IMG/VR virus record: IMGVR_UViG_3300035138_000049
Location: 1 to 51,505 of that record
Direction: 5' to 3' (one strand)
Length of the DNA stretch: 51,505 bases
Origin: a virus
Taxonomy: Duplodnaviria > Caudoviricetes
Every line of letters begins with the position of its first letter. Within the stretch, counting starts at the first letter, position 1. The position numbers were made by a program, and so were the translations under genes. Shown here piece after piece: positions 1 through 51,505 of this stretch. The notes under the pieces are model-generated. The model did no database searches. It was not told where the DNA came from and saw nothing but the letters and a program-made list of their open reading frames with translations.

Positions 1-127
1 GGCCAGCAAATTGGTCACGGTGGCGGGCAGGCCGGGCATGGGCAAGACCTCGCTCATGCTCAACTGGGCAAGCGGTGCCTGGCGCACGGGTGCCCGTGTC
101 GCCTTTTTCAGCCTGGAGATGGACACC
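1..127. repeat. Terminal overlap, identical to 51379-51505 (circular assembly overlap)
   Basis: 127 nt exact match to the contig end; falls inside dnaB, which reads in frame across the junction. Confidence 0.95.
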
Positions 128-751
128 GACGAACTGATGGACCGGATCGCGGCCGCCAAGACCGGGATTTCGTCGCGCAAGTTCGGCAGCGGGACGCTGG
201 ATGAGAACGAGCGGCGCCGGTACAACGCCGCGATCGACGAACTGGCGAAGTGGCGCGGCTATTTCGACGACGCGAGCGCGGAGACGCTGCCCGGCCTCGA
301 CGCGAAGTGCAGGCGCTTGATGAACGCCAACGGCCTCGACCTGGTGTTCGTGGACTACCTCCAGTTGGTGAGCAGCGGCCAGCGCGCGAACAACCGCGTC
401 GAGGAAGTTTCACAGATCACGGTGGGCCTGAAGCGGCTGGCGCGGTCGCTGCGCATCCCGATTGTCGTCGGTGCCCAGCTCAGCCGCGAGGTCAAAAACC
501 GCTCGAACAAGCGGCCGGAGCTGACCGACCTTCGCGAGAGCGGTAGCATCGAGCAGGATAGCGATATCGTGATTATGCTCCACCGCGACAGCTACTACAA
601 CGCCGACGCGCCGCCGGGCGGCGAGACGGAGCTGCTAATCCGCAAGTACCGCAACGGCCCGACCGGCATCGTCAAGCTGATCTTCGAGGCGGAAACCACG
701 CGCTTCGTCGAGGTAGCCGAACGGTTGCGGACGTGGTGGGATGGGATGTAA
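1..751 (+). CDS. dnaB: Replicative DNA helicase, C-terminal part (continues from 50795 across the junction; about 444 aa in total)
   Basis: Walker A AGRPGMGKT, FSLEM, VFVDYLQL, AQLSR, DLRESGSIEQDSD, KYRNGPTG. Confidence 0.95.
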   Translation, partial: ASKLVTVAGRPGMGKTSLMLNWASGAWRTGARVAFFSLEMDTDELMDRIAAAKTGISSRKFGSGTLDENERRRYNAAIDELAKWRGYFDDASAETLPGLDAKCRRLMNANGLDLVFVDYLQLVSSGQRANNRVEEVSQITVGLKRLARSLRIPIVVGAQLSREVKNRSNKRPELTDLRESGSIEQDSDIVIMLHRDSYYNADAPPGGETELLIRKYRNGPTGIVKLIFEAETTRFVEVAERLRTWWDGM

Positions 752-752
752 C

Positions 753-1688
753 ATGAGCATCCAGGCACCATTTCCGTACTTCGGTGGAAAATCCCGCATA
801 GCATCACAGGTATGGGCGCGCTTCGGCGACGTGCCCAACTACGTCGAGCCGTTCTTTGGCTCCGGTGCGGTGCTGCTTTCTCGCCCAACCCCGCCAAAAA
901 CCGAAACGGTCAACGATGCCGACGGGCTGTTGGTCAATTTCTGGCGAGCGGTGCAGGCAGACCCGGACGCGGTAGCCAAACATGCCGACTGGCCGCCGAG
1001 CGAGGTTGACCTTTACGCGCGCCATGCATGGCTGCGCAGCGCCCGCGCCGACGTCGAGCGAATGCTGCGAGAGCCGGAATGGTTCGACGCCAAGCTCGCG
1101 GGCTGGTGGGTGTGGGGCGCCGGCCAGTGGATAGGCCGGGGGTGGGGTCGCATTGACGCGCGCCAGTACCCTCGGCTGAGCGAGGAGGGCAAAAACATGC
1201 GGGCGCGCCGGACATCGGACTATTTGCGACGGCTCTCCAGGCGGCTTGGGCGCGTGCGCATCACATGCGGGGACTGGGCGCGCCTCACCAGCCCCAATGT
1301 GACCGTGCGGCATGGCCGAACTGCTGTATTCCTGGACCCGCCGTACAGTGCCGATCTGCGCGATGACAGGCTGTACGCCGTCGAGGGCGGCGATGTAGCC
1401 GCCGAGGTGCGCGAATGGGCGATCGAAAACGGGGGCGACCCGATATTTAGGATCGCGCTGTGCGGCTATGACATCGAGCACGACGACCTTATACCCGATT
1501 CGTGGGAGCGGCTGCATTGGAAGGCGCGCGGCGGGTATGGATCGCAGGGCAACGGGCGGGGCCGCGAGAACGCATCACATGAGACGGTGTGGTTTTCGCC
1601 GCACTGCCTGGAGCGCCGGCAGCTCAGCATGTTCGACGCGCTGAGCGCCAACGAATTTGGATGTGAAGCGGAAGGAGCGGAAAACTAA
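753..1688 (+). CDS. D12-class (Dam-like) N6-adenine DNA methyltransferase
   Basis: PFPYFGGKS, YVEPFFGSGAV (SAM binding), ETVND, FLDPPY catalytic motif. Confidence 0.9.
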   Translation: MSIQAPFPYFGGKSRIASQVWARFGDVPNYVEPFFGSGAVLLSRPTPPKTETVNDADGLLVNFWRAVQADPDAVAKHADWPPSEVDLYARHAWLRSARADVERMLREPEWFDAKLAGWWVWGAGQWIGRGWGRIDARQYPRLSEEGKNMRARRTSDYLRRLSRRLGRVRITCGDWARLTSPNVTVRHGRTAVFLDPPYSADLRDDRLYAVEGGDVAAEVREWAIENGGDPIFRIALCGYDIEHDDLIPDSWERLHWKARGGYGSQGNGRGRENASHETVWFSPHCLERRQLSMFDALSANEFGCEAEGAEN

Positions 1689-1981
1689 TGGTTGAAATAA
1701 CTATCGACGACATCAAGTCAAGCAACTGGTTTGCGGTGCTCGGCGAGCGCCAGCAAAAAGAGATCGTGTTCGCGTGTGTATATGCGAGCGAGTTCAGTCA
1801 CGGCACCGATGGCCACCATCGGCTAAGGCCGATCGCGCTCATGGCGGAGCTGGCGGCGCGGTTGTACCCGTGGTCTGATCGGACGCTGCGCTATAGGTTG
1901 GGGCGGTTGGAGGAGCGCGGGATGGTGACGCGACCGGAAGGCGAGCGCAGCGGGTGGTGTGTGGTGGAGATGAATGAATGA
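1688..1981 (+). CDS. Small protein with C-terminal winged-helix-like motif
   Basis: SDRTLRYRLGRLEERGMVTR..ERSGW, similar to the C-terminus of 4336-4677; stop/start coupled to neighbours. Confidence 0.55.
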   Translation: MVEITIDDIKSSNWFAVLGERQQKEIVFACVYASEFSHGTDGHHRLRPIALMAELAARLYPWSDRTLRYRLGRLEERGMVTRPEGERSGWCVVEMNE

Positions 1982-2535
1982 CCTGCATTTGTGGTATTGC
2001 TGAGAAGGGTGTGGTGTGGATCGGAGGCGACAGCGCGTGCGTAAGCGGGTGGGAAACGCAACGAACAAGCATCTCAAAGGTGTTTTTGCGCGGCCAGTTT
2101 CTTATCGGTTGTGCAGGAAGTTTTCGCGCGCACCAAATTGTGAAGCACTTTTTGGATGTGGAGCTGCAACCTGACGACATGGACGATGAGACATTTATGG
2201 TCGTGCATTTTGCCGAGGCGCTGCGCATTTGCCTGAAAGAGCACGGGTACACCAAGATCGAGAATAACCGCGAGGAGGGTGGTTATTTCCTGGTGGGGTA
2301 TCGGTCGCAGCTATATTATGTTGCCAGTGATTTTCAGGTCAATACAAACCTAAATGGGGTTGATGCCATCGGTGCGGGTCGTGAGTACGCGATAGGGGTA
2401 ATGCTAGCGCTGGGCAACTTGCCCCCAGCGGAACGCATCAAACGGGCGCTTGAAATCGCTGAGGAAATGTCGGGGGCCGTTGTTGGCCCGTTTATTATTG
2501 AGAGTACCGAAAACGGCGTGGTGGAGGTGGAGTGA
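1978..2535 (+). CDS. HslV/proteasome-beta-like Ntn hydrolase
   Basis: N-terminal M-T-C (Thr nucleophile), IGGDS, SKVF, AIGAGREYAIG. Confidence 0.75.
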   Translation: MTCICGIAEKGVVWIGGDSACVSGWETQRTSISKVFLRGQFLIGCAGSFRAHQIVKHFLDVELQPDDMDDETFMVVHFAEALRICLKEHGYTKIENNREEGGYFLVGYRSQLYYVASDFQVNTNLNGVDAIGAGREYAIGVMLALGNLPPAERIKRALEIAEEMSGAVVGPFIIESTENGVVEVE

Positions 2536-3407
2536 TGGAAAGGCGACTAAAGCGAATGGCTGGGCCCATTGTGCGCTCACGCACCTGGCCGTGGTTGCGG
2601 GTGGCGCTTATTGTGCTCGCAACCCTTTGCATCATTGAGTTTGCTTTGGGCACCTTTGATCCATGGGGCGCGCACGACAAACAGGACATTCGGACCATTT
2701 TCAAAAACTTTATCCCCCACCCTGCGCGCGGGGCGGCGATGGCGCCGGGGCTGCATGAATATTTTCGTTGGTCGGCGCGCATCGGCACGGATTACACGCG
2801 CCATGTTCCCGACAGCGACCGGCACGGTTCGCCTACTATCGTCATCCTTGGCGACTCTGTGGCGTTCGGCCACGGCGTGAATGATGGTGAAACGTTCGCC
2901 AATGTGCTGGCGCAGCAGATGTCGGATGCGCGGGTGATGTTGGCGGCGGCCACGGGTTACAACAGCCGCAACGTTCGAGATACGATGGCGGACATGGCGG
3001 CGCTGTACGACGTGGACCTGTTCGTGTACCTCGTGACGGCGAACGACCCGATGCCAGAAATTGAATACTGGCTCGCGCAGGATATGCACCAAACCTGGCT
3101 TTCGCTGTATGTGACGCACATCATTGACGTGGTGTCGCGTGGTCCAGACTATGACCCATACGAGTGGACACCCGGCAATACGATGCGCGAGGATTGGCTG
3201 GCGATGAGCGAGGCGGGGGATGTTTTGTTCGCGGCGTTTGAGCCGGGATTTGACCCGATGCTGTTTGAGGCGATGCCCAATGTGGTGCTGATACCGAACT
3301 ACACAGACCGCGCCAGCGTGATCGATGGGCATCCTGGGCCGCGCGGGCACCGGGAGATCGCGGAGGCGCTGTTGCCGCTGATTGAGGAGAGGCTGGGTGA
3401 TGAGTGA
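2532..3407 (+). CDS. Membrane-anchored SGNH/GDSL hydrolase
   Basis: N-terminal hydrophobic helix, ILGDSVAFGHG (block I), GYN, AND, DGHP (block V). Confidence 0.85.
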   Translation: MMERRLKRMAGPIVRSRTWPWLRVALIVLATLCIIEFALGTFDPWGAHDKQDIRTIFKNFIPHPARGAAMAPGLHEYFRWSARIGTDYTRHVPDSDRHGSPTIVILGDSVAFGHGVNDGETFANVLAQQMSDARVMLAAATGYNSRNVRDTMADMAALYDVDLFVYLVTANDPMPEIEYWLAQDMHQTWLSLYVTHIIDVVSRGPDYDPYEWTPGNTMREDWLAMSEAGDVLFAAFEPGFDPMLFEAMPNVVLIPNYTDRASVIDGHPGPRGHREIAEALLPLIEERLGDE

Positions 3408-3678
3408 GCAAGATGCCGGCGATAGCCAGTCAGGTGATATAACGATCCCGTGGCGCATAGATGCCACCCTGCCACCCGACGTGATGGTGGCGTTGATAAA
3501 TCCGGCAACAGGAAGCGGCACGGCGCTTTTGCGAGACGGGACGTTCGTAGATGTGCAATTGGAGGCGAGTGATGCTTCTTTTTGCGATGGGCTTTGGCCT
3601 GGTTGTTATGCCAGGACGGCGAAACGCAAGATGAAGAGTTGCATGAATTGGCAGAGGTCGCCCGACGAAAACTCTTAG
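3400..3678 (+). CDS. Hypothetical protein (boundaries uncertain; overlapping frame 3582-3803 also open)
   Basis: ATG overlapping the end of the preceding gene. Confidence 0.35.
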   Translation: MSEQDAGDSQSGDITIPWRIDATLPPDVMVALINPATGSGTALLRDGTFVDVQLEASDASFCDGLWPGCYARTAKRKMKSCMNWQRSPDENS

Positions 3679-3771
3679 AACTTGGACACCCGAACTGTCG
3701 GTGCATCTTGGCGCCGTCCTATTTTCATGGCGCGCTCGTCTTTGCTGATTTCATAAACAACGAACTGGAGT

Positions 3772-4044
3772 TTGGCGATGGCGAAGAAAAAACCGAGGAT
3801 TGAGCTTGGCGCGCAAGTGGTAGCCGCAAACATTTACATCAAAACACCTAGTGACACTTACGATCAATCAGCGCGAGATGTCATCTTGGAGGCGTTGAGT
3901 TGTATCAAATGGACCATCGCGCACGAGGACAGCCAGTACTTCAAATGGGATTTTGAGGACGACCCGCCAGAGCGCGGCGATTTTGCCGCGAGCGTAGACA
4001 TTGATATCGGTTATGACAAGAAGATAGTGCCAAGCGAGGACTAA
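3772..4044 (+). CDS. Hypothetical protein
   Basis: ORF with GGAG upstream in a tightly packed run. Confidence 0.5.
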   Translation: MAMAKKKPRIELGAQVVAANIYIKTPSDTYDQSARDVILEALSCIKWTIAHEDSQYFKWDFEDDPPERGDFAASVDIDIGYDKKIVPSED

Positions 4045-4047
4045 GCC

Positions 4048-4332
4048 ATGAAATTCATTGTGTATCGCAGTAGTCAGTCCCCAGAGTTGTTTGATGTACC
4101 GGACGAAAGACGTTCGTGGATGAAGCCGTGTGAGGAAGTGGTAAAAGGGCGAACGGTCTGGAAGTGGAATGATTGCAATGAGGCAGTAGATGCCTGGTTC
4201 GTTGAATTCGACACGCTTGAGGCATTCGTAGAGTGGACGCTTAAGCGGGGTTGCGATGTCATTGTGGGCACGGGTAAGTATCCCATGCCCGAATACCCGC
4301 ACATCGAAATTTATGACGACTATCGGGAGTGA
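4048..4332 (+). CDS. Hypothetical phage protein
   Basis: GAGG RBS; ends IEIYDDYRE. Confidence 0.65.
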   Translation: MKFIVYRSSQSPELFDVPDERRSWMKPCEEVVKGRTVWKWNDCNEAVDAWFVEFDTLEAFVEWTLKRGCDVIVGTGKYPMPEYPHIEIYDDYRE

Positions 4333-4335
4333 TCC

Positions 4336-4677
4336 TTGACTGCCACCCCTGCCGTCACGCTCGACGAACTGGCCGACCTCCCCGCGCTGATCCGGCGCTA
4401 CGGTGTGCCCAACGGCGATGGGCTGCTGCGCGTTGAGGTGCGCTTGTGCCTGACCGTGCCGGAAAGCAACGGCGCGCTTCCTCTCGTCGAACATGAGACG
4501 CTGGCGGCACTTCGCCAGGCGCGGCGCGACATGGGCCGCGCCGTGCCCACACGCGCAGTTGCAGCGCGGCTTTATGTGTCGCGCACGACGGCATGGAAAA
4601 GGCTCAAGGCGCTGGAGGCGCGTGGTATCGTGGAGCGCGTCGGACAGCGCAGCGGGTGGGTGCTGGCGGGCGGTTGA
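4336..4677 (+). CDS. Winged-helix DNA-binding protein, candidate late-gene regulator
   Basis: VPTRAVAARLYVSRTTAWKRLKALEARGIVER; last gene before the packaging operon. Confidence 0.65.
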   Translation: MTATPAVTLDELADLPALIRRYGVPNGDGLLRVEVRLCLTVPESNGALPLVEHETLAALRQARRDMGRAVPTRAVAARLYVSRTTAWKRLKALEARGIVERVGQRSGWVLAGG

Positions 4678-4685
4678 AACAAACG

Positions 4686-4742
4686 CGAAACATCGCTTAA
4701 CATATTGACGCAGACGCCCTATATGCTGTAGGTAGGGCTTTT
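4686..4742 (+). promoter_or_regulatory. Conserved late-promoter-like element, copy 1 (before terminase operon)
   Basis: CGAAACATcGCTtAACATATTGAC...TGTAGGTAG, aligns without gaps to 10676-10732. Confidence 0.7.
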
Positions 4743-4796
4743 GTATTTCAAGTGGCTTGGGCTACGGGGGTAGCAGGGGCGAAGGGTGGGTAGAGT

Positions 4797-5027
4797 ATGA
4801 CTGATGAGGCGCCGCGCCTTGAATTCATTGCTTCGCTTCCGCCGATACAGTCGGCCATCATGCTCGACGGCAACGGCGACGGGGCGCGGGTGAAAATGGA
4901 TATCCCGGCGAGCGATGTTGGCGCGGTTTTGCTGCTCCAGCACCACTTCAGCGGGAAGACGTTTAAAGTGACGGTTGAGGTCGATGGGTCACGAAGCGCA
5001 GGAAAATCAAGACAAATCAACTACTGA
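4797..5027 (+). CDS. Hypothetical protein
   Basis: First ORF after the conserved element. Confidence 0.55.
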   Translation: MTDEAPRLEFIASLPPIQSAIMLDGNGDGARVKMDIPASDVGAVLLLQHHFSGKTFKVTVEVDGSRSAGKSRQINY

Positions 5028-5454
5028 GGGCGTTTTTTTGTTGCTTAGCGATAGTCAATGGCGCTTTGTAACGACCATGATTGCCAACCCCGACATGAGC
5101 AAGGCGGAGGCTGCCCGCGCTATTGATCTGAAGCCGCAGACTATTTATGCATGGCCTGAACACGTAGACGAAGCAATCAAAATTGCCCGTCGCGATATTC
5201 ATGAGGCGACCAAAGAGGCGCGGCGACAGGCGTTGCTTGAGGCTATGCGGGTAAAGGTTGGCGGTTTGCGTAGCAAAGATGAGGCTATCGCGCAAAGGGC
5301 GGCTACCGAAATTATTGAGTGGGAACTCGGCAAGGCCGTTCAAGTTCAGGAAATGACGGGTAAGGATGGTTCGGCCATTCGTTTTGAATGGGTAGACCCC
5401 GTGTCTAGGGATGACAACATTGGCATTGGCGCGGACGAATTACCCGACTCTTGA
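4984..5454 (+). CDS. terS: Terminase small subunit (putative)
   Basis: HTH (MSKAEAARAIDLKPQTIYAW), C-terminal EMTGKDGSAI, directly upstream of terL. Confidence 0.7.
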   Translation: MGHEAQENQDKSTTEGVFLLLSDSQWRFVTTMIANPDMSKAEAARAIDLKPQTIYAWPEHVDEAIKIARRDIHEATKEARRQALLEAMRVKVGGLRSKDEAIAQRAATEIIEWELGKAVQVQEMTGKDGSAIRFEWVDPVSRDDNIGIGADELPDS

Positions 5455-6628
5455 GCGCCCACACGCTGGCGGTCAGCGCGCATTGTACCTGCACCCGGCG
5501 CGGTTTCAGATTGTCGTGTGCGGACGGCGTTGGGGAAAAACGTTGTTTGGCAAGATCGCAGCAGCCCGCACGCTGTTTAGAGACGAACTTGATGTATGGT
5601 GGATATCGCCAACGTACAAGATGAGTAGCCAAGCGTGGCGCGATTTCAAGCGCGCGTTTGGCGCGTTTGCGGTGCGTGCCGATGGTTCGGAGCGGTACAT
5701 GGAATTTGGTAACGGCGCGGCGTTGACCGTGTGGACCGGCGAGCAAGCCGACACGATGCGCGGCGGCGCGCCCGGCCTAGCGGTGGTAGATGAGGCGGCG
5801 ATGATACGCAATGCGGAGATGTGGCCGGCGGTTATACGCCCCGCCCTGACCGACCACAGAGGCCGTGCGCTTTTTTTGTCCACCCCGCGCGGCCGCAACT
5901 GGTTCTGGGAGTTGTACAGTCGCGGCCTTGACCCGCTCTATCCGCAGTATAAAGGGTGGAATTTCCCCACGCGCCACAACCCGACGATACCGGCAAACGA
6001 GATAGACGAGGCGCGACGCACGTTGCCCGACCGCTTGTTTAGGCAAGAATACCTTGCTGAGTTCATCGAGGATGCTGGCGGGGTGTTTCGCGGCGTGTCT
6101 GAAGTGAGCACCGCCGAATACCGCGAACCCTACGAAGGGCAGTTCGTGATGGGGGTGGACTGGGGCAAGTCCAACGACTTCACCGTGATATCGGTGATCG
6201 ACGTGGGCACAATGACTCAGGTGGACATGGACCGCTACAACCAGATTGGGTGGAGTTTGCAGCGCGGGCGGCTGGTCGCGATGTACGAGCGCTGGAAGCC
6301 GTATCGGATCGTTGCGGAAGAAAATAGCTTCGGCGGGCCGAACATTGAACTCCTGCAAAATGAAGGCTTTCCCATTGAGGCGTTTACGACTACGCCACAA
6401 AGCAAGGGGCCGCTAATCGAGGGGTTGGCGCTTGCGATAGAGCGCGGTGAGTTGACACTATTGAATGACCGCGTGCAGGTGGCGGAGTTGCAGGCTTACG
6501 AGATGGAGCGGCTGCCGTCCGGCCGCTTCCGGTACAATGCGCCCGATGGCGGGCACGATGATACGGTTATTGCGCTGGCGCTGGCGTATCATGCGGTTGG
6601 CGCTGGCTCGTGGTACGAGTTCTGGTAG
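5411..6628 (+). CDS. terL: Terminase large subunit
   Basis: Walker A CGRRWGKT, Walker B VVDEAA, STPRG, nuclease GVDWG and HDDTVIALALA. Confidence 0.95.
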   Translation: MTTLALARTNYPTLERPHAGGQRALYLHPARFQIVVCGRRWGKTLFGKIAAARTLFRDELDVWWISPTYKMSSQAWRDFKRAFGAFAVRADGSERYMEFGNGAALTVWTGEQADTMRGGAPGLAVVDEAAMIRNAEMWPAVIRPALTDHRGRALFLSTPRGRNWFWELYSRGLDPLYPQYKGWNFPTRHNPTIPANEIDEARRTLPDRLFRQEYLAEFIEDAGGVFRGVSEVSTAEYREPYEGQFVMGVDWGKSNDFTVISVIDVGTMTQVDMDRYNQIGWSLQRGRLVAMYERWKPYRIVAEENSFGGPNIELLQNEGFPIEAFTTTPQSKGPLIEGLALAIERGELTLLNDRVQVAELQAYEMERLPSGRFRYNAPDGGHDDTVIALALAYHAVGAGSWYEFW

Positions 6629-6636
6629 GTGACATT

Positions 6637-9600
6637 ATGGGCTTTTTAGACTGGCTGCGCGGGCGCGGGCGCACTACTGCTGAAATTATCCCCCCACAGC
6701 TTTATTTCGTAGACAACGACGGCACGACACGGCCTGTCACCGGCAAGGTAGCGGAGTGGCACGCGCGCGCCACTCGGTCGAGCTTCACGCAAAACTTGAT
6801 CAATTCACTGCTGCGCGACTACACCAACGTGAGCGACGAGCACCTGGCGCGCGCGTACATTCAGAGCGTCACGGCGGCCGCGTGTATCCAGGTTGCCGCC
6901 GATCTCGCTTCGTCCATCCCGGTGCAGGTGGTCGCGCGCGGCACCGAAGAGGTGCTCGAACAGCACCCGCTCGTGGGGTTTGTGGAGGACGCTGAGGATC
7001 TGCTGTGGTTCGTCTCGGTGTGCCAAAATATCTGGGGCCGCGCCTACCTGCGCAAGCGGCGCAACCGGCACGGTTTCAACAGCGGGCTTGAGCCGGTGCG
7101 TCCTATCGATGTAGAGCCAATCGTGCAACCCGACTACGCCGGTCGGGATCGCATCGTCGGGTACTGGGTGCATAACGAGCGCGACCCGGTGCGCGTCGCC
7201 GACATGATCGACCTACCACTGTTCGACCCGTTCGACCGGCTCGGCGGCCTCTCGCCGCTTGAGTTCGTCTTGGTGCAGATCGGCATAGGCCGCAATCTTA
7301 GTATTCACGCCGCGAACTTCTTCTTCAACGGCGCGCGGCTGAGTGGCATTCTCAAAATGCCGGGGGCGTCACCGGACGAGAAGCGAGAAAGCGAGCGGCG
7401 GTTCAACGCCAAACACCAGGGGGCGCGCAACGCCTGGCGGGTGATGGCGACCAGCAGCGCAGAGGCGGGGTTCGAATCTACCCAGGCCGCGCCCGAAGAT
7501 TTGGCAATGCCGGAGCTTTCCGGCCTTGCCGACGCCGCCATTGCCCGCGCTTTCCAGATCGACCCCGTGCTGATCGGGTTGGGGCAGGCAAGCGACCCCT
7601 TGAGCGCGCAGGGCACGTTTAAGGCGATCGAAGCCAACCAGATACGCAGCAAAACGCTGCCGAAGGTGCGGCGCGCGCTCAAGGGTATCTCGCGCCAGTG
7701 GTCGTGGCGCGACTTCCAGCCGGCCAATCTGTACACGCTTGCGCCCGATATCAACAATATCGAGGCGCTCAGCCCGGTCACGTCCGAAAACGTCACGCTG
7801 GTGGAGCAATTGACGGCCAGCGGCAAGGTGACGCTGAACGAGGCGCGGCAGCGGCTCGGCTTTCCGGCGTATGACGGTGACAACGGTGAGGTGGTAGTGA
7901 TTAGCGGTGTGGCGTATCCGGTTTCGCAGATTGCGAAGGTGGCGCGCGAGAATGTGTTGAACATTGGTTTTGGTGCAGGAATGCCGAGCATCGGCGTGCC
8001 CGTCCTGCCGCAGCCGTCCGCCGAGGCCACAGAGCCGCGCCCCGAAAACGTAACGCAAACCGAACCAATGACCGGTATTCAGGTGCAGAACGCGATAGAT
8101 ACGCTGGAGCGCGCCGCCGCCGGATCGCTTGCGCAAGCGGCGGCCGTTGAAATTCTGGTGGCGCTCGGCTTTGACGGCGACCGCGCTGCGCAGATGGTTG
8201 CCGCCCAGATGAATGAGGCGACGACCACAACGGAGGCGCCTGAACCACTGCCGGGAAAAGCTGTGCCCCCGCAACTACCCGAACGCTCCAACGGCGCGCA
8301 GTTGAAGGAGCTTGCCAACTGGGAGGCGAAGGTCGCGCGGTCCACGCCCGACGTGGAGTTCTACCTCGACGCGCTGGCCGGCCACCCGTGCGCCGCGTTC
8401 GTGCGCGAGCGGCTTGAGGCGCGCGACGCCCCCGACGCGGTGTTCTGGGCTGCTCGCGCGTGGCTGGAGACAGGCGCCGCGCCCCCTTTCGCCCAAGCGG
8501 ACGAAGGTCCGCAACGGGCGACGCGAGGAGCCGAGGGTGATTTAGGATTTGGCTTTTGGGTGAGTTTTTCGGGTTCGGGCACTCTCGTCGATCTGCGTGC
8601 CCAGCTCGTCGATACCAACCCCGAAATAGACTGGCTGCACGAGAGCGAGTGGCACTTGTCGCTGTGCTACGCGGCAGAGCCGCAACTGACCAGCGCGATG
8701 GTTCCATTCATCGAAATGGACTACCTCGACATCGACATGCCTTTCGAGGTCGGCGTTGCCGGCCTCGACATCTGGGAGACCCACAAGGGCAACTGTCTGG
8801 TCGTTTTGATCGAGAAGGCGCGAGAGCTGGACGCCCTACAGCGCGCCCTGTGCATGGAATTTGACAACGCAGGTGTGCCCATCAATGACACATCACTGCC
8901 GGAGAATTACACGCCGCACATCACCCTCGCTTATGGTGTGCCCGACAAATTCCTTGAGCGAGACGGGTTGACATATTCCTCGGCAATTTTGACCATCGAT
9001 AATATCCAACTCGTTGACAAAGACGGCGTTTTCAAGGCGTGGCGCCCAAGTCGTGATGTGCCGGGCGAGCTGGTGCCGATGCTTCGCGCTGTCGCCGACG
9101 ACGTTGGTGCGACCCCCGAAGAATTCAAGCGCTACTGGCGACACTTCGACGCGCTCCAGGTGGACCTTGGCGCGGCGTGGCTCGAATGGATGGCGAGCGC
9201 GTGGGTCGGTATCAAGGACGCGCTTTCCGCCAACCCCGAAACGTACACGCCCAAGCTGCCACCCGCTGACGATCTGATACAACAGTGGCTCGGCACGGTT
9301 GACGAGCCAGGGCCTTACATGCAACTGTTTCTGGCCGGCGCCGCTGCTGGCGTTGACGCGCTGGAGACTGAAACGGCGGCGGATTATCGCAGCGTCACAC
9401 GGCAGGCTGACATTGCGATAGACTGGGAGCTGGTCAACCAAAACGCCTACGAGTTCGCGCGGCAGTACATTTTCGAGTGGCTGCCGGAGATCAACGCAAA
9501 AACCGAGCGGCAGCTGCGCCAGGTCATCGTCGAGTGGATCGAGAGCGGTGCGCCGATGGATGATCTGGTGGACACGGTGGAACGGATATTCCACGACCGA

Positions 9601-9882
9601 GAGCGCGCCAAACTGATCGCGCAAACCGAGGGGCTGCGCGCCTACAACGAGGGCGCGTACAACCGGTACGAGGCAGCGGGCGTCACGCAGGCGACATGGC
9701 AGACGGTGACGGATGAGTTCGTATGCCCCATCTGCAAACCCCTGCACGGCGTTGTCGGCGAGTTCCGCGCGGGCTGGGTACACCCCGGCGGGCCGGGCAA
9801 GGGCGCGAAATATAAGGGCCAGGTGTTCCGCCACCCCGCGCATCCCGGCTGCCGGTGCTTTAGCAGACCGAAGGTGCGATGA
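6637..9882 (+). CDS. Portal protein fused to a 2H phosphoesterase domain and a MuF-like minor head domain
   Basis: HK97-type portal motifs (GLSPL, FFFNGARLSGIL, IARAFQIDPVLIG, TLNEARQRLG); HLSL and PHITLAY 2H motifs; MuF RAKLIAQTE, CPIC, PAHPGCRC. Confidence 0.85.
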   Translation: MGFLDWLRGRGRTTAEIIPPQLYFVDNDGTTRPVTGKVAEWHARATRSSFTQNLINSLLRDYTNVSDEHLARAYIQSVTAAACIQVAADLASSIPVQVVARGTEEVLEQHPLVGFVEDAEDLLWFVSVCQNIWGRAYLRKRRNRHGFNSGLEPVRPIDVEPIVQPDYAGRDRIVGYWVHNERDPVRVADMIDLPLFDPFDRLGGLSPLEFVLVQIGIGRNLSIHAANFFFNGARLSGILKMPGASPDEKRESERRFNAKHQGARNAWRVMATSSAEAGFESTQAAPEDLAMPELSGLADAAIARAFQIDPVLIGLGQASDPLSAQGTFKAIEANQIRSKTLPKVRRALKGISRQWSWRDFQPANLYTLAPDINNIEALSPVTSENVTLVEQLTASGKVTLNEARQRLGFPAYDGDNGEVVVISGVAYPVSQIAKVARENVLNIGFGAGMPSIGVPVLPQPSAEATEPRPENVTQTEPMTGIQVQNAIDTLERAAAGSLAQAAAVEILVALGFDGDRAAQMVAAQMNEATTTTEAPEPLPGKAVPPQLPERSNGAQLKELANWEAKVARSTPDVEFYLDALAGHPCAAFVRERLEARDAPDAVFWAARAWLETGAAPPFAQADEGPQRATRGAEGDLGFGFWVSFSGSGTLVDLRAQLVDTNPEIDWLHESEWHLSLCYAAEPQLTSAMVPFIEMDYLDIDMPFEVGVAGLDIWETHKGNCLVVLIEKARELDALQRALCMEFDNAGVPINDTSLPENYTPHITLAYGVPDKFLERDGLTYSSAILTIDNIQLVDKDGVFKAWRPSRDVPGELVPMLRAVADDVGATPEEFKRYWRHFDALQVDLGAAWLEWMASAWVGIKDALSANPETYTPKLPPADDLIQQWLGTVDEPGPYMQLFLAGAAAGVDALETETAADYRSVTRQADIAIDWELVNQNAYEFARQYIFEWLPEINAKTERQLRQVIVEWIESGAPMDDLVDTVERIFHDRERAKLIAQTEGLRAYNEGAYNRYEAAGVTQATWQTVTDEFVCPICKPLHGVVGEFRAGWVHPGGPGKGAKYKGQVFRHPAHPGCRCFSRPKVR

Positions 9883-10415
9883 TGCCTGACGCCGTTTCTG
9901 TTGATGTCTCGCGTGTGATAGCAGTCCTTGAACGCGTTGCCGCGCTTGACGGTGCGGCGTTCGATAGCATCGCCATGCAGGCTTCGCGCGTGGCCGGCGT
10001 TCGAGCAGAAGAAGCAGTTGGCGAGTACCCGCCACCGAAGCGCGAGCCGATGCCACTCAAGTACACGTGGGCCGATGGCCGGCGATCGAAGTTCAAGAGT
10101 CTGAGCCACCAGCGCGGGTTTTTCTACCTCCTGCGTACCGGCAAAATCCAGATACCGTACAAACGTCGCGGGCGGCTTGGCGCGTCCATCACCAGCGAGC
10201 CTTACGTTCGCGGGCGCGACACCGGATTTCTTATCGGTACGAACAGCGAGTATAACCTGCTCGTGTTAGGCGCACCTGCTCAGGGCCAGGCGCTATATCA
10301 CCAGAACCATTGGACGCCGCTAATTGAGCGGTTGCAACGCGAAAAGGGTGACATTGCGAACGTGTGGGCCGAGGAATTGTTTGGAGGTATCAGGTCGTAT
10401 GTCTTCGGTGGCTGA
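9879..10415 (+). CDS. Virion morphogenesis (HK97 gp10-like) protein, putative
   Basis: YKRRGRLGASIT, IGTNSEY; position in head module. Confidence 0.55.
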   Translation: MMPDAVSVDVSRVIAVLERVAALDGAAFDSIAMQASRVAGVRAEEAVGEYPPPKREPMPLKYTWADGRRSKFKSLSHQRGFFYLLRTGKIQIPYKRRGRLGASITSEPYVRGRDTGFLIGTNSEYNLLVLGAPAQGQALYHQNHWTPLIERLQREKGDIANVWAEELFGGIRSYVFGG

Positions 10416-10674
10416 ACAAGTTTTGGTGGTCATTCACGATACGCCGCGCATTGACGCGCCGCTTTTGGGCGTATACGAAGCGGGGGAGCCGCTTGCGGGC
10501 TGTTTGCGACAGTTGATGTTGCAGGTGTACGGCGTGTTTCCTACGGTGCTCTTTGTCGGCGCGGAGACGTTCCGGCGCATGGGGCAGCCGGGCACGTTGC
10601 ACGAAACGCCGGTGTTGGTGGGTGACGTGCCAGAGAACCACCTTGTCGCCGCGCACAAACAAAACGAAACATAG
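10399..10674 (+). CDS. Hypothetical protein
   Basis: Fills the gap before the capsid promoter. Confidence 0.4.
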   Translation: MSSVAEQVLVVIHDTPRIDAPLLGVYEAGEPLAGCLRQLMLQVYGVFPTVLFVGAETFRRMGQPGTLHETPVLVGDVPENHLVAAHKQNET

Positions 10675-10675
10675 A

Positions 10676-10734
10676 CGAAACATAGCTAAACATATTGACA
10701 GCGCTAGCCTCTACCATGTAGGTAGAGGCTTTTT
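10676..10734 (+). promoter_or_regulatory. Conserved late-promoter-like element, copy 2, including a hairpin plus T-run
   Basis: Repeat of 4686-4742; AGCCTCTACC-ATGTA-GGTAGAGGCT perfect inverted repeat followed by TTTT. Confidence 0.7.
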
Positions 10735-10756
10735 AATTGCGTGAAACGGGCGACCG

Positions 10757-13099
10757 ATGGCGGATGCTCAAAAACTCAAAGATGCGTTTACCCGGCCCGC
10801 GTGGGTGCATGAATGCATTCGCGACTATATGGCGCAGGGCATGAGTGAGGAGGAGGCTGAAGAGCGTTGCTATGGAGCGTGGCAAAACCGCGCGGAGCGC
10901 TCGGCTCTTCGCCGCGTCAGCCTGGCCGAACCCGAAGGCGTGATTGAGGCATACCTTGCGGTGTGGGGTAGCCACGACCAGCGCGACGACTACGGCACGT
11001 GGTTCGACCGCGAAAAGCCCGCCGAGATGGGCCTCAGATTTTTACCGTTTCCGTTGATGTATGAACACACGTGGGACGGCGAGCTTGGCAACAAAATTAT
11101 CGGCGAGGTGTACGCGATCTGGCCCGACGACGTCGGTATCAAATACCGCGCGCGGCTCGACAAGCAGGGCCTCGACAACGGCGAGTTCCTGCGCATCACG
11201 AGCGAGATACAGCGCGGCGAACTGGGCACGAGCACCGGCAGCGCGCCGCACCTGGCCGAGTTCGACGGCGAGGGCAGGTTCGTCAACTGGCTCATCAGTG
11301 AGGTGACGTTGACGAAAGCGCCGGCGGAAACCCGTATGCCCAGCGCGGTGCTCGTGCGGTCCAAAACAGAACTTATGCAGGATGCGCCAACCGAAGACGG
11401 CCCGCGTGGCTGTGGTGGCGGTTCTGAGAAGAACAATCTTAACGGCAAAGCAGGAGAACAAAGAATGTCAAACAAACCCAAGGGCGCTACCCGGCAGGTG
11501 CCGGTCGAGGCGCTCAACGAAGAACTCGCCGCCGGGCTACAGGCGCTCGTTGACAAGTTCGGAGTCGATGTGGTCCAGGAGGCCATCAAGGCGTTCGCCG
11601 GTGACGGCGAGGAAATTCCGCCGGAGATGCCCGAAGAGATGGCGGCGATGGCAAGCCCGCAGGCCACGCTCTCGGCGCTGAAGGCGAAGGCTGAGGAGAT
11701 CGCCGTCCGCAAACGCGCGGAGGAAGCGACCGCCACGATCCGGGCGCTGAACGACAAGGTAGACGCGCTGACGCTGCGGATGCAGGCTGAGCCGCCCGAA
11801 GAGCCGCCATTGCCCGAATTGCCCGCAGGGGCGACGAGGAGTAGTGGCGGAGCAGGGCGCATTGAGGTGCGCGACTTGCGTTTCCATCACCTGAGCGCCG
11901 CCGAAATGGCGTTCGGCTATCAGGTGCTGCGCGCGGTGCCCTTCGAAAAGCGACAGCGGCAGGCGGTGCTGCCGGTCAGCGATGACTACATGCGCGCGAT
12001 GATGACGAAGGTTCACGCCGAAGCGCAGCGCGGCGACAAGTTGACATCCGAACTCATTTACACCCGCGCCATCCCCTTCACCCGCGCCGACATCATGGGG
12101 AGCGACGTCACCGGCTACGGTGACGAATGGGTCGGGATCTTTTACGAATCCGACCTGTGGGAAAAAATCCGCATCGCCCCGGTGTGGGAGCAGTTCCGCG
12201 CCAAGGGCCTCGTGGAGCGCAGCGTGTCGCGCGGGTACGAAAGCACCCTCATCCCGCTCGAAGGCGACGACCCGACCTGGTACACGATCAGCCAGGCAGT
12301 GAACGTATCTGCCGCCGGCTACCCCGAAGTGCAAGTGCCTGAATCGAAAGTTAGCACTGGGCAGAAATCCATCTCCACCAAGATCGCGGCGGCATACGTG
12401 CCGTTCACCGATAGCCTGACCGAAGACAGCATAGTCGAGGTTGCGCCACAAGTGCGCAGCCAGATGATCGCTTCCGGCCAGGAGCACGTCGAGTACCTGA
12501 TGATCAACGGCGACACCGGCGCCACGAGCGCGAACATCAACACCGACGGCACACCTGCCGCAAACGCGGGATATCTCGCGGCTGACGGCATGTTGAAGCT
12601 GCCGCTCGTCACCAACACCGACAACGCGCGCGACGCCGGCTCCACCTTCGACGAGGACGACTTCCGCTTGCTGTTCCCGCTGCTGGGCACCAACGGAAAG
12701 CACGCAGCCAACCGCGACAAGTTGTTCTTCGTGATCGACTTCAGCGTCCAGGACGCCGCCATCAACATCCCCTCGGTGAAATCCAAGGACGTGTTCAGCG
12801 GGGCCACCATCGAAAGCGGCGAACTGGTGAAAATCTGGCGCGTTGACGTGCTGACCTCCGGCCAGCTCGCCAAAGCCCAGACCGACGGCACGATCAGCGA
12901 CACCGCCGCAAGCAACACGCGCGGTCGCATTCTCCTGACCCGCCCTGACCAGTGGGCCGTCGGGTACAAGCGAGAGATGACGACCGAAATTCAGCGCTGG
13001 GCGCCTGCGTTCACCACGATGATCGTTTGCTCGTTCCGCATTGGCATGGCCTATCGGGACACGTACGCCAGCGCAGTCAGCTACGGCGTGGCCGTGTAA
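10757..13099 (+). CDS. Prohead protease - major capsid protein fusion (HK97 fold)
   Basis: N-terminal protease-like motifs (YLAVWG..DDYG, PLMYEH, IGEV, EVTLT..PAE), coiled-coil linker, capsid-like C-terminal part (EDS, EYLMINGD, DGMLK); internal RBS and ATG at 11465. Confidence 0.85.
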   Translation: MADAQKLKDAFTRPAWVHECIRDYMAQGMSEEEAEERCYGAWQNRAERSALRRVSLAEPEGVIEAYLAVWGSHDQRDDYGTWFDREKPAEMGLRFLPFPLMYEHTWDGELGNKIIGEVYAIWPDDVGIKYRARLDKQGLDNGEFLRITSEIQRGELGTSTGSAPHLAEFDGEGRFVNWLISEVTLTKAPAETRMPSAVLVRSKTELMQDAPTEDGPRGCGGGSEKNNLNGKAGEQRMSNKPKGATRQVPVEALNEELAAGLQALVDKFGVDVVQEAIKAFAGDGEEIPPEMPEEMAAMASPQATLSALKAKAEEIAVRKRAEEATATIRALNDKVDALTLRMQAEPPEEPPLPELPAGATRSSGGAGRIEVRDLRFHHLSAAEMAFGYQVLRAVPFEKRQRQAVLPVSDDYMRAMMTKVHAEAQRGDKLTSELIYTRAIPFTRADIMGSDVTGYGDEWVGIFYESDLWEKIRIAPVWEQFRAKGLVERSVSRGYESTLIPLEGDDPTWYTISQAVNVSAAGYPEVQVPESKVSTGQKSISTKIAAAYVPFTDSLTEDSIVEVAPQVRSQMIASGQEHVEYLMINGDTGATSANINTDGTPAANAGYLAADGMLKLPLVTNTDNARDAGSTFDEDDFRLLFPLLGTNGKHAANRDKLFFVIDFSVQDAAINIPSVKSKDVFSGATIESGELVKIWRVDVLTSGQLAKAQTDGTISDTAASNTRGRILLTRPDQWAVGYKREMTTEIQRWAPAFTTMIVCSFRIGMAYRDTYASAVSYGVAV

Positions 13100-13111
13100 G
13101 GAGGTTGAGAC

Positions 13112-13501
13112 ATGGCTAACTTACAGCATCCAACCGACGCAAACCGCACCGTCCCGTACGAGAGGGGCATCCCCGGCGCGGCGCTGAGCGCGCCCATTCA
13201 GATCATCGACACCACTGGCACCGAGATCGCGCTGCTATCCGGCGGCGTCGTGTGTGTTAAGAGTTCGAGCGGCGTGGTCGCCGTGACCGTCCCGTCCACC
13301 GTTCGCGTCGGCTCCATGTACATCTTTGTCTCCGAGGGCGGCGGCTCCAACAACGGCACGATCACCCTCGCCAGCGGCGAGACGTGGGACGGGACCAACG
13401 ACGTCCTCACGTTCGACGCCAACGGCGAGACCGTCTACGCCGTCAAGGTGTCCTCGACCCGCTGGTACGTCGCCAATGCCGGCGCCGTGACCTTCAGTTA
13501 G
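13112..13501 (+). CDS. Putative head decoration or small structural protein
   Basis: Strong RBS, follows capsid gene, G/T/S-rich beta-type sequence. Confidence 0.55.
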   Translation: MANLQHPTDANRTVPYERGIPGAALSAPIQIIDTTGTEIALLSGGVVCVKSSSGVVAVTVPSTVRVGSMYIFVSEGGGSNNGTITLASGETWDGTNDVLTFDANGETVYAVKVSSTRWYVANAGAVTFS

Positions 13502-13509
13502 GGGGCGAC

Positions 13510-14505
13510 ATGAGCGGAAAACTAACAAACCTTAAAAGAGGCGTGGCGACTAGCGCGGACCTGGCTGATGGGCCGTTTGGCGAGCGCTTCACCGGCAACA
13601 AGTGGTACTTCAAGCCATACGGCGGCAACGACAACAACGAAGGAACGCGCGCGGCACCGTTCGCAACTCTGAACGCCGCGTACAACGCCGCGACCGACGG
13701 CAATAACGATGTGATCTACTACATCGCGGGCGCATCCGATACCGACTACAATTTCAGCACCGCGTTCACATGGTCGAAATCCTACACACACCTGGTCGGC
13801 GTCTGCGCGCCGGTTCTGGTCGGGCCGCGCGCCCGCTTCTTCCAGACCAGCACGGCGACCGGCCTCACGTCGATGTTCACCGTGTCGGGCACCGGTAATA
13901 GCTTCTGGAACATCGAATTGTTCCAGGGCGTGGCCGACGCGACGTCACTGTACGCCGCCACCGTCTCTGGCGGCCGGAACTACTTCAACCGCTGCCAGAT
14001 CTCCGGCATGGGCGATGCGACCCAGGGTGGCACCGCTGGCGCACGATCGCTGGTCGTGTCGGGTGGCGAGAACATGTTCGAAGACTGCTACATCGGCCTC
14101 GACACCGTCGCGCGCAGTGCCGGCAACGTCGAACTCGAAATTAGCGGCGCGGACGCTCCCCGGAACGTATTCCGGTCATGCATACTTCGCAGCTACGCTA
14201 CCAGCGCCGACCACCGCTTGGTCAAATTCGGCGCCAACGCATTCAACGGCGGCTTTTTGATGTTCGATGACTGCCTGTTCCACAATGATACGGCGGCCAT
14301 CAAAACCAGTGCCTTGGCACTCGACTACGCAATGGACAGCCACGCCGCCCCCAACGGCAACGTCATTCTCAAAAACTGCATGTTCGTGGGCTGCTCGGCT
14401 ATTGCCGATGACTACACTGCCTTCCAGGCGCTTGGTATCTGCACCGACGACGACATTGCCGACTACAGCAGCGCAATCGGTTATGCAGTTGCGCCGACGG
14501 CATAG
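13510..14505 (+). CDS. Pectin-lyase-like beta-helix virion protein
   Basis: GNDNNEGTRAAPFATLNAA motif and repeated F-x-x-C-x-I/F strands. Confidence 0.7.
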   Translation: MSGKLTNLKRGVATSADLADGPFGERFTGNKWYFKPYGGNDNNEGTRAAPFATLNAAYNAATDGNNDVIYYIAGASDTDYNFSTAFTWSKSYTHLVGVCAPVLVGPRARFFQTSTATGLTSMFTVSGTGNSFWNIELFQGVADATSLYAATVSGGRNYFNRCQISGMGDATQGGTAGARSLVVSGGENMFEDCYIGLDTVARSAGNVELEISGADAPRNVFRSCILRSYATSADHRLVKFGANAFNGGFLMFDDCLFHNDTAAIKTSALALDYAMDSHAAPNGNVILKNCMFVGCSAIADDYTAFQALGICTDDDIADYSSAIGYAVAPTA

Positions 14506-14516
14506 GAGCGAATGAG

Positions 14517-14942
14517 ATGATCCGAGTGTTACACGGCTACCGGGGCGCGCCGTCCAAAGAGCGCTACATCGCCGCCGGCGACTACGCCGACGACGACGAG
14601 CGGCTCTTCGGGTTGGCGCAGTACCTCGTAGCCAATGGGCACGCGGTCGTTTTGGCGGAAGAAGGGGGCGGGGACGAACCGCCCCCACAGCAGGGCGAAC
14701 CGCAGGAAGCGCGCGAGGTCCCCGACTCCGGCAAGATGACGCTTGACGAAATCAAGGCGTACCTTGGCGACTTGGTAGCGTTCAGCGACGACCCGGAGGA
14801 TACCCGCGCGCACATCGACGCCATGCGCGCCAGCGAGCGGCTAGGCAAAGGACGCGCCGGCGCAGAGGCGTTGTTCGCGGCGGCCTATGAGGAGTTGGGC
14901 GGTGGAGACGACGAAGACGGCGCCATTGTTGTTGCTGAGTGA
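14517..14942 (+). CDS. Hypothetical head-module protein
   Basis: RBS and ATG, position. Confidence 0.55.
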   Translation: MIRVLHGYRGAPSKERYIAAGDYADDDERLFGLAQYLVANGHAVVLAEEGGGDEPPPQQGEPQEAREVPDSGKMTLDEIKAYLGDLVAFSDDPEDTRAHIDAMRASERLGKGRAGAEALFAAAYEELGGGDDEDGAIVVAE

Positions 14943-15795
14943 CGTCAAGCGCGACGTCATTCCCGGCGCCGAGACGGCCGGGACGTACAGCGACGACGGT
15001 AATACGCGGCTGCGCAACGCCATCGAGGCGGCGAGCAACTGGTTCACAGGCCAGTGCGGGCGGCGCTTCGACCGCTACCGGCAGACGCGGTACTACACGC
15101 CGCTGCACATCAACGATGACGGAGACCTGCTCAGCGCTTATGAACTGTGCCTGGACGCAGACCTGCGCAGCGTCGAAAGCATCACCAACGGCGACGACAC
15201 AACCGTCAGCAGCGGCTACATCCTGACGCCGCGCAGCCAGGCCGAAAAGTGGTCCGTCAGGCTCACCCCCGGCGGCACGGTGGTATGGAACTACGACCCG
15301 ACCGGGGACTGGCTGGGCGCGGTCGAGCTGGACGGCTACTGGGGCTACGGCGGCGAGTGGATCGACACCGGCGAAACGGCGCAGAATGACCCGCTCGCGG
15401 CCGCCGGCGCGTCCATCACCTTGAGCGACGGCGGCAGCGCCAACGTCGAGCAGGGGATGCTGCTAAAAGTCACCGACGGCACGAGCACCGAGTTCGTGCT
15501 GGCCGGGGCAGTCACGAACAACGCCAGCCCCGACCCCGACACGGTCGCGGTGACGCGGGCCTACAACGGCACGACTGCCGTAGAGTTCGACCAGGGGGCC
15601 GCCATCTACTACTTCAGAGCGAACGCCTTCGTTCGGCAGCAGATCATTCACCTGTGCCAGTGGATCGGTGAGCGCGCGAAAAGCCCCATGTTCGGCAAGC
15701 TGGTCGTCACCGAAGCAGGGCTTACCCTGGACGTGGACAAAGCGCCGAACGACGTCATGGCTGCAGTCGAGCGGCTGAGGTGGAAAATCGCATGA
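14902..15795 (+). CDS. Head-to-tail adaptor (putative)
   Basis: LSDVK...IEAASNWFTGQCGRRF, GYWGY; GTG start with GAGGAG RBS. Confidence 0.7.
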   Translation: METTKTAPLLLLSDVKRDVIPGAETAGTYSDDGNTRLRNAIEAASNWFTGQCGRRFDRYRQTRYYTPLHINDDGDLLSAYELCLDADLRSVESITNGDDTTVSSGYILTPRSQAEKWSVRLTPGGTVVWNYDPTGDWLGAVELDGYWGYGGEWIDTGETAQNDPLAAAGASITLSDGGSANVEQGMLLKVTDGTSTEFVLAGAVTNNASPDPDTVAVTRAYNGTTAVEFDQGAAIYYFRANAFVRQQIIHLCQWIGERAKSPMFGKLVVTEAGLTLDVDKAPNDVMAAVERLRWKIA

Positions 15796-16280
15796 CTACT
15801 GAAGTGGATGTACTCGACCGCCTCGTGACCTGCTGGACTGAAGTGACCGGCGTCGCGTTCGCGTTCAAGCTGGAGCCGGACAGGCCGCTGGACGCCGGGC
15901 AACTACCGGCGGTGTACTGTGTAAGCGTCGGCCCCACGTCGGCGCCGACGCACTTCAGCGCCGACGAGGTCAAGGTGGCTCGCGGGTTCGTGTGGCGCCT
16001 GCTCGGTATGCCGCTCGAAGTTGGCATAGACGACAGCAACGAGGGAGCGGAGGCGCTGCGGGTATGCGTGCCGTTCCTGATGCGAGCGCACAAATATTTC
16101 GCAGAGCACCCCCGCCTCGCAACTACGGCGGGCGCGGCCAGTCTCGCGGGCGCGCAGTTCGTGCAAACAACCGACTCCGGCGTGGTCGCCCGCGAAGGTC
16201 CAGGCGGTGTGGTGTATGCTGCCGTTGACTTTACGTTAACTATCACGGTGCGCGAGCAGCTCGGCATTGTGTATTACTAG
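15792..16280 (+). CDS. Tail completion/terminator protein (putative)
   Basis: LPAVY motif, position before major tail gene. Confidence 0.5.
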   Translation: MTTEVDVLDRLVTCWTEVTGVAFAFKLEPDRPLDAGQLPAVYCVSVGPTSAPTHFSADEVKVARGFVWRLLGMPLEVGIDDSNEGAEALRVCVPFLMRAHKYFAEHPRLATTAGAASLAGAQFVQTTDSGVVAREGPGGVVYAAVDFTLTITVREQLGIVYY

Positions 16281-16289
16281 GAGTTTACT

Positions 16290-17162
16290 ATGGCTCAGAT
16301 CAAAAAAGGCGCAATCGCGGGGTTTCCATTCGCCCAAGTGTGGCGGGTGGACAATGACGGTTACGCGCAGGGGCAACTCACGACCCCCGATAGCCCCGGC
16401 ACCGACGTGACCACGCACGCATATTTGATGCGTGATGTGAAGACGGCGGGGTTCGCGCTGCCGCAAAACGTCAAGGTCGACTTTACTGGCGGCGACAAGT
16501 ATCTTGGCTCGTTCATGTTCGGCATTGCTAGCATTGATGCGTTTGACCTCGCTGCTGCTTATCTGGATGCCAACGTGACGGCACTGGTGAGCGATTCATC
16601 AGTAGACCAGACCACAAACACGCTTTGGAGCGTGTTTGGCATGAACGAGATGAATCCCACGCTCCCACAATGCGGGGTGATGCTACAGGCCAATTTTCAG
16701 AGCAAAGAACCCGGCACATCTGGCCTCAACTATTGGCTCAACCTAATTCTGCCAATCTGCCAGATTGCCCCTAAATGGCCCTCACTTGCTTTTCAGTCAG
16801 AAGCTCCATCATCTTACACAATTCAGCCAAGCGTCGCGACCAAATGGCCCAACGGCGATTCGTTCGACTCGAACCAGGGCTTCGAGGGCAACGAAACCGT
16901 GGCATTTGGTATCGTTACCGATAATCCACTTGCCATCACAACCTATAACGCCGATGGCATCGAGACCACGTTCACCGCTGGCTACCGGCCGATCTCGACG
17001 ACCGTCACGGTCAACGCCACCCAGAACCACCTCGCCGTCAATGGCACGCCGACCGCGCTGTCGAGCATCGTCACCTCGACCGGCGTCGCCACACTGGCAG
17101 CGGCGGGTTCCAGCGCTGACCGCGACGTCTTGATGTACGAGACGCGCTTCATCGCGATCTAA
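16290..17162 (+). CDS. Major tail protein (putative)
   Basis: Size, composition and position before chaperones and tape measure. Confidence 0.6.
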   Translation: MAQIKKGAIAGFPFAQVWRVDNDGYAQGQLTTPDSPGTDVTTHAYLMRDVKTAGFALPQNVKVDFTGGDKYLGSFMFGIASIDAFDLAAAYLDANVTALVSDSSVDQTTNTLWSVFGMNEMNPTLPQCGVMLQANFQSKEPGTSGLNYWLNLILPICQIAPKWPSLAFQSEAPSSYTIQPSVATKWPNGDSFDSNQGFEGNETVAFGIVTDNPLAITTYNADGIETTFTAGYRPISTTVTVNATQNHLAVNGTPTALSSIVTSTGVATLAAAGSSADRDVLMYETRFIAI

Positions 17163-17179
17163 GATCTAAGGGGTGAAAC

Positions 17180-17476
17180 ATGGCTGACGATGAACTTCAA
17201 AAACGGATCGGTAGCGATACGGAAAAGGGGTGGAAATGGCCCGCCCTCGACCTGCTCGGCAGAGCGTACTATCACCCGCCCGCCGGCACGGTCGGTCTGG
17301 GCGGCGGGCACTTCGCCGTGATCCCCGCAGGCGTCAAGCCGGCGCAGTACAAGGAAGCGCTGGAGCAGGTGAGGGACTACCTGGCAAGCCAACCGTCCGA
17401 GCGCACGGTCCCGCCCGATCCGCCGCCGAAGGGTGGGCCAAAGGCCGCCAAGCGGGGCGAGGGAGACGAGAAATGA
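17180..17476 (+). CDS. Hypothetical protein
   Basis: RBS and ATG in tail operon. Confidence 0.55.
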   Translation: MADDELQKRIGSDTEKGWKWPALDLLGRAYYHPPAGTVGLGGGHFAVIPAGVKPAQYKEALEQVRDYLASQPSERTVPPDPPPKGGPKAAKRGEGDEK

Positions 17477-17883
17477 TCGTCGAGGAACTCGGCGGAGCGA
17501 TCCAGTTTGACGTTGCACCTATAACGTTTGGGCTGCGCGCTAACTACTCGGCACTCAAGGCAGCCATCGGCGTTGATAGCGAAGATGGCGACAAGGAAGA
17601 GCGCGGCATCAAAGATACCCTTGCGTGGCTGCTCGTCTCAACGCGCAGCATCGTCATTAACGGCGAGAGCGAGGCGTTGCGGGCTTTCGAAAACTTCTGG
17701 GGTATGTATGCCGACGGGAAACCGCCGGCTGAATACTTCGACTTTTTCTGGTCGTTTGTCCCTGAGGCGCTTTACACGATGTGGATCAAGGTGGTCAGCC
17801 GCGTGCACAACGAGCCGGTCTATCCCGTGCCCCCAGAGCAGAAAGCTGAACTCACCGACGAGGAGCGCGCGGACCCAAATTAA
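17473..17883 (+). CDS. Tail assembly chaperone (gpG-like)
   Basis: Position; ends at slippery C CCA AAT. Confidence 0.6.
   Translation: MIVEELGGAIQFDVAPITFGLRANYSALKAAIGVDSEDGDKEERGIKDTLAWLLVSTRSIVINGESEALRAFENFWGMYADGKPPAEYFDFFWSFVPEALYTMWIKVVSRVHNEPVYPVPPEQKAELTDEERADPN
17874..17880 (+). other. Candidate -1 frameshift heptamer (C CCA AAT)
   Basis: X XXY YYZ immediately before the stop; the -1 frame is that of ORF 17883-18215. Confidence 0.6.
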
Positions 17884-18215
17884 TGGCGCGCCGCGAGGAG
17901 TGGCGCGAGAGCATACGAGAGTGGGCGCGGCGCGGCGAAACAGGGCCGCCGCGCCATGAGTTTTATCAAAGCGACCCGTTCGACACTAGTGACGCCGACT
18001 GGGGATTTTACTATCCCGCAGAAGCAGTGAGGTTGGCGTACACGATGTGGGCGGCAAGTGGATTTGCCGTAATACCGAACATTCGCGAGGTAATGGCGCT
18101 TGACCCGAACTATCTGACAGATCTAAACCGCTTGCATCACATCAAGCAGTTTTGGTCGAATGACGATCCCGTTTTAGAGTATGCCGAGGGAGCGACGCCT
18201 TGGGCGAAGACTTAA
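17883..18215 (+). CDS. Tail assembly chaperone extension (gpT-like)
   Basis: -1 frame ORF directly before tape measure. Confidence 0.55.
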   Translation: MARREEWRESIREWARRGETGPPRHEFYQSDPFDTSDADWGFYYPAEAVRLAYTMWAASGFAVIPNIREVMALDPNYLTDLNRLHHIKQFWSNDDPVLEYAEGATPWAKT

Positions 18216-20647
18216 ACATCCCGTTTAATTTTAGTCTTGGTGACCGCAGTGCCATAGATGCTGCGAAGGAAACCAGGGGCTTGCTTGTTGACGTTCGCAA
18301 GCAGGTTGATGACGCCGTGGCAAAGGGCGGCGTTGATGCTATTGCCGGCGGGGCAATGCAGCTCAGAAAGGTCAACGCTGAAATCAACCTCCTGGAGAAT
18401 GCTCTCGCCGAAACGATACAGCGTGCCGCCAAGGCGCGGGAGGAAATCGCCAGCGTCGAAAAAGGTACGAAGGAGTGGCGCGATCTCAGGCGGGAAATTC
18501 TGAAGTCCGAAAAAGCCATCACGGATTATTCGGCGCGCCTTGAGAAGATACCGGGCACATTGAAGCCTGCGTTGGAAACTCCGACCGGGCTTGTCGGTCG
18601 AGGCGATACGGCGCTCGCGTCCGTCGCTGGTCTTGCTGGCGCGTTTGGTGGCGGGGCCGGCACTGAAGCGCTGATGATTGGTAGCGACATCTTGGGTGTG
18701 GCGGATGCAATGGGCGAGCTGAGTGAAACGCTTCGGGATATGCCCGGCTTTATTGGTGGCGTGGCGAATGCGGGCGCAGCGCTGGCCGGTATTTTGCCGG
18801 GCGTAAGCGCAGGTATGGGGGCGGTACTGGCGGTGGCCGCGCCGGTTGCGGCGGGTATCGTTGGTGTCGTTGCGGCGTTCAATCAAATCCAATCCAATGC
18901 GAAAAAAGCGCGCGAGGAGATGGAGAAGGAGCTCGAAACCCGACGGCGCCTACTGGTGCTCAGCGGGGAAATTCAGAACGCCACACGCGACGAAGTGCAG
19001 GAGCGTATCGACCAGCTAAACCAACAGATACAGGACGAACAAGCCTTGATTGCCCAGGCGCAAACCGACCGTGAGACGCTGGAAACCGACCACTACAAAC
19101 GGCTTGGTATGTTCGTACACGTTTTTGAGAGTGGCGCAGAGGCGCAAATTGACGCTATCGAAGAAGACATTAAAAATAGCACAAATGCGGTTGAGGGTTA
19201 TACAGCAGAACTTAATGAATTATACGCGGCGCGCGATGATGACCTGCGTGCCGTCAACGATGCAATAGCGGCCGAACGTGAACTTGCTGAGAGTCGCCGT
19301 GAGGAAGCCGACATTATGCGCTCAGCAACCGCTGAGGGCGTACAGAAGCGTATCGATGTAACGCGCGAAGAGCTAGAGTTACAGCGCGAGCATATTGCCA
19401 GACTGGAAGAAGTACGCGCGGGCACAGAAGAGGGGACGAATGCCTACGAGCAAATCAGTCAGGAGATCATCGCTGCCAGCGAGGAGACCGACAACCTAAC
19501 CCAGCACCTGGAGTTTTTGGAGGGCGCGGCAATGAACGCCGCACGCGCCAACGATGCGGCGGCAGAGGCGCTCGAAAAAGAGAGAGAGGCCGCCGAGGAG
19601 GCGGCAAAAGCTGCCGAGGAAACCCGCGAGAAGATGCGTGAAGCCTACGAGTACGGCCAGCAGCAGCTCGCCGACATCGCGGACACGACCCAAAAATACA
19701 ACGACGAAATCGCCAAAATCAACGAAGACAAACTCAAGGCCCTGGCCGACCTTGAGCAGCGTTACAGCGACACGCTCGTGTCCATTGCAGAGAAAGCGGC
19801 AGATGATGCAGAAGCGGCGTACAGGGCGCTTCAGGATGAGATAGCCAGCGCCAACCTGGACATCCAGCGCGACGCCGCAGAGGCGACGCGGGAGGCCGGC
19901 CGCGAAGACCTACAAGCTAAGCTCGACTTCCAGCGCGAGGAGGCGAAGGCGGCCCGCGACCACGCCCGCGACATGAAGCGAATCCGCGAGGACGCGGCGG
20001 CGGCCGAGTTCGACATGATCGCGTCGCGCGACTTCGCCGCGCTGCTGCGCTCGCGCCTGTCCACGTCCCGCGCGCTGGAGCGGGCCGCAGGCGACTACGG
20101 GGTCGAGGGCCAGGAGCGCCGCCTTGCCTTTGATCAGGAGCGCGCCGATACGCAGCGCCAGCGCGAGACCGAACGTCAAGAGCGGCTGATCGACTACCAG
20201 CAGCGCATCGCGGACGCCCGCGCTGCCTACCAGGTCGAGCGGGCCGAGATCAACCAGCAGCGGCAGGATGCGCTCGCCGAGGCGAAGCAGGCATATGACC
20301 GCGAGACCGCGCTGGCGAAAAATGCGGCAGAGCAGGCGCTCCAGGTGCGCGCGGCCGGCTACCGCGAGGAAATCCGTATGCTGGCGATGACCCAAGGCCA
20401 ACGCCTCCAGATCGAGGCCGAGACGCAGCGGGCGCTCCTGCTCCAGGCCCAGCGCACCACGCAGTTCATGAATCAGATGCTCGGCAGCTTGCCGGCGCTT
20501 GGTGGCGGGGGCGGCAACACGACCCACAACAACGCGAACGTGACGCAAAACTTCAACCTCCAGGCGGGTGCGCAGGGCCTTTTGCAAATGCTCGGTCGCA
20601 TGGCCGCCGGCGAAGCGCAGAAGATTATTACCGGGGTAATGGGCTGA
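18200..20647 (+). CDS. Tape measure protein
   Basis: 815 aa, A/E/Q/R-rich helical sequence with a hydrophobic G/A segment; position. Confidence 0.8.
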   Translation: MGEDLNIPFNFSLGDRSAIDAAKETRGLLVDVRKQVDDAVAKGGVDAIAGGAMQLRKVNAEINLLENALAETIQRAAKAREEIASVEKGTKEWRDLRREILKSEKAITDYSARLEKIPGTLKPALETPTGLVGRGDTALASVAGLAGAFGGGAGTEALMIGSDILGVADAMGELSETLRDMPGFIGGVANAGAALAGILPGVSAGMGAVLAVAAPVAAGIVGVVAAFNQIQSNAKKAREEMEKELETRRRLLVLSGEIQNATRDEVQERIDQLNQQIQDEQALIAQAQTDRETLETDHYKRLGMFVHVFESGAEAQIDAIEEDIKNSTNAVEGYTAELNELYAARDDDLRAVNDAIAAERELAESRREEADIMRSATAEGVQKRIDVTREELELQREHIARLEEVRAGTEEGTNAYEQISQEIIAASEETDNLTQHLEFLEGAAMNAARANDAAAEALEKEREAAEEAAKAAEETREKMREAYEYGQQQLADIADTTQKYNDEIAKINEDKLKALADLEQRYSDTLVSIAEKAADDAEAAYRALQDEIASANLDIQRDAAEATREAGREDLQAKLDFQREEAKAARDHARDMKRIREDAAAAEFDMIASRDFAALLRSRLSTSRALERAAGDYGVEGQERRLAFDQERADTQRQRETERQERLIDYQQRIADARAAYQVERAEINQQRQDALAEAKQAYDRETALAKNAAEQALQVRAAGYREEIRMLAMTQGQRLQIEAETQRALLLQAQRTTQFMNQMLGSLPALGGGGGNTTHNNANVTQNFNLQAGAQGLLQMLGRMAAGEAQKIITGVMG

Positions 20648-21072
20648 TGGCGTTCTACCCGAACTACCAGCTCGCGCCCGATTATGACAACGTCGGGTCG
20701 CTCGCGACTCTGGAGGGCACCGTGCCCACCGGCGGCAGTCGCGGCTACCCCCCGGTGAACGCCTACCCCGGCTACGACCCCGGCGTTGAGCGGGCGCGCG
20801 GGAACCTGCAACTGTTTCACAGCGGCTACCCGGTCGTAACCTGGGTGCTCCAGGGGGTCGATTATTGGATGGAGCAGTATTTGCGCGATACGTACTGCTC
20901 CAGCGGCTACTCCGGGAACGTCACGTGCAAAACCACCACCGAGGACCACGACAGCTATGCAAACTACAACGCCGTGATGCGCTTGGAGAAGCGCCGCGAT
21001 ATCCAGCGCGCCCAGGGCCAGCCGGTGTTCAACGAGTACCGCATACGGTTGGTTTTGGTGGAGGCGTTGTGA
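20647..21072 (+). CDS. Distal tail (Dit-like) protein, putative
   Basis: Follows tape measure, coupled start. Confidence 0.5.
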   Translation: MAFYPNYQLAPDYDNVGSLATLEGTVPTGGSRGYPPVNAYPGYDPGVERARGNLQLFHSGYPVVTWVLQGVDYWMEQYLRDTYCSSGYSGNVTCKTTTEDHDSYANYNAVMRLEKRRDIQRAQGQPVFNEYRIRLVLVEAL

Positions 21073-24000
21073 TGGCGATACAGGCGGCGCTCAACTCCAC
21101 GCAAAAGGGTTACCTGCGCGCCAGTAGTTGGCGGGCGCAGCAGTACCTGAGCCTTGCGCCGAACACGAACGTGTACACGGCGCAAGTGGACGGTACGCCG
21201 TCGGGAAACGTGTTCGCATCTCTGACGATGGACAACACGAGCGGCACGGCGAGCGACGCATGGGTGGGGTTCACCGTGCTGATATCCCGCACCGATGACA
21301 AAGAGGCGGCGTTCTGGCGTGGCCGGGTGCGCAAAGCCATTGACGGGGCCACGCTTTACATCAACGAGACCTCCGCCGACATTCAGGATGACGATTACAT
21401 TTTCATCATCCAGGACGTGGCGTTGCACGAGAAGTTGCCCCGTGAGGCCAGCGGCACACGGTACAACGACTGGGATATCACGTTTCGCCAATTGCCCCCC
21501 GTCATCAACAACTTGCAAGCTGCCTACGCCGGGTTCATCTCAGGCGGGGCGTTGCAAATCCAGTTCCAGCCGTCGGCGGTTGCGGCGACTTCCGGTGCGT
21601 CGATCAGCAGCTATCAATTTACCATGCCGACCGGATATGGCTCAGTTGCGGCCGGCGCGCTCAACACGAACGATGTAACCATCGATTTCAACGAGGGCGT
21701 GTGGATCGTCCGCCTGGTCGTCACCGACAGCGGCGGGCGCACCGCAACGCGCTATATCCCGGTGTTTGCGCACGGGGAGACGACAACGCCCGCGCTCGGC
21801 TTTGGCGGCGCCGACATCACGGCGGGGCGCGACGGGTTCGGCGCGTCCGTGGCGGCGTTCGACGGCGTCGAGGACGTGCTCGATAACACGCTCGCGGTGA
21901 TGTGGCGCGCCAACGAGTTTTACGGCGCGACCGAGGTCAACTTGGGTAACAACATCGACATGGCGGGCCGCTTCCGCAGCGAGAGCACGCAGGTGGTTGG
22001 TGAGACGGGGATGTATGAAACCCGCTTCACCATTGAGGGGCCAGCGCAGCAGATGCGCAGCGTCGCCAGCCAGCTCATTACCTGCACCAATGAAAGCTCG
22101 CCGTCGGCCTGGGACGAGATTGCCGACCTGACGCCCTGGCGCGCCCTGGTGTACATGCTGGCGGAATTTAGTACGTTTTTTCATCTGTGGTCGCTGTCGT
22201 TTGACGCCACAGCAGGAACCTACGAAGTCCAGGCGCTCGACGCCGACCCGTCGAACTTGTGGGATATGGCGCAAGCGCTCTTGACCAACATCGACAAGCG
22301 GCTGGAATTTCGCCACGATGGGCACGGGTTCGTGTCGATCAAGGGCAATTACGCCGCGTCTGCCACCCGCGACACGCTGCCCACGGTCATCGACCTGGAA
22401 ACGCAAGACTATCTGAACATCGCCGTCGAGCACGCGCACGGGCCGACCGTGGGGCAGATTATCGGCTTTGGCGCGTATTACACCACCGGTAGCGGCGCGG
22501 TCGCGCCGCTCGCGTCCATCGCGCCGGGGCACGCTCAGGGGGCCGGGGCAGAGAAAAGCCAGCGCGCCGATTTCATTCTGGAGGCCGATAGCACCAAGGC
22601 GGCGGCGCAGGCCGAGCTTGGCCGGCGGCTTGGCGACCACTTCGCCGCCGTCAATCCCAAGGACCGTATCAGCGCCGACCTGCCTGACGGCTATTACGCG
22701 CTCGTTCCATCAGTAGGCACCTGGTACACGTGGACGCTGACCGAGGCTAACACGGGACGCAAAGACTACGACAGCGGCGATCGATGGACCCTCGCTGAAA
22801 TATCGTTCGGCCACGACAACGCCACGGGCGCGCGGGTTGTTTCGGCGGTGTTCGAGCGCGAGACCAGCGCCGACGATGCCGGGGTGAGCGCCCAAGCCTA
22901 CACACTGGCGAACCCCTACGCGGCTGTTGATGCCCAGTTCGACTATTTCCCGTGGTCGTCTTTTGCGCCGTTCCCCGACGATCCCGCCAGCTACCTGCCG
23001 CCTGATATCACGCTCGAACAACAGCACCCGTTCGACAGTGACCCGCTGAAGGTCTTTACGCCGGTCCCGCGCGATGGCAACACGGTTCTAGCTGGCGACC
23101 GGGATGCTGACGATAGCGACGATAGCGGCCTGTACCTGACATTCACCTATCTTTCGGCTGCGCCCGAATGGTTCGACATCTCGCCGGCGTCGGGCGTCGA
23201 GATCAAACACTCCTGCTTCAAATCAAATGCTAGTCGCGAGGCGTACTGCCTTACTTACGATAGCAACGCGGACGATTCATATTTCTACTACACCGAGGAC
23301 GCGTTTGCGTCGCCGGTGGCGTGGCAATTCGGAACAACCTTAAGCGGACAATGGGACTACATCCGCGTTGCCGAGGGCGGGGTTTACGTGGTGCGGGGCA
23401 ACACCACCACAAACCTGGTATCGCGCGATACGTGGTCGGTGGACAGCAGCGTGAACGCGTACCAATACGGCACATACACCCTGGAAGATGGTGTGACGTA
23501 CGTCGTGCGTATGGCAGGCGCGGTGCAGTACGATTACCCTGCGCACCCAGGCTATAAGGCGGACGCGCAATACCGGACGTTTGACGATTTCTCCTCGTAT
23601 GTGCGCAAAAATTACGCCGTTTTTAACAATGGAGATAGCCCAGATGCAGACGACGCGACTTACGATGGGGCAACACATACCTATGATTTCACCCGTATAG
23701 GTGCGGGTGCAACCATAGGTATCAAGTTCCCCGATTCAACGTACACCGACAATGTCGGTTCGTTTTCTATCACGCTTTACGAGGTTGTGGCGGCGGCGGC
23801 AAATGCACAGGTGCGCTATAGCACCGACGATGGTGACACATTTGCCGGAGCCGTAACAATTGGTAGCACGCCGGGCAACGAGCAGTGTGGGTTCGACACG
23901 ATCCGCGCGGGCGCTACGTCGGTTGGCTGCGCGCTCAATCAGGTCAAGATTGCGACGGCAGCGGGCGGAGTGTACAGCGATGAGGGCAACGCGCCGGCCG

Positions 24001-24500
24001 ACCTCAATCCAGTTATGATCGATATTCCTCTGTGGAAAGTCGGCGCTGATGGCGGCGCAGTCGCCGACCAGAACATCGACACCGAAACGCCGGAGTACAT
24101 CCTCGGCACGACCGGCGCGGACGGCTCCGGCAACCGTCTGTTCGTCGTCAATTCGAGTGGCGATACAGGCATCCAGCCGGCGAGCGGTTACGCCGCGTTC
24201 AATCCAAATGCTATTGCTACGTGTGACGTGAACGGCTTGCACATTGCCGTATTCATGACGAGCGTGCCCGCTGGCGAAATCCACTTGTTCACCAGCGACG
24301 ACGGTGGCTCGTCCTGGGGCGACCGGGGCGCGATGGCGGAAAGTTCGAAGTGGCTTCGGATGCGCTCGCAGAGTGTCAATCAGCTATTTTTTGTCCAGGG
24401 CACGGACGGCCTGGGGTACTCCGCCGACTTCGGCGCAAACCTGATTACCAAGGACGCACCGGGCGGAAGGGTGCCGCAGTTTATTGAGGTGTACGGCTGA
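21072..24500 (+). CDS. Large tail tip/baseplate hub protein
   Basis: About 1140 aa; PKD-like segment (VRLVVTDSGG), Asp-box repeats (YSTDDGDTF, TSDDGGSSW, YSADFGAN). Confidence 0.75.
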   Translation: MAIQAALNSTQKGYLRASSWRAQQYLSLAPNTNVYTAQVDGTPSGNVFASLTMDNTSGTASDAWVGFTVLISRTDDKEAAFWRGRVRKAIDGATLYINETSADIQDDDYIFIIQDVALHEKLPREASGTRYNDWDITFRQLPPVINNLQAAYAGFISGGALQIQFQPSAVAATSGASISSYQFTMPTGYGSVAAGALNTNDVTIDFNEGVWIVRLVVTDSGGRTATRYIPVFAHGETTTPALGFGGADITAGRDGFGASVAAFDGVEDVLDNTLAVMWRANEFYGATEVNLGNNIDMAGRFRSESTQVVGETGMYETRFTIEGPAQQMRSVASQLITCTNESSPSAWDEIADLTPWRALVYMLAEFSTFFHLWSLSFDATAGTYEVQALDADPSNLWDMAQALLTNIDKRLEFRHDGHGFVSIKGNYAASATRDTLPTVIDLETQDYLNIAVEHAHGPTVGQIIGFGAYYTTGSGAVAPLASIAPGHAQGAGAEKSQRADFILEADSTKAAAQAELGRRLGDHFAAVNPKDRISADLPDGYYALVPSVGTWYTWTLTEANTGRKDYDSGDRWTLAEISFGHDNATGARVVSAVFERETSADDAGVSAQAYTLANPYAAVDAQFDYFPWSSFAPFPDDPASYLPPDITLEQQHPFDSDPLKVFTPVPRDGNTVLAGDRDADDSDDSGLYLTFTYLSAAPEWFDISPASGVEIKHSCFKSNASREAYCLTYDSNADDSYFYYTEDAFASPVAWQFGTTLSGQWDYIRVAEGGVYVVRGNTTTNLVSRDTWSVDSSVNAYQYGTYTLEDGVTYVVRMAGAVQYDYPAHPGYKADAQYRTFDDFSSYVRKNYAVFNNGDSPDADDATYDGATHTYDFTRIGAGATIGIKFPDSTYTDNVGSFSITLYEVVAAAANAQVRYSTDDGDTFAGAVTIGSTPGNEQCGFDTIRAGATSVGCALNQVKIATAAGGVYSDEGNAPADLNPVMIDIPLWKVGADGGAVADQNIDTETPEYILGTTGADGSGNRLFVVNSSGDTGIQPASGYAAFNPNAIATCDVNGLHIAVFMTSVPAGEIHLFTSDDGGSSWGDRGAMAESSKWLRMRSQSVNQLFFVQGTDGLGYSADFGANLITKDAPGGRVPQFIEVYG

Positions 24501-25306
24501 TGCCGCGATGGTTGCGTGAAAAATACCGACGCGATACTGGCACCACTGGCGAAGTGGCCGTGCTCGGCAATTCGTCGGGGAAGGTATATGTAGATGGCCG
24601 GAAGGGGTTTGTGTACGTGCGGCGGCAGGCTAGCGATGGCTCATGCACCGATGAAGCTCAGGCGCGCGGGCCAACGGCGAACGTGAAGACCGCCGCCAAC
24701 CGCTACGTAACTTTGGGCTACACAAACAATATCTTGCACGTCACCGGCGTGAGTTTTGACGCAGAGCTGGTGGCGGGACAAAATCCGATGATTAACAATG
24801 CCGCCGATCCTTTGGCGAACAAGTGGACAGATCAGGCCACCCTCAAGACGGCGTATTGCCACGCAGTACAGGGAACCATGACGGCGGCGGTTCGAGTGTG
24901 GCCGGCATTGTACCGGGGGAAGTTTCGCATCATCCAGGGCAATGTCGATCTTACGTCATATGTACCAGCGGCGGGAAAGCATCGGTTGGCGCTGGTATAC
25001 ATCGATACCGGCTTTGATGTCATGGCGACCGGCAGCGACGAGCAGTCGCTTGGCGTGCCGCTCGGCATAGACGATATGAACGAGGCGTACAGCGCCGCGA
25101 CCGATATCCTGGCGCCGATCTGGTTCTGGTATCTCACGAGCAGCACGACCGCGCTGAGCAACGCCGATTATCCAGATGGCAACAAGTGGATTGATGCGCG
25201 CCAGATTATCAATCTGGACGTTGCGACCAGGGTGGACGTTGCATTATTCGACGAAAACCTGGCCTTCATTCTCGACGAAAACGGAACAACAGTGATGGGG
25301 TGGTGA
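24500..25306 (+). CDS. Minor tail protein (putative)
   Basis: Coupled ORF in tail module. Confidence 0.55.
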   Translation: MPRWLREKYRRDTGTTGEVAVLGNSSGKVYVDGRKGFVYVRRQASDGSCTDEAQARGPTANVKTAANRYVTLGYTNNILHVTGVSFDAELVAGQNPMINNAADPLANKWTDQATLKTAYCHAVQGTMTAAVRVWPALYRGKFRIIQGNVDLTSYVPAAGKHRLALVYIDTGFDVMATGSDEQSLGVPLGIDDMNEAYSAATDILAPIWFWYLTSSTTALSNADYPDGNKWIDARQIINLDVATRVDVALFDENLAFILDENGTTVMGW

Positions 25307-25309
25307 ACG

Positions 25310-26044
25310 ATGGGAGTAGGAATAGGCTCGGCAGAAATCTTTTATGTGCGTCTCAAGGAGCAGGGGAGCGCGCCAGCTACGCCAGCGAGCGGCTACGCGC
25401 AGTTTTACATTACGACCGACCCGCTACTGGCGCTGAAAGACGACGCGGGAAACGCAATCACGTTCGCGTCGGCGCTCGCGCAATTGTCGGACGTCCTGTC
25501 GGCGGCGCAGACCGCCAATTTCGTGCTGGCCGCCGGCGATGGCGCGAGCGGCGGGACGTACCGGGGCCGCGCGCTGGTGGCCGCCGACCTCGCGACCGCG
25601 CTTGCCGAACCGCCCGAAATCGGCGGGACGTCAACCGACGACATCTACGCGACGCTGCTCGGCCTGGGCTCCAGTAGTACGTCCTACTGCTGGATCAAAT
25701 ACAAGGACAGCACAGTGTCGAGTATGTCGGGCGCGACCGCCACGATCGATTTAAATATCCCTGCGAATAGCGTCATCCTGGGCGTTTCGATGAACGTTGA
25801 GGCAGCCATCGCCGACGACGGCGGCGATGACACCTGGTCGAGCGAATTCAACGACGGGGGCACGGTTGTCGCAATCGAAAGCGGCAGCGCGCCCGCGCAA
25901 AACACGAAAGTGATTAAGCCGTTCACGCAGGTCACGGATGCCGAGACCGATATCGTGTTGACGCCGAACGGCGGCAGCTTTACGAGCGGCAGCGTCCGGG
26001 TTGTGGTGGCCTGGTTCCAGATTGACCAGCTACCAAACGCATAA
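25310..26044 (+). CDS. Tail fibre/receptor-binding-like protein (putative)
   Basis: APATPASG, YRGRALVAADL fibre-like segments. Confidence 0.5.
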   Translation: MGVGIGSAEIFYVRLKEQGSAPATPASGYAQFYITTDPLLALKDDAGNAITFASALAQLSDVLSAAQTANFVLAAGDGASGGTYRGRALVAADLATALAEPPEIGGTSTDDIYATLLGLGSSSTSYCWIKYKDSTVSSMSGATATIDLNIPANSVILGVSMNVEAAIADDGGDDTWSSEFNDGGTVVAIESGSAPAQNTKVIKPFTQVTDAETDIVLTPNGGSFTSGSVRVVVAWFQIDQLPNA

Positions 26045-26055
26045 GGAGGTATGGC

Positions 26056-26406
26056 ATGGGACTGCAAAAAATTGAACTGACACTGACGGCGGCGACCGGC
26101 ACGGCATATACCGACGGGCCAGTATTTGGCTTCGTAGAGTGCATCCGGCTGGAGTATACCGACATCGCCAACGCCACGACCGATGTGACGATCTCCGAGG
26201 AGGGCGACCCGTCGCGCGATATCATGACGATTAGCAACTCCAACACCGATGCTACATATCAGCCGCACGTTTCGATGCAAGACAGCACGGGGAGTGATAC
26301 CGGATTGTATCGGATGCCGTATATCTCAGGCCAACGGCTGAAAATGACAGCGGCGCAATCCGACGCCGGTACGATCACAGCGTATATCAACCTGATCGAG
26401 GTGTAG
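26056..26406 (+). CDS. Hypothetical structural protein
   Basis: AAGGAGG RBS; T/S/D-rich. Confidence 0.6.
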   Translation: MGLQKIELTLTAATGTAYTDGPVFGFVECIRLEYTDIANATTDVTISEEGDPSRDIMTISNSNTDATYQPHVSMQDSTGSDTGLYRMPYISGQRLKMTAAQSDAGTITAYINLIEV

Positions 26407-26408
26407 CA

Positions 26409-27350
26409 GTGGATAGGCGCAGGCGCGCAGCGATCATAGTTGCCGCAATGGGCGGCGGCGTCCCTACACTTTTCCGCGACTTCTTCACCCGCGCAGACGG
26501 CGCGCCTGGTAACGGCTGGTATTCGCCGGACGGTGGGACGATTGCGATTGCGTCAAACGCGCTGGCTATAACGCCGACGTTGGGGGAGGAGCTGCTGCTC
26601 AACGGCGGGTTTGATACTGCCGCCAATTGGTCAATTGGTATTTCGGCGTCTTGGTCAATCGGTTCTGGCGTTGCCAGCTACGATGACGTGACGACGAGCT
26701 ATCTGCAACAAACGGATATTTCTATTGTTTCTGGTGAATGGTTGCAATTTAGGTTTGATGTTAATGCACCAGCTTTAATAAGGCTGGCCTTTTATGGTAA
26801 CAGCGGCTCTATTGACAATGCGTTTATCCCCTACGCAGCTTACAACACTAATTCATATTTCCGCGCGGTTGGAGCAATTCCAAACGCAAATCAACTGCGA
26901 ATTTATGCGGACAACGGTGAGGGAGACGGTGAGATTGACAATGTGAGCCTTAAAAAAATGAGTGCGCTCTTTGCCCTCCGCGCACAGGCATTCACCAACG
27001 CCTACGCCCAAGCCGCGATTACCCGCACCGCCTACACTCAGGCTGGCATCGCCCACTACGCCGATGCCGATAATTTCGTGATCGCCTACTTCAACGGTGA
27101 CGACAAGGTGAAGCTGGTGAAAAACGTCGCGGGGACGTATACCGAGGTGGGCAGCGCTGACATCACCTATGGTGCGGGGAATGTGCTGAAGCTCAGCCGG
27201 TCAGGGACCACCTATACCGTCACATACGACGACGTGGACGAACTCACCCAGACGATCTCCGATAGCGCGTTCACGTCGGCCAAAACGTGGGGACTGTTCA
27301 GTACCCACAACGGCAATAGCTTCGATGACTACGAATGGGGAAAAAACTGA
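26409..27350 (+). CDS. Carbohydrate-binding/lectin-like virion protein (putative)
   Basis: ELLLNGGFD...IDNVSLK CBM-like insert of lower GC within a beta-sandwich-like protein. Confidence 0.55.
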   Translation: MDRRRRAAIIVAAMGGGVPTLFRDFFTRADGAPGNGWYSPDGGTIAIASNALAITPTLGEELLLNGGFDTAANWSIGISASWSIGSGVASYDDVTTSYLQQTDISIVSGEWLQFRFDVNAPALIRLAFYGNSGSIDNAFIPYAAYNTNSYFRAVGAIPNANQLRIYADNGEGDGEIDNVSLKKMSALFALRAQAFTNAYAQAAITRTAYTQAGIAHYADADNFVIAYFNGDDKVKLVKNVAGTYTEVGSADITYGAGNVLKLSRSGTTYTVTYDDVDELTQTISDSAFTSAKTWGLFSTHNGNSFDDYEWGKN

Positions 27351-27589
27351 TGGCAAAAGCGCGCTTTGTAGTGAAATTCGACGCCTCCGCTGGGCGACCA
27401 ACGCTGCCAACGCAGGAAACGCACGGGTTCACGGTAGACGGTCACGGCGTCGATGGGTACGGGTGGGTTACGTGCAGCTACACGCCGCCCTTCGAGAGCG
27501 ACTCGTGCGTGATTCTCGTGAACACGACCGAGGAAGTCATTCTGGGCATGATTGCGCACGACGATTTTGGATTTATTGAGGAGTCCTGA
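27350..27589 (+). CDS. Hypothetical protein
   Basis: Coupled ORF. Confidence 0.5.
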   Translation: MAKARFVVKFDASAGRPTLPTQETHGFTVDGHGVDGYGWVTCSYTPPFESDSCVILVNTTEEVILGMIAHDDFGFIEES

Positions 27590-27591
27590 AA

Positions 27592-27822
27592 ATGTCTCAC
27601 GTGAATCTTGACGGGGAGGTCAAAAAGGTGGACTTGCCATTCACCGCCGCCGAGCGCGCGAAAATGGTGACATTTCTCATCAGCATGGGGTACACCGGCT
27701 TAGATATAGCCGCCGTAGCAAGCTCTGGATCGCGCGAGGCGTTCGCGGCGGCGATCTACGACCTGCACGCCGACGGCGCGACGGCCACCGACATACAGGC
27801 CGCGAACGTGGGCGGTAAGTAG
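27592..27822 (+). CDS. Hypothetical protein
   Basis: GAGGAG RBS; followed by a GC hairpin at about 27831-27854. Confidence 0.55.
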   Translation: MSHVNLDGEVKKVDLPFTAAERAKMVTFLISMGYTGLDIAAVASSGSREAFAAAIYDLHADGATATDIQAANVGGK

Positions 27823-27892
27823 GCGGAAACGGGCCGGCGGTCACACGCCGGCCCTGATTAAACAACGAAAAGGCGACGCCAGGGACTAAAAC

Positions 27893-28411
27893 ATGGAGAC
27901 GATCACGGCATTTCGCATTCTCAACTACCTAACCGAACACAAGTCGGCGCCACACTCGACGCTGGCAGCCGCGCTTGACATTTCGCAGCACGAATTGCTG
28001 CGGGCCACCGAGTGGCTGTCGTCGGAGGACCTGGTAGCCGACCGGGGCGACCACCTCACGATATCGCCGCATGGCGAACTGGCGGGTCGCATCATGAACC
28101 CGAAAAATCTCGCACCGCCGACCGACGACCCGATGCAGGCGTGGATCGCGCAGCAAACGTTCGCGCTGCGTGTCGATTTCGCCCAGGTAGCCGTGAAGCT
28201 CGACGAGGTGCGGGCTGACCAGCAGCGGCTCGACGAGCAGGTCGAGCACCACAATGTCGTCCTGTTCGGCAACGGCAAGGAGGGTGAGCGCATCGGCGTG
28301 GTAGCAAAGTTGCGTTTGATGACCTACGTTCAGGCCGGCACGCTCGCGGCCGTGATCCTACTGACGGTGCTGGTCGTGGTGCTGTTCATAGTGGCGGGGG
28401 GTGCAGTGTAA
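27893..28411 (+). CDS. Protein with N-terminal winged-helix-like region, coiled coil and C-terminal TM helix
   Basis: RILNYL..STLAAALDIS..WLSSEDLV; hydrophobic C-terminus. Confidence 0.6.
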   Translation: METITAFRILNYLTEHKSAPHSTLAAALDISQHELLRATEWLSSEDLVADRGDHLTISPHGELAGRIMNPKNLAPPTDDPMQAWIAQQTFALRVDFAQVAVKLDEVRADQQRLDEQVEHHNVVLFGNGKEGERIGVVAKLRLMTYVQAGTLAAVILLTVLVVVLFIVAGGAV

Positions 28412-28515
28412 TGGAACTGCTCTGCGGCGGTTTTGCAATATTTGTGTTTGCCGTGTCGTTTCTGATCGCCCGACATTTCGCCATGAAAAATGGCGATGAC
28501 AATAAGGAGAATTGA
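28411..28515 (+). CDS. 34-aa membrane peptide (not in ORF track)
   Basis: MELLCGGFAIFVFAVSFLIARHFAMKNGDDNKEN; exactly fills the gap between neighbours. Confidence 0.5.
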   Translation: MELLCGGFAIFVFAVSFLIARHFAMKNGDDNKEN

Positions 28516-28516
28516 G

Positions 28517-29173
28517 ATGTTCAACTACAAATCAAAATACCCGCTGGTCCTTGCGCTGGTCGTGGTCGTGCTGCTGCTCGCGCTGCCGGAGGTCGGCGCG
28601 CTGGCCCAGGAGGAATGCACGGGCACCGTCGCCGTCGAGGGCGACCTGGCCGTCGGCGTCTACGAGGTGCCCAGCGCCGTGCAAGGGCCGCCGGCGTTCG
28701 CGCTCCAGAGCGGCGACGAACTGACCGTACTCAACCGCCTGGGCGACTGGCTGCTCGTCGAGTACGGCGACCAGGCCGGTTACGTGCGCGCCGAGGCCGT
28801 CGCGGTGCCCGATACATGCGCGCTTCCCGGCGATGAACTACCGCCGTATCTCCAGCAGCTCGTCGTGGTCGGCATCGTGCTGCTGGGCAGCACCGCCGCC
28901 GGGCCGATCATCACGTACATCACGCAGATCGCCAAGCTAATACTAGGCGCGTTTGGTGTCACCGGTTACGGCGGCAAGATCGCGCTAATCATCGGCGTGG
29001 TCTTCGTGCAGGTCGTTATCGGCGCCAACGTGCTGGGCGTGCAGAATGCGCTTACGGGTGAGTTCGAAACCGCCGCGCGCATCCTGGGCAATATCCTGGC
29101 GCTGCTGGCGTCGCTGGTGGTCTACGGGCCGCTGAAGAAGGCCGGGGTGATGCCTGGCGCGAAACCTGAGTAA
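28517..29173 (+). CDS. Signal peptide + SH3b-like domain + three TM helices (holin-like C-terminus)
   Basis: LQSGDELTVLNRLGDWLLVEYGDQAGYVRAEAV; three hydrophobic segments. Confidence 0.7.
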   Translation: MFNYKSKYPLVLALVVVVLLLALPEVGALAQEECTGTVAVEGDLAVGVYEVPSAVQGPPAFALQSGDELTVLNRLGDWLLVEYGDQAGYVRAEAVAVPDTCALPGDELPPYLQQLVVVGIVLLGSTAAGPIITYITQIAKLILGAFGVTGYGGKIALIIGVVFVQVVIGANVLGVQNALTGEFETAARILGNILALLASLVVYGPLKKAGVMPGAKPE

Positions 29174-29220
29174 CGATGTGGTCGGGCGATGCCCGACCTT
29201 AATATAACCGGGGTAATAAA

Positions 29221-29760
29221 ATGTCCTACGATCATTCGACTCATCCCGACGGTGAGACATGGCCGCAAAACGTACCGCTCCTGCCGTTCACGCCGGAGCT
29301 TGTGAAGCGCGCCGAACTATACCGCGACCCGCTGGCGACACAGCCCGACGTCGTGCTCAAACCCGGCGAACCTGCTTTGTCGGCGCTGTTCGCCATGCGC
29401 GGGGACCACAGAAGCGGGCCGCGTTTTTTCTGGCCGCTCGACGAGGAGAGCGGTAGCTACTACAGCGGCGACGGCACGCAGAACCTGCCATACGAGCCGG
29501 TCGATTTCTATCTGAGCGTAGAACTCAAGACCGGTGATGCCTGGGAGTTCTGGTTCAGGCGCAGGCCCGCAACCGACCCGGTCCCGGCGCAGTACGACGA
29601 GGACGGCAGCGTGACCGTGCCCGGCGTGGCCGCGCAGGAGCCAGTGGAATACTGCCTCAGACGCGACCGCAAGCCGGCGCGCGGCGAGGGCCGCGAGCAC
29701 CACGTCAATGTATTCGACAACGTGCGTGGGCTGGACGCGGTCGAGGCGCTGCTGGAATGA
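29221..29760 (+). CDS. Hypothetical protein
   Basis: Last + strand ORF of the late region. Confidence 0.6.
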   Translation: MSYDHSTHPDGETWPQNVPLLPFTPELVKRAELYRDPLATQPDVVLKPGEPALSALFAMRGDHRSGPRFFWPLDEESGSYYSGDGTQNLPYEPVDFYLSVELKTGDAWEFWFRRRPATDPVPAQYDEDGSVTVPGVAAQEPVEYCLRRDRKPARGEGREHHVNVFDNVRGLDAVEALLE

Positions 29761-29838
29761 GCAAATAGATCACCCGCGTCGCTTCGGTGGCGCGGTGCGG
29801 GGCCGGCATTGCCGGCCCCAGTGCTTTTGCAAGAAAGC

Positions 29839-29867
29839 AAAAAAGGCCCGGTCTTATGACCGGGCCT
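29839..29867 (-). terminator. Intrinsic terminator at the convergence of both arms
   Basis: AGGCCCGGTC-TTAT-GACCGGGCCT with U-run on the - strand. Confidence 0.8.
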
Positions 29868-29871
29868 GAAC

Positions 29872-30363
29872 TTACTTGTTCAAAGTTGCTGGTTCATCAT
29901 GTGCCGTTGGGTAGTGCGGGCCAACGGCTAGACGCCGCAAGCCCTCGCGCCTGCGCCCACTCCACTCAACATCCTGGCGTTGACGCAAGGCGCTAACTTC
30001 TCGTTGCGACAACTGGATACTTCCATTGCCATCGGTGGCGCGGTGTCCCAACCTACGACAATCGTCTTCTGTGGCACCTGGGACAAAGCCGGTGCCATCC
30101 TCTCGGACAAACACAAAGCCGCGCCAGGGAAGATGGTAGTAGTAGGTATCACTGCACCAGCCCGGTACCATTGCTGAGTACTTGCGATCAAGGTGGCCGG
30201 CCTTGTAGAGTCGTTCCAATACAAACCCAGCTTCTGCCTCGCCGGCAACACTTGGGTCATGCTCGCGGAGTACATAGTACGCTCCGCTAGGGTCCATGAA
30301 GCCCTGCGGCCACGTCCCCCCAAGCCTCTCAGTGATGATGCTTAGAAGTTCTTCGTCTGTCAT
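29872..30363 (-). CDS. Hypothetical protein (module C cargo)
   Basis: ATG just after the conserved 37-bp element. Confidence 0.6.
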   Translation of the reverse strand: MTDEELLSIITERLGGTWPQGFMDPSGAYYVLREHDPSVAGEAEAGFVLERLYKAGHLDRKYSAMVPGWCSDTYYYHLPWRGFVFVREDGTGFVPGATEDDCRRLGHRATDGNGSIQLSQREVSALRQRQDVEWSGRRREGLRRLAVGPHYPTAHDEPATLNK

Positions 30364-30372
30364 TGTTTTTCG

Positions 30373-30409
30373 CCTTTCGCCCCGCAGGGCAACTCAACAC
30401 TAGTCTACT
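30373..30409 (-). repeat. 37-bp intercistronic element, copy 1
   Basis: 34/37 identical to 38389-38425; differences confined to the hairpin loop. Confidence 0.85.
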
Positions 30410-30719
30410 TATCTTCATGGGCCGTCTTCACGCCCGGCGTGTGATAGCGCGGCTCATTCAGCCACGCCTCGAATGCTTCGCGCGCAAACGCCCAGGTCTT
30501 GCCGACCTGCCGCGCGCCCTCGATGTACCCCAGTCTGCACGCCCGCCGGATGTTGCGGGCGTGCGGTGCGTCTGGGTACTGCTCGCTCGCCTTGGTTACG
30601 GTTAATTCGTCCATATGGCGCTGAATGTTCTCCCAAACCGGGCGATCAACCGACCATTCATCCTCAAGGCCGATTGACACAGCATAGGTTTCTGCGCCAG
30701 GATAGTCTTTTATCATCAT
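30405..30719 (-). CDS. HTH_17/excisionase-like DNA-binding protein (module C)
   Basis: LTVTKASEQY..HARNIRRACRLGYIEGARQVGKTWAF; AAGGAG RBS. Confidence 0.8.
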   Translation of the reverse strand: MMIKDYPGAETYAVSIGLEDEWSVDRPVWENIQRHMDELTVTKASEQYPDAPHARNIRRACRLGYIEGARQVGKTWAFAREAFEAWLNEPRYHTPGVKTAHEDK

Positions 30720-30733
30720 CCTGCTCCTTACTA

Positions 30734-30873
30734 GCCCTTGCGGGCGCCTCGCTCTATGCGGGCCGGCGGGGAGTTGCACCCCTTGCGCATCCCTGCGCAC
30801 CATCGCCATACTCTGGCAGCCCAGATGTGCCGGTTTTACCGACCGGCGCGGTTGCACCCCCACCGAAGTGGGG
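30734..30873 (-). ncRNA. Structured intergenic RNA with tetraloop hairpins and a degenerate tRNA-like 3' part
   Basis: cUUCGg, GGGA and GCAA tetraloop hairpins; GGGG-TGCAACT-CCCC T-arm-like hairpin. Confidence 0.45.
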
Positions 30874-30883
30874 AAAGACTTTC

Positions 30884-31210
30884 TTACTTATAGATGCGCT
30901 CAAGTTCATTTTTCAGGTCTTTGCACATTTCGACGCGGGTAGGATTGGTAATTTCGACTTCATCGCCGGTATCAGGATCAAACTCCTGCCAGTTTCGAAC
31001 GGCCCAATCTGCTGCATCATTGATGGCGTCGTCAAGTGACAGTTCGCCAGCCTCAATAACACTCATGGGCAACTCAATTTCGTTTGCCCACTGCCGCGTG
31101 AAATTGTACCATTCCGTTATCCAGTTTCCGTCATTTGACACCAAATTGATATCAATGACCCGACTTCCGTCCTCGCGCACATCCATTAATCGTTTGGCGC
31201 TCATTTCCAT
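30884..31210 (-). CDS. Hypothetical acidic protein (module C cargo)
   Basis: AAGGAG RBS. Confidence 0.7.
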   Translation of the reverse strand: MEMSAKRLMDVREDGSRVIDINLVSNDGNWITEWYNFTRQWANEIELPMSVIEAGELSLDDAINDAADWAVRNWQEFDPDTGDEVEITNPTRVEMCKDLKNELERIYK

Positions 31211-31224
31211 ATCTCCTTCTGCTA

Positions 31225-31284
31225 TTGGCCTGCCTCATCAGTGCGTGGGCTGCCATCCCACAACGACCGTCTCCGGTTTCGCCT
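31225..31284 (-). ncRNA. Hammerhead-like ribozyme (type II topology)
   Basis: C-GAAA-CCG(GAGA)CG-GTC...GTGGG/CCCAC stem...CTGATGA-G; stem II weak. Confidence 0.65.
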
Positions 31285-31386
31285 CTACTTTGGTGGTCCT
31301 GTTTGCCAGGCTTTCGCGGTGTGTTCCGCGTGTCTCCGGTTGTTTGGCGGTTCGAGCGCCCCGGTGTTTTTTGCTGTTGTGACTAT

Positions 31387-31415
31387 ATTATATCCCATAT
31401 CGGCTATAATGTCAA
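31387..31415 (-). promoter_or_regulatory. Sigma70-type promoter, module C
   Basis: TTGACA-17-TATAAT. Confidence 0.9.
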
Positions 31416-31435
31416 GTACCAAATAGTGAAATCCA

Positions 31436-31470
31436 CCCCCTAAAAAATGGGGGGGGGAGAGGGCTACCCG
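31436..31470. repeat. Conserved module-boundary site M1
   Basis: CCCCC-TAAAAAAT-GGGGG...GCTAC. Confidence 0.75.
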
Positions 31471-31471
31471 A

Positions 31472-31501
31472 ATAAAAGAAGCCCGGTGGTGAGCCGGGCT
31501 T
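31472..31501 (-). terminator. Intrinsic terminator ending module B
   Basis: AAGCCCGG-7-CCGGGCTT then CTTTTATT on the - strand. Confidence 0.75.
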
Positions 31502-31531
31502 AGTGGTTTGGTTGTGGGGTTGGTGGTGTGG

Positions 31532-32137
31532 TTACGCCACCTCCAGCACCGGGTTGCCCGCTGCGTCTGCCAAGATAACGTCACCGGATTCACCTCGGTG
31601 CGTGTAGGCAGTCATGCCATCTGTGTTGTATCCGATGTTTTCCAGATCGTGGCGCAGGTCGCTGAGTGTAGTGAGTTCCTCGTCGCTTCCCCATACGTCG
31701 CCAACGTACTTGATCTGGAAATTGCCGCCGTGCGTCTCAATCAGCCTGTCCAATGCGGTCAATTCGTACACTTCGTATTCCTCCTGTTTGTTCTGACTCA
31801 TATATGAACGAAAGCTAATTGCTGGAAATACCCACGCTCGCCCGCGCTTCTTCGCGCCGTCAATCAGCGGCGCCCAGCGGCGGACGGTGGAAACCGGCAC
31901 GCCGTACTCTTTCGCTGCCTCACTGACAGTTATCCAGCGCCAGCCAAGAGCCTCGTTGAAGCGGTGAAGGTCGTCGCCGAACACTTCACCGTTAATAGCG
32001 TCCTTGAAGGCTTGCAGATCGTCAGCATCGCCAATCAGAAAACCGTGCTCGTTGCCGTCCGTAACGGCGAACCATATCTCAGGCTCGCCGTCGTCGTTGG
32101 TCATTGCAATACGGTGTAGCTGAAATTTTGTTTTCAT
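31532..32137 (-). CDS. Protein with central HTH_17/excisionase-like domain (module B)
   Basis: WITVSEAAKEYGVPVSTVRRW..GAKKRGRAWVF. Confidence 0.8.
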   Translation of the reverse strand: MKTKFQLHRIAMTNDDGEPEIWFAVTDGNEHGFLIGDADDLQAFKDAINGEVFGDDLHRFNEALGWRWITVSEAAKEYGVPVSTVRRWAPLIDGAKKRGRAWVFPAISFRSYMSQNKQEEYEVYELTALDRLIETHGGNFQIKYVGDVWGSDEELTTLSDLRHDLENIGYNTDGMTAYTHRGESGDVILADAAGNPVLEVA

Positions 32138-32661
32138 CAGTCCACCTCAAAGACAAGCCGCTTTCCGTGCATGTGCGGATCGGCAACTGCCTTGATCGCC
32201 GCGCTGTAAGCCTTCTGCGTAAATGTATCCGGCGCGTTGTCGCGCCACGCCTGGAAGAGCGCTCGCCGGATATTGATGGCAATTTGGCGTATATTCAGGA
32301 TGCCATTCTCATTTAAAGCGAGTGGCTCGACGCTCGTGACAACCAAGACACTGAGTCTTTCCCAGCCGTTCGGGTGCGGCGACCGGAATTTAAATGAGCC
32401 ATCGTAGTGTGTTGGAAAGTTACCGCTTGTTGCGCGATCTTCCATTTCAAATCGAATTGGCAGTTCTTCTTCGACCGAAAATTGTTCAGTGATCTGGCTC
32501 AAATCGCCGCGAGATATTCGCCAGGCTTTATCCTGACCATCGAAGCGTGCGCCGGCTGCCTTGATTGCGTCTTTCATTTCGCTAAACGTGCCGCCAGTGA
32601 CGGTGTAATAGTGCGGCACAATTTCATCTTTCGCCTGAGTCTTGATCGTTACATAATCCAT
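32137..32661 (-). CDS. Hypothetical protein (module B cargo)
   Basis: GGTFSEMKDAIKAAGARFDGQDKAW; first ORF after promoter. Confidence 0.7.
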   Translation of the reverse strand: MDYVTIKTQAKDEIVPHYYTVTGGTFSEMKDAIKAAGARFDGQDKAWRISRGDLSQITEQFSVEEELPIRFEMEDRATSGNFPTHYDGSFKFRSPHPNGWERLSVLVVTSVEPLALNENGILNIRQIAINIRRALFQAWRDNAPDTFTQKAYSAAIKAVADPHMHGKRLVFEVD

Positions 32662-32699
32662 CTTTCTAGCTCCTGTATGTACTCAACTTCATTACATAC

Positions 32700-32728
32700 A
32701 GTATAAGCGATATTCGCCCATATGTCAA
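32700..32728 (-). promoter_or_regulatory. Sigma70-type promoter, module B, with an inverted repeat around the -35
   Basis: TTGACA-17-TATACT; AGCGATATTCGC / GCGAATACCGCT inverted repeat. Confidence 0.85.
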
Positions 32729-32748
32729 GCGAATACCGCTAACATTCG

Positions 32749-32783
32749 CCCCCTAAAAATTGGGGTAGGTGGCTACTCCGCCA
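32749..32783. repeat. Conserved module-boundary site M2
   Basis: CCCCC-TAAAAATT-GGGGTAG-gtgg-CTACTCCGCCA. Confidence 0.8.
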
Positions 32784-33168
32784 CCACTATTCCGCACTTT
32801 GGGCACCAATACGGACCGGTCAACTCGCCGTCACGGTCGCGATCCGGCGCGACGGCGGCGTCCAGTCCGCAGCGCTCACAAACCCAATCGATGTCCTCGC
32901 GACCATCCCCAAAGAACGGGTTCGCGTCTGCTTCGATAAGTGGCGCGTTGGCCGCCAGCTTGCCGAGCGCGACCAGTCCGCGCCGCTGCCGGAGATAGTC
33001 GGCCCACTCGTCAACAGAACGCTCGTCCCACAGGGGATATCGAGGGCCGAACGGCTCCCACTTGTCGATTTTCTCGGCAAGGCCACTTTGATAGAACGCT
33101 TGGCGGCTGGACAAGCCCAGCCGCTCAAGCGCTTCACGAGTGGTGAGGGTGTTGGGAGGGGAAGTCAT
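32773..33168 (-). CDS. HTH (excisionase/AlpA-like) + Zn-ribbon protein (module A)
   Basis: LTTREALERLGLSSRQAFY..PLWDERSVDEW; CERC...CPKC. Confidence 0.75.
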   Translation of the reverse strand: MTSPPNTLTTREALERLGLSSRQAFYQSGLAEKIDKWEPFGPRYPLWDERSVDEWADYLRQRRGLVALGKLAANAPLIEADANPFFGDGREDIDWVCERCGLDAAVAPDRDRDGELTGPYWCPKCGIVVAE

Positions 33169-33169
33169 G

Positions 33170-33388
33170 TTATCCCCCTGCATCAATTCTGTCTTCCGCG
33201 TCCTGCGCGTTGTAGCCCAGGAAAATCCAGTTTCCCGGTTGACCAGGAATAACTGCGCCAACGCCCAGCTTTGCGGAGCGCTTCCACCAGCCGCGCCGCG
33301 TGACGGGCGCGCCGCCGGTCTGTTCATAGCCGGTGGCGAAAATGACTTCGCTACCGACCAACTTTGCAAGACGCTTTTTTGCACTCAT
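33170..33388 (-). CDS. Hypothetical protein (module A cargo)
   Basis: GGAGG RBS, coupled. Confidence 0.6.
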   Translation of the reverse strand: MSAKKRLAKLVGSEVIFATGYEQTGGAPVTRRGWWKRSAKLGVGAVIPGQPGNWIFLGYNAQDAEDRIDAGG

Positions 33389-33741
33389 AGAACCTCCAAA
33401 ACTTCGATTGTATCGGCTTCGAAAATGATTTGATCGTGCTCGTGCTCGTGGCTACACAGGTAGCCGCAGCCACGAATTTTGAAACAAACCGCGTCGGGGT
33501 CGGCTATCTCGTACCACTCGCTACCGCACTCGCGGGATGTGTAGGCGAAAACCGCGCCGTCCCCTTCGGTCGCAGCACCGCCATCCGTGAAACCCAGGGC
33601 TTCGTTCCACTCACAACCTAGGAACCCGGTCGCATCAATGCTCTCTGCTGCATGCTGATCGGTGTAGTGGTAGCCCACAAAAACACCTTCCTCTTTTACT
33701 GTCAGATATTCCGCTTGATTGATGGTGTCTTTGTGGCTCAT
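33385..33741 (-). CDS. Hypothetical protein, possible ADP-ribosyltransferase-like fold (module A cargo)
   Basis: GYHYT..AESIDATGF..GDGAVFA pattern. Confidence 0.5.
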   Translation of the reverse strand: MSHKDTINQAEYLTVKEEGVFVGYHYTDQHAAESIDATGFLGCEWNEALGFTDGGAATEGDGAVFAYTSRECGSEWYEIADPDAVCFKIRGCGYLCSHEHEHDQIIFEADTIEVLEVL

Positions 33742-33774
33742 TTCCCCGTTCCGTTGCTTCGTTACTATAGTCTT

Positions 33775-33803
33775 ATTGTATCACGCTATTTACGCGATGT
33801 CAA
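33775..33803 (-). promoter_or_regulatory. Sigma70-type promoter, module A
   Basis: TTGACA-17-TACAAT. Confidence 0.85.
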
Positions 33804-33820
33804 TGGTTGGTAACGAAAGA

Positions 33821-33854
33821 CTACCCCTAAAAAGTGGGGGTAGCTACTCCGCCA
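33821..33854. repeat. Conserved module-boundary site M3, abutting the recombinase stop codon
   Basis: CTACCCC-TAAAAAGTG-GGGGTAG (perfect 7-bp arms) then CTACTCCGCCA. Confidence 0.8.
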
Positions 33855-34818
33855 GCATCTCCACCGCCGCATCTACCCGCTCCTCTTTGGTACGTGCGTA
33901 GTATGCCCGCGTGGTTTCCACGCTTCGATGCCCCAGGTAATCCTGCACCACATCAAGCGCGACCCCGGCATTGACCAGCCGGGTTGCGACGTAGTGGCGG
34001 AAGTCGTGCGGGTGGATCGCCGGCAGGCCCAGCGCCCGCCGGGCTGCATCGACCACGTGCCACACGGCTTGTCGGCTTAAAGCACGTCCCTCGTAGCGCT
34101 TGCTGTGCGCGATGAACAGCAGTTCGGTGTCACCCGCGTCGCGCTTTTCCAGGTACGCCTTGACATAATCCAGGCTCTCGCGAAAACGCAGGTAATAGCC
34201 GTGCCCGCCTTTGCCCTTGACGTATACGCGCCAAACGTCGTCGCCCTCGAATGCCTGGGCCGGGAAGTCGCCGGCTCGCAAAGAAAGCACCTCACTGATG
34301 CGCCCGCCGCTCTCAGCCAGGCAGTGCATCAGTGCGCGGTTGCGCAGCGTCTCCAGCGCCCACCGCGCGACCCGGTCGGGGTCCGGGTTGGTGGCAAGCT
34401 TCGGGGGCATGGATGCGCGGTCGTAGTACGCGATCACCTGCTCGATGCCTTCGGGTGGCTCCGGTGGTTTGTGGTCGGCGCGGAAGGTGCTGCCCTTGCG
34501 CGTCGCCTGGTCGAGCGCCCACAGCGCTTTTGCAAGCGGGAATGCGGCGGGGAGGTGGTCGTTGACCGACATCCACTCGAACCAGCGGCGGCACGCGCTG
34601 AGGTACAGCCTGACCGAAGCGGGGGACAGGTCGCGTTCGTCGAGCAGCCATTGCGTGAACTTGACCAGGATCGCCTTGTCGCCGGCGTCGAGCTGCACTA
34701 GGGGCTTGGGCGCGAACTCGATGAACAGATCAATGCCGCGCCGGTAGGTGTCGATCGTGTGGTGTGTACGCACCATCTCGGACAGGAAGGCGTCGCGGGT
34801 GAAGGGGTAGATCATCAT
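33844..34818 (-). CDS. Tyrosine recombinase/integrase (XerC/D-like)
   Basis: RNRAL..SGGRISEVL, KGKG, HPHDFRH, LGHRSVETTRAY; N-terminal core-binding domain. Confidence 0.95.
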   Translation of the reverse strand: MMIYPFTRDAFLSEMVRTHHTIDTYRRGIDLFIEFAPKPLVQLDAGDKAILVKFTQWLLDERDLSPASVRLYLSACRRWFEWMSVNDHLPAAFPLAKALWALDQATRKGSTFRADHKPPEPPEGIEQVIAYYDRASMPPKLATNPDPDRVARWALETLRNRALMHCLAESGGRISEVLSLRAGDFPAQAFEGDDVWRVYVKGKGGHGYYLRFRESLDYVKAYLEKRDAGDTELLFIAHSKRYEGRALSRQAVWHVVDAARRALGLPAIHPHDFRHYVATRLVNAGVALDVVQDYLGHRSVETTRAYYARTKEERVDAAVEMLAE

Positions 34819-34850
34819 ATCACCTCTAGTCGACAAGTTCTATCCCAATC

Positions 34851-35009
34851 CTAAAACAGAACATCAATTATGAAGGTGAGGGCCTTACCTATAATCAGTC
34901 CAAGTAGGACCGCACCGCCAATATCCTTAAGACAACTTCCGCCCTGTTTATCTGGAGGCCCAGGCTCACCCATTTGATTTTTAAAGAATGTTGGTCTTAT
35001 CCATCCCAT
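34851..35009 (-). CDS. 52-aa membrane peptide (not in ORF track)
   Basis: AAGGAG RBS; MGWIRPTFFK...IGGAVLLGLIIGKALTFIIDVLF. Confidence 0.5.
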   Translation of the reverse strand: MGWIRPTFFKNQMGEPGPPDKQGGSCLKDIGGAVLLGLIIGKALTFIIDVLF

Positions 35010-35072
35010 CGCATCGCTCCTTGAGTAGGGTAGGGCATCACCCCCGCGCCCGATTTTGCTTACATAATCATG

Positions 35073-35095
35073 GAAATGACACCTAATGTCATTTC
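35073..35095. promoter_or_regulatory. Operator-like palindrome upstream of the recombinase unit
   Basis: GAAATGACA-CCTAA-TGTCATTTC perfect 9-bp arms in AT-rich intergenic DNA. Confidence 0.6.
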
Positions 35096-35135
35096 ACCGT
35101 TACTATCACGAAATCTTGCGCCCACTATCCGAAAT

Positions 35136-36488
35136 TCAACCCGCCTCGGCCGCGTCGCCGTCGTCGGGTAGATCGTCCGGGCCGTAGTCCAGGGACATGT
35201 TCCAGCTCGTTTTTTGCCGAAATTCGCCCTCGATAACCCCTTTTTCACTGGTGTCCTGGTGTGGTGTGGTGTGGTGTGGTTGGTGTGGTGTGGTGTGGTG
35301 CCGGTAATTTCGCACGGGCGGCGGCAAAATTTCGGGTAGTGCCGGCACGTTGGGCGCGTCGAACGATGTCAGCCAGACGGTGTGTTTGAGTGCCTGGGTA
35401 ACGGTCATCGGCTGCCCATCCCTGCCGCGCGCCAGCACCCAACTGCTGTTTGGGTGCCCCGTCTCTTTTTCGATCAAGGCCAAATCGGAGAGGAACCCTA
35501 CCATTACGTGATAGGTATCTTCGCTGATGCTGGCGGCTGCGCACAACCGCCGGCGGCTGAAGCCCACCGGCGCATCCTCGCCGCGCGGGACGTGCTCTGT
35601 CCAACGCAAGAAGCCCAACGCGGCCAACTTCCACGCCTGCCGTACCTGCCGCTCACTGGCCCGGAACGCGGCATCCATCGCGTCGGGCTTGATCGCAGCG
35701 CGCAGTCGCTCGGCCCGCGTTGGTTCGTCGCCTGGCGCGGCCAGCGCCGGCGCGGGCGCGAAACCGGGCAGTGCGCGGGGTTCGCCGGTCTGCGCATCGA
35801 TGTACAAGCCGGCTTGCTCCATGATGAGCTGCCGGCGCGTGTAAATCGCGCGCTTGAGCGATAGGAACCGGGCGTAGTGCCACAGCACAATCGCGGCGGC
35901 AATCGTGGCGATGCTCACTATCGCAATTTTGGCGACGTGCCCGGTCTGCCGGTCCAGGTCAGCCTGGCCGGCCTTGCGCTCTGTTTCTTTCGCTTCGGTT
36001 TCGAGTTCTTTGGCGCGGGCGGCCTCCTGGGTGGCATAGGCGTCCTCCACGGCTTCCGCGCGCGCCGTTGCGGTGGCATCCGTCTGGTCGCGCTCCAGTG
36101 CAAGCGCCTGTGTCGTCGCGGTCGCCGCCGCGCTGTTGGCGTATGCGGTCGCGCCGGCGTTGTATTCCTCGACCTGCAACGTGAGCGCCAGCGCCGCGCT
36201 CGTGGCGTCGGCCTGAGCGCGCTCGTAGGCGAGCTGCGTTGCCATCGCATTACGCGCTTCGGCGGTGCTGGTCTGCTCGACGAAATACAGATTGTTCGCC
36301 ATTTCGCGGACGCTGGCGTTGGGGTCTGCCAGGGTCACGGTGGGGCCGGCGGGCATCACGGTTGGCGCTGGTGTCGCAGTGACGACCTCGACGATGCGCT
36401 CGGCTTGCGGGGTTTGTGCGGTGGTGCAGCCAGCGAGCAGGAGAAGGGCCAGGGCGGTAAGTATTACCCGGTTATACTTCCTGCCCAT
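35136..36488 (-). CDS. Lipoprotein-signal, Ala/Thr-rich membrane protein with C-terminal winged-helix-like region
   Basis: LLLLAG-C lipobox, TAT repeats, TM helix, FSRRRLC..SISEDTY..LSDLALI. Confidence 0.7.
   Translation of the reverse strand: MGRKYNRVILTALALLLLAGCTTAQTPQAERIVEVVTATPAPTVMPAGPTVTLADPNASVREMANNLYFVEQTSTAEARNAMATQLAYERAQADATSAALALTLQVEEYNAGATAYANSAAATATTQALALERDQTDATATARAEAVEDAYATQEAARAKELETEAKETERKAGQADLDRQTGHVAKIAIVSIATIAAAIVLWHYARFLSLKRAIYTRRQLIMEQAGLYIDAQTGEPRALPGFAPAPALAAPGDEPTRAERLRAAIKPDAMDAAFRASERQVRQAWKLAALGFLRWTEHVPRGEDAPVGFSRRRLCAAASISEDTYHVMVGFLSDLALIEKETGHPNSSWVLARGRDGQPMTVTQALKHTVWLTSFDAPNVPALPEILPPPVRNYRHHTTPHQPHHTTPHQDTSEKGVIEGEFRQKTSWNMSLDYGPDDLPDDGDAAEAG
35257..35300. 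repeat. (TGGTG)n microsatellite inside the CDS
   Basis: About 9 near-perfect pentamers encoding HHTTPHQPHHTTPHQ. Confidence 0.85.
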
Positions 36489-36966
36489 TTCCACCTTCCG
36501 CTTCTGGTGTCGCTTCCCCAAGCCAGCCGTCAATGTCCGCGACGCACATACGCGACGTCTCCGCAAAGGCGGTCGCGCTGATGACGTCGCAGGCGATCGC
36601 TTGGGCAATTGTTGCGGCGAACTGGCGGCCCTTGAGCGCCGCGTTGCGCAGCGCTGCCGCCGACCGCTCCAGCTCCTTCCTGCGCTTCACCTCTTTGACG
36701 ATCCGGTCCCTATCGGTCCGATACCACTCATCGAGCCGCTGGAGCCGTCCGAGCAGCCCCTTGGCGGTACGGCTGTATCCGCTGTGCTCGATGCCCAGCG
36801 CGTCCAAGATGTCGTGGCAAGCGTCGAGGTCGGCTTGCGTGTCTTTGCAGTCGCCACATGCCCAATACTCTGCCTCGGCCTTCACCGCTGCCGCTCGCTC
36901 CGCGTCGAGCCTTGCCTGCACTTCGTCTAAGTGCCGTTTAACTTCCCGATAGTTCTTAATTTTCAT
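36472..36966 (-). CDS. Hypothetical coiled-coil protein
   Basis: Coupled ORF. Confidence 0.6.
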   Translation of the reverse strand: MKIKNYREVKRHLDEVQARLDAERAAAVKAEAEYWACGDCKDTQADLDACHDILDALGIEHSGYSRTAKGLLGRLQRLDEWYRTDRDRIVKEVKRRKELERSAAALRNAALKGRQFAATIAQAIACDVISATAFAETSRMCVADIDGWLGEATPEAEGGNGQEV

Positions 36967-37711
36967 TCCCCACCCCATCCCGCCGCTTACACGCCCGCTC
37001 GTGACTGGCGCGTCCCTGCGGCGAGTCGAACACCTGGCCACAGTATTGGCATGTCAGGCTAGCCTCAAGCTCGCCTACCCTGGCTTCCAAGTCGTTCGCC
37101 CTGGCCCGCTCTTCGTGTACCTTGGTCGTAAGCTCTCGCTGCTTAGAGTTGGCCTCGGTTACCCTAGCCTCTAGTTCGGCAACCCTAGCCTGTTCCTGTC
37201 TCAGGCTAGCCTCGGCCTTGCTTAGGCTAGCCTCCATCTTGGATACCTCTAGGTTATCCCTACCCTCACCCTGGCTCACCCTAGACCCGCGCAAGTCCGA
37301 GCTAGAGTACTGCAAGCTCCTGGCAAAGGCTACCATGCCCCCTACCATGACCGGGGCTAGGGTGACAATGGCGGTCCATAGGATGAGCCACCCACCCGGC
37401 AGCACCTCCCTCGTTTCTAGCCCGCGCTGCACCGCGACCATCGGCGGCGTCATGATGATGGGGGCAAGCGCGATCTGTACGATGACCATACGGGCCAGCC
37501 AGCCGAGCCGGGCGGGCGGGCTGCCGGCGCGGCGCTTGAGCATCCCCCACGTCTCGACGCAGTAGAACGCGCCACCGGCCAACAGTACGCCCATGCCCAG
37601 GGCGACCACGGCGTTATGGTCGGGCAGCGTGCTTTGATAGCGCGGTATCTCGATGAGAAACAACGCGGCGATGAGGAACAGCCCTAGCCGGTCGTGCCAT
37701 TTGCGGTTCAT
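36956..37711 (-). CDS. Four-TM membrane protein with coiled coil and C-terminal Zn finger
   Basis: Four hydrophobic helices; CQYC..SPQGRASHERAC. Confidence 0.75.
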   Translation of the reverse strand: MNRKWHDRLGLFLIAALFLIEIPRYQSTLPDHNAVVALGMGVLLAGGAFYCVETWGMLKRRAGSPPARLGWLARMVIVQIALAPIIMTPPMVAVQRGLETREVLPGGWLILWTAIVTLAPVMVGGMVAFARSLQYSSSDLRGSRVSQGEGRDNLEVSKMEASLSKAEASLRQEQARVAELEARVTEANSKQRELTTKVHEERARANDLEARVGELEASLTCQYCGQVFDSPQGRASHERACKRRDGVGNEN

Positions 37712-37735
37712 GTCGTAGCCTCCAGTTTCAGGATA

Positions 37736-37930
37736 TCACGGTTTTCGCGGGTTGTGGTTGAGTTGACTCAATCGTTGAATACGATTCCTGGCGCGCGTTT
37801 CGGCACCGCGACACCAACGACACCTATATATCCAAAGCTCGTGACCATAGGCCGACGAAAGTATTTCGTGGACATGGGCGGCTGACCCACCTCGCCCGCA
37901 CGAGCCGCATTTCCAATCAAGGTAGTTCAT
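37736..37930 (-). CDS. Small Zn-ribbon protein
   Basis: CGSC...CRWC; GAGGTG RBS. Confidence 0.5.
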   Translation of the reverse strand: MNYLDWKCGSCGRGGSAAHVHEILSSAYGHELWIYRCRWCRGAETRARNRIQRLSQLNHNPRKP

Positions 37931-37956
37931 CGTTCACCTCGTCTATGTTTGTTGTG

Positions 37957-38379
37957 TTAGATAGCTATTGCCTGCTCTAATTGCAAGACCTTGGCATAAT
38001 CGCCGTCTTCGTGCGCAACTTGCGCCTCGCGTTCATATCTCCATAGCGCTCGCTCGTATGCATCAATACTCAGCGGTTCCGTTCCGTGTGGCTTGTAGGC
38101 GTGTACACGCCAGAGATAATCCTCATAATCCGCCGACCAATTGCGACAGTGTGCGAAATACAAGTGGCCGCTATTTACGGTAATTCCTATCCCCATTCCG
38201 GCGAAAAGCCGCTCAAGTCGCCGCGAACTTGAGTAGGTCAATTTATCGAGCTGAATTGTTCTACCGCGCTCCATAAGCTCAATCTCTGCTGGTGTGTCGC
38301 CACCCAACACGGTTGACCGATATGCGATAGTTGTACCTTCTTTGAAACGCGCCTTGTTTTCGAAAAAACCGTGATCCAT
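37957..38379 (-). CDS. Hypothetical protein
   Basis: ATG just after the 37-bp element. Confidence 0.6.
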   Translation of the reverse strand: MDHGFFENKARFKEGTTIAYRSTVLGGDTPAEIELMERGRTIQLDKLTYSSSRRLERLFAGMGIGITVNSGHLYFAHCRNWSADYEDYLWRVHAYKPHGTEPLSIDAYERALWRYEREAQVAHEDGDYAKVLQLEQAIAI

Positions 38380-38388
38380 TGTCTTTAT

Positions 38389-38425
38389 CCTTTCGCCCCT
38401 TGGGGCAACTCAACACTAGTCTACT
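38389..38425 (-). repeat. 37-bp intercistronic element, copy 2
   Basis: 34/37 identical to 30373-30409. Confidence 0.85.
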
Positions 38426-38858
38426 AATCACCAATCGGCCACACATACGGCAGGCCCGCCGTTTCTGCCCACCCAAACCGATCATACCACGCCGCGTCCT
38501 TGCGCAGCAGGTTCGACCGGTGCGCGGCGTGAAACGCCTCGTTGCCCAACCACGAAGGGTTGGGACCGTGGTAGGATCGTCGCATAAAGAACTCCCCGGC
38601 TTTGTGCTCCAAGCGGCCACCACGCCGGCCCCCACGCCACCGCAGCCGCCACTCGACGTACAACGCGCGACCGTAGCGCACCAAGGCACTTTCGTGCCCC
38701 CGCCACATCTTGACGGCGGGATGGTTGGCCCAACCGTTCGACGCGCCAGTCAAGACATTGTGTATCTGCATCGCCTCGGTGATTTGCTTGTTGAGGCGGC
38801 GGTTGTCGAGACACTGCGCCGATAGCGTGAAGTTGGGGTAGGGGAGAAAAGTTTGCAT
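38424..38858 (-). CDS. Pyrimidine-dimer DNA glycosylase/MSMEG_6728-family protein
   Basis: MQTFLPY, LDNRRLNKQ..E, GWANHPAVKMWRG, HRSNLLRKD. Confidence 0.85.
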   Translation of the reverse strand: MQTFLPYPNFTLSAQCLDNRRLNKQITEAMQIHNVLTGASNGWANHPAVKMWRGHESALVRYGRALYVEWRLRWRGGRRGGRLEHKAGEFFMRRSYHGPNPSWLGNEAFHAAHRSNLLRKDAAWYDRFGWAETAGLPYVWPIGD

Positions 38859-39091
38859 TAGTCGTCCTCTTCGGCTTGCGTGGCATCCAAAAAGGACACC
38901 TCAAACGACCGCTGTGCATCAACCATCTCTTTGAAGTGGTCGATCAACCTGAAGTGCGACGGGTCAACGTAGGCGATAGCGCCGCCGAGGTCAAAGACCA
39001 GGAGTTCGTCGCCGGGTTGCCAGTCATTGTTGCGGCACATCTGTGCAGGCGCGGTAAGCTGATTATTCTTCTGGAGCTTGACGGTTTGCAT
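38858..39091 (-). CDS. AbrB/MazE-like DNA-binding protein
   Basis: VKLQKNNQLTAPAQMC...QPGDEL. Confidence 0.7.
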   Translation of the reverse strand: MQTVKLQKNNQLTAPAQMCRNNDWQPGDELLVFDLGGAIAYVDPSHFRLIDHFKEMVDAQRSFEVSFLDATQAEEDD

Positions 39092-39124
39092 GTGGCCTCC
39101 TTACGTACGTATATACGTATGGAT

Positions 39125-39154
39125 ATTATACACCTGAAACGAGCCACATGTCAA
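39125..39154 (-). promoter_or_regulatory. Sigma70-type promoter for the AbrB-glycosylase unit
   Basis: TTGACA-18-TATAAT; palindromic TACGTATATACGTA downstream. Confidence 0.75.
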
Positions 39155-39155
39155 G

Positions 39156-39368
39156 TCAACGGCAACCGCGCCGCCCCGCCTCCCGTTCCATCTTCGCCTT
39201 GCACCGCCCGCACACCGCCGCGCCATCCGGCAGCGCATCGACGACGCGCGCCCCGCTCGTTATCGGCAGACCGCACAACGGCGCGACCGCTTCGCCATCA
39301 TCAGCGGCGATGTGGTACACGTTGCGGTGGCGTGCGGTGGCGGTGGCGGTTTGGAGGTATTGGATCAT
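39156..39368 (-). CDS. Small Zn-binding hypothetical protein
   Basis: YH..PLCG..CGRC. Confidence 0.55.
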   Translation of the reverse strand: MIQYLQTATATARHRNVYHIAADDGEAVAPLCGLPITSGARVVDALPDGAAVCGRCKAKMEREAGRRGCR

Positions 39369-40354
39369 GGTTGTTCGCTACCCTCAAGCGTGGCCTCTAC
39401 AGACCACCCTAAATCTCGCGCCAGCAGCCGCCATGCAGTCGCAGCCACAGCCGGAACCTGCCCCTGTCCAGAGGCTCTAACCCGCTCCATCCTGGAGGCC
39501 ATCCCATCAACCAGTCTTGCCAGTCCGGGTTCAGTTGCCCACCATTCCCAGGGTTCATGCGGCCCTTCCTGCTCCCCGTCTTCAACAGCCTGCTCAGACC
39601 ATTGGTGTGCATCTTCTCTGCATCTGTCGCGAGCGGCGTCGGTAGCATTTCCCGCTCCCTGACCGCCTGGCCCAGGGTGGGGCCGGCCCCGTATCTCTCC
39701 CGACTCGCCCGACTGGTCGGTCTGTCGTCTTTGGTCGTTGGCGTCGGCCACACGCGCGACGGCTTCGCTTCCAAGCTGTCCTTGACCGCCGCCGGCAAGT
39801 CCCACCCGTGCGTCGCGGTAGCTTTCGCTTGCCCCCACAAACACGTTACGCGCGGCGTGGGCCACAACCCAGAGCCGGTCCCTCTGGTGATTGGCGCCAA
39901 CGGCGGAAGCCGGTATGCAATCCCACCGCACATCAAACCCGCCCTCGGCCAGGTCTCTTTGAACTCGTCCGTAATACCCATGACTGCCCCAAAGGAGCGC
40001 TGGTACGTTTTCCAAATAAACGTACTCTGGCTCGACCTCTCTAATGATGCGAATGGTGTCAGGCCAGAGGTTGCGTTCGTCGTCGCCGGCAAGCTGCTTT
40101 CCCGCCGCGCTAAACGGCTGGCACGGAAATCCCGCAGTGACGATATCCACTGATCCAGCCCAGGGACGCCCGTCGAATGTTCGGGCGTCGTCCCAAATGG
40201 GCGCGTCATCGAGGTATCCGTCCGCGATTCGCTGCTTGAGGACGGAGACGCAGTAGGCGTCGATTTCGACGTAGCAGGCCGTTCGCCATCCGAGCAGCCA
40301 TCGGGTGGCGAGTAATCCACCACCTGCGCCGGGAAATAGAGCCAACTCATACAC
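39365..40354 (-). CDS. C5-cytosine DNA methyltransferase, main polypeptide (motifs I-VIII and X)
   Basis: LFPGAGG, AGFPCQPFS, LENV, HQRDRLW, RVRASGQGQVP. Confidence 0.9.
   Translation of the reverse strand: MYELALFPGAGGGLLATRWLLGWRTACYVEIDAYCVSVLKQRIADGYLDDAPIWDDARTFDGRPWAGSVDIVTAGFPCQPFSAAGKQLAGDDERNLWPDTIRIIREVEPEYVYLENVPALLWGSHGYYGRVQRDLAEGGFDVRWDCIPASAVGANHQRDRLWVVAHAARNVFVGASESYRDARVGLAGGGQGQLGSEAVARVADANDQRRQTDQSGESGEIRGRPHPGPGGQGAGNATDAARDRCREDAHQWSEQAVEDGEQEGPHEPWEWWATEPGLARLVDGMASRMERVRASGQGQVPAVAATAWRLLARDLGWSVEATLEGSEQP
39409..40350 (-). CDS. Overlapping alternative-frame methyltransferase partner polypeptide (motif IX)
   Basis: 313-aa open frame within the MTase gene; three (W/L)PTP repeats; LNPDWQDWLMGWPPGW. 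Confidence 0.65.
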   Translation of the reverse strand: MSWLYFPAQVVDYSPPDGCSDGERPATSKSTPTASPSSSSESRTDTSMTRPFGTTPEHSTGVPGLDQWISSLRDFRASRLARRESSLPATTNATSGLTPFASLERSSQSTFIWKTYQRSFGAVMGITDEFKETWPRAGLMCGGIAYRLPPLAPITRGTGSGLWPTPRVTCLWGQAKATATHGWDLPAAVKDSLEAKPSRVWPTPTTKDDRPTSRASRERYGAGPTLGQAVREREMLPTPLATDAEKMHTNGLSRLLKTGSRKGRMNPGNGGQLNPDWQDWLMGWPPGWSGLEPLDRGRFRLWLRLHGGCWREI

Positions 40355-40416
40355 GTCTTACCTCCATCACATCACCCCCAACACCCTAAGCCACCACGCC
40401 GCGCCGCAGGGCGTCG

Positions 40417-40593
40417 TCACGGTCGATCATGGTACACCTCCGTTTGCAGCGCCTTCACCAGCCGTATCCGGTGCCCAACGAATGGACGTATCCGTTCCAG
40501 GCATTCGGCGCACATATAGACACGGTCGCCGTCGTGGTAGATGACAAGGCGCGTGGCGTCGTTGTGGCAGTTCTTGGTGGCGCAGGTGTTCAT
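40417..40593 (-). CDS. Small Zn-binding hypothetical protein
   Basis: CATKNC...CAEC; coupled. Confidence 0.5.
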   Translation of the reverse strand: MNTCATKNCHNDATRLVIYHDGDRVYMCAECLERIRPFVGHRIRLVKALQTEVYHDRP

Positions 40594-41738
40594 AGCATCA
40601 ACTCCTGAGTGACGAGTTTGCCATCGTCCGTAAGTGCGACGCGGTCCACCGGTTCGTTGCCCGTAGGCTCGTCGCCGTCCCACTTGTTCGGCCAGGTGCC
40701 GGCCGCGATCAACTCCCTGATGCGCGCCAACTCCTCGTCGTTGATCAGGTCCACACCGGCCCGCGCTTGGATATCCAGCACCCGCGCCAGCCCCATCTCG
40801 CGCGCTTCCATCGTCAGCGGCCCAAGCCGCTGCTGGTTTTTCGAATATTGGCCGTCTTTGCGCATCTCCCCGCCTGGTTTGCGGAGACGGTGCTGCGGCG
40901 CTTTCAGTTCGCGGTAGAGGGGCTTGAGTTCGAGCAGTGGGGCCAGGTGCGCCCACTCGTTGGTTTTCACCAGGCCCTCCAGCGCCGTATCCCTATCGAC
41001 GAGGTTGCAGCCGGCGCAGCCCGTGCGCACGTCCCCATCGCCGTAGACGGCCGCGATATCGGCCACGTCGAACCCGTGCTCGCCAAAATAGAGCCAGTCC
41101 CACACGTGGCAAAGCCGCCAGTGCAGGAGCGGGGCCAGCGTGTCGGCCACACTTTCGGGCGTTGCCTGCTGAAACCATCCCTGCCCACACTCGCCGCTGT
41201 CCTTCGAGCACGACAGCGCGATGCGCTGGTCCCGCGCAGCGCTTTCGCCCAATCTCACGCCGGTGAGCATCAGCAGCTTTTCGCCGGTGGCGTCGCGCAA
41301 GTCCTGCAACTCGCGCAGCATCGGCTCGACCTTGAGCTGCGGCGTACACCAGCGAAAGCGGTTTTTCGGCGGGGGCACGCCCCGGCCAAACATGTAGACG
41401 AAAAACCTATCATCCATCTCCGGCAGCACAACGTGCGCCTCAAGGCCCTGCCCGCGCAGTATATCCAGCAGTCGCATGGCCGACTGCTGGAGCGGCGGTA
41501 GTTCCATGCGCGTATCCGCATAAAGAACGGTGAGCGATTCTGGTGGGTCGATCTTGCCGACCTGGATCGCCCACGCCACGAGCGCGACTGTGGCCGTGCT
41601 GTCCTTGCCGCCGGAGTATGCGATTGCCCAGTGACGGTAGCGCTGGCCGTACTCCGCGACGCTGGCGAGGGACAGGTCGATGGCGTCGGTCAGCGTGAGG
41701 CGCTGATCTTCCCAAAGCGACGGCTGTCTCCCGTTCAC
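40590..41738 (-). CDS. PAPS reductase/DndC-like PP-loop protein
   Basis: AYSGGKDS, ADTRME, RWCTPQLK, GVRLGESAAR, RTGCAGC. Confidence 0.85.
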   Translation of the reverse strand: MNGRQPSLWEDQRLTLTDAIDLSLASVAEYGQRYRHWAIAYSGGKDSTATVALVAWAIQVGKIDPPESLTVLYADTRMELPPLQQSAMRLLDILRGQGLEAHVVLPEMDDRFFVYMFGRGVPPPKNRFRWCTPQLKVEPMLRELQDLRDATGEKLLMLTGVRLGESAARDQRIALSCSKDSGECGQGWFQQATPESVADTLAPLLHWRLCHVWDWLYFGEHGFDVADIAAVYGDGDVRTGCAGCNLVDRDTALEGLVKTNEWAHLAPLLELKPLYRELKAPQHRLRKPGGEMRKDGQYSKNQQRLGPLTMEAREMGLARVLDIQARAGVDLINDEELARIRELIAAGTWPNKWDGDEPTGNEPVDRVALTDDGKLVTQELML

Positions 41739-41986
41739 AAAAACGTCTCCTGTATCTCCTCCACCCTCAGCGCCGCGCGCATCTCCGGCTCGCTCTCCAT
41801 CGCGCCTAGCTCGTAGAGCAGGTCGAGCTTTTCGTGGGGATACGCCAGTTTGTCGAGCGCCTTCTCGACGAGCGGCCACAGGTCGGGGTAGCGGCCGGCG
41901 AGCTGGCCTGATGCGACGGCGATGTCGAGTTGATCCTGTAGGAATTCGGACGTTCGACGCCGTGCGATAACTGCATTACCGTTCAT
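41735..41986 (-). CDS. Hypothetical protein
   Basis: Coupled ORF. Confidence 0.55.
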   Translation of the reverse strand: MNGNAVIARRRTSEFLQDQLDIAVASGQLAGRYPDLWPLVEKALDKLAYPHEKLDLLYELGAMESEPEMRAALRVEEIQETFL

Positions 41987-42109
41987 CGCTTCGCCCCTTC
42001 TTCGTCCGGCAGTTGCCGAACATGAGGTGCTGCGCCAGGCGCTCGGCGGACAAGAAGCGCTTGAGGCAGAACGGGCAGAAGTAGCCCTTGCCGTTTCCCG
42101 TTGAAAGTT

Positions 42110-42604
42110 TCATCGCGCCACCTCCACAGTTGGGCACAGTACAGTGTTGAGGATTCTGTCGCCGTCATCGACGAGCGTTCCGCCATCATCCAGCCATCGG
42201 TGTAGCTCGTCTATGTCGTCTTCGGCGTACATGCGCAGTTTTCCGTAGCGCAGAAAGGCCCGAAAACGCCCACAGCCCCAATCTTGACCAACACGCGGCC
42301 ACTGGTTAAGCGGGACGGGCGTCTCGTCATAATGTGCGTCCAACCCCGGCCATTTGTCCGTTTCATAGTCGGGAACCTCGACCCAGTACCTGCCTGAAAA
42401 AATGTAGCCGTGTGTTGGCGGCAACCAGGGCGGTGGCTGAATGTCGAAATAGTCGAAATACCACGCCCTGGCAAGTTCGCCTTGCTTCGGGGTGCGGCGC
42501 GGATTTTTGAAACAGTATCGCTCGTGTTTCGTCGCCCCGCGCTCGGTGCGGTACAGCTTGCGGCAGTATTGGCACTCGTAGGCGTCAATTCTCTTTGGCG
42601 TCAT
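42110..42604 (-). CDS. Zn-finger hypothetical protein
   Basis: YECQYCRKLY...HERYCFKNP. Confidence 0.65.
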   Translation of the reverse strand: MTPKRIDAYECQYCRKLYRTERGATKHERYCFKNPRRTPKQGELARAWYFDYFDIQPPPWLPPTHGYIFSGRYWVEVPDYETDKWPGLDAHYDETPVPLNQWPRVGQDWGCGRFRAFLRYGKLRMYAEDDIDELHRWLDDGGTLVDDGDRILNTVLCPTVEVAR

Positions 42605-42927
42605 TTCACTCTCACCGAACCCTTCACGTTGGACACCTTGCGCACCGTCACCAGCCACTCGTACCCCGGCATGTCCAGCAGCTCGTCAAGCTGCTTTGCG
42701 TTGTAACTGGCGCGTTCGTATGGCGCGCACCACTGCGCGTAGCCGTTCGGGTCCTCCCACCGCTTGCCGGTCAGGTCCTCATATTCGGCGGCCAGGTTTT
42801 CGAGCTTCGCCCGCGCTTCGTCCATGCGCGGCTTCAGCTCGGCTTCTACGGCGTCAATCTGCGCCTTGCAATCGCGCACGACAGCGACCATCTCTGCTAT
42901 TTCGGTGTACAGTTCTTGCTCGGTCAT
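42601..42927 (-). CDS. Coiled-coil early protein (Gam/Gp157-like position)
   Basis: AAGGAG RBS; follows recombination gene. Confidence 0.55.
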   Translation of the reverse strand: MTEQELYTEIAEMVAVVRDCKAQIDAVEAELKPRMDEARAKLENLAAEYEDLTGKRWEDPNGYAQWCAPYERASYNAKQLDELLDMPGYEWLVTVRKVSNVKGSVRVK

Positions 42928-43033
42928 TGTTTTACTCCTTTTCTCCCCAACCCTGCCGCGCAGCCGTAGCCACGCGGCAGGGCGTCAAGAGGAGGCCCTG
43001 GGCCGGCGCGTTGCCGAACCCAGGACGCCCCCG

Positions 43034-44296
43034 CTAAAGTAGTTCGGGCTGACCGCTCTCTTCCGCCAGCTTACGGACAGCGCGCAGGTACACCATGATC
43101 CCGCGCGCCTCAACATTCTCGCACGACTCAGACAGCCACTTGGCATAGCCCCTGTCGTTGTCGGCAATGTCGCCCAACGTCTTGCCCTTGTTTTTACCGA
43201 ACCACATTTCGGTGTTGCGGTAGTCTTCCAGTTCATCGGGCAAGGGTTGCCACCCCGTCTCTTTGGCCCACTCGTAGAAATCGGGCCACACAAGCGGGGA
43301 CTCTTCGTCCCCACCTTGCGCGGGGGTTTCATCGGGTAACGTTTCGACTTCCCCCTTCCTGCTGTTCACAAGTTGCGCCTCTGGCGCGTCGATGGTCAGC
43401 GCCTTGATGATGCTGTCTACATCGTCGGATTTGGTGACCTCGCCGGCCGCTTCAGCCGCATTCAGTGCCGCCATCGCCTCGCGCATCTCGACGGCCAGCG
43501 CGTTGGCGACCGCCGCGACGGTTGCGCCCGGCCAGGACGTGGGCCGGGTAGCTTCAGGCGGCCCGGACTGCGCGGGAGCGGGTGCGCCGTTGCGCTTCGG
43601 CGGCACAGGCGGCGGCTCAAAGTCACCGTTTACGAAGTCTTCCATGTCCTGGGTAAAGAACTCGGACGCATTGACCGCGATCAGCACGGCGGCGACCAGG
43701 GCGCGCTTTTGCGCCATTTTGTCTACCGTGTTCAACTGGTCCGCGCGGTCGGGGTTTTCTACACGCCCAGTTTCCTGCTCGGTGATGCGCGTGTCGTTAG
43801 CGGCAAAGTTCGCGCCGCAGCCGCCGGTTTTCTCCCAGCAGTACCAGCCATCGTCGCGCTTGCTGCGCCGGATGTTCTCCGCGCCGCACTGTGGGCAGAC
43901 GCGGCCCGCGCGACGATAACGGTACTTGCTCTCATAGGAGTTGCACGAGCCGTTACCCGTGCCTACGAGCATCCCGCCGCGCGTGTACAATTCGCACTGG
44001 TACTGGAAATAGAACAGGCCCTTGTCGAAATCGACCACCTTGTCCAGGATGACGAACTTTGGGGTGAGCCGGAAAAACGTCGCCAACTTCTCCGCGCCTG
44101 GCTTGAGCAGTGTATTCTTGTCGGTGCCCGGCACCTTGCCGTAATCGATATTTTCGACAAGTACATTGCTGCTCACGAAGTCGTTTAGCGCCTGCCGCAT
44201 GGCCTGCGCCTCGTGCAGCGACATAATGGATGCCGCACCGAACCCCGTTGCCAATTCATCATTCACCTCTACAACCGCCAAACCCTTATCATTCAC
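43034..44296 (-). CDS. Putative DNA recombination/single-strand annealing protein
   Basis: DYGKVPGTDKNTLLKPGAEKL, Zn ribbon, NTVDKMAQKRALV..SEFFTQD, C-terminal FGKNKGKTL. Confidence 0.65.
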   Translation of the reverse strand: MNDKGLAVVEVNDELATGFGAASIMSLHEAQAMRQALNDFVSSNVLVENIDYGKVPGTDKNTLLKPGAEKLATFFRLTPKFVILDKVVDFDKGLFYFQYQCELYTRGGMLVGTGNGSCNSYESKYRYRRAGRVCPQCGAENIRRSKRDDGWYCWEKTGGCGANFAANDTRITEQETGRVENPDRADQLNTVDKMAQKRALVAAVLIAVNASEFFTQDMEDFVNGDFEPPPVPPKRNGAPAPAQSGPPEATRPTSWPGATVAAVANALAVEMREAMAALNAAEAAGEVTKSDDVDSIIKALTIDAPEAQLVNSRKGEVETLPDETPAQGGDEESPLVWPDFYEWAKETGWQPLPDELEDYRNTEMWFGKNKGKTLGDIADNDRGYAKWLSESCENVEARGIMVYLRAVRKLAEESGQPELL

Positions 44297-44319
44297 TGCT
44301 GCACCTCCTCTTGATGCAC

Positions 44320-44505
44320 CTAAGCCGCCACGGGCGCGGCAGCGTCGATATCGTCGTACACGAGCGTCCAGCCGTCGCGCAGCTCATACGGGCACTCGTC
44401 GTCGTCGTGCCGATCGAACCACGGGCGCGGGGCTGCCCACCACGGCTCGGCTTCCTGCACTTCGTTCTCGTCGGTCGGTTCGTCGTATCCGGTCAGCAAC
44501 ATCAA
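44320..44505 (-). CDS. Small acidic hypothetical protein
   Basis: AAGGGAG RBS. Confidence 0.5.
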   Translation of the reverse strand: MMLLTGYDEPTDENEVQEAEPWWAAPRPWFDRHDDDECPYELRDGWTLVYDDIDAAAPVAA

Positions 44506-44663
44506 TAACTCCCTTCGTTTCAGTCTCCCCCCCCACCCCCGGCGGCCAGCGGGGTAGTTGCCGGCCGCCTTAGGGAGGGTTGGAGAAGGTGGCGGACATA
44601 AGCCCGCCGCGCTGCCGTCGAACCGCGAAAGCAGACGCTCGACGGCATGACGGCGTTCTCATG

Positions 44664-45017
44664 CTATGCGCCCGTGGGCACGCCTGGCTCGCCAGGTACA
44701 GGCCGAGGCGGGCGTGGTTGCGGTTGGACGGGTGGGACCGGCAGCGCGAACCGCGCCACCAGGTCCTCGGCCTTCGCCATCTCCACGACCTCGTCGGTCG
44801 CCAGGTCGTAGAGTTCGTACCCAAGCGCCATCTCCATCCAGGAGCGGTAGCTCTCGAAGGGCGAGCCATACGCGGCGACGATCGCGCCGGCGTCGTCCCG
44901 CGCAATCCGAATATCGTGCGGCACGTCCGGCACGCTGCCTACCGGGCTGCTGAAGTACCGTTCGTCGGGGTCTTCGAAAATTACGGGCTTGTGATCAATG
45001 ATCATGGTGTTAGCCAT
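44664..45017 (-). CDS. Hypothetical protein
   Basis: GGAGG RBS. Confidence 0.6.
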   Translation of the reverse strand: MANTMIIDHKPVIFEDPDERYFSSPVGSVPDVPHDIRIARDDAGAIVAAYGSPFESYRSWMEMALGYELYDLATDEVVEMAKAEDLVARFALPVPPVQPQPRPPRPVPGEPGVPTGA

Positions 45018-46092
45018 TTCTGCTGCCTCCGTCCCTTACTGCGCGCTGAGCCGCGCGTCGTGCGTACTGGTGCTGGCGGTCGCGACGACGTCGCCGCGCT
45101 CGCGCTCTGCGTCCCGCACCAGCCAACCGGCGGTCGAGCGCACCCCAGTCGATGTTTAGCGTGTGACCGTGTTGGTCGTCGGGGCTGGCGATGATGATCA
45201 TTCCCGCCCCCTGTGCGCCGCGCACTCCGCTTCGCTTGCGGCCCGCGACTGGCGAACCGCAATCCTCCGGAAGCCATCAGCTCTGACCTGATGGCCCCCG
45301 CCAAAAAGCCTGACACCTACATGCCAGTTCTTCAGGGAGGCCCGGCGCAGCCCCGTCGCCCGATTCCGATTCGCCTGCCTGTTGCTCATCACTTCACCTC
45401 CGTAACCGGGACCGCTGCCCCGATACGATTGTCTACAAGCCGCCGAACGCTCGCGGTCCAGCGGCCCGAATTCCAGATGCACGTCACGTTGCCAAACAGC
45501 GCCTTGATGGTGGCTGGATAACGCAGATCGTCGCGGCCTGCCAGGGCAGAGAGCACCTGGAAGCGGCGCTTGGGCGCGTTCCGCAAGACGACCGTGCCGG
45601 GCACAGGGTTGTCGCGCGTGACGCCGACCTGGTACGTGCGGGGGATGGTGCCGTTCACAGTAGCACCACCGCGACGACGAACCCGGCGACGAACCCGGCG
45701 ACGATGAGGAGGATCACGGCCAGCGTGGGGCTGATCGCGCGATTGGCCGGCGCGGGGACCGGCGGGTTGAGCCATTCGAGCGGGTCGATCAAGTCGTCGC
45801 GGTTTTTCATGACAATCTCGCTATGACCTGAATGATCACGGCGGCCAGCGCCACGGCGATCACAAACGCGTTGAAGAGCGTCCCGTTGTCTGCGCTCTCG
45901 TTGGAATGTTTGTCGCTCATTGGTGTCTCACGCCCTTTCGAGTTCGCCGCGCCTGGCCGGCGGGGCAGGTGCAATCGACGAGTCGCATGGTTTTGGGGTT
46001 GAGGCGCCGACCGCTGCCGAGGCACTTCGGGCACACGCCCCGCCGCTTCAGGTCAGCGCTCGCGTCTTCGAGGATATCTTGCATCTTGCGGG

Positions 46093-46788
46093 TCATGCCT
46101 GCACCTCCGGCGCGGCGAGCGCGTCGGCAGCGCCGGCCATGTCGCCGTCGAGCGCCATGACGAGCAGCGCGGGACTGTTGAACGTGACCGCGCCGAGGCG
46201 GCCGGCGTACCCTGCCTCCAGGAGCGCGCGCGCCATCGCCGGTACCGACCAGTTCGTAATCGAGGCGTGGGCCTCTATGCGGTTGTTGTCGAACGTGTGA
46301 AGAACGATGAAGCGGGGGTCGCCGTGGGGGGCGGCGAATTCGAGCACCTCGATGTCGTGGTCGCTGGCGATCTGCGAGTCGCTCATGTCGCAGAGGCCCA
46401 TGACCCAGTTGAAGTGCTCCTCGCAGTAGCGCTCGGTGTACTGCGACGCGACGCCCTGGATCACGCATTCGTGCGTGGGGCGCTCCATGCAGTCGATCTT
46501 TGCGCAGAGATAGCCGTCTTCGCGCTGGCGCTCGATCTGCGCGGCGGTCGCGGCGGTGCTGAGATCATCGCGCATCTGGTCGGCCCATTGCCGAGCCTCG
46601 TCGAGCTTTTCGGGGTCTAGCTGAACGAGCGCCGTGTCGTCGTAGACCGGACTCTCGGCGCGACCTTCTTCGTCGTCCCATCCGTCATCATCGACGTCCG
46701 GAGGATCATAGCGACAGGGCGGGCAAATGCCGCCTTCAAGCTCGTCGCTCTCTTCGCCACAGTAAAAACACTTGGACATACGAGCCAC
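46093..46788 (-). CDS. Acidic Cys-rich hypothetical protein, first gene of the leftward early operon
   Basis: CFYC..CPPC; AGGAGG RBS. Confidence 0.65.
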   Translation of the reverse strand: MARMSKCFYCGEESDELEGGICPPCRYDPPDVDDDGWDDEEGRAESPVYDDTALVQLDPEKLDEARQWADQMRDDLSTAATAAQIERQREDGYLCAKIDCMERPTHECVIQGVASQYTERYCEEHFNWVMGLCDMSDSQIASDHDIEVLEFAAPHGDPRFIVLHTFDNNRIEAHASITNWSVPAMARALLEAGYAGRLGAVTFNSPALLVMALDGDMAGAADALAAPEVQA

Positions 46789-46906
46789 CTCCTGAGTGGT
46801 TGACGCGGAGGCGGCCCCATGGGATAATGGAGTCGCCCGCGCTGCAAATTACGGGTTGAGGTTGGCGCTAGCTTCAAGGTTTAGCGCCAGCCTCTATTTG
46901 TTTTCA

Positions 46907-46935
46907 AGCATATCATACTATATGGATAATGTCAA
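46907..46935 (-). promoter_or_regulatory. Leftward early promoter
   Basis: TTGACA-17-TATGCT with TG extension. Confidence 0.8.
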
Positions 46936-46979
46936 GCTATTTTTCGGCATTCTATCTATATAGCACCGTTCTATATAGG

Positions 46980-47008
46980 TTGACACATGGCACGGTATAT
47001 GATATCAT
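46980..47008 (+). promoter_or_regulatory. Rightward early promoter
   Basis: TTGACA-17-TATCAT; two CTATATAG palindromes between the divergent promoters. Confidence 0.8.
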
Positions 47009-47037
47009 CGTATCAGTTTATTGAAAGGAGGCGCAGC

Positions 47038-47304
47038 GTGAGTAGAACGCGAGTTGTGAGCCGCGTCGGAGAGTTGCTGGCGGCAAAGGAAAAACTTGAA
47101 GGTCGCCGGATCACAAACAAGGAAATCGCGGACGCTACCGGAATGAATCCGACCAGTATCAACGAGTGGCGATGGGGCGACGTTGGCCGCTTTGACCAAA
47201 ACATGATCGCCGCCTGGTGCGACTACCTTGACATCGGGCCGGGCGAACTGTTCGTGGTCGAAAGAGACACCGAGGATTTTAGCGTTGCCGCCAGCATAGC
47301 ATAA
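47038..47304 (+). CDS. XRE/Cro-C1-type HTH regulator
   Basis: ITNKEIADATGMNPTSINEW...CDYLDIGPGELF; AAGGAGG RBS. Confidence 0.9.
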   Translation: MSRTRVVSRVGELLAAKEKLEGRRITNKEIADATGMNPTSINEWRWGDVGRFDQNMIAAWCDYLDIGPGELFVVERDTEDFSVAASIA

Positions 47305-47440
47305 AACAATGACGGCCCCTCTAATGGGACCGCCACCTTCCTACCCGCCTTCGCTTGCCAGCAGCGCGGGGTTCATTATCTGCCTAGCGGCAGAGTAACG
47401 ACATTATGATTGCAAACGCTAACTGCAAACCGTTTACCAA

Positions 47441-47780
47441 TTGCGCCATATCCATATTCTGTGATACAATGACCCTATCACGTCCTCTGGCGGGAAGGCC
47501 GGTTCGTCCATCCTCAACCCCTAGCGCGGGCCGTATGTTCGATACCGACCTCCCCGCCAGAGGGCGCGATGCATTCTGTGATAAACCCCACCCGAAGCTG
47601 CAACATATATTTCTGGAGATAACAGCGCGGCATAATGCGCGCGAGTCGTTCTCTCATCCATCCTCACCCCGGAGTCTAGCACAACCGGATAACAAATACA
47701 AGGGCGCGTATACATTCACCGTAGCACAAAAAGCGTATTTTGTGACTGAGCTGGTCGGCCAAAACCCAGGGAGAGTAAAA
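47441..47780 (+). ncRNA. Promoter plus long structured leader or sRNA
   Basis: TTGCGC-18-TACAAT (extended -10); 20-bp stem 47484-47503/47544-47563; repeated TCCATCCTCA. Confidence 0.45.
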
Positions 47781-47782
47781 AA

Positions 47783-47920
47783 ATGTCGAGTAGAAACGTT
47801 GCGCTCGTTGCGATAGCCGCCATTTTTCTCATTGCCGTCTGCATGGTCTGTTATTCGCTGGCCGTTCTGGCCGGCCTTATAGGAGCAATAATTCCATGGA
47901 TACTTTTACTTTTCTCATAG
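47783..47920 (+). CDS. 45-aa hydrophobic peptide (not in ORF track)
   Basis: MSSRNVALVAIAAIFLIAVCMVCYSLAVLAGLIGAIIPWILLLFS; GGGAG upstream. Confidence 0.45.
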   Translation: MSSRNVALVAIAAIFLIAVCMVCYSLAVLAGLIGAIIPWILLLFS

Positions 47921-48312
47921 TCGGCCTGGCCGTCGGGTCGCTCGCAGCGATATCGCTCACCGCGCTCGTGCGCGGGGGCGTGCGCAATATCCAGCACGGT
48001 GGCGTGCAAATTGTCACAGCTACCAAGGGCTGGGAGAAAGCGCGCGAAATTGAACAGATCGAGGACGCGACCGCGAACATCGTCGCCGCTCTATGCGAAT
48101 GCCAAACCGCAATTGAACTTGTTACTGCCGCCGCCGATGGTCGTTTCAATGGCGATCTGGACGCGGCGATGAGCGAGCGCTTCGGCGCTGCCATTGATGC
48201 AATGAAGAGACAGCACGTCACGCTCGCGCGACATCGCAGCGGCGAGCAAGCGGCATCCGAGGTCGCGCTGTTTTATGAAAAAATGGCGAACGAGCGCGAG
48301 AATGGATTGTAG
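47896..48312 (+). CDS. Hypothetical protein with N-terminal TM helix
   Basis: AGGAG RBS. Confidence 0.65.
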   Translation: MDTFTFLIVGLAVGSLAAISLTALVRGGVRNIQHGGVQIVTATKGWEKAREIEQIEDATANIVAALCECQTAIELVTAAADGRFNGDLDAAMSERFGAAIDAMKRQHVTLARHRSGEQAASEVALFYEKMANERENGL

Positions 48313-48314
48313 CC

Positions 48315-48345
48315 TGAGCATTGCCCAGGGCTGCGGAGTCGCGCG
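48315..48345 (+). repeat. 31-bp direct repeat, left copy
   Basis: 29/31 identical to 48978-49008. Confidence 0.85.
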
Positions 48346-48354
48346 CTTTAACAT

Positions 48355-48496
48355 GGGCGGGTGGCTGTTGCCAACGAGTATTCAATAGACGACTGCGTCA
48401 GGATTGCAACCTGAGCAATACGATTGAATACGGGAACAAAAGCAAGTTATTGCAATCACTGCTTGCTTGGCGGTTCAATTCCGCCCCCGCCCTACC
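48355..48496 (+). ncRNA. tRNA-like RNA with expanded core
   Basis: 7-bp acceptor GGGCGGG/CCCGCCT + A, T-arm GGCGG-TTCAATT-CCGCC, internal hairpins with ATTGCAA loops, no D-arm. Confidence 0.65.
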
Positions 48497-48520
48497 CGCT
48501 TATTTGAACGGAGGCTGCTA

Positions 48521-49078
48521 ATGTTTCCTGAACTCGGTTATTGGATGCCCGCGAAGGACGGCGACCTGCGCGCCCTGGCGCTGTACCGCCGCCACTACAG
48601 CTACTACGAGTACGCCGACGGCCGGCGGCGGCCTGGGTCGCCGAACTGGACGCTGATAGCCGGCCCTGGCGAGAAGATGGTGCTGCTCACGTCACGCGCC
48701 GATGCCCTGTTCGTGTGGCGGAAGTTCATCTCGATGAACGACCAGGGCGGCGTCAACTGCGCGGTCTTCCGCAACGAGGGCGACGTGCTCAGCAGCGCGC
48801 TTATTCGTGAGGCCATGCAGTTGGCGTGGCGTCGCTGGCCGGGCGAGCGGCTGTATACCTACGTGGATCCCGCCAAGGTCAAGAGCGCGAACCCCGGCTA
48901 CTGCTTCAAGGTGGCGGGGTGGAAGGCGTGCGGTACAACGAAAGTGAATAGTTTGCTTATCTTAGAGGCGTTTCCCTTGAGCACCGCCCAGGGCTGCGGA
49001 GTCGCGCGTTTGCCAGATTGGCGCGGCTCCGTGGCCCTGGGGAGCGCTCAAGCGCTTCTGCCGCCGGGGATTTTGTAA
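48521..49078 (+). CDS. Mom-like (GNAT-fold) DNA modification protein, putative
   Basis: RRHYS, CAVFRNEG, LSSALI, LYTYVD, NPGYCFKVAGWK. Confidence 0.7.
   Translation: MFPELGYWMPAKDGDLRALALYRRHYSYYEYADGRRRPGSPNWTLIAGPGEKMVLLTSRADALFVWRKFISMNDQGGVNCAVFRNEGDVLSSALIREAMQLAWRRWPGERLYTYVDPAKVKSANPGYCFKVAGWKACGTTKVNSLLILEAFPLSTAQGCGVARLPDWRGSVALGSAQALLPPGIL
48978..49008 (+). repeat. 31-bp direct repeat, right copy (5' arm of long hairpin 48976-49052)
   Basis: Pairs with 49021-49052 including G-U pairs. Confidence 0.85.
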
Positions 49079-49131
49079 CGATGGGGGTCGTTGCTGGGGT
49101 CGCCGGCGGCACGCATAACTGAGGTGAAAAC

Positions 49132-49362
49132 ATGACCATCTACGGCAAAAACGAAAAAGGCGTATGGCACGACATGACGAGCACCGATCCGCCGGTGACG
49201 CTGTGCGGGCTTACACTCCGCTCGCCGATGCTGACCAACGCCGTGCCGGGCGATAACCGTTGCAAACGCTGCGCAGAGTACCGGCTGCACGAGCGGCAGG
49301 TGGGAAAGCAGCTTGCCGGTGACTACCGGCACTACTACAGGTATGAGGTACCGAGGACATGA
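49132..49362 (+). CDS. Small Zn-binding hypothetical protein
   Basis: WH..TLCG..CKRC; GAGGTG RBS. Confidence 0.6.
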   Translation: MTIYGKNEKGVWHDMTSTDPPVTLCGLTLRSPMLTNAVPGDNRCKRCAEYRLHERQVGKQLAGDYRHYYRYEVPRT

Positions 49363-49431
49363 ACGCGGGCGGCCACATAGTACGGGCTGGAGGTCGCCGT
49401 TAAGTGAGCGGAGCAACTTTGCTAGGACGGC

Positions 49432-50595
49432 ATGATGGAAGATCAACCAGAATACGACGGACATAAAAGCTACGCTTCCGGGTATATCGCGCGAGAACGG
49501 GCAGAGCAGCGTATTGTTAAAGTGCCGCTCGACTATGTAGATATGATGAACGGAAACGTCTACGCGGCGATGCTGCTCGCCCAAATCGTTTACTGGCATG
49601 GCGCAGACAGCGAGGGTAAGTCACGGCTCAAAGTCAAGCGTGATGGCCACTGGTGGTTAGCCAAAGAGTATAAGGATTGGTGGGACGAGTGCCGCATACG
49701 CGAGGGTACCGCCAGGAAACACATTGACCAGATGGTTAAGAGCGGTATTCTTATTCGAAAGCACTTCCGTTTCGGCGGAATGCGCACCACGCACCTACGC
49801 ATTGATTGGAAGATTTTCAAAGAAAAACTTGCCGAGGTGCAGGACGTCAATGCACCCCCGGTCAGCTATAACGTAGCTGACCGGAACGCTACAACGTATC
49901 CGACCGGAACGCTACAACGTAGCGGACCCTTAACAGAGACTACTACAGAGAATACTACAACAAGAGCCGATGACGCTGCCGGCTGCGATTTCGACGACCT
50001 CCCCACCATGCACGACAACACCGAGTTCATCACGGGCGAGAAGCCTAACGGCCGCAAAGCCCAGGATGACTTACAGGTCATGGCCCGTCCGGTCTACGCC
50101 GTTCTGCTGTCCACCGGTATTAATCCAACCTCGGCGATCAAGGCCGCGCGGTGGATACCCGCCAGCGTCGCGTTTGGCTCGGTGTTCCAGTGGCTTAGCC
50201 GGCAGGTCGAGGAGACTGTGGCAAACGGACACTTGCGCGGATTGTTCGCGCAGCAGATCACAAACCCGACCATGAAGCCGCCGCCAAAGTTCGTGACTCT
50301 TGCCAAGTTGGACGAGGCACGGCGCCACGACCTGACGCTTTACGTCCGTGCCATTCAAGCGCACCCAGAACAGCAAGAGCACCCGCCGGCAAAATGGGTT
50401 GGCGCATCGCAGAAAACCGTAGACCTGTTTCTGTCCATTTGCACGCGCGGCTCAAACCGCGACCCGACGAAACACTACGCATGGCGAGACGATAGCGCGC
50501 TATGGCCTGCCGTCGAGGCGTGGGCTGGCGAGGATGCGTGGACCGAAGACGTGAATGCTTGGATCGAGAGCAAGCGGCAGGAGGTTACAGCGTGA
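49432..50595 (+). CDS. Phage replication initiator
   Basis: N-terminal wHTH (AMLLAQIVYW, WWLAKEYKDW, THLRID), iteron-bearing linker, TETTTENT; upstream of dnaB. Confidence 0.85.
   Translation: MMEDQPEYDGHKSYASGYIARERAEQRIVKVPLDYVDMMNGNVYAAMLLAQIVYWHGADSEGKSRLKVKRDGHWWLAKEYKDWWDECRIREGTARKHIDQMVKSGILIRKHFRFGGMRTTHLRIDWKIFKEKLAEVQDVNAPPVSYNVADRNATTYPTGTLQRSGPLTETTTENTTTRADDAAGCDFDDLPTMHDNTEFITGEKPNGRKAQDDLQVMARPVYAVLLSTGINPTSAIKAARWIPASVAFGSVFQWLSRQVEETVANGHLRGLFAQQITNPTMKPPPKFVTLAKLDEARRHDLTLYVRAIQAHPEQQEHPPAKWVGASQKTVDLFLSICTRGSNRDPTKHYAWRDDSALWPAVEAWAGEDAWTEDVNAWIESKRQEVTA
49865..49921. repeat. Iterons, probable replication origin
   Basis: GACCGGAACGCTACAACGTA at 49879 and 49902 plus a partial third copy, 23-bp period. 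Confidence 0.75.
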
Positions 50596-50798
50596 AAATC
50601 CGTTACGTGTTGATCGTGCAGAATTTGGACGGCACGAACGAGGCGACCGAACACGAGACGTTCGAGGCGGCGCTTGAGCAGATGCGCGTCACCGCCGGCC
50701 GCGACGCCCATGTCGAGGTGCTGGACGTTACCGGCCAGGTCGTCAACACCATCAAGTACGTCGCCCGCACCGTCACGACCTGGGAGCTGGCGTCATGA
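50592..50798 (+). CDS. Hypothetical protein
   Basis: Coupled between initiator and dnaB. Confidence 0.6.
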   Translation: MKIRYVLIVQNLDGTNEATEHETFEAALEQMRVTAGRDAHVEVLDVTGQVVNTIKYVARTVTTWELAS

Positions 50799-51505
50799 GC
50801 GAGGCGCCTATTCAAGACGCGGAAGCCGAAGGAGCGGTAATCGGTGCAGTCCTGATCGACCCGGAGCGTCGGTACGATATGGCGTTTCTGGAAGCCAGCG
50901 ACTTCTTCATCGTCCGCCACCGGTGGATCTGGAGCGCGATTCAGCGCCTCCACGCGCGCGGCGACGCCATCGATTACATGACCGTGGTGGACGAGCTTCA
51001 AGCGCACGACCAGCTCGAAGAGGCCGGCGGCCCGGTGTACATCACGCACCTGATCAACAATACGCCGATTTCGCGCCATGCCGAAACCTACGCACGCATC
51101 GTGCAGCGCAGCGCGTACCGCCGGCGGCTGCTAGACGCCATCGGGGAAATCGCAATCCTGGCGCACGACGAAACCACGCCGGTGGAGGAGCTGCACGACC
51201 GGGCGCGGGCATTCGTGGACGGCGCGGCCGGCAACATCGCGACGCGCGATATCGTGACCATGTTCGAGGCGGTGGGCGCGCACGTGGACAAAGTCGTCGC
51301 GGCCCAGGCCGAGCCGGAGGCGGCGCGCGGTATCCCGACCGGGTACGGCAACCTCGACGGTACATTCGATATTCTCAGGGCCAGCAAATTGGTCACGGTG
51401 GCGGGCAGGCCGGGCATGGGCAAGACCTCGCTCATGCTCAACTGGGCAAGCGGTGCCTGGCGCACGGGTGCCCGTGTCGCCTTTTTCAGCCTGGAGATGG
51501 ACACC
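50795..51505 (+). CDS. dnaB: Replicative DNA helicase, N-terminal part (not in ORF track because it runs off the end)
   Basis: EAEGAVIGAVL, DFFIVRHRWIW, GGPVYI, RGIPTGY; in frame with 11-751. Confidence 0.92.
   Translation, partial: MSEAPIQDAEAEGAVIGAVLIDPERRYDMAFLEASDFFIVRHRWIWSAIQRLHARGDAIDYMTVVDELQAHDQLEEAGGPVYITHLINNTPISRHAETYARIVQRSAYRRRLLDAIGEIAILAHDETTPVEELHDRARAFVDGAAGNIATRDIVTMFEAVGAHVDKVVAAQAEPEAARGIPTGYGNLDGTFDILRASKLVTVAGRPGMGKTSLMLNWASGAWRTGARVAFFSLEMDT
51379..51505. repeat. Terminal overlap identical to 1-127
   Basis: Exact match. Confidence 0.95.

Follow-up and report, generated by a model that had tools for sequence, protein, structure and literature searches.

A palindrome and promoter cassette recurring ahead of three accessory units in a complete phage genome

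In T4-type phages, PeSLs are described as the stop codon of an upstream gene followed by a stem-loop and then by a sigma-70 consensus promoter; the same account reports that the stem-loop is "frequently" polyG/polyC and can sit upstream of the -35 box, and that PeSLs flank ORFans and recombine among themselves (PMC2839356). Here, we analyzed a window of 51,505 nucleotides, which is the complete 51.5-kb genome of an uncultured temperate phage whose host probably belongs to the Chloroflexota (Anaerolineae-like) and for which searches found no close relatives. An earlier note on this DNA had proposed that a short palindromic motif, repeated behind a tyrosine recombinase gene, serves to capture or shuffle promoter-containing cassettes. 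We consider it fairly probable that the motif instead belongs to a composite regulatory cassette, of which it forms the upstream part, placed in front of moron-like accessory units.

Three promoter-headed units behind an integrase gene

All features below lie on the minus strand unless stated otherwise. The tyrosine recombinase (integrase) gene (33844..34818, 324 aa) encodes a SAM-like N-terminal domain and a catalytic domain (Pfam Phage_int_SAM_1, E 1.5e-7; Phage_integrase, E 1.5e-29), matches a PHROG annotated as integrase, and carries residues R172, K202, H270, R273, H296, and Y305, all six unchanged across 15 homologues; Xer-like models give it 105-108 bits, far under their equivalog cut-offs. 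Between this gene and the convergent end of the late operon lie three units of 1074, 1313, and ~1590 nt, each with its own promoter, so the array of self-promoted modules of 1.1-1.6 kb described by the earlier note is real. Their cargo genes are mutually unrelated, as had also been claimed, and none has a homologue among the fetched loci. The GC content is 0.54-0.57 at 30-34 kb versus ~0.60-0.65 in the rest of the genome. Being ORFan-rich, lower in GC and, for two of them, closed by canonical terminators, the units resemble morons; the activity of these promoters and terminators is predicted from consensus matches.

In module 1, neither the first gene (33385..33741, 118 aa) nor the second, an ORF of 72 aa (33170..33388), has a match in Pfam, PHROG, PADLOC, or NCBIfam. 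For the 118-aa protein, an ADP-ribosyltransferase-like fold is a lead only: its ESM Atlas structure neighbours (TM 0.55-0.59) are PARP-, Arr-, and KptA-like, and each carries the flag "under the bar". The third gene (32773..33171, 132 aa) encodes a C-terminal CxxC...CxxC and an N-terminal stretch that is HTH-like by eye only. Module 2 comprises a 174-aa gene (32137..32661) with a weak DUF5710 hint (Pfam E 8e-4, below cut-off) and a 201-aa gene (31532..32137) whose product matches PHROG_66 and has a central HTH_17 (excisionase-type) domain; this protein is an ORFan, itself being its sole match in a search of 5.8 billion proteins. The module ends in a canonical predicted intrinsic terminator (31479..31501; 8-bp stem and T-run; -13.8 kcal/mol, z -4.5).

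Module 3 has a leader of ~170 nt containing a candidate type II hammerhead ribozyme (31224..31284; Rfam RF02276), which scores 34.3 bits for a gathering score of 37 (E 3e-4 over 5.6 kb), matches the full model, and possesses the GAAAC, GUC, and CUGAUGA cores. Its genes encode proteins of 108 aa (30884..31210), 105 aa (30405..30722), and 163 aa (29872..30363), the first and last without Pfam, PHROG, PADLOC, or NCBIfam match, and a strong predicted intrinsic terminator (29844..29867; -24.1 kcal/mol, z -6.7) faces the late-operon terminator (29799-29819, + strand). The idea that every module encodes an HTH_17 protein holds for the 201-aa protein (Pfam 29.1 bits, cut-off 27), but not at that cut-off for the 105-aa protein, whose C-terminal half is HTH_17-like below threshold (20 bits, E 8.5e-4) and lines up with the HTH region of the 201-aa protein, nor for the 132-aa protein, which has no Pfam match and whose N-terminus falls outside the HTH block formed by the other three proteins in the alignment.

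The motif, its flanks, and its promoters

An exact scan of the whole record finds the motif at the three positions previously given and nowhere else: CCCCTAAAAANTGGGG is present on the + strand at 31437, 32750, and 33824 (three forward, zero reverse, and zero control-pattern matches), against a shuffle mean of 0.05, with 0 of 100 shuffles reaching three; allowing up to two mismatches adds no further match in the genome. Copy 1 (33821..33843; 16-mer 33824-33839) reads CTACCCC-TAAAAAGTG-GGGGTAG and touches the integrase stop codon (33844-33846), so its perfect 7-bp arms, 9-nt centre, and position abutting the recombinase stop are as reported. Copy 2 (32750..32765), like copy 1, is directly 3' of a stop codon, and copy 3 (31437..31452) is preceded by CGG-GTAGCC, a weak remnant of the integrase 3'-end block. 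Conservation among the three is limited to 4 bp per arm, and their centres differ at one base (A, T, G). Folded as RNA, copy 1 yields a stem of 8 bp closed by a 9-nt loop, with UCUUUCGUU after it (-19.9 kcal/mol over a 56-nt stretch, z -2.6), copy 2 a 4-bp stem only, flanked by two other 6-bp hairpins, and copy 3 a poorly defined hairpin.

The sequence shared by the ends of the integrase gene and the 132-aa gene, TGGCGGAGTAG, had been noticed as an 11-nt repeat; it is longer, since the integrase 3'-end block (33839..33857, unstranded) matches 32768-32786 at 17/19 nt and the last codons of the 132-aa gene (VVAE-stop) copy the integrase 3' end. Close integrase homologues end in ..LAE, ..LHE, or ..LSE, and therefore the integrase copy is the native one. 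An extended alignment of the flanks of copies 1 and 2 gives 22/28 identical columns (1/5000 shuffles as good) and the two regions are 84% identical over 37 nt, from -18 to +15 of the motif start; similarity between the flanks of copies 2 and 3 is marginal (61/5000 shuffles as good). Imperfect direct repeats of ~45 nt, each combining the integrase 3' end with the motif, flank module 1; they read as a recombination scar of the kind that cassette insertion would leave.

Each copy is followed by a near-consensus predicted promoter: P1 (33775..33803; TTGACA-17-TACAAT, 11/12), P2 (32700..32728; TTGACA-17-TATACT, 11/12), and P3 (31387..31415; TTGACA-17-TATAAT, 12/12) begin 20, 21, and 21 nt downstream of copies 1, 2, and 3, that is, 25, 26, and 26 nt from TAAAAA, in agreement with the earlier description. 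In the genome as a whole, five promoters reach 11/12 or better, and three of them have the motif beside them; in the flank alignment, the spacer between motif and -35 keeps its length among the window copies but not its sequence.

The same association is found in other phages. Among 57 other IMG/VR loci with the exact 16-mer, searched for promoters of at least 11/12 within 8-44 nt, five have one, against 0.126 predicted from random positions in the same loci. In these five contigs the gap from motif to -35 is 21, 21, 22, 10, and 11 nt, the loop is oriented as in the window in one and reversed in four, and the cassettes precede unrelated genes; the eight promoter regions on which the spacing argument rests are partly homologous and therefore do not amount to eight independent events. 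The arrangement is independent of loop orientation, and the motif keeps a distance of one or two helical turns to the -35 box. Contig G409 has two motif promoters 2.5 kb apart with the same promoter-side flank, GATGACTTGC-TTGACA, and a flipped centre, and the cassettes of G002 and G003 are 88% identical over 50 nt. Homology is confined to the cassette, from about -20 to +120 of the motif, with unrelated flanks and cargo.

Other readings of the motif

According to an unlikely reading, the neighbouring tyrosine recombinase would use the motif as its core site, capturing, excising, or shuffling promoter-bearing cassettes beside its own gene in an integron-like manner. The inverted arms around an asymmetric 8-9 nt centre, the contact of copy 1 with the integrase stop, and the direct orientation of all three copies are consistent with it, as are a simple Xer-like architecture of the kind that acts on simple sites and a repeat similarity that decays away from the integrase gene, which successive insertions there would give. 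However, exchange by tyrosine recombinases is normally blocked when overlap regions differ in sequence, and here the centres are not identical; in addition, only 4 bp of each arm are conserved. The central 8 nt are moreover flipped between paralogous and orthologous copies, whereas an asymmetric centre would be expected to fix the direction of recombination. The fixed phase between motif and promoter in the five contigs also argues against this reading, with no integrase homologue shown in G409, G410, or G003 (all incomplete contigs). A clear homologue is found in one of the five, G001, where it lies 6 kb from the motif; among 164 integrase-homologue locus ids (1.08 Mb) scanned at up to two mismatches, G001 alone carries the motif, against three matches of the control pattern, and no motif lies beside the other fetched homologues. 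The integron-integrase model scores 36 bits for a cut-off of 265. Finally, the repeat around module 1 runs 28 nt past the core on one side only, which homologous exchange fits as well or better. The capture or shuffling idea is kept alive by the repeats bracketing module 1, but nothing ties the motif to the recombinase.

With similarly low probability, the motif could represent short intrinsic terminator hairpins of the host clade, found near promoters through shared intergenic space. Copies 1 and 2 do directly follow stop codons; in G306 and G262, 6/7 near-matches lie between script-called ORFs, several of them 20-80 nt past a stop and some with T-rich tails; a Ruminococcus MAG has the same 16-mer with a 7-bp stem and a T7 tail; and ordinary stem-loops preceding promoters account for many matches of a degenerate scan. 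Yet, stems of 4-5 bp with an 8-nt loop are too weak for termination, copy 2 has no T tail, and copy 3, ~27 nt past a canonical terminator, would be redundant. The upstream neighbour in G003 is a divergent ORF, and the -35 gaps fall into two narrow classes one helical turn apart. The loop (A5-6 flanked by T) is kept in either orientation, which points to recognition of duplex DNA rather than RNA.

It is also quite doubtful that copy 1 is the attP core of the phage, copies 2 and 3 being relics or secondary sites and the promoter association secondary. In lambda, attP lies just downstream of the integrase gene, as copy 1 does here, and the copy 2 variant occurs once per genome in 5/401 Anaerolineae, between script-called long ORFs and with no integrase close by, which is what an empty attB would look like. 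But these five exact 16-mer matches compare with four for the control; copy 1's exact 16-mer (N = G) is found in 0/401, and none of the 401 genomes has two copies flanking a prophage. The one motif in G001 (provirus-class) lies inside the contig and has phage-like genes on either side. No tRNA gene or fragment was found, and attP could equally well be placed in a separate, AT-richer intergenic stretch on the upstream side of the integrase gene (34837-35135).

We give very little credence to a host transcription factor site common upstream of host promoters, the case that the earlier note had named against its own proposal, for if the motif is conserved across phages sharing no regulator at E 1e-5 (no protein is common to all motif-bearing contigs at this threshold) and two Anaerolineae genomes have 5 and 4 near-matches versus 0 for the control, the exact matches in the 401 Anaerolineae (the true host may lie elsewhere) barely differ from the control and never exceed one per genome, and a motif-plus-promoter scan of all GTDB species representatives gives 87 matches over many phyla, two of them exact, with at most two stretches in any listed MAG.

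A composite cassette compared with PeSLs

The upstream promoter element at about -65, which the earlier note gave as its alternative, fits the data better than a recombinase site. The proposed composite cassette, of ~90 bp, would consist of a G/C-clamped palindrome with an A5-6 centre, 20-21 nt, and a consensus sigma-70 promoter. The palindrome would act on duplex DNA as a promoter-upstream element, possibly as the site of a dimeric factor or as an A-tract/alpha-CTD type element. Copy 1 may double as a weak terminator or insulator; because the hairpins are weak and uneven (8 bp, 4 bp, poorly defined), such a role would not be general. Against this composite cassette count two Anaerolineae chromosomes in which, by eye, the promoter-like sequences TTGACG-18-TACTAT and TTTACG-18-TATAAT are found at a distance of 16 nt to the motif, which departs from the 10/21 phase. 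As proposed for PeSLs, the repeated cassettes could serve as homology patches for the insertion, loss, or swap of modules, and at least one such exchange event would have left the repeat on both sides of module 1. Overall, the window's cassettes, each a palindrome and a sigma-70 promoter placed before an ORFan-rich unit, would be analogous to these elements of T4-type phages.

The motif–promoter cassette in the window and in other viral contigs

The earlier note had listed three copies of a 16-mer palindrome in the window, and these were recovered at 33824, 32750 and 31437 (copies 1, 2 and 3), with none further at up to two mismatches and with shuffles giving 0.05. All three copies lie on the + strand and all three promoters (P1–P3, each heading one of the accessory modules 1–3 behind the integrase gene) on the − strand; read in the direction of transcription, a unit consists of CCCC-A-N-TTTTTA-GGGG, a gap of 20, 21 or 21 nt and TTGACA-17-TA(C/T)A(A/C)T. 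Copy 1 does have the perfect 7-bp arms, with the integrase stop codon directly adjoining, that had been ascribed to it, and it is the only one of the three window copies to fold into a decent hairpin as RNA. When the motif strings were searched in full-text literature, the matches listed were unrelated, being mostly primer or miRNA sequences.

As a virus record the window is complete: it is 51,505 bp long, and its two termini carry a direct repeat of 127 bp (1–127 and 51379–51505). A Cro-like HTH gene (46987–47304) marks a divergent switch region, which has a strong promoter whose −35 hexamer starts at 46980. Rightward genes (+) run from about 47 kb, across the ends of the record, to 29,760, and include a DnaB-like helicase, the terminase large subunit (Terminase_6; 5411–6628, +), a portal–MuF gene and tail genes, while leftward genes (−) run from about 46,790 down to 29,872. 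The array is found at the far end of this leftward arm, where the integrase gene (33844–34818, −) is followed by the three small units and then by a pair of face-to-face terminators (29,799–29,867), at which the arm meets the late operon. Apparently, the DnaB-like helicase gene crosses the record's ends, and a 1090-aa ORF (6610–9882, +) carries a portal domain (residues 88–417), a 2'-5' RNA ligase-superfamily domain (711–805) and a Mu F-like head-morphogenesis domain (968–1083). The sole clue to the host is that the integrase homologues with a source name come from Anaerolineae or Chloroflexi MAGs.

The GC content of the array region is 0.54–0.57, against about 0.60–0.65 elsewhere, and GC3 is also lower. 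Canonical terminators are present in module 2 (31501–31479, −) and module 3 (29867–29844, −). That every module encodes an HTH protein, as had been claimed, holds in part: one protein scores above the Pfam HTH_17 cut-off, one falls below it and one is without match, and searches of PADLOC, NCBIfam, Pfam and PHROGs returned nothing on the function of the module genes beyond these HTH matches. The 118-aa first gene of module 1 (33385–33741, −) has no family match; the ESM Atlas neighbours of its product are ADP-ribosyltransferase-type folds (PARP, Arr, KptA, DUF952) at TM 0.55–0.59, all below the naming bar, and such a predicted fold is a lead only. Besides, a candidate type II hammerhead ribozyme (31224–31284, −) lies in the leader of about 170 nt between P3 and a 108-aa gene; it matches the Rfam model RF02276 over its full length, with the GAAAC, GUC and CUGAUGA cores present, and scores 34.3 bits, the gathering score being 37.

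A scan of both strands of IMG/VR for the 16-mer without mismatch gave 57 loci, not counting the window's own record; five of these have a promoter of at least 11/12 at 8–44 nt from the motif, when 0.126 were predicted from random positions there. These five promoter-bearing loci belong to contigs G001, G002, G003, G409 and G410 (GC 49–64%). G001 and G409 have helicase, terminase, portal and tail genes in common with the window (25–45% identity) and G002 has a PAPS-reductase-like gene in common with it, so that these three contigs can be regarded as distant kin of the window phage. The genes behind the cassette are unrelated to the window cargo, and among themselves, in all five contigs. The PAPS-reductase-like gene is found in the window (39365–41879, −), in G002 and in G001 (fetched loci L298, 2438–3676, and L135, 13851–14819), and its neighbour is a C-5 methylase in the window and, in G002, another methylase. 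A motif–promoter cassette lies directly behind the PAPS-reductase-like gene, or one HTH gene later, in G001 and G002.

The distance from motif to −35 is 21, 21, 22, 10 and 11 nt in the five contigs, compared with 20, 21 and 21 nt in the window, and thus falls into two classes that are one helical turn apart. In four of the five contigs, moreover, the 8 nt at the centre are turned round with respect to the promoter, and G409 has two promoters 2.5 kb apart with an identical promoter-side flank and a flipped centre, the second motif copy being degenerate. Upstream of the motif, homology between cassettes extends for no more than about 20 nt, and downstream of it for no more than about 120 nt. Taken together, independence of orientation, conservation of the central A-tract and helical phasing point to duplex DNA being recognised upstream of the promoter, rather than to an RNA element or a directional recombination site. 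Small inversions in the loops of hairpins are known to arise in evolution, as in chloroplast non-coding DNA. In G410, a core promoter and its leader are present twice (L390, G410 7991, and L420, G410 28589; 85% identical over 91 nt), once with the 16-mer upstream and once with a different, CCGTAAACGTTAACGG-like palindrome, and this pair suggests that upstream operators may be interchangeable on a common promoter.

An element upstream of the promoter had been the alternative offered in the earlier note, and it is the reading we favour: we hold it reasonably probable that the motif is a promoter-upstream element within a composite regulatory cassette, which is probably also a recombination linker.

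The integrase, the direct repeat of its 3' end and the host genomes

The 11-mer reported as common to two gene ends is indeed there and sits inside a longer repeat (17/19 nt in one alignment; 22/28 aligned columns in another, whose score was equalled by 1 of 5000 shuffles). An imperfect direct repeat, some 45 nt long, flanks module 1 on both sides; it comprises the final integrase codons together with a 4-nt indel and the motif. Close integrase homologues have C-termini in ..LAE, ..LHE or ..LSE, and since they end likewise, the copy of the 3' end in the integrase gene is the native one. The 132-aa gene of module 1 takes its last four codons and its stop from a duplicated integrase 3' end. At copy 3, there is a marginal remnant of the repeat only (61 of 5000 shuffles score as well). 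The cassette idea of the earlier note survives to the extent that this indirect scar fits the entry or duplication of module 1 by recombination in the segment; the array driven by a recombinase that it had proposed is not supported, and we consider it improbable. Homology in the repeat extends only distally, over 28 nt, and stops at the promoter-side edge of the motif; homologous exchange between repeated cassettes accounts for this no less well than site-specific recombination does.

A more specific proposal is an accretion of the integron kind, whereby a Xer-like integrase would insert self-promoted, self-regulated cassettes at a site overlapping its own 3' end. Each insertion would duplicate this 3' end along with the 16-nt core, the array would record successive captures with the newest beside the integrase gene, and the core would double as an upstream promoter element, allowing captured cassettes to be expressed on arrival. 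The enzyme is a tyrosine recombinase (Pfam PF00589, E 1.5e-29) of ordinary phage, simple Xer-like build, in which R172, K202, H270, R273, H296 and Y305 are invariant across 15 aligned homologues. It is not an integron integrase, scoring 36.3 bits with NCBIfam TIGR02249 (cut-off 265) and 26.7 with NF011946 (cut-off 435). The sites fit the proposal poorly: only four bp per arm (CCCC/GGGG) are common to the three window copies, the 7-bp arms being those of copy 1 alone, when a Xer/dif-type or pdif site has conserved arms of about 11 bp around a centre of 6–8 bp. The centres of the three copies also differ at one base, and for tyrosine recombinases a one-base difference between centres would hinder exchange.

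In the loci covered, the link between motif and integrase is also weak. Among the five promoter-bearing contigs, G001 has the only clear integrase homologue (42% identical, 6 kb from the motif) and G002 a weak partial match, and no homologue is found in G409, G410 and G003 as fetched, all of these being incomplete contigs. Across 164 locus ids around integrase homologues (1.08 Mb), the G001 motif was alone at up to two mismatches, when a control pattern gave 3, and nothing motif-like was found downstream of 13 distant homologues. That the motif is the site of the integrase, as first proposed, is therefore not borne out, in view of its promoter phasing in five contigs, its low co-occurrence with integrases and its 4-bp arms, and the accretion proposal, taken with all its parts, seems to us very doubtful.

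Upstream of the integrase gene lies an inverted repeat of 9–10 bp (35064–35100, −; GAAATGACA...TGTCATTTC), which coincides in part with a weak promoter-like site (ATGACA-17-GATTAT, 9/12) and is followed by a 52-aa ORF of low GC3 whose product has a hydrophobic tail; this repeat may belong to an operator-controlled integrase promoter or be part of attP. Many of the Anaerolineae/Chloroflexi integrase homologues (among P0019–P0119) are about 45% identical, about 490 aa long and provided with an N-terminal TIR domain (PF13676, PF01582), which looks like a TIR domain fused to a tyrosine recombinase.

Close relatives, in which the array could have been followed, were not found in the collections searched. 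Searches by blastn among GenBank phages gave three records, each matching about 1% of the query. In IMG/VR, the integrase alone as query returned 0 loci and the integrase alignment a best match at 42% identity; the best integrase locus was 47% identical in JGI metagenomes, where the 82% and 63% protein homologues were not among the returned loci (the closer proteins P0002, P0003, P0004 and P0012 have 82%, 89%, 63% and 59% identity), and the best match was 44% identical in 401 Anaerolineae genomes. Relatives of the terminase were found at 51 loci (38–60% identity), with the motif in none. The stretch itself occurs in one sequencing run only, probably its source, as one identical contig of 51,408 nt. 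Pieces of a related integrase are present in this run too, at low depth; they part from the window sequence at 33849, and the 30 nt shown contain no motif. Its contigs, which cannot show rare circles, contain no credible deletion or circle joint, mini-circles included; an apparent joint from 30556 to 35219 was rejected as spurious, since one of its sides is only 22 nt at 85% likeness and the joint does not coincide with a motif. The search for att sites found no tRNA gene, and outside coding regions no fetched locus gave a nucleotide match.

In the genomes sampled (401 Anaerolineae and a GTDB-wide scan), the motif is not a common host promoter site. Indeed, the exact 16-mer occurs five times in the 401 Anaerolineae genomes, against four for the reversed control, and never twice per genome, all five occurrences lying between long ORFs called by script, in unremarkable chromosomal surroundings where no integrase is close by. 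The GTDB-wide scan, for a degenerate motif plus promoter, gave 87 matches over many phyla, many of them ordinary stem-loops, with at most two stretches in any listed MAG. Two Anaerolineae genomes have five and four near-matches against no control match, and of the near-matches examined, 6/7 lie between called ORFs, several just past stop codons. A low-copy family of intergenic hairpins is thus present in some Anaerolineae, and on this basis the motif might also act as a terminator or insulator.

Comparison with known systems

From an integron perspective, the likeness lies in a tyrosine recombinase gene followed by tandem, unrelated small units bounded by repeated palindromes. However, the window recombinase is not IntI, the repeats are 16–23 nt long rather than folded attC sites, each unit has its own promoter (11–12/12) whereas integron cassettes are promoterless and depend on one common Pc, and the array points away from the integrase 3' end. 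The pdif or Xer-site modules of Acinetobacter plasmids are likewise bounded by short inverted-arm sites, in their case for a Xer-type tyrosine recombinase; pdif sites have an 11-6-11 architecture and flank modules in alternating orientation, whereas the conserved arms of the window are 4–7 bp, its centres 8–9 nt and its copies all direct.

Morons are the subject of 'The moron comes of age' (PMC3594210), reportedly a paper on those of lambdoid phages. The window units resemble them in having their own promoter, their own terminator (modules 2 and 3, module 1 being without a canonical one), an accessory place, a differing composition of lower GC, and unassigned genes; they differ in having a conserved upstream cassette in common, in tandem and on the early-operon strand. 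In the available portion of one report, the morons of Hendrix and colleagues are not thought to move via regulatory sequences and are without a conserved flanking element (PMC2839356).

The closest likeness is with the promoter-early stem-loops (PeSLs) of T4-type phages. As described in the available portions of two papers, a PeSL starts at the stop codon of the upstream gene and comprises a stem-loop, often polyG/polyC and sometimes upstream of the −35, and a sigma-70 consensus promoter (Arbiol et al. 2010, PMC2839356); PeSLs are found on either side of ORFans where the genome is plastic, and recombination between them gives indels and mini-circles (PMC2839356; Comeau et al. 2014, PMC4122927). 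Their authors put them forward as linkers by which modules are shuffled, drew a comparison with integrons and wondered whether a protein might target the GGGG...CCCC stem (PMC2839356). As far as these portions describe PeSLs, the window cassette shares with them a stop codon, a short G/C-run stem-loop and a sigma-70 consensus promoter, repetition before ORFans in a plastic accessory region and homology confined to the cassette. It does not belong to the T4-type family proper: the window phage is temperate and integrase-encoding, of 51.5 kb, with a Terminase_6, a Phage_portal–MuF fusion and a Cro-like switch, and its terminase and portal are unrelated. The window stem is CCCC...GGGG, with a conserved A-tract loop found in both orientations; and, going by the same portions, the cassette is fixed at one or two helical turns from the −35 when PeSL stem-loops occupy five positions, and is present in three copies when a T4-type genome has about 50.

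If the reading as a promoter-upstream element in a composite regulatory cassette were true, the PeSL principle, in which a conserved terminator–promoter cassette expresses and insulates accessory ORFans and marks swap points, would reach beyond lytic T4-type myoviruses to temperate phages, here those of a poorly studied, uncultured host group. It would also provide a short, testable DNA element, unusual in that its conserved A-tract centre tolerates inversion and in that it is phased helically to the −35; this element could lead to a promoter-upstream factor in Chloroflexota-type hosts, and related metagenomic phages could be searched for accessory or lysogenic-conversion units by means of the motif and its promoter. 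By analogy, the window cassette would work like PeSLs without being filed as a member of their family, as a likeness of design for which homology is not claimed; what would be new with respect to PeSLs is its occurrence in a temperate, integrase-bearing phage of another lineage, its conserved and invertible A-tract centre and its fixed phasing.
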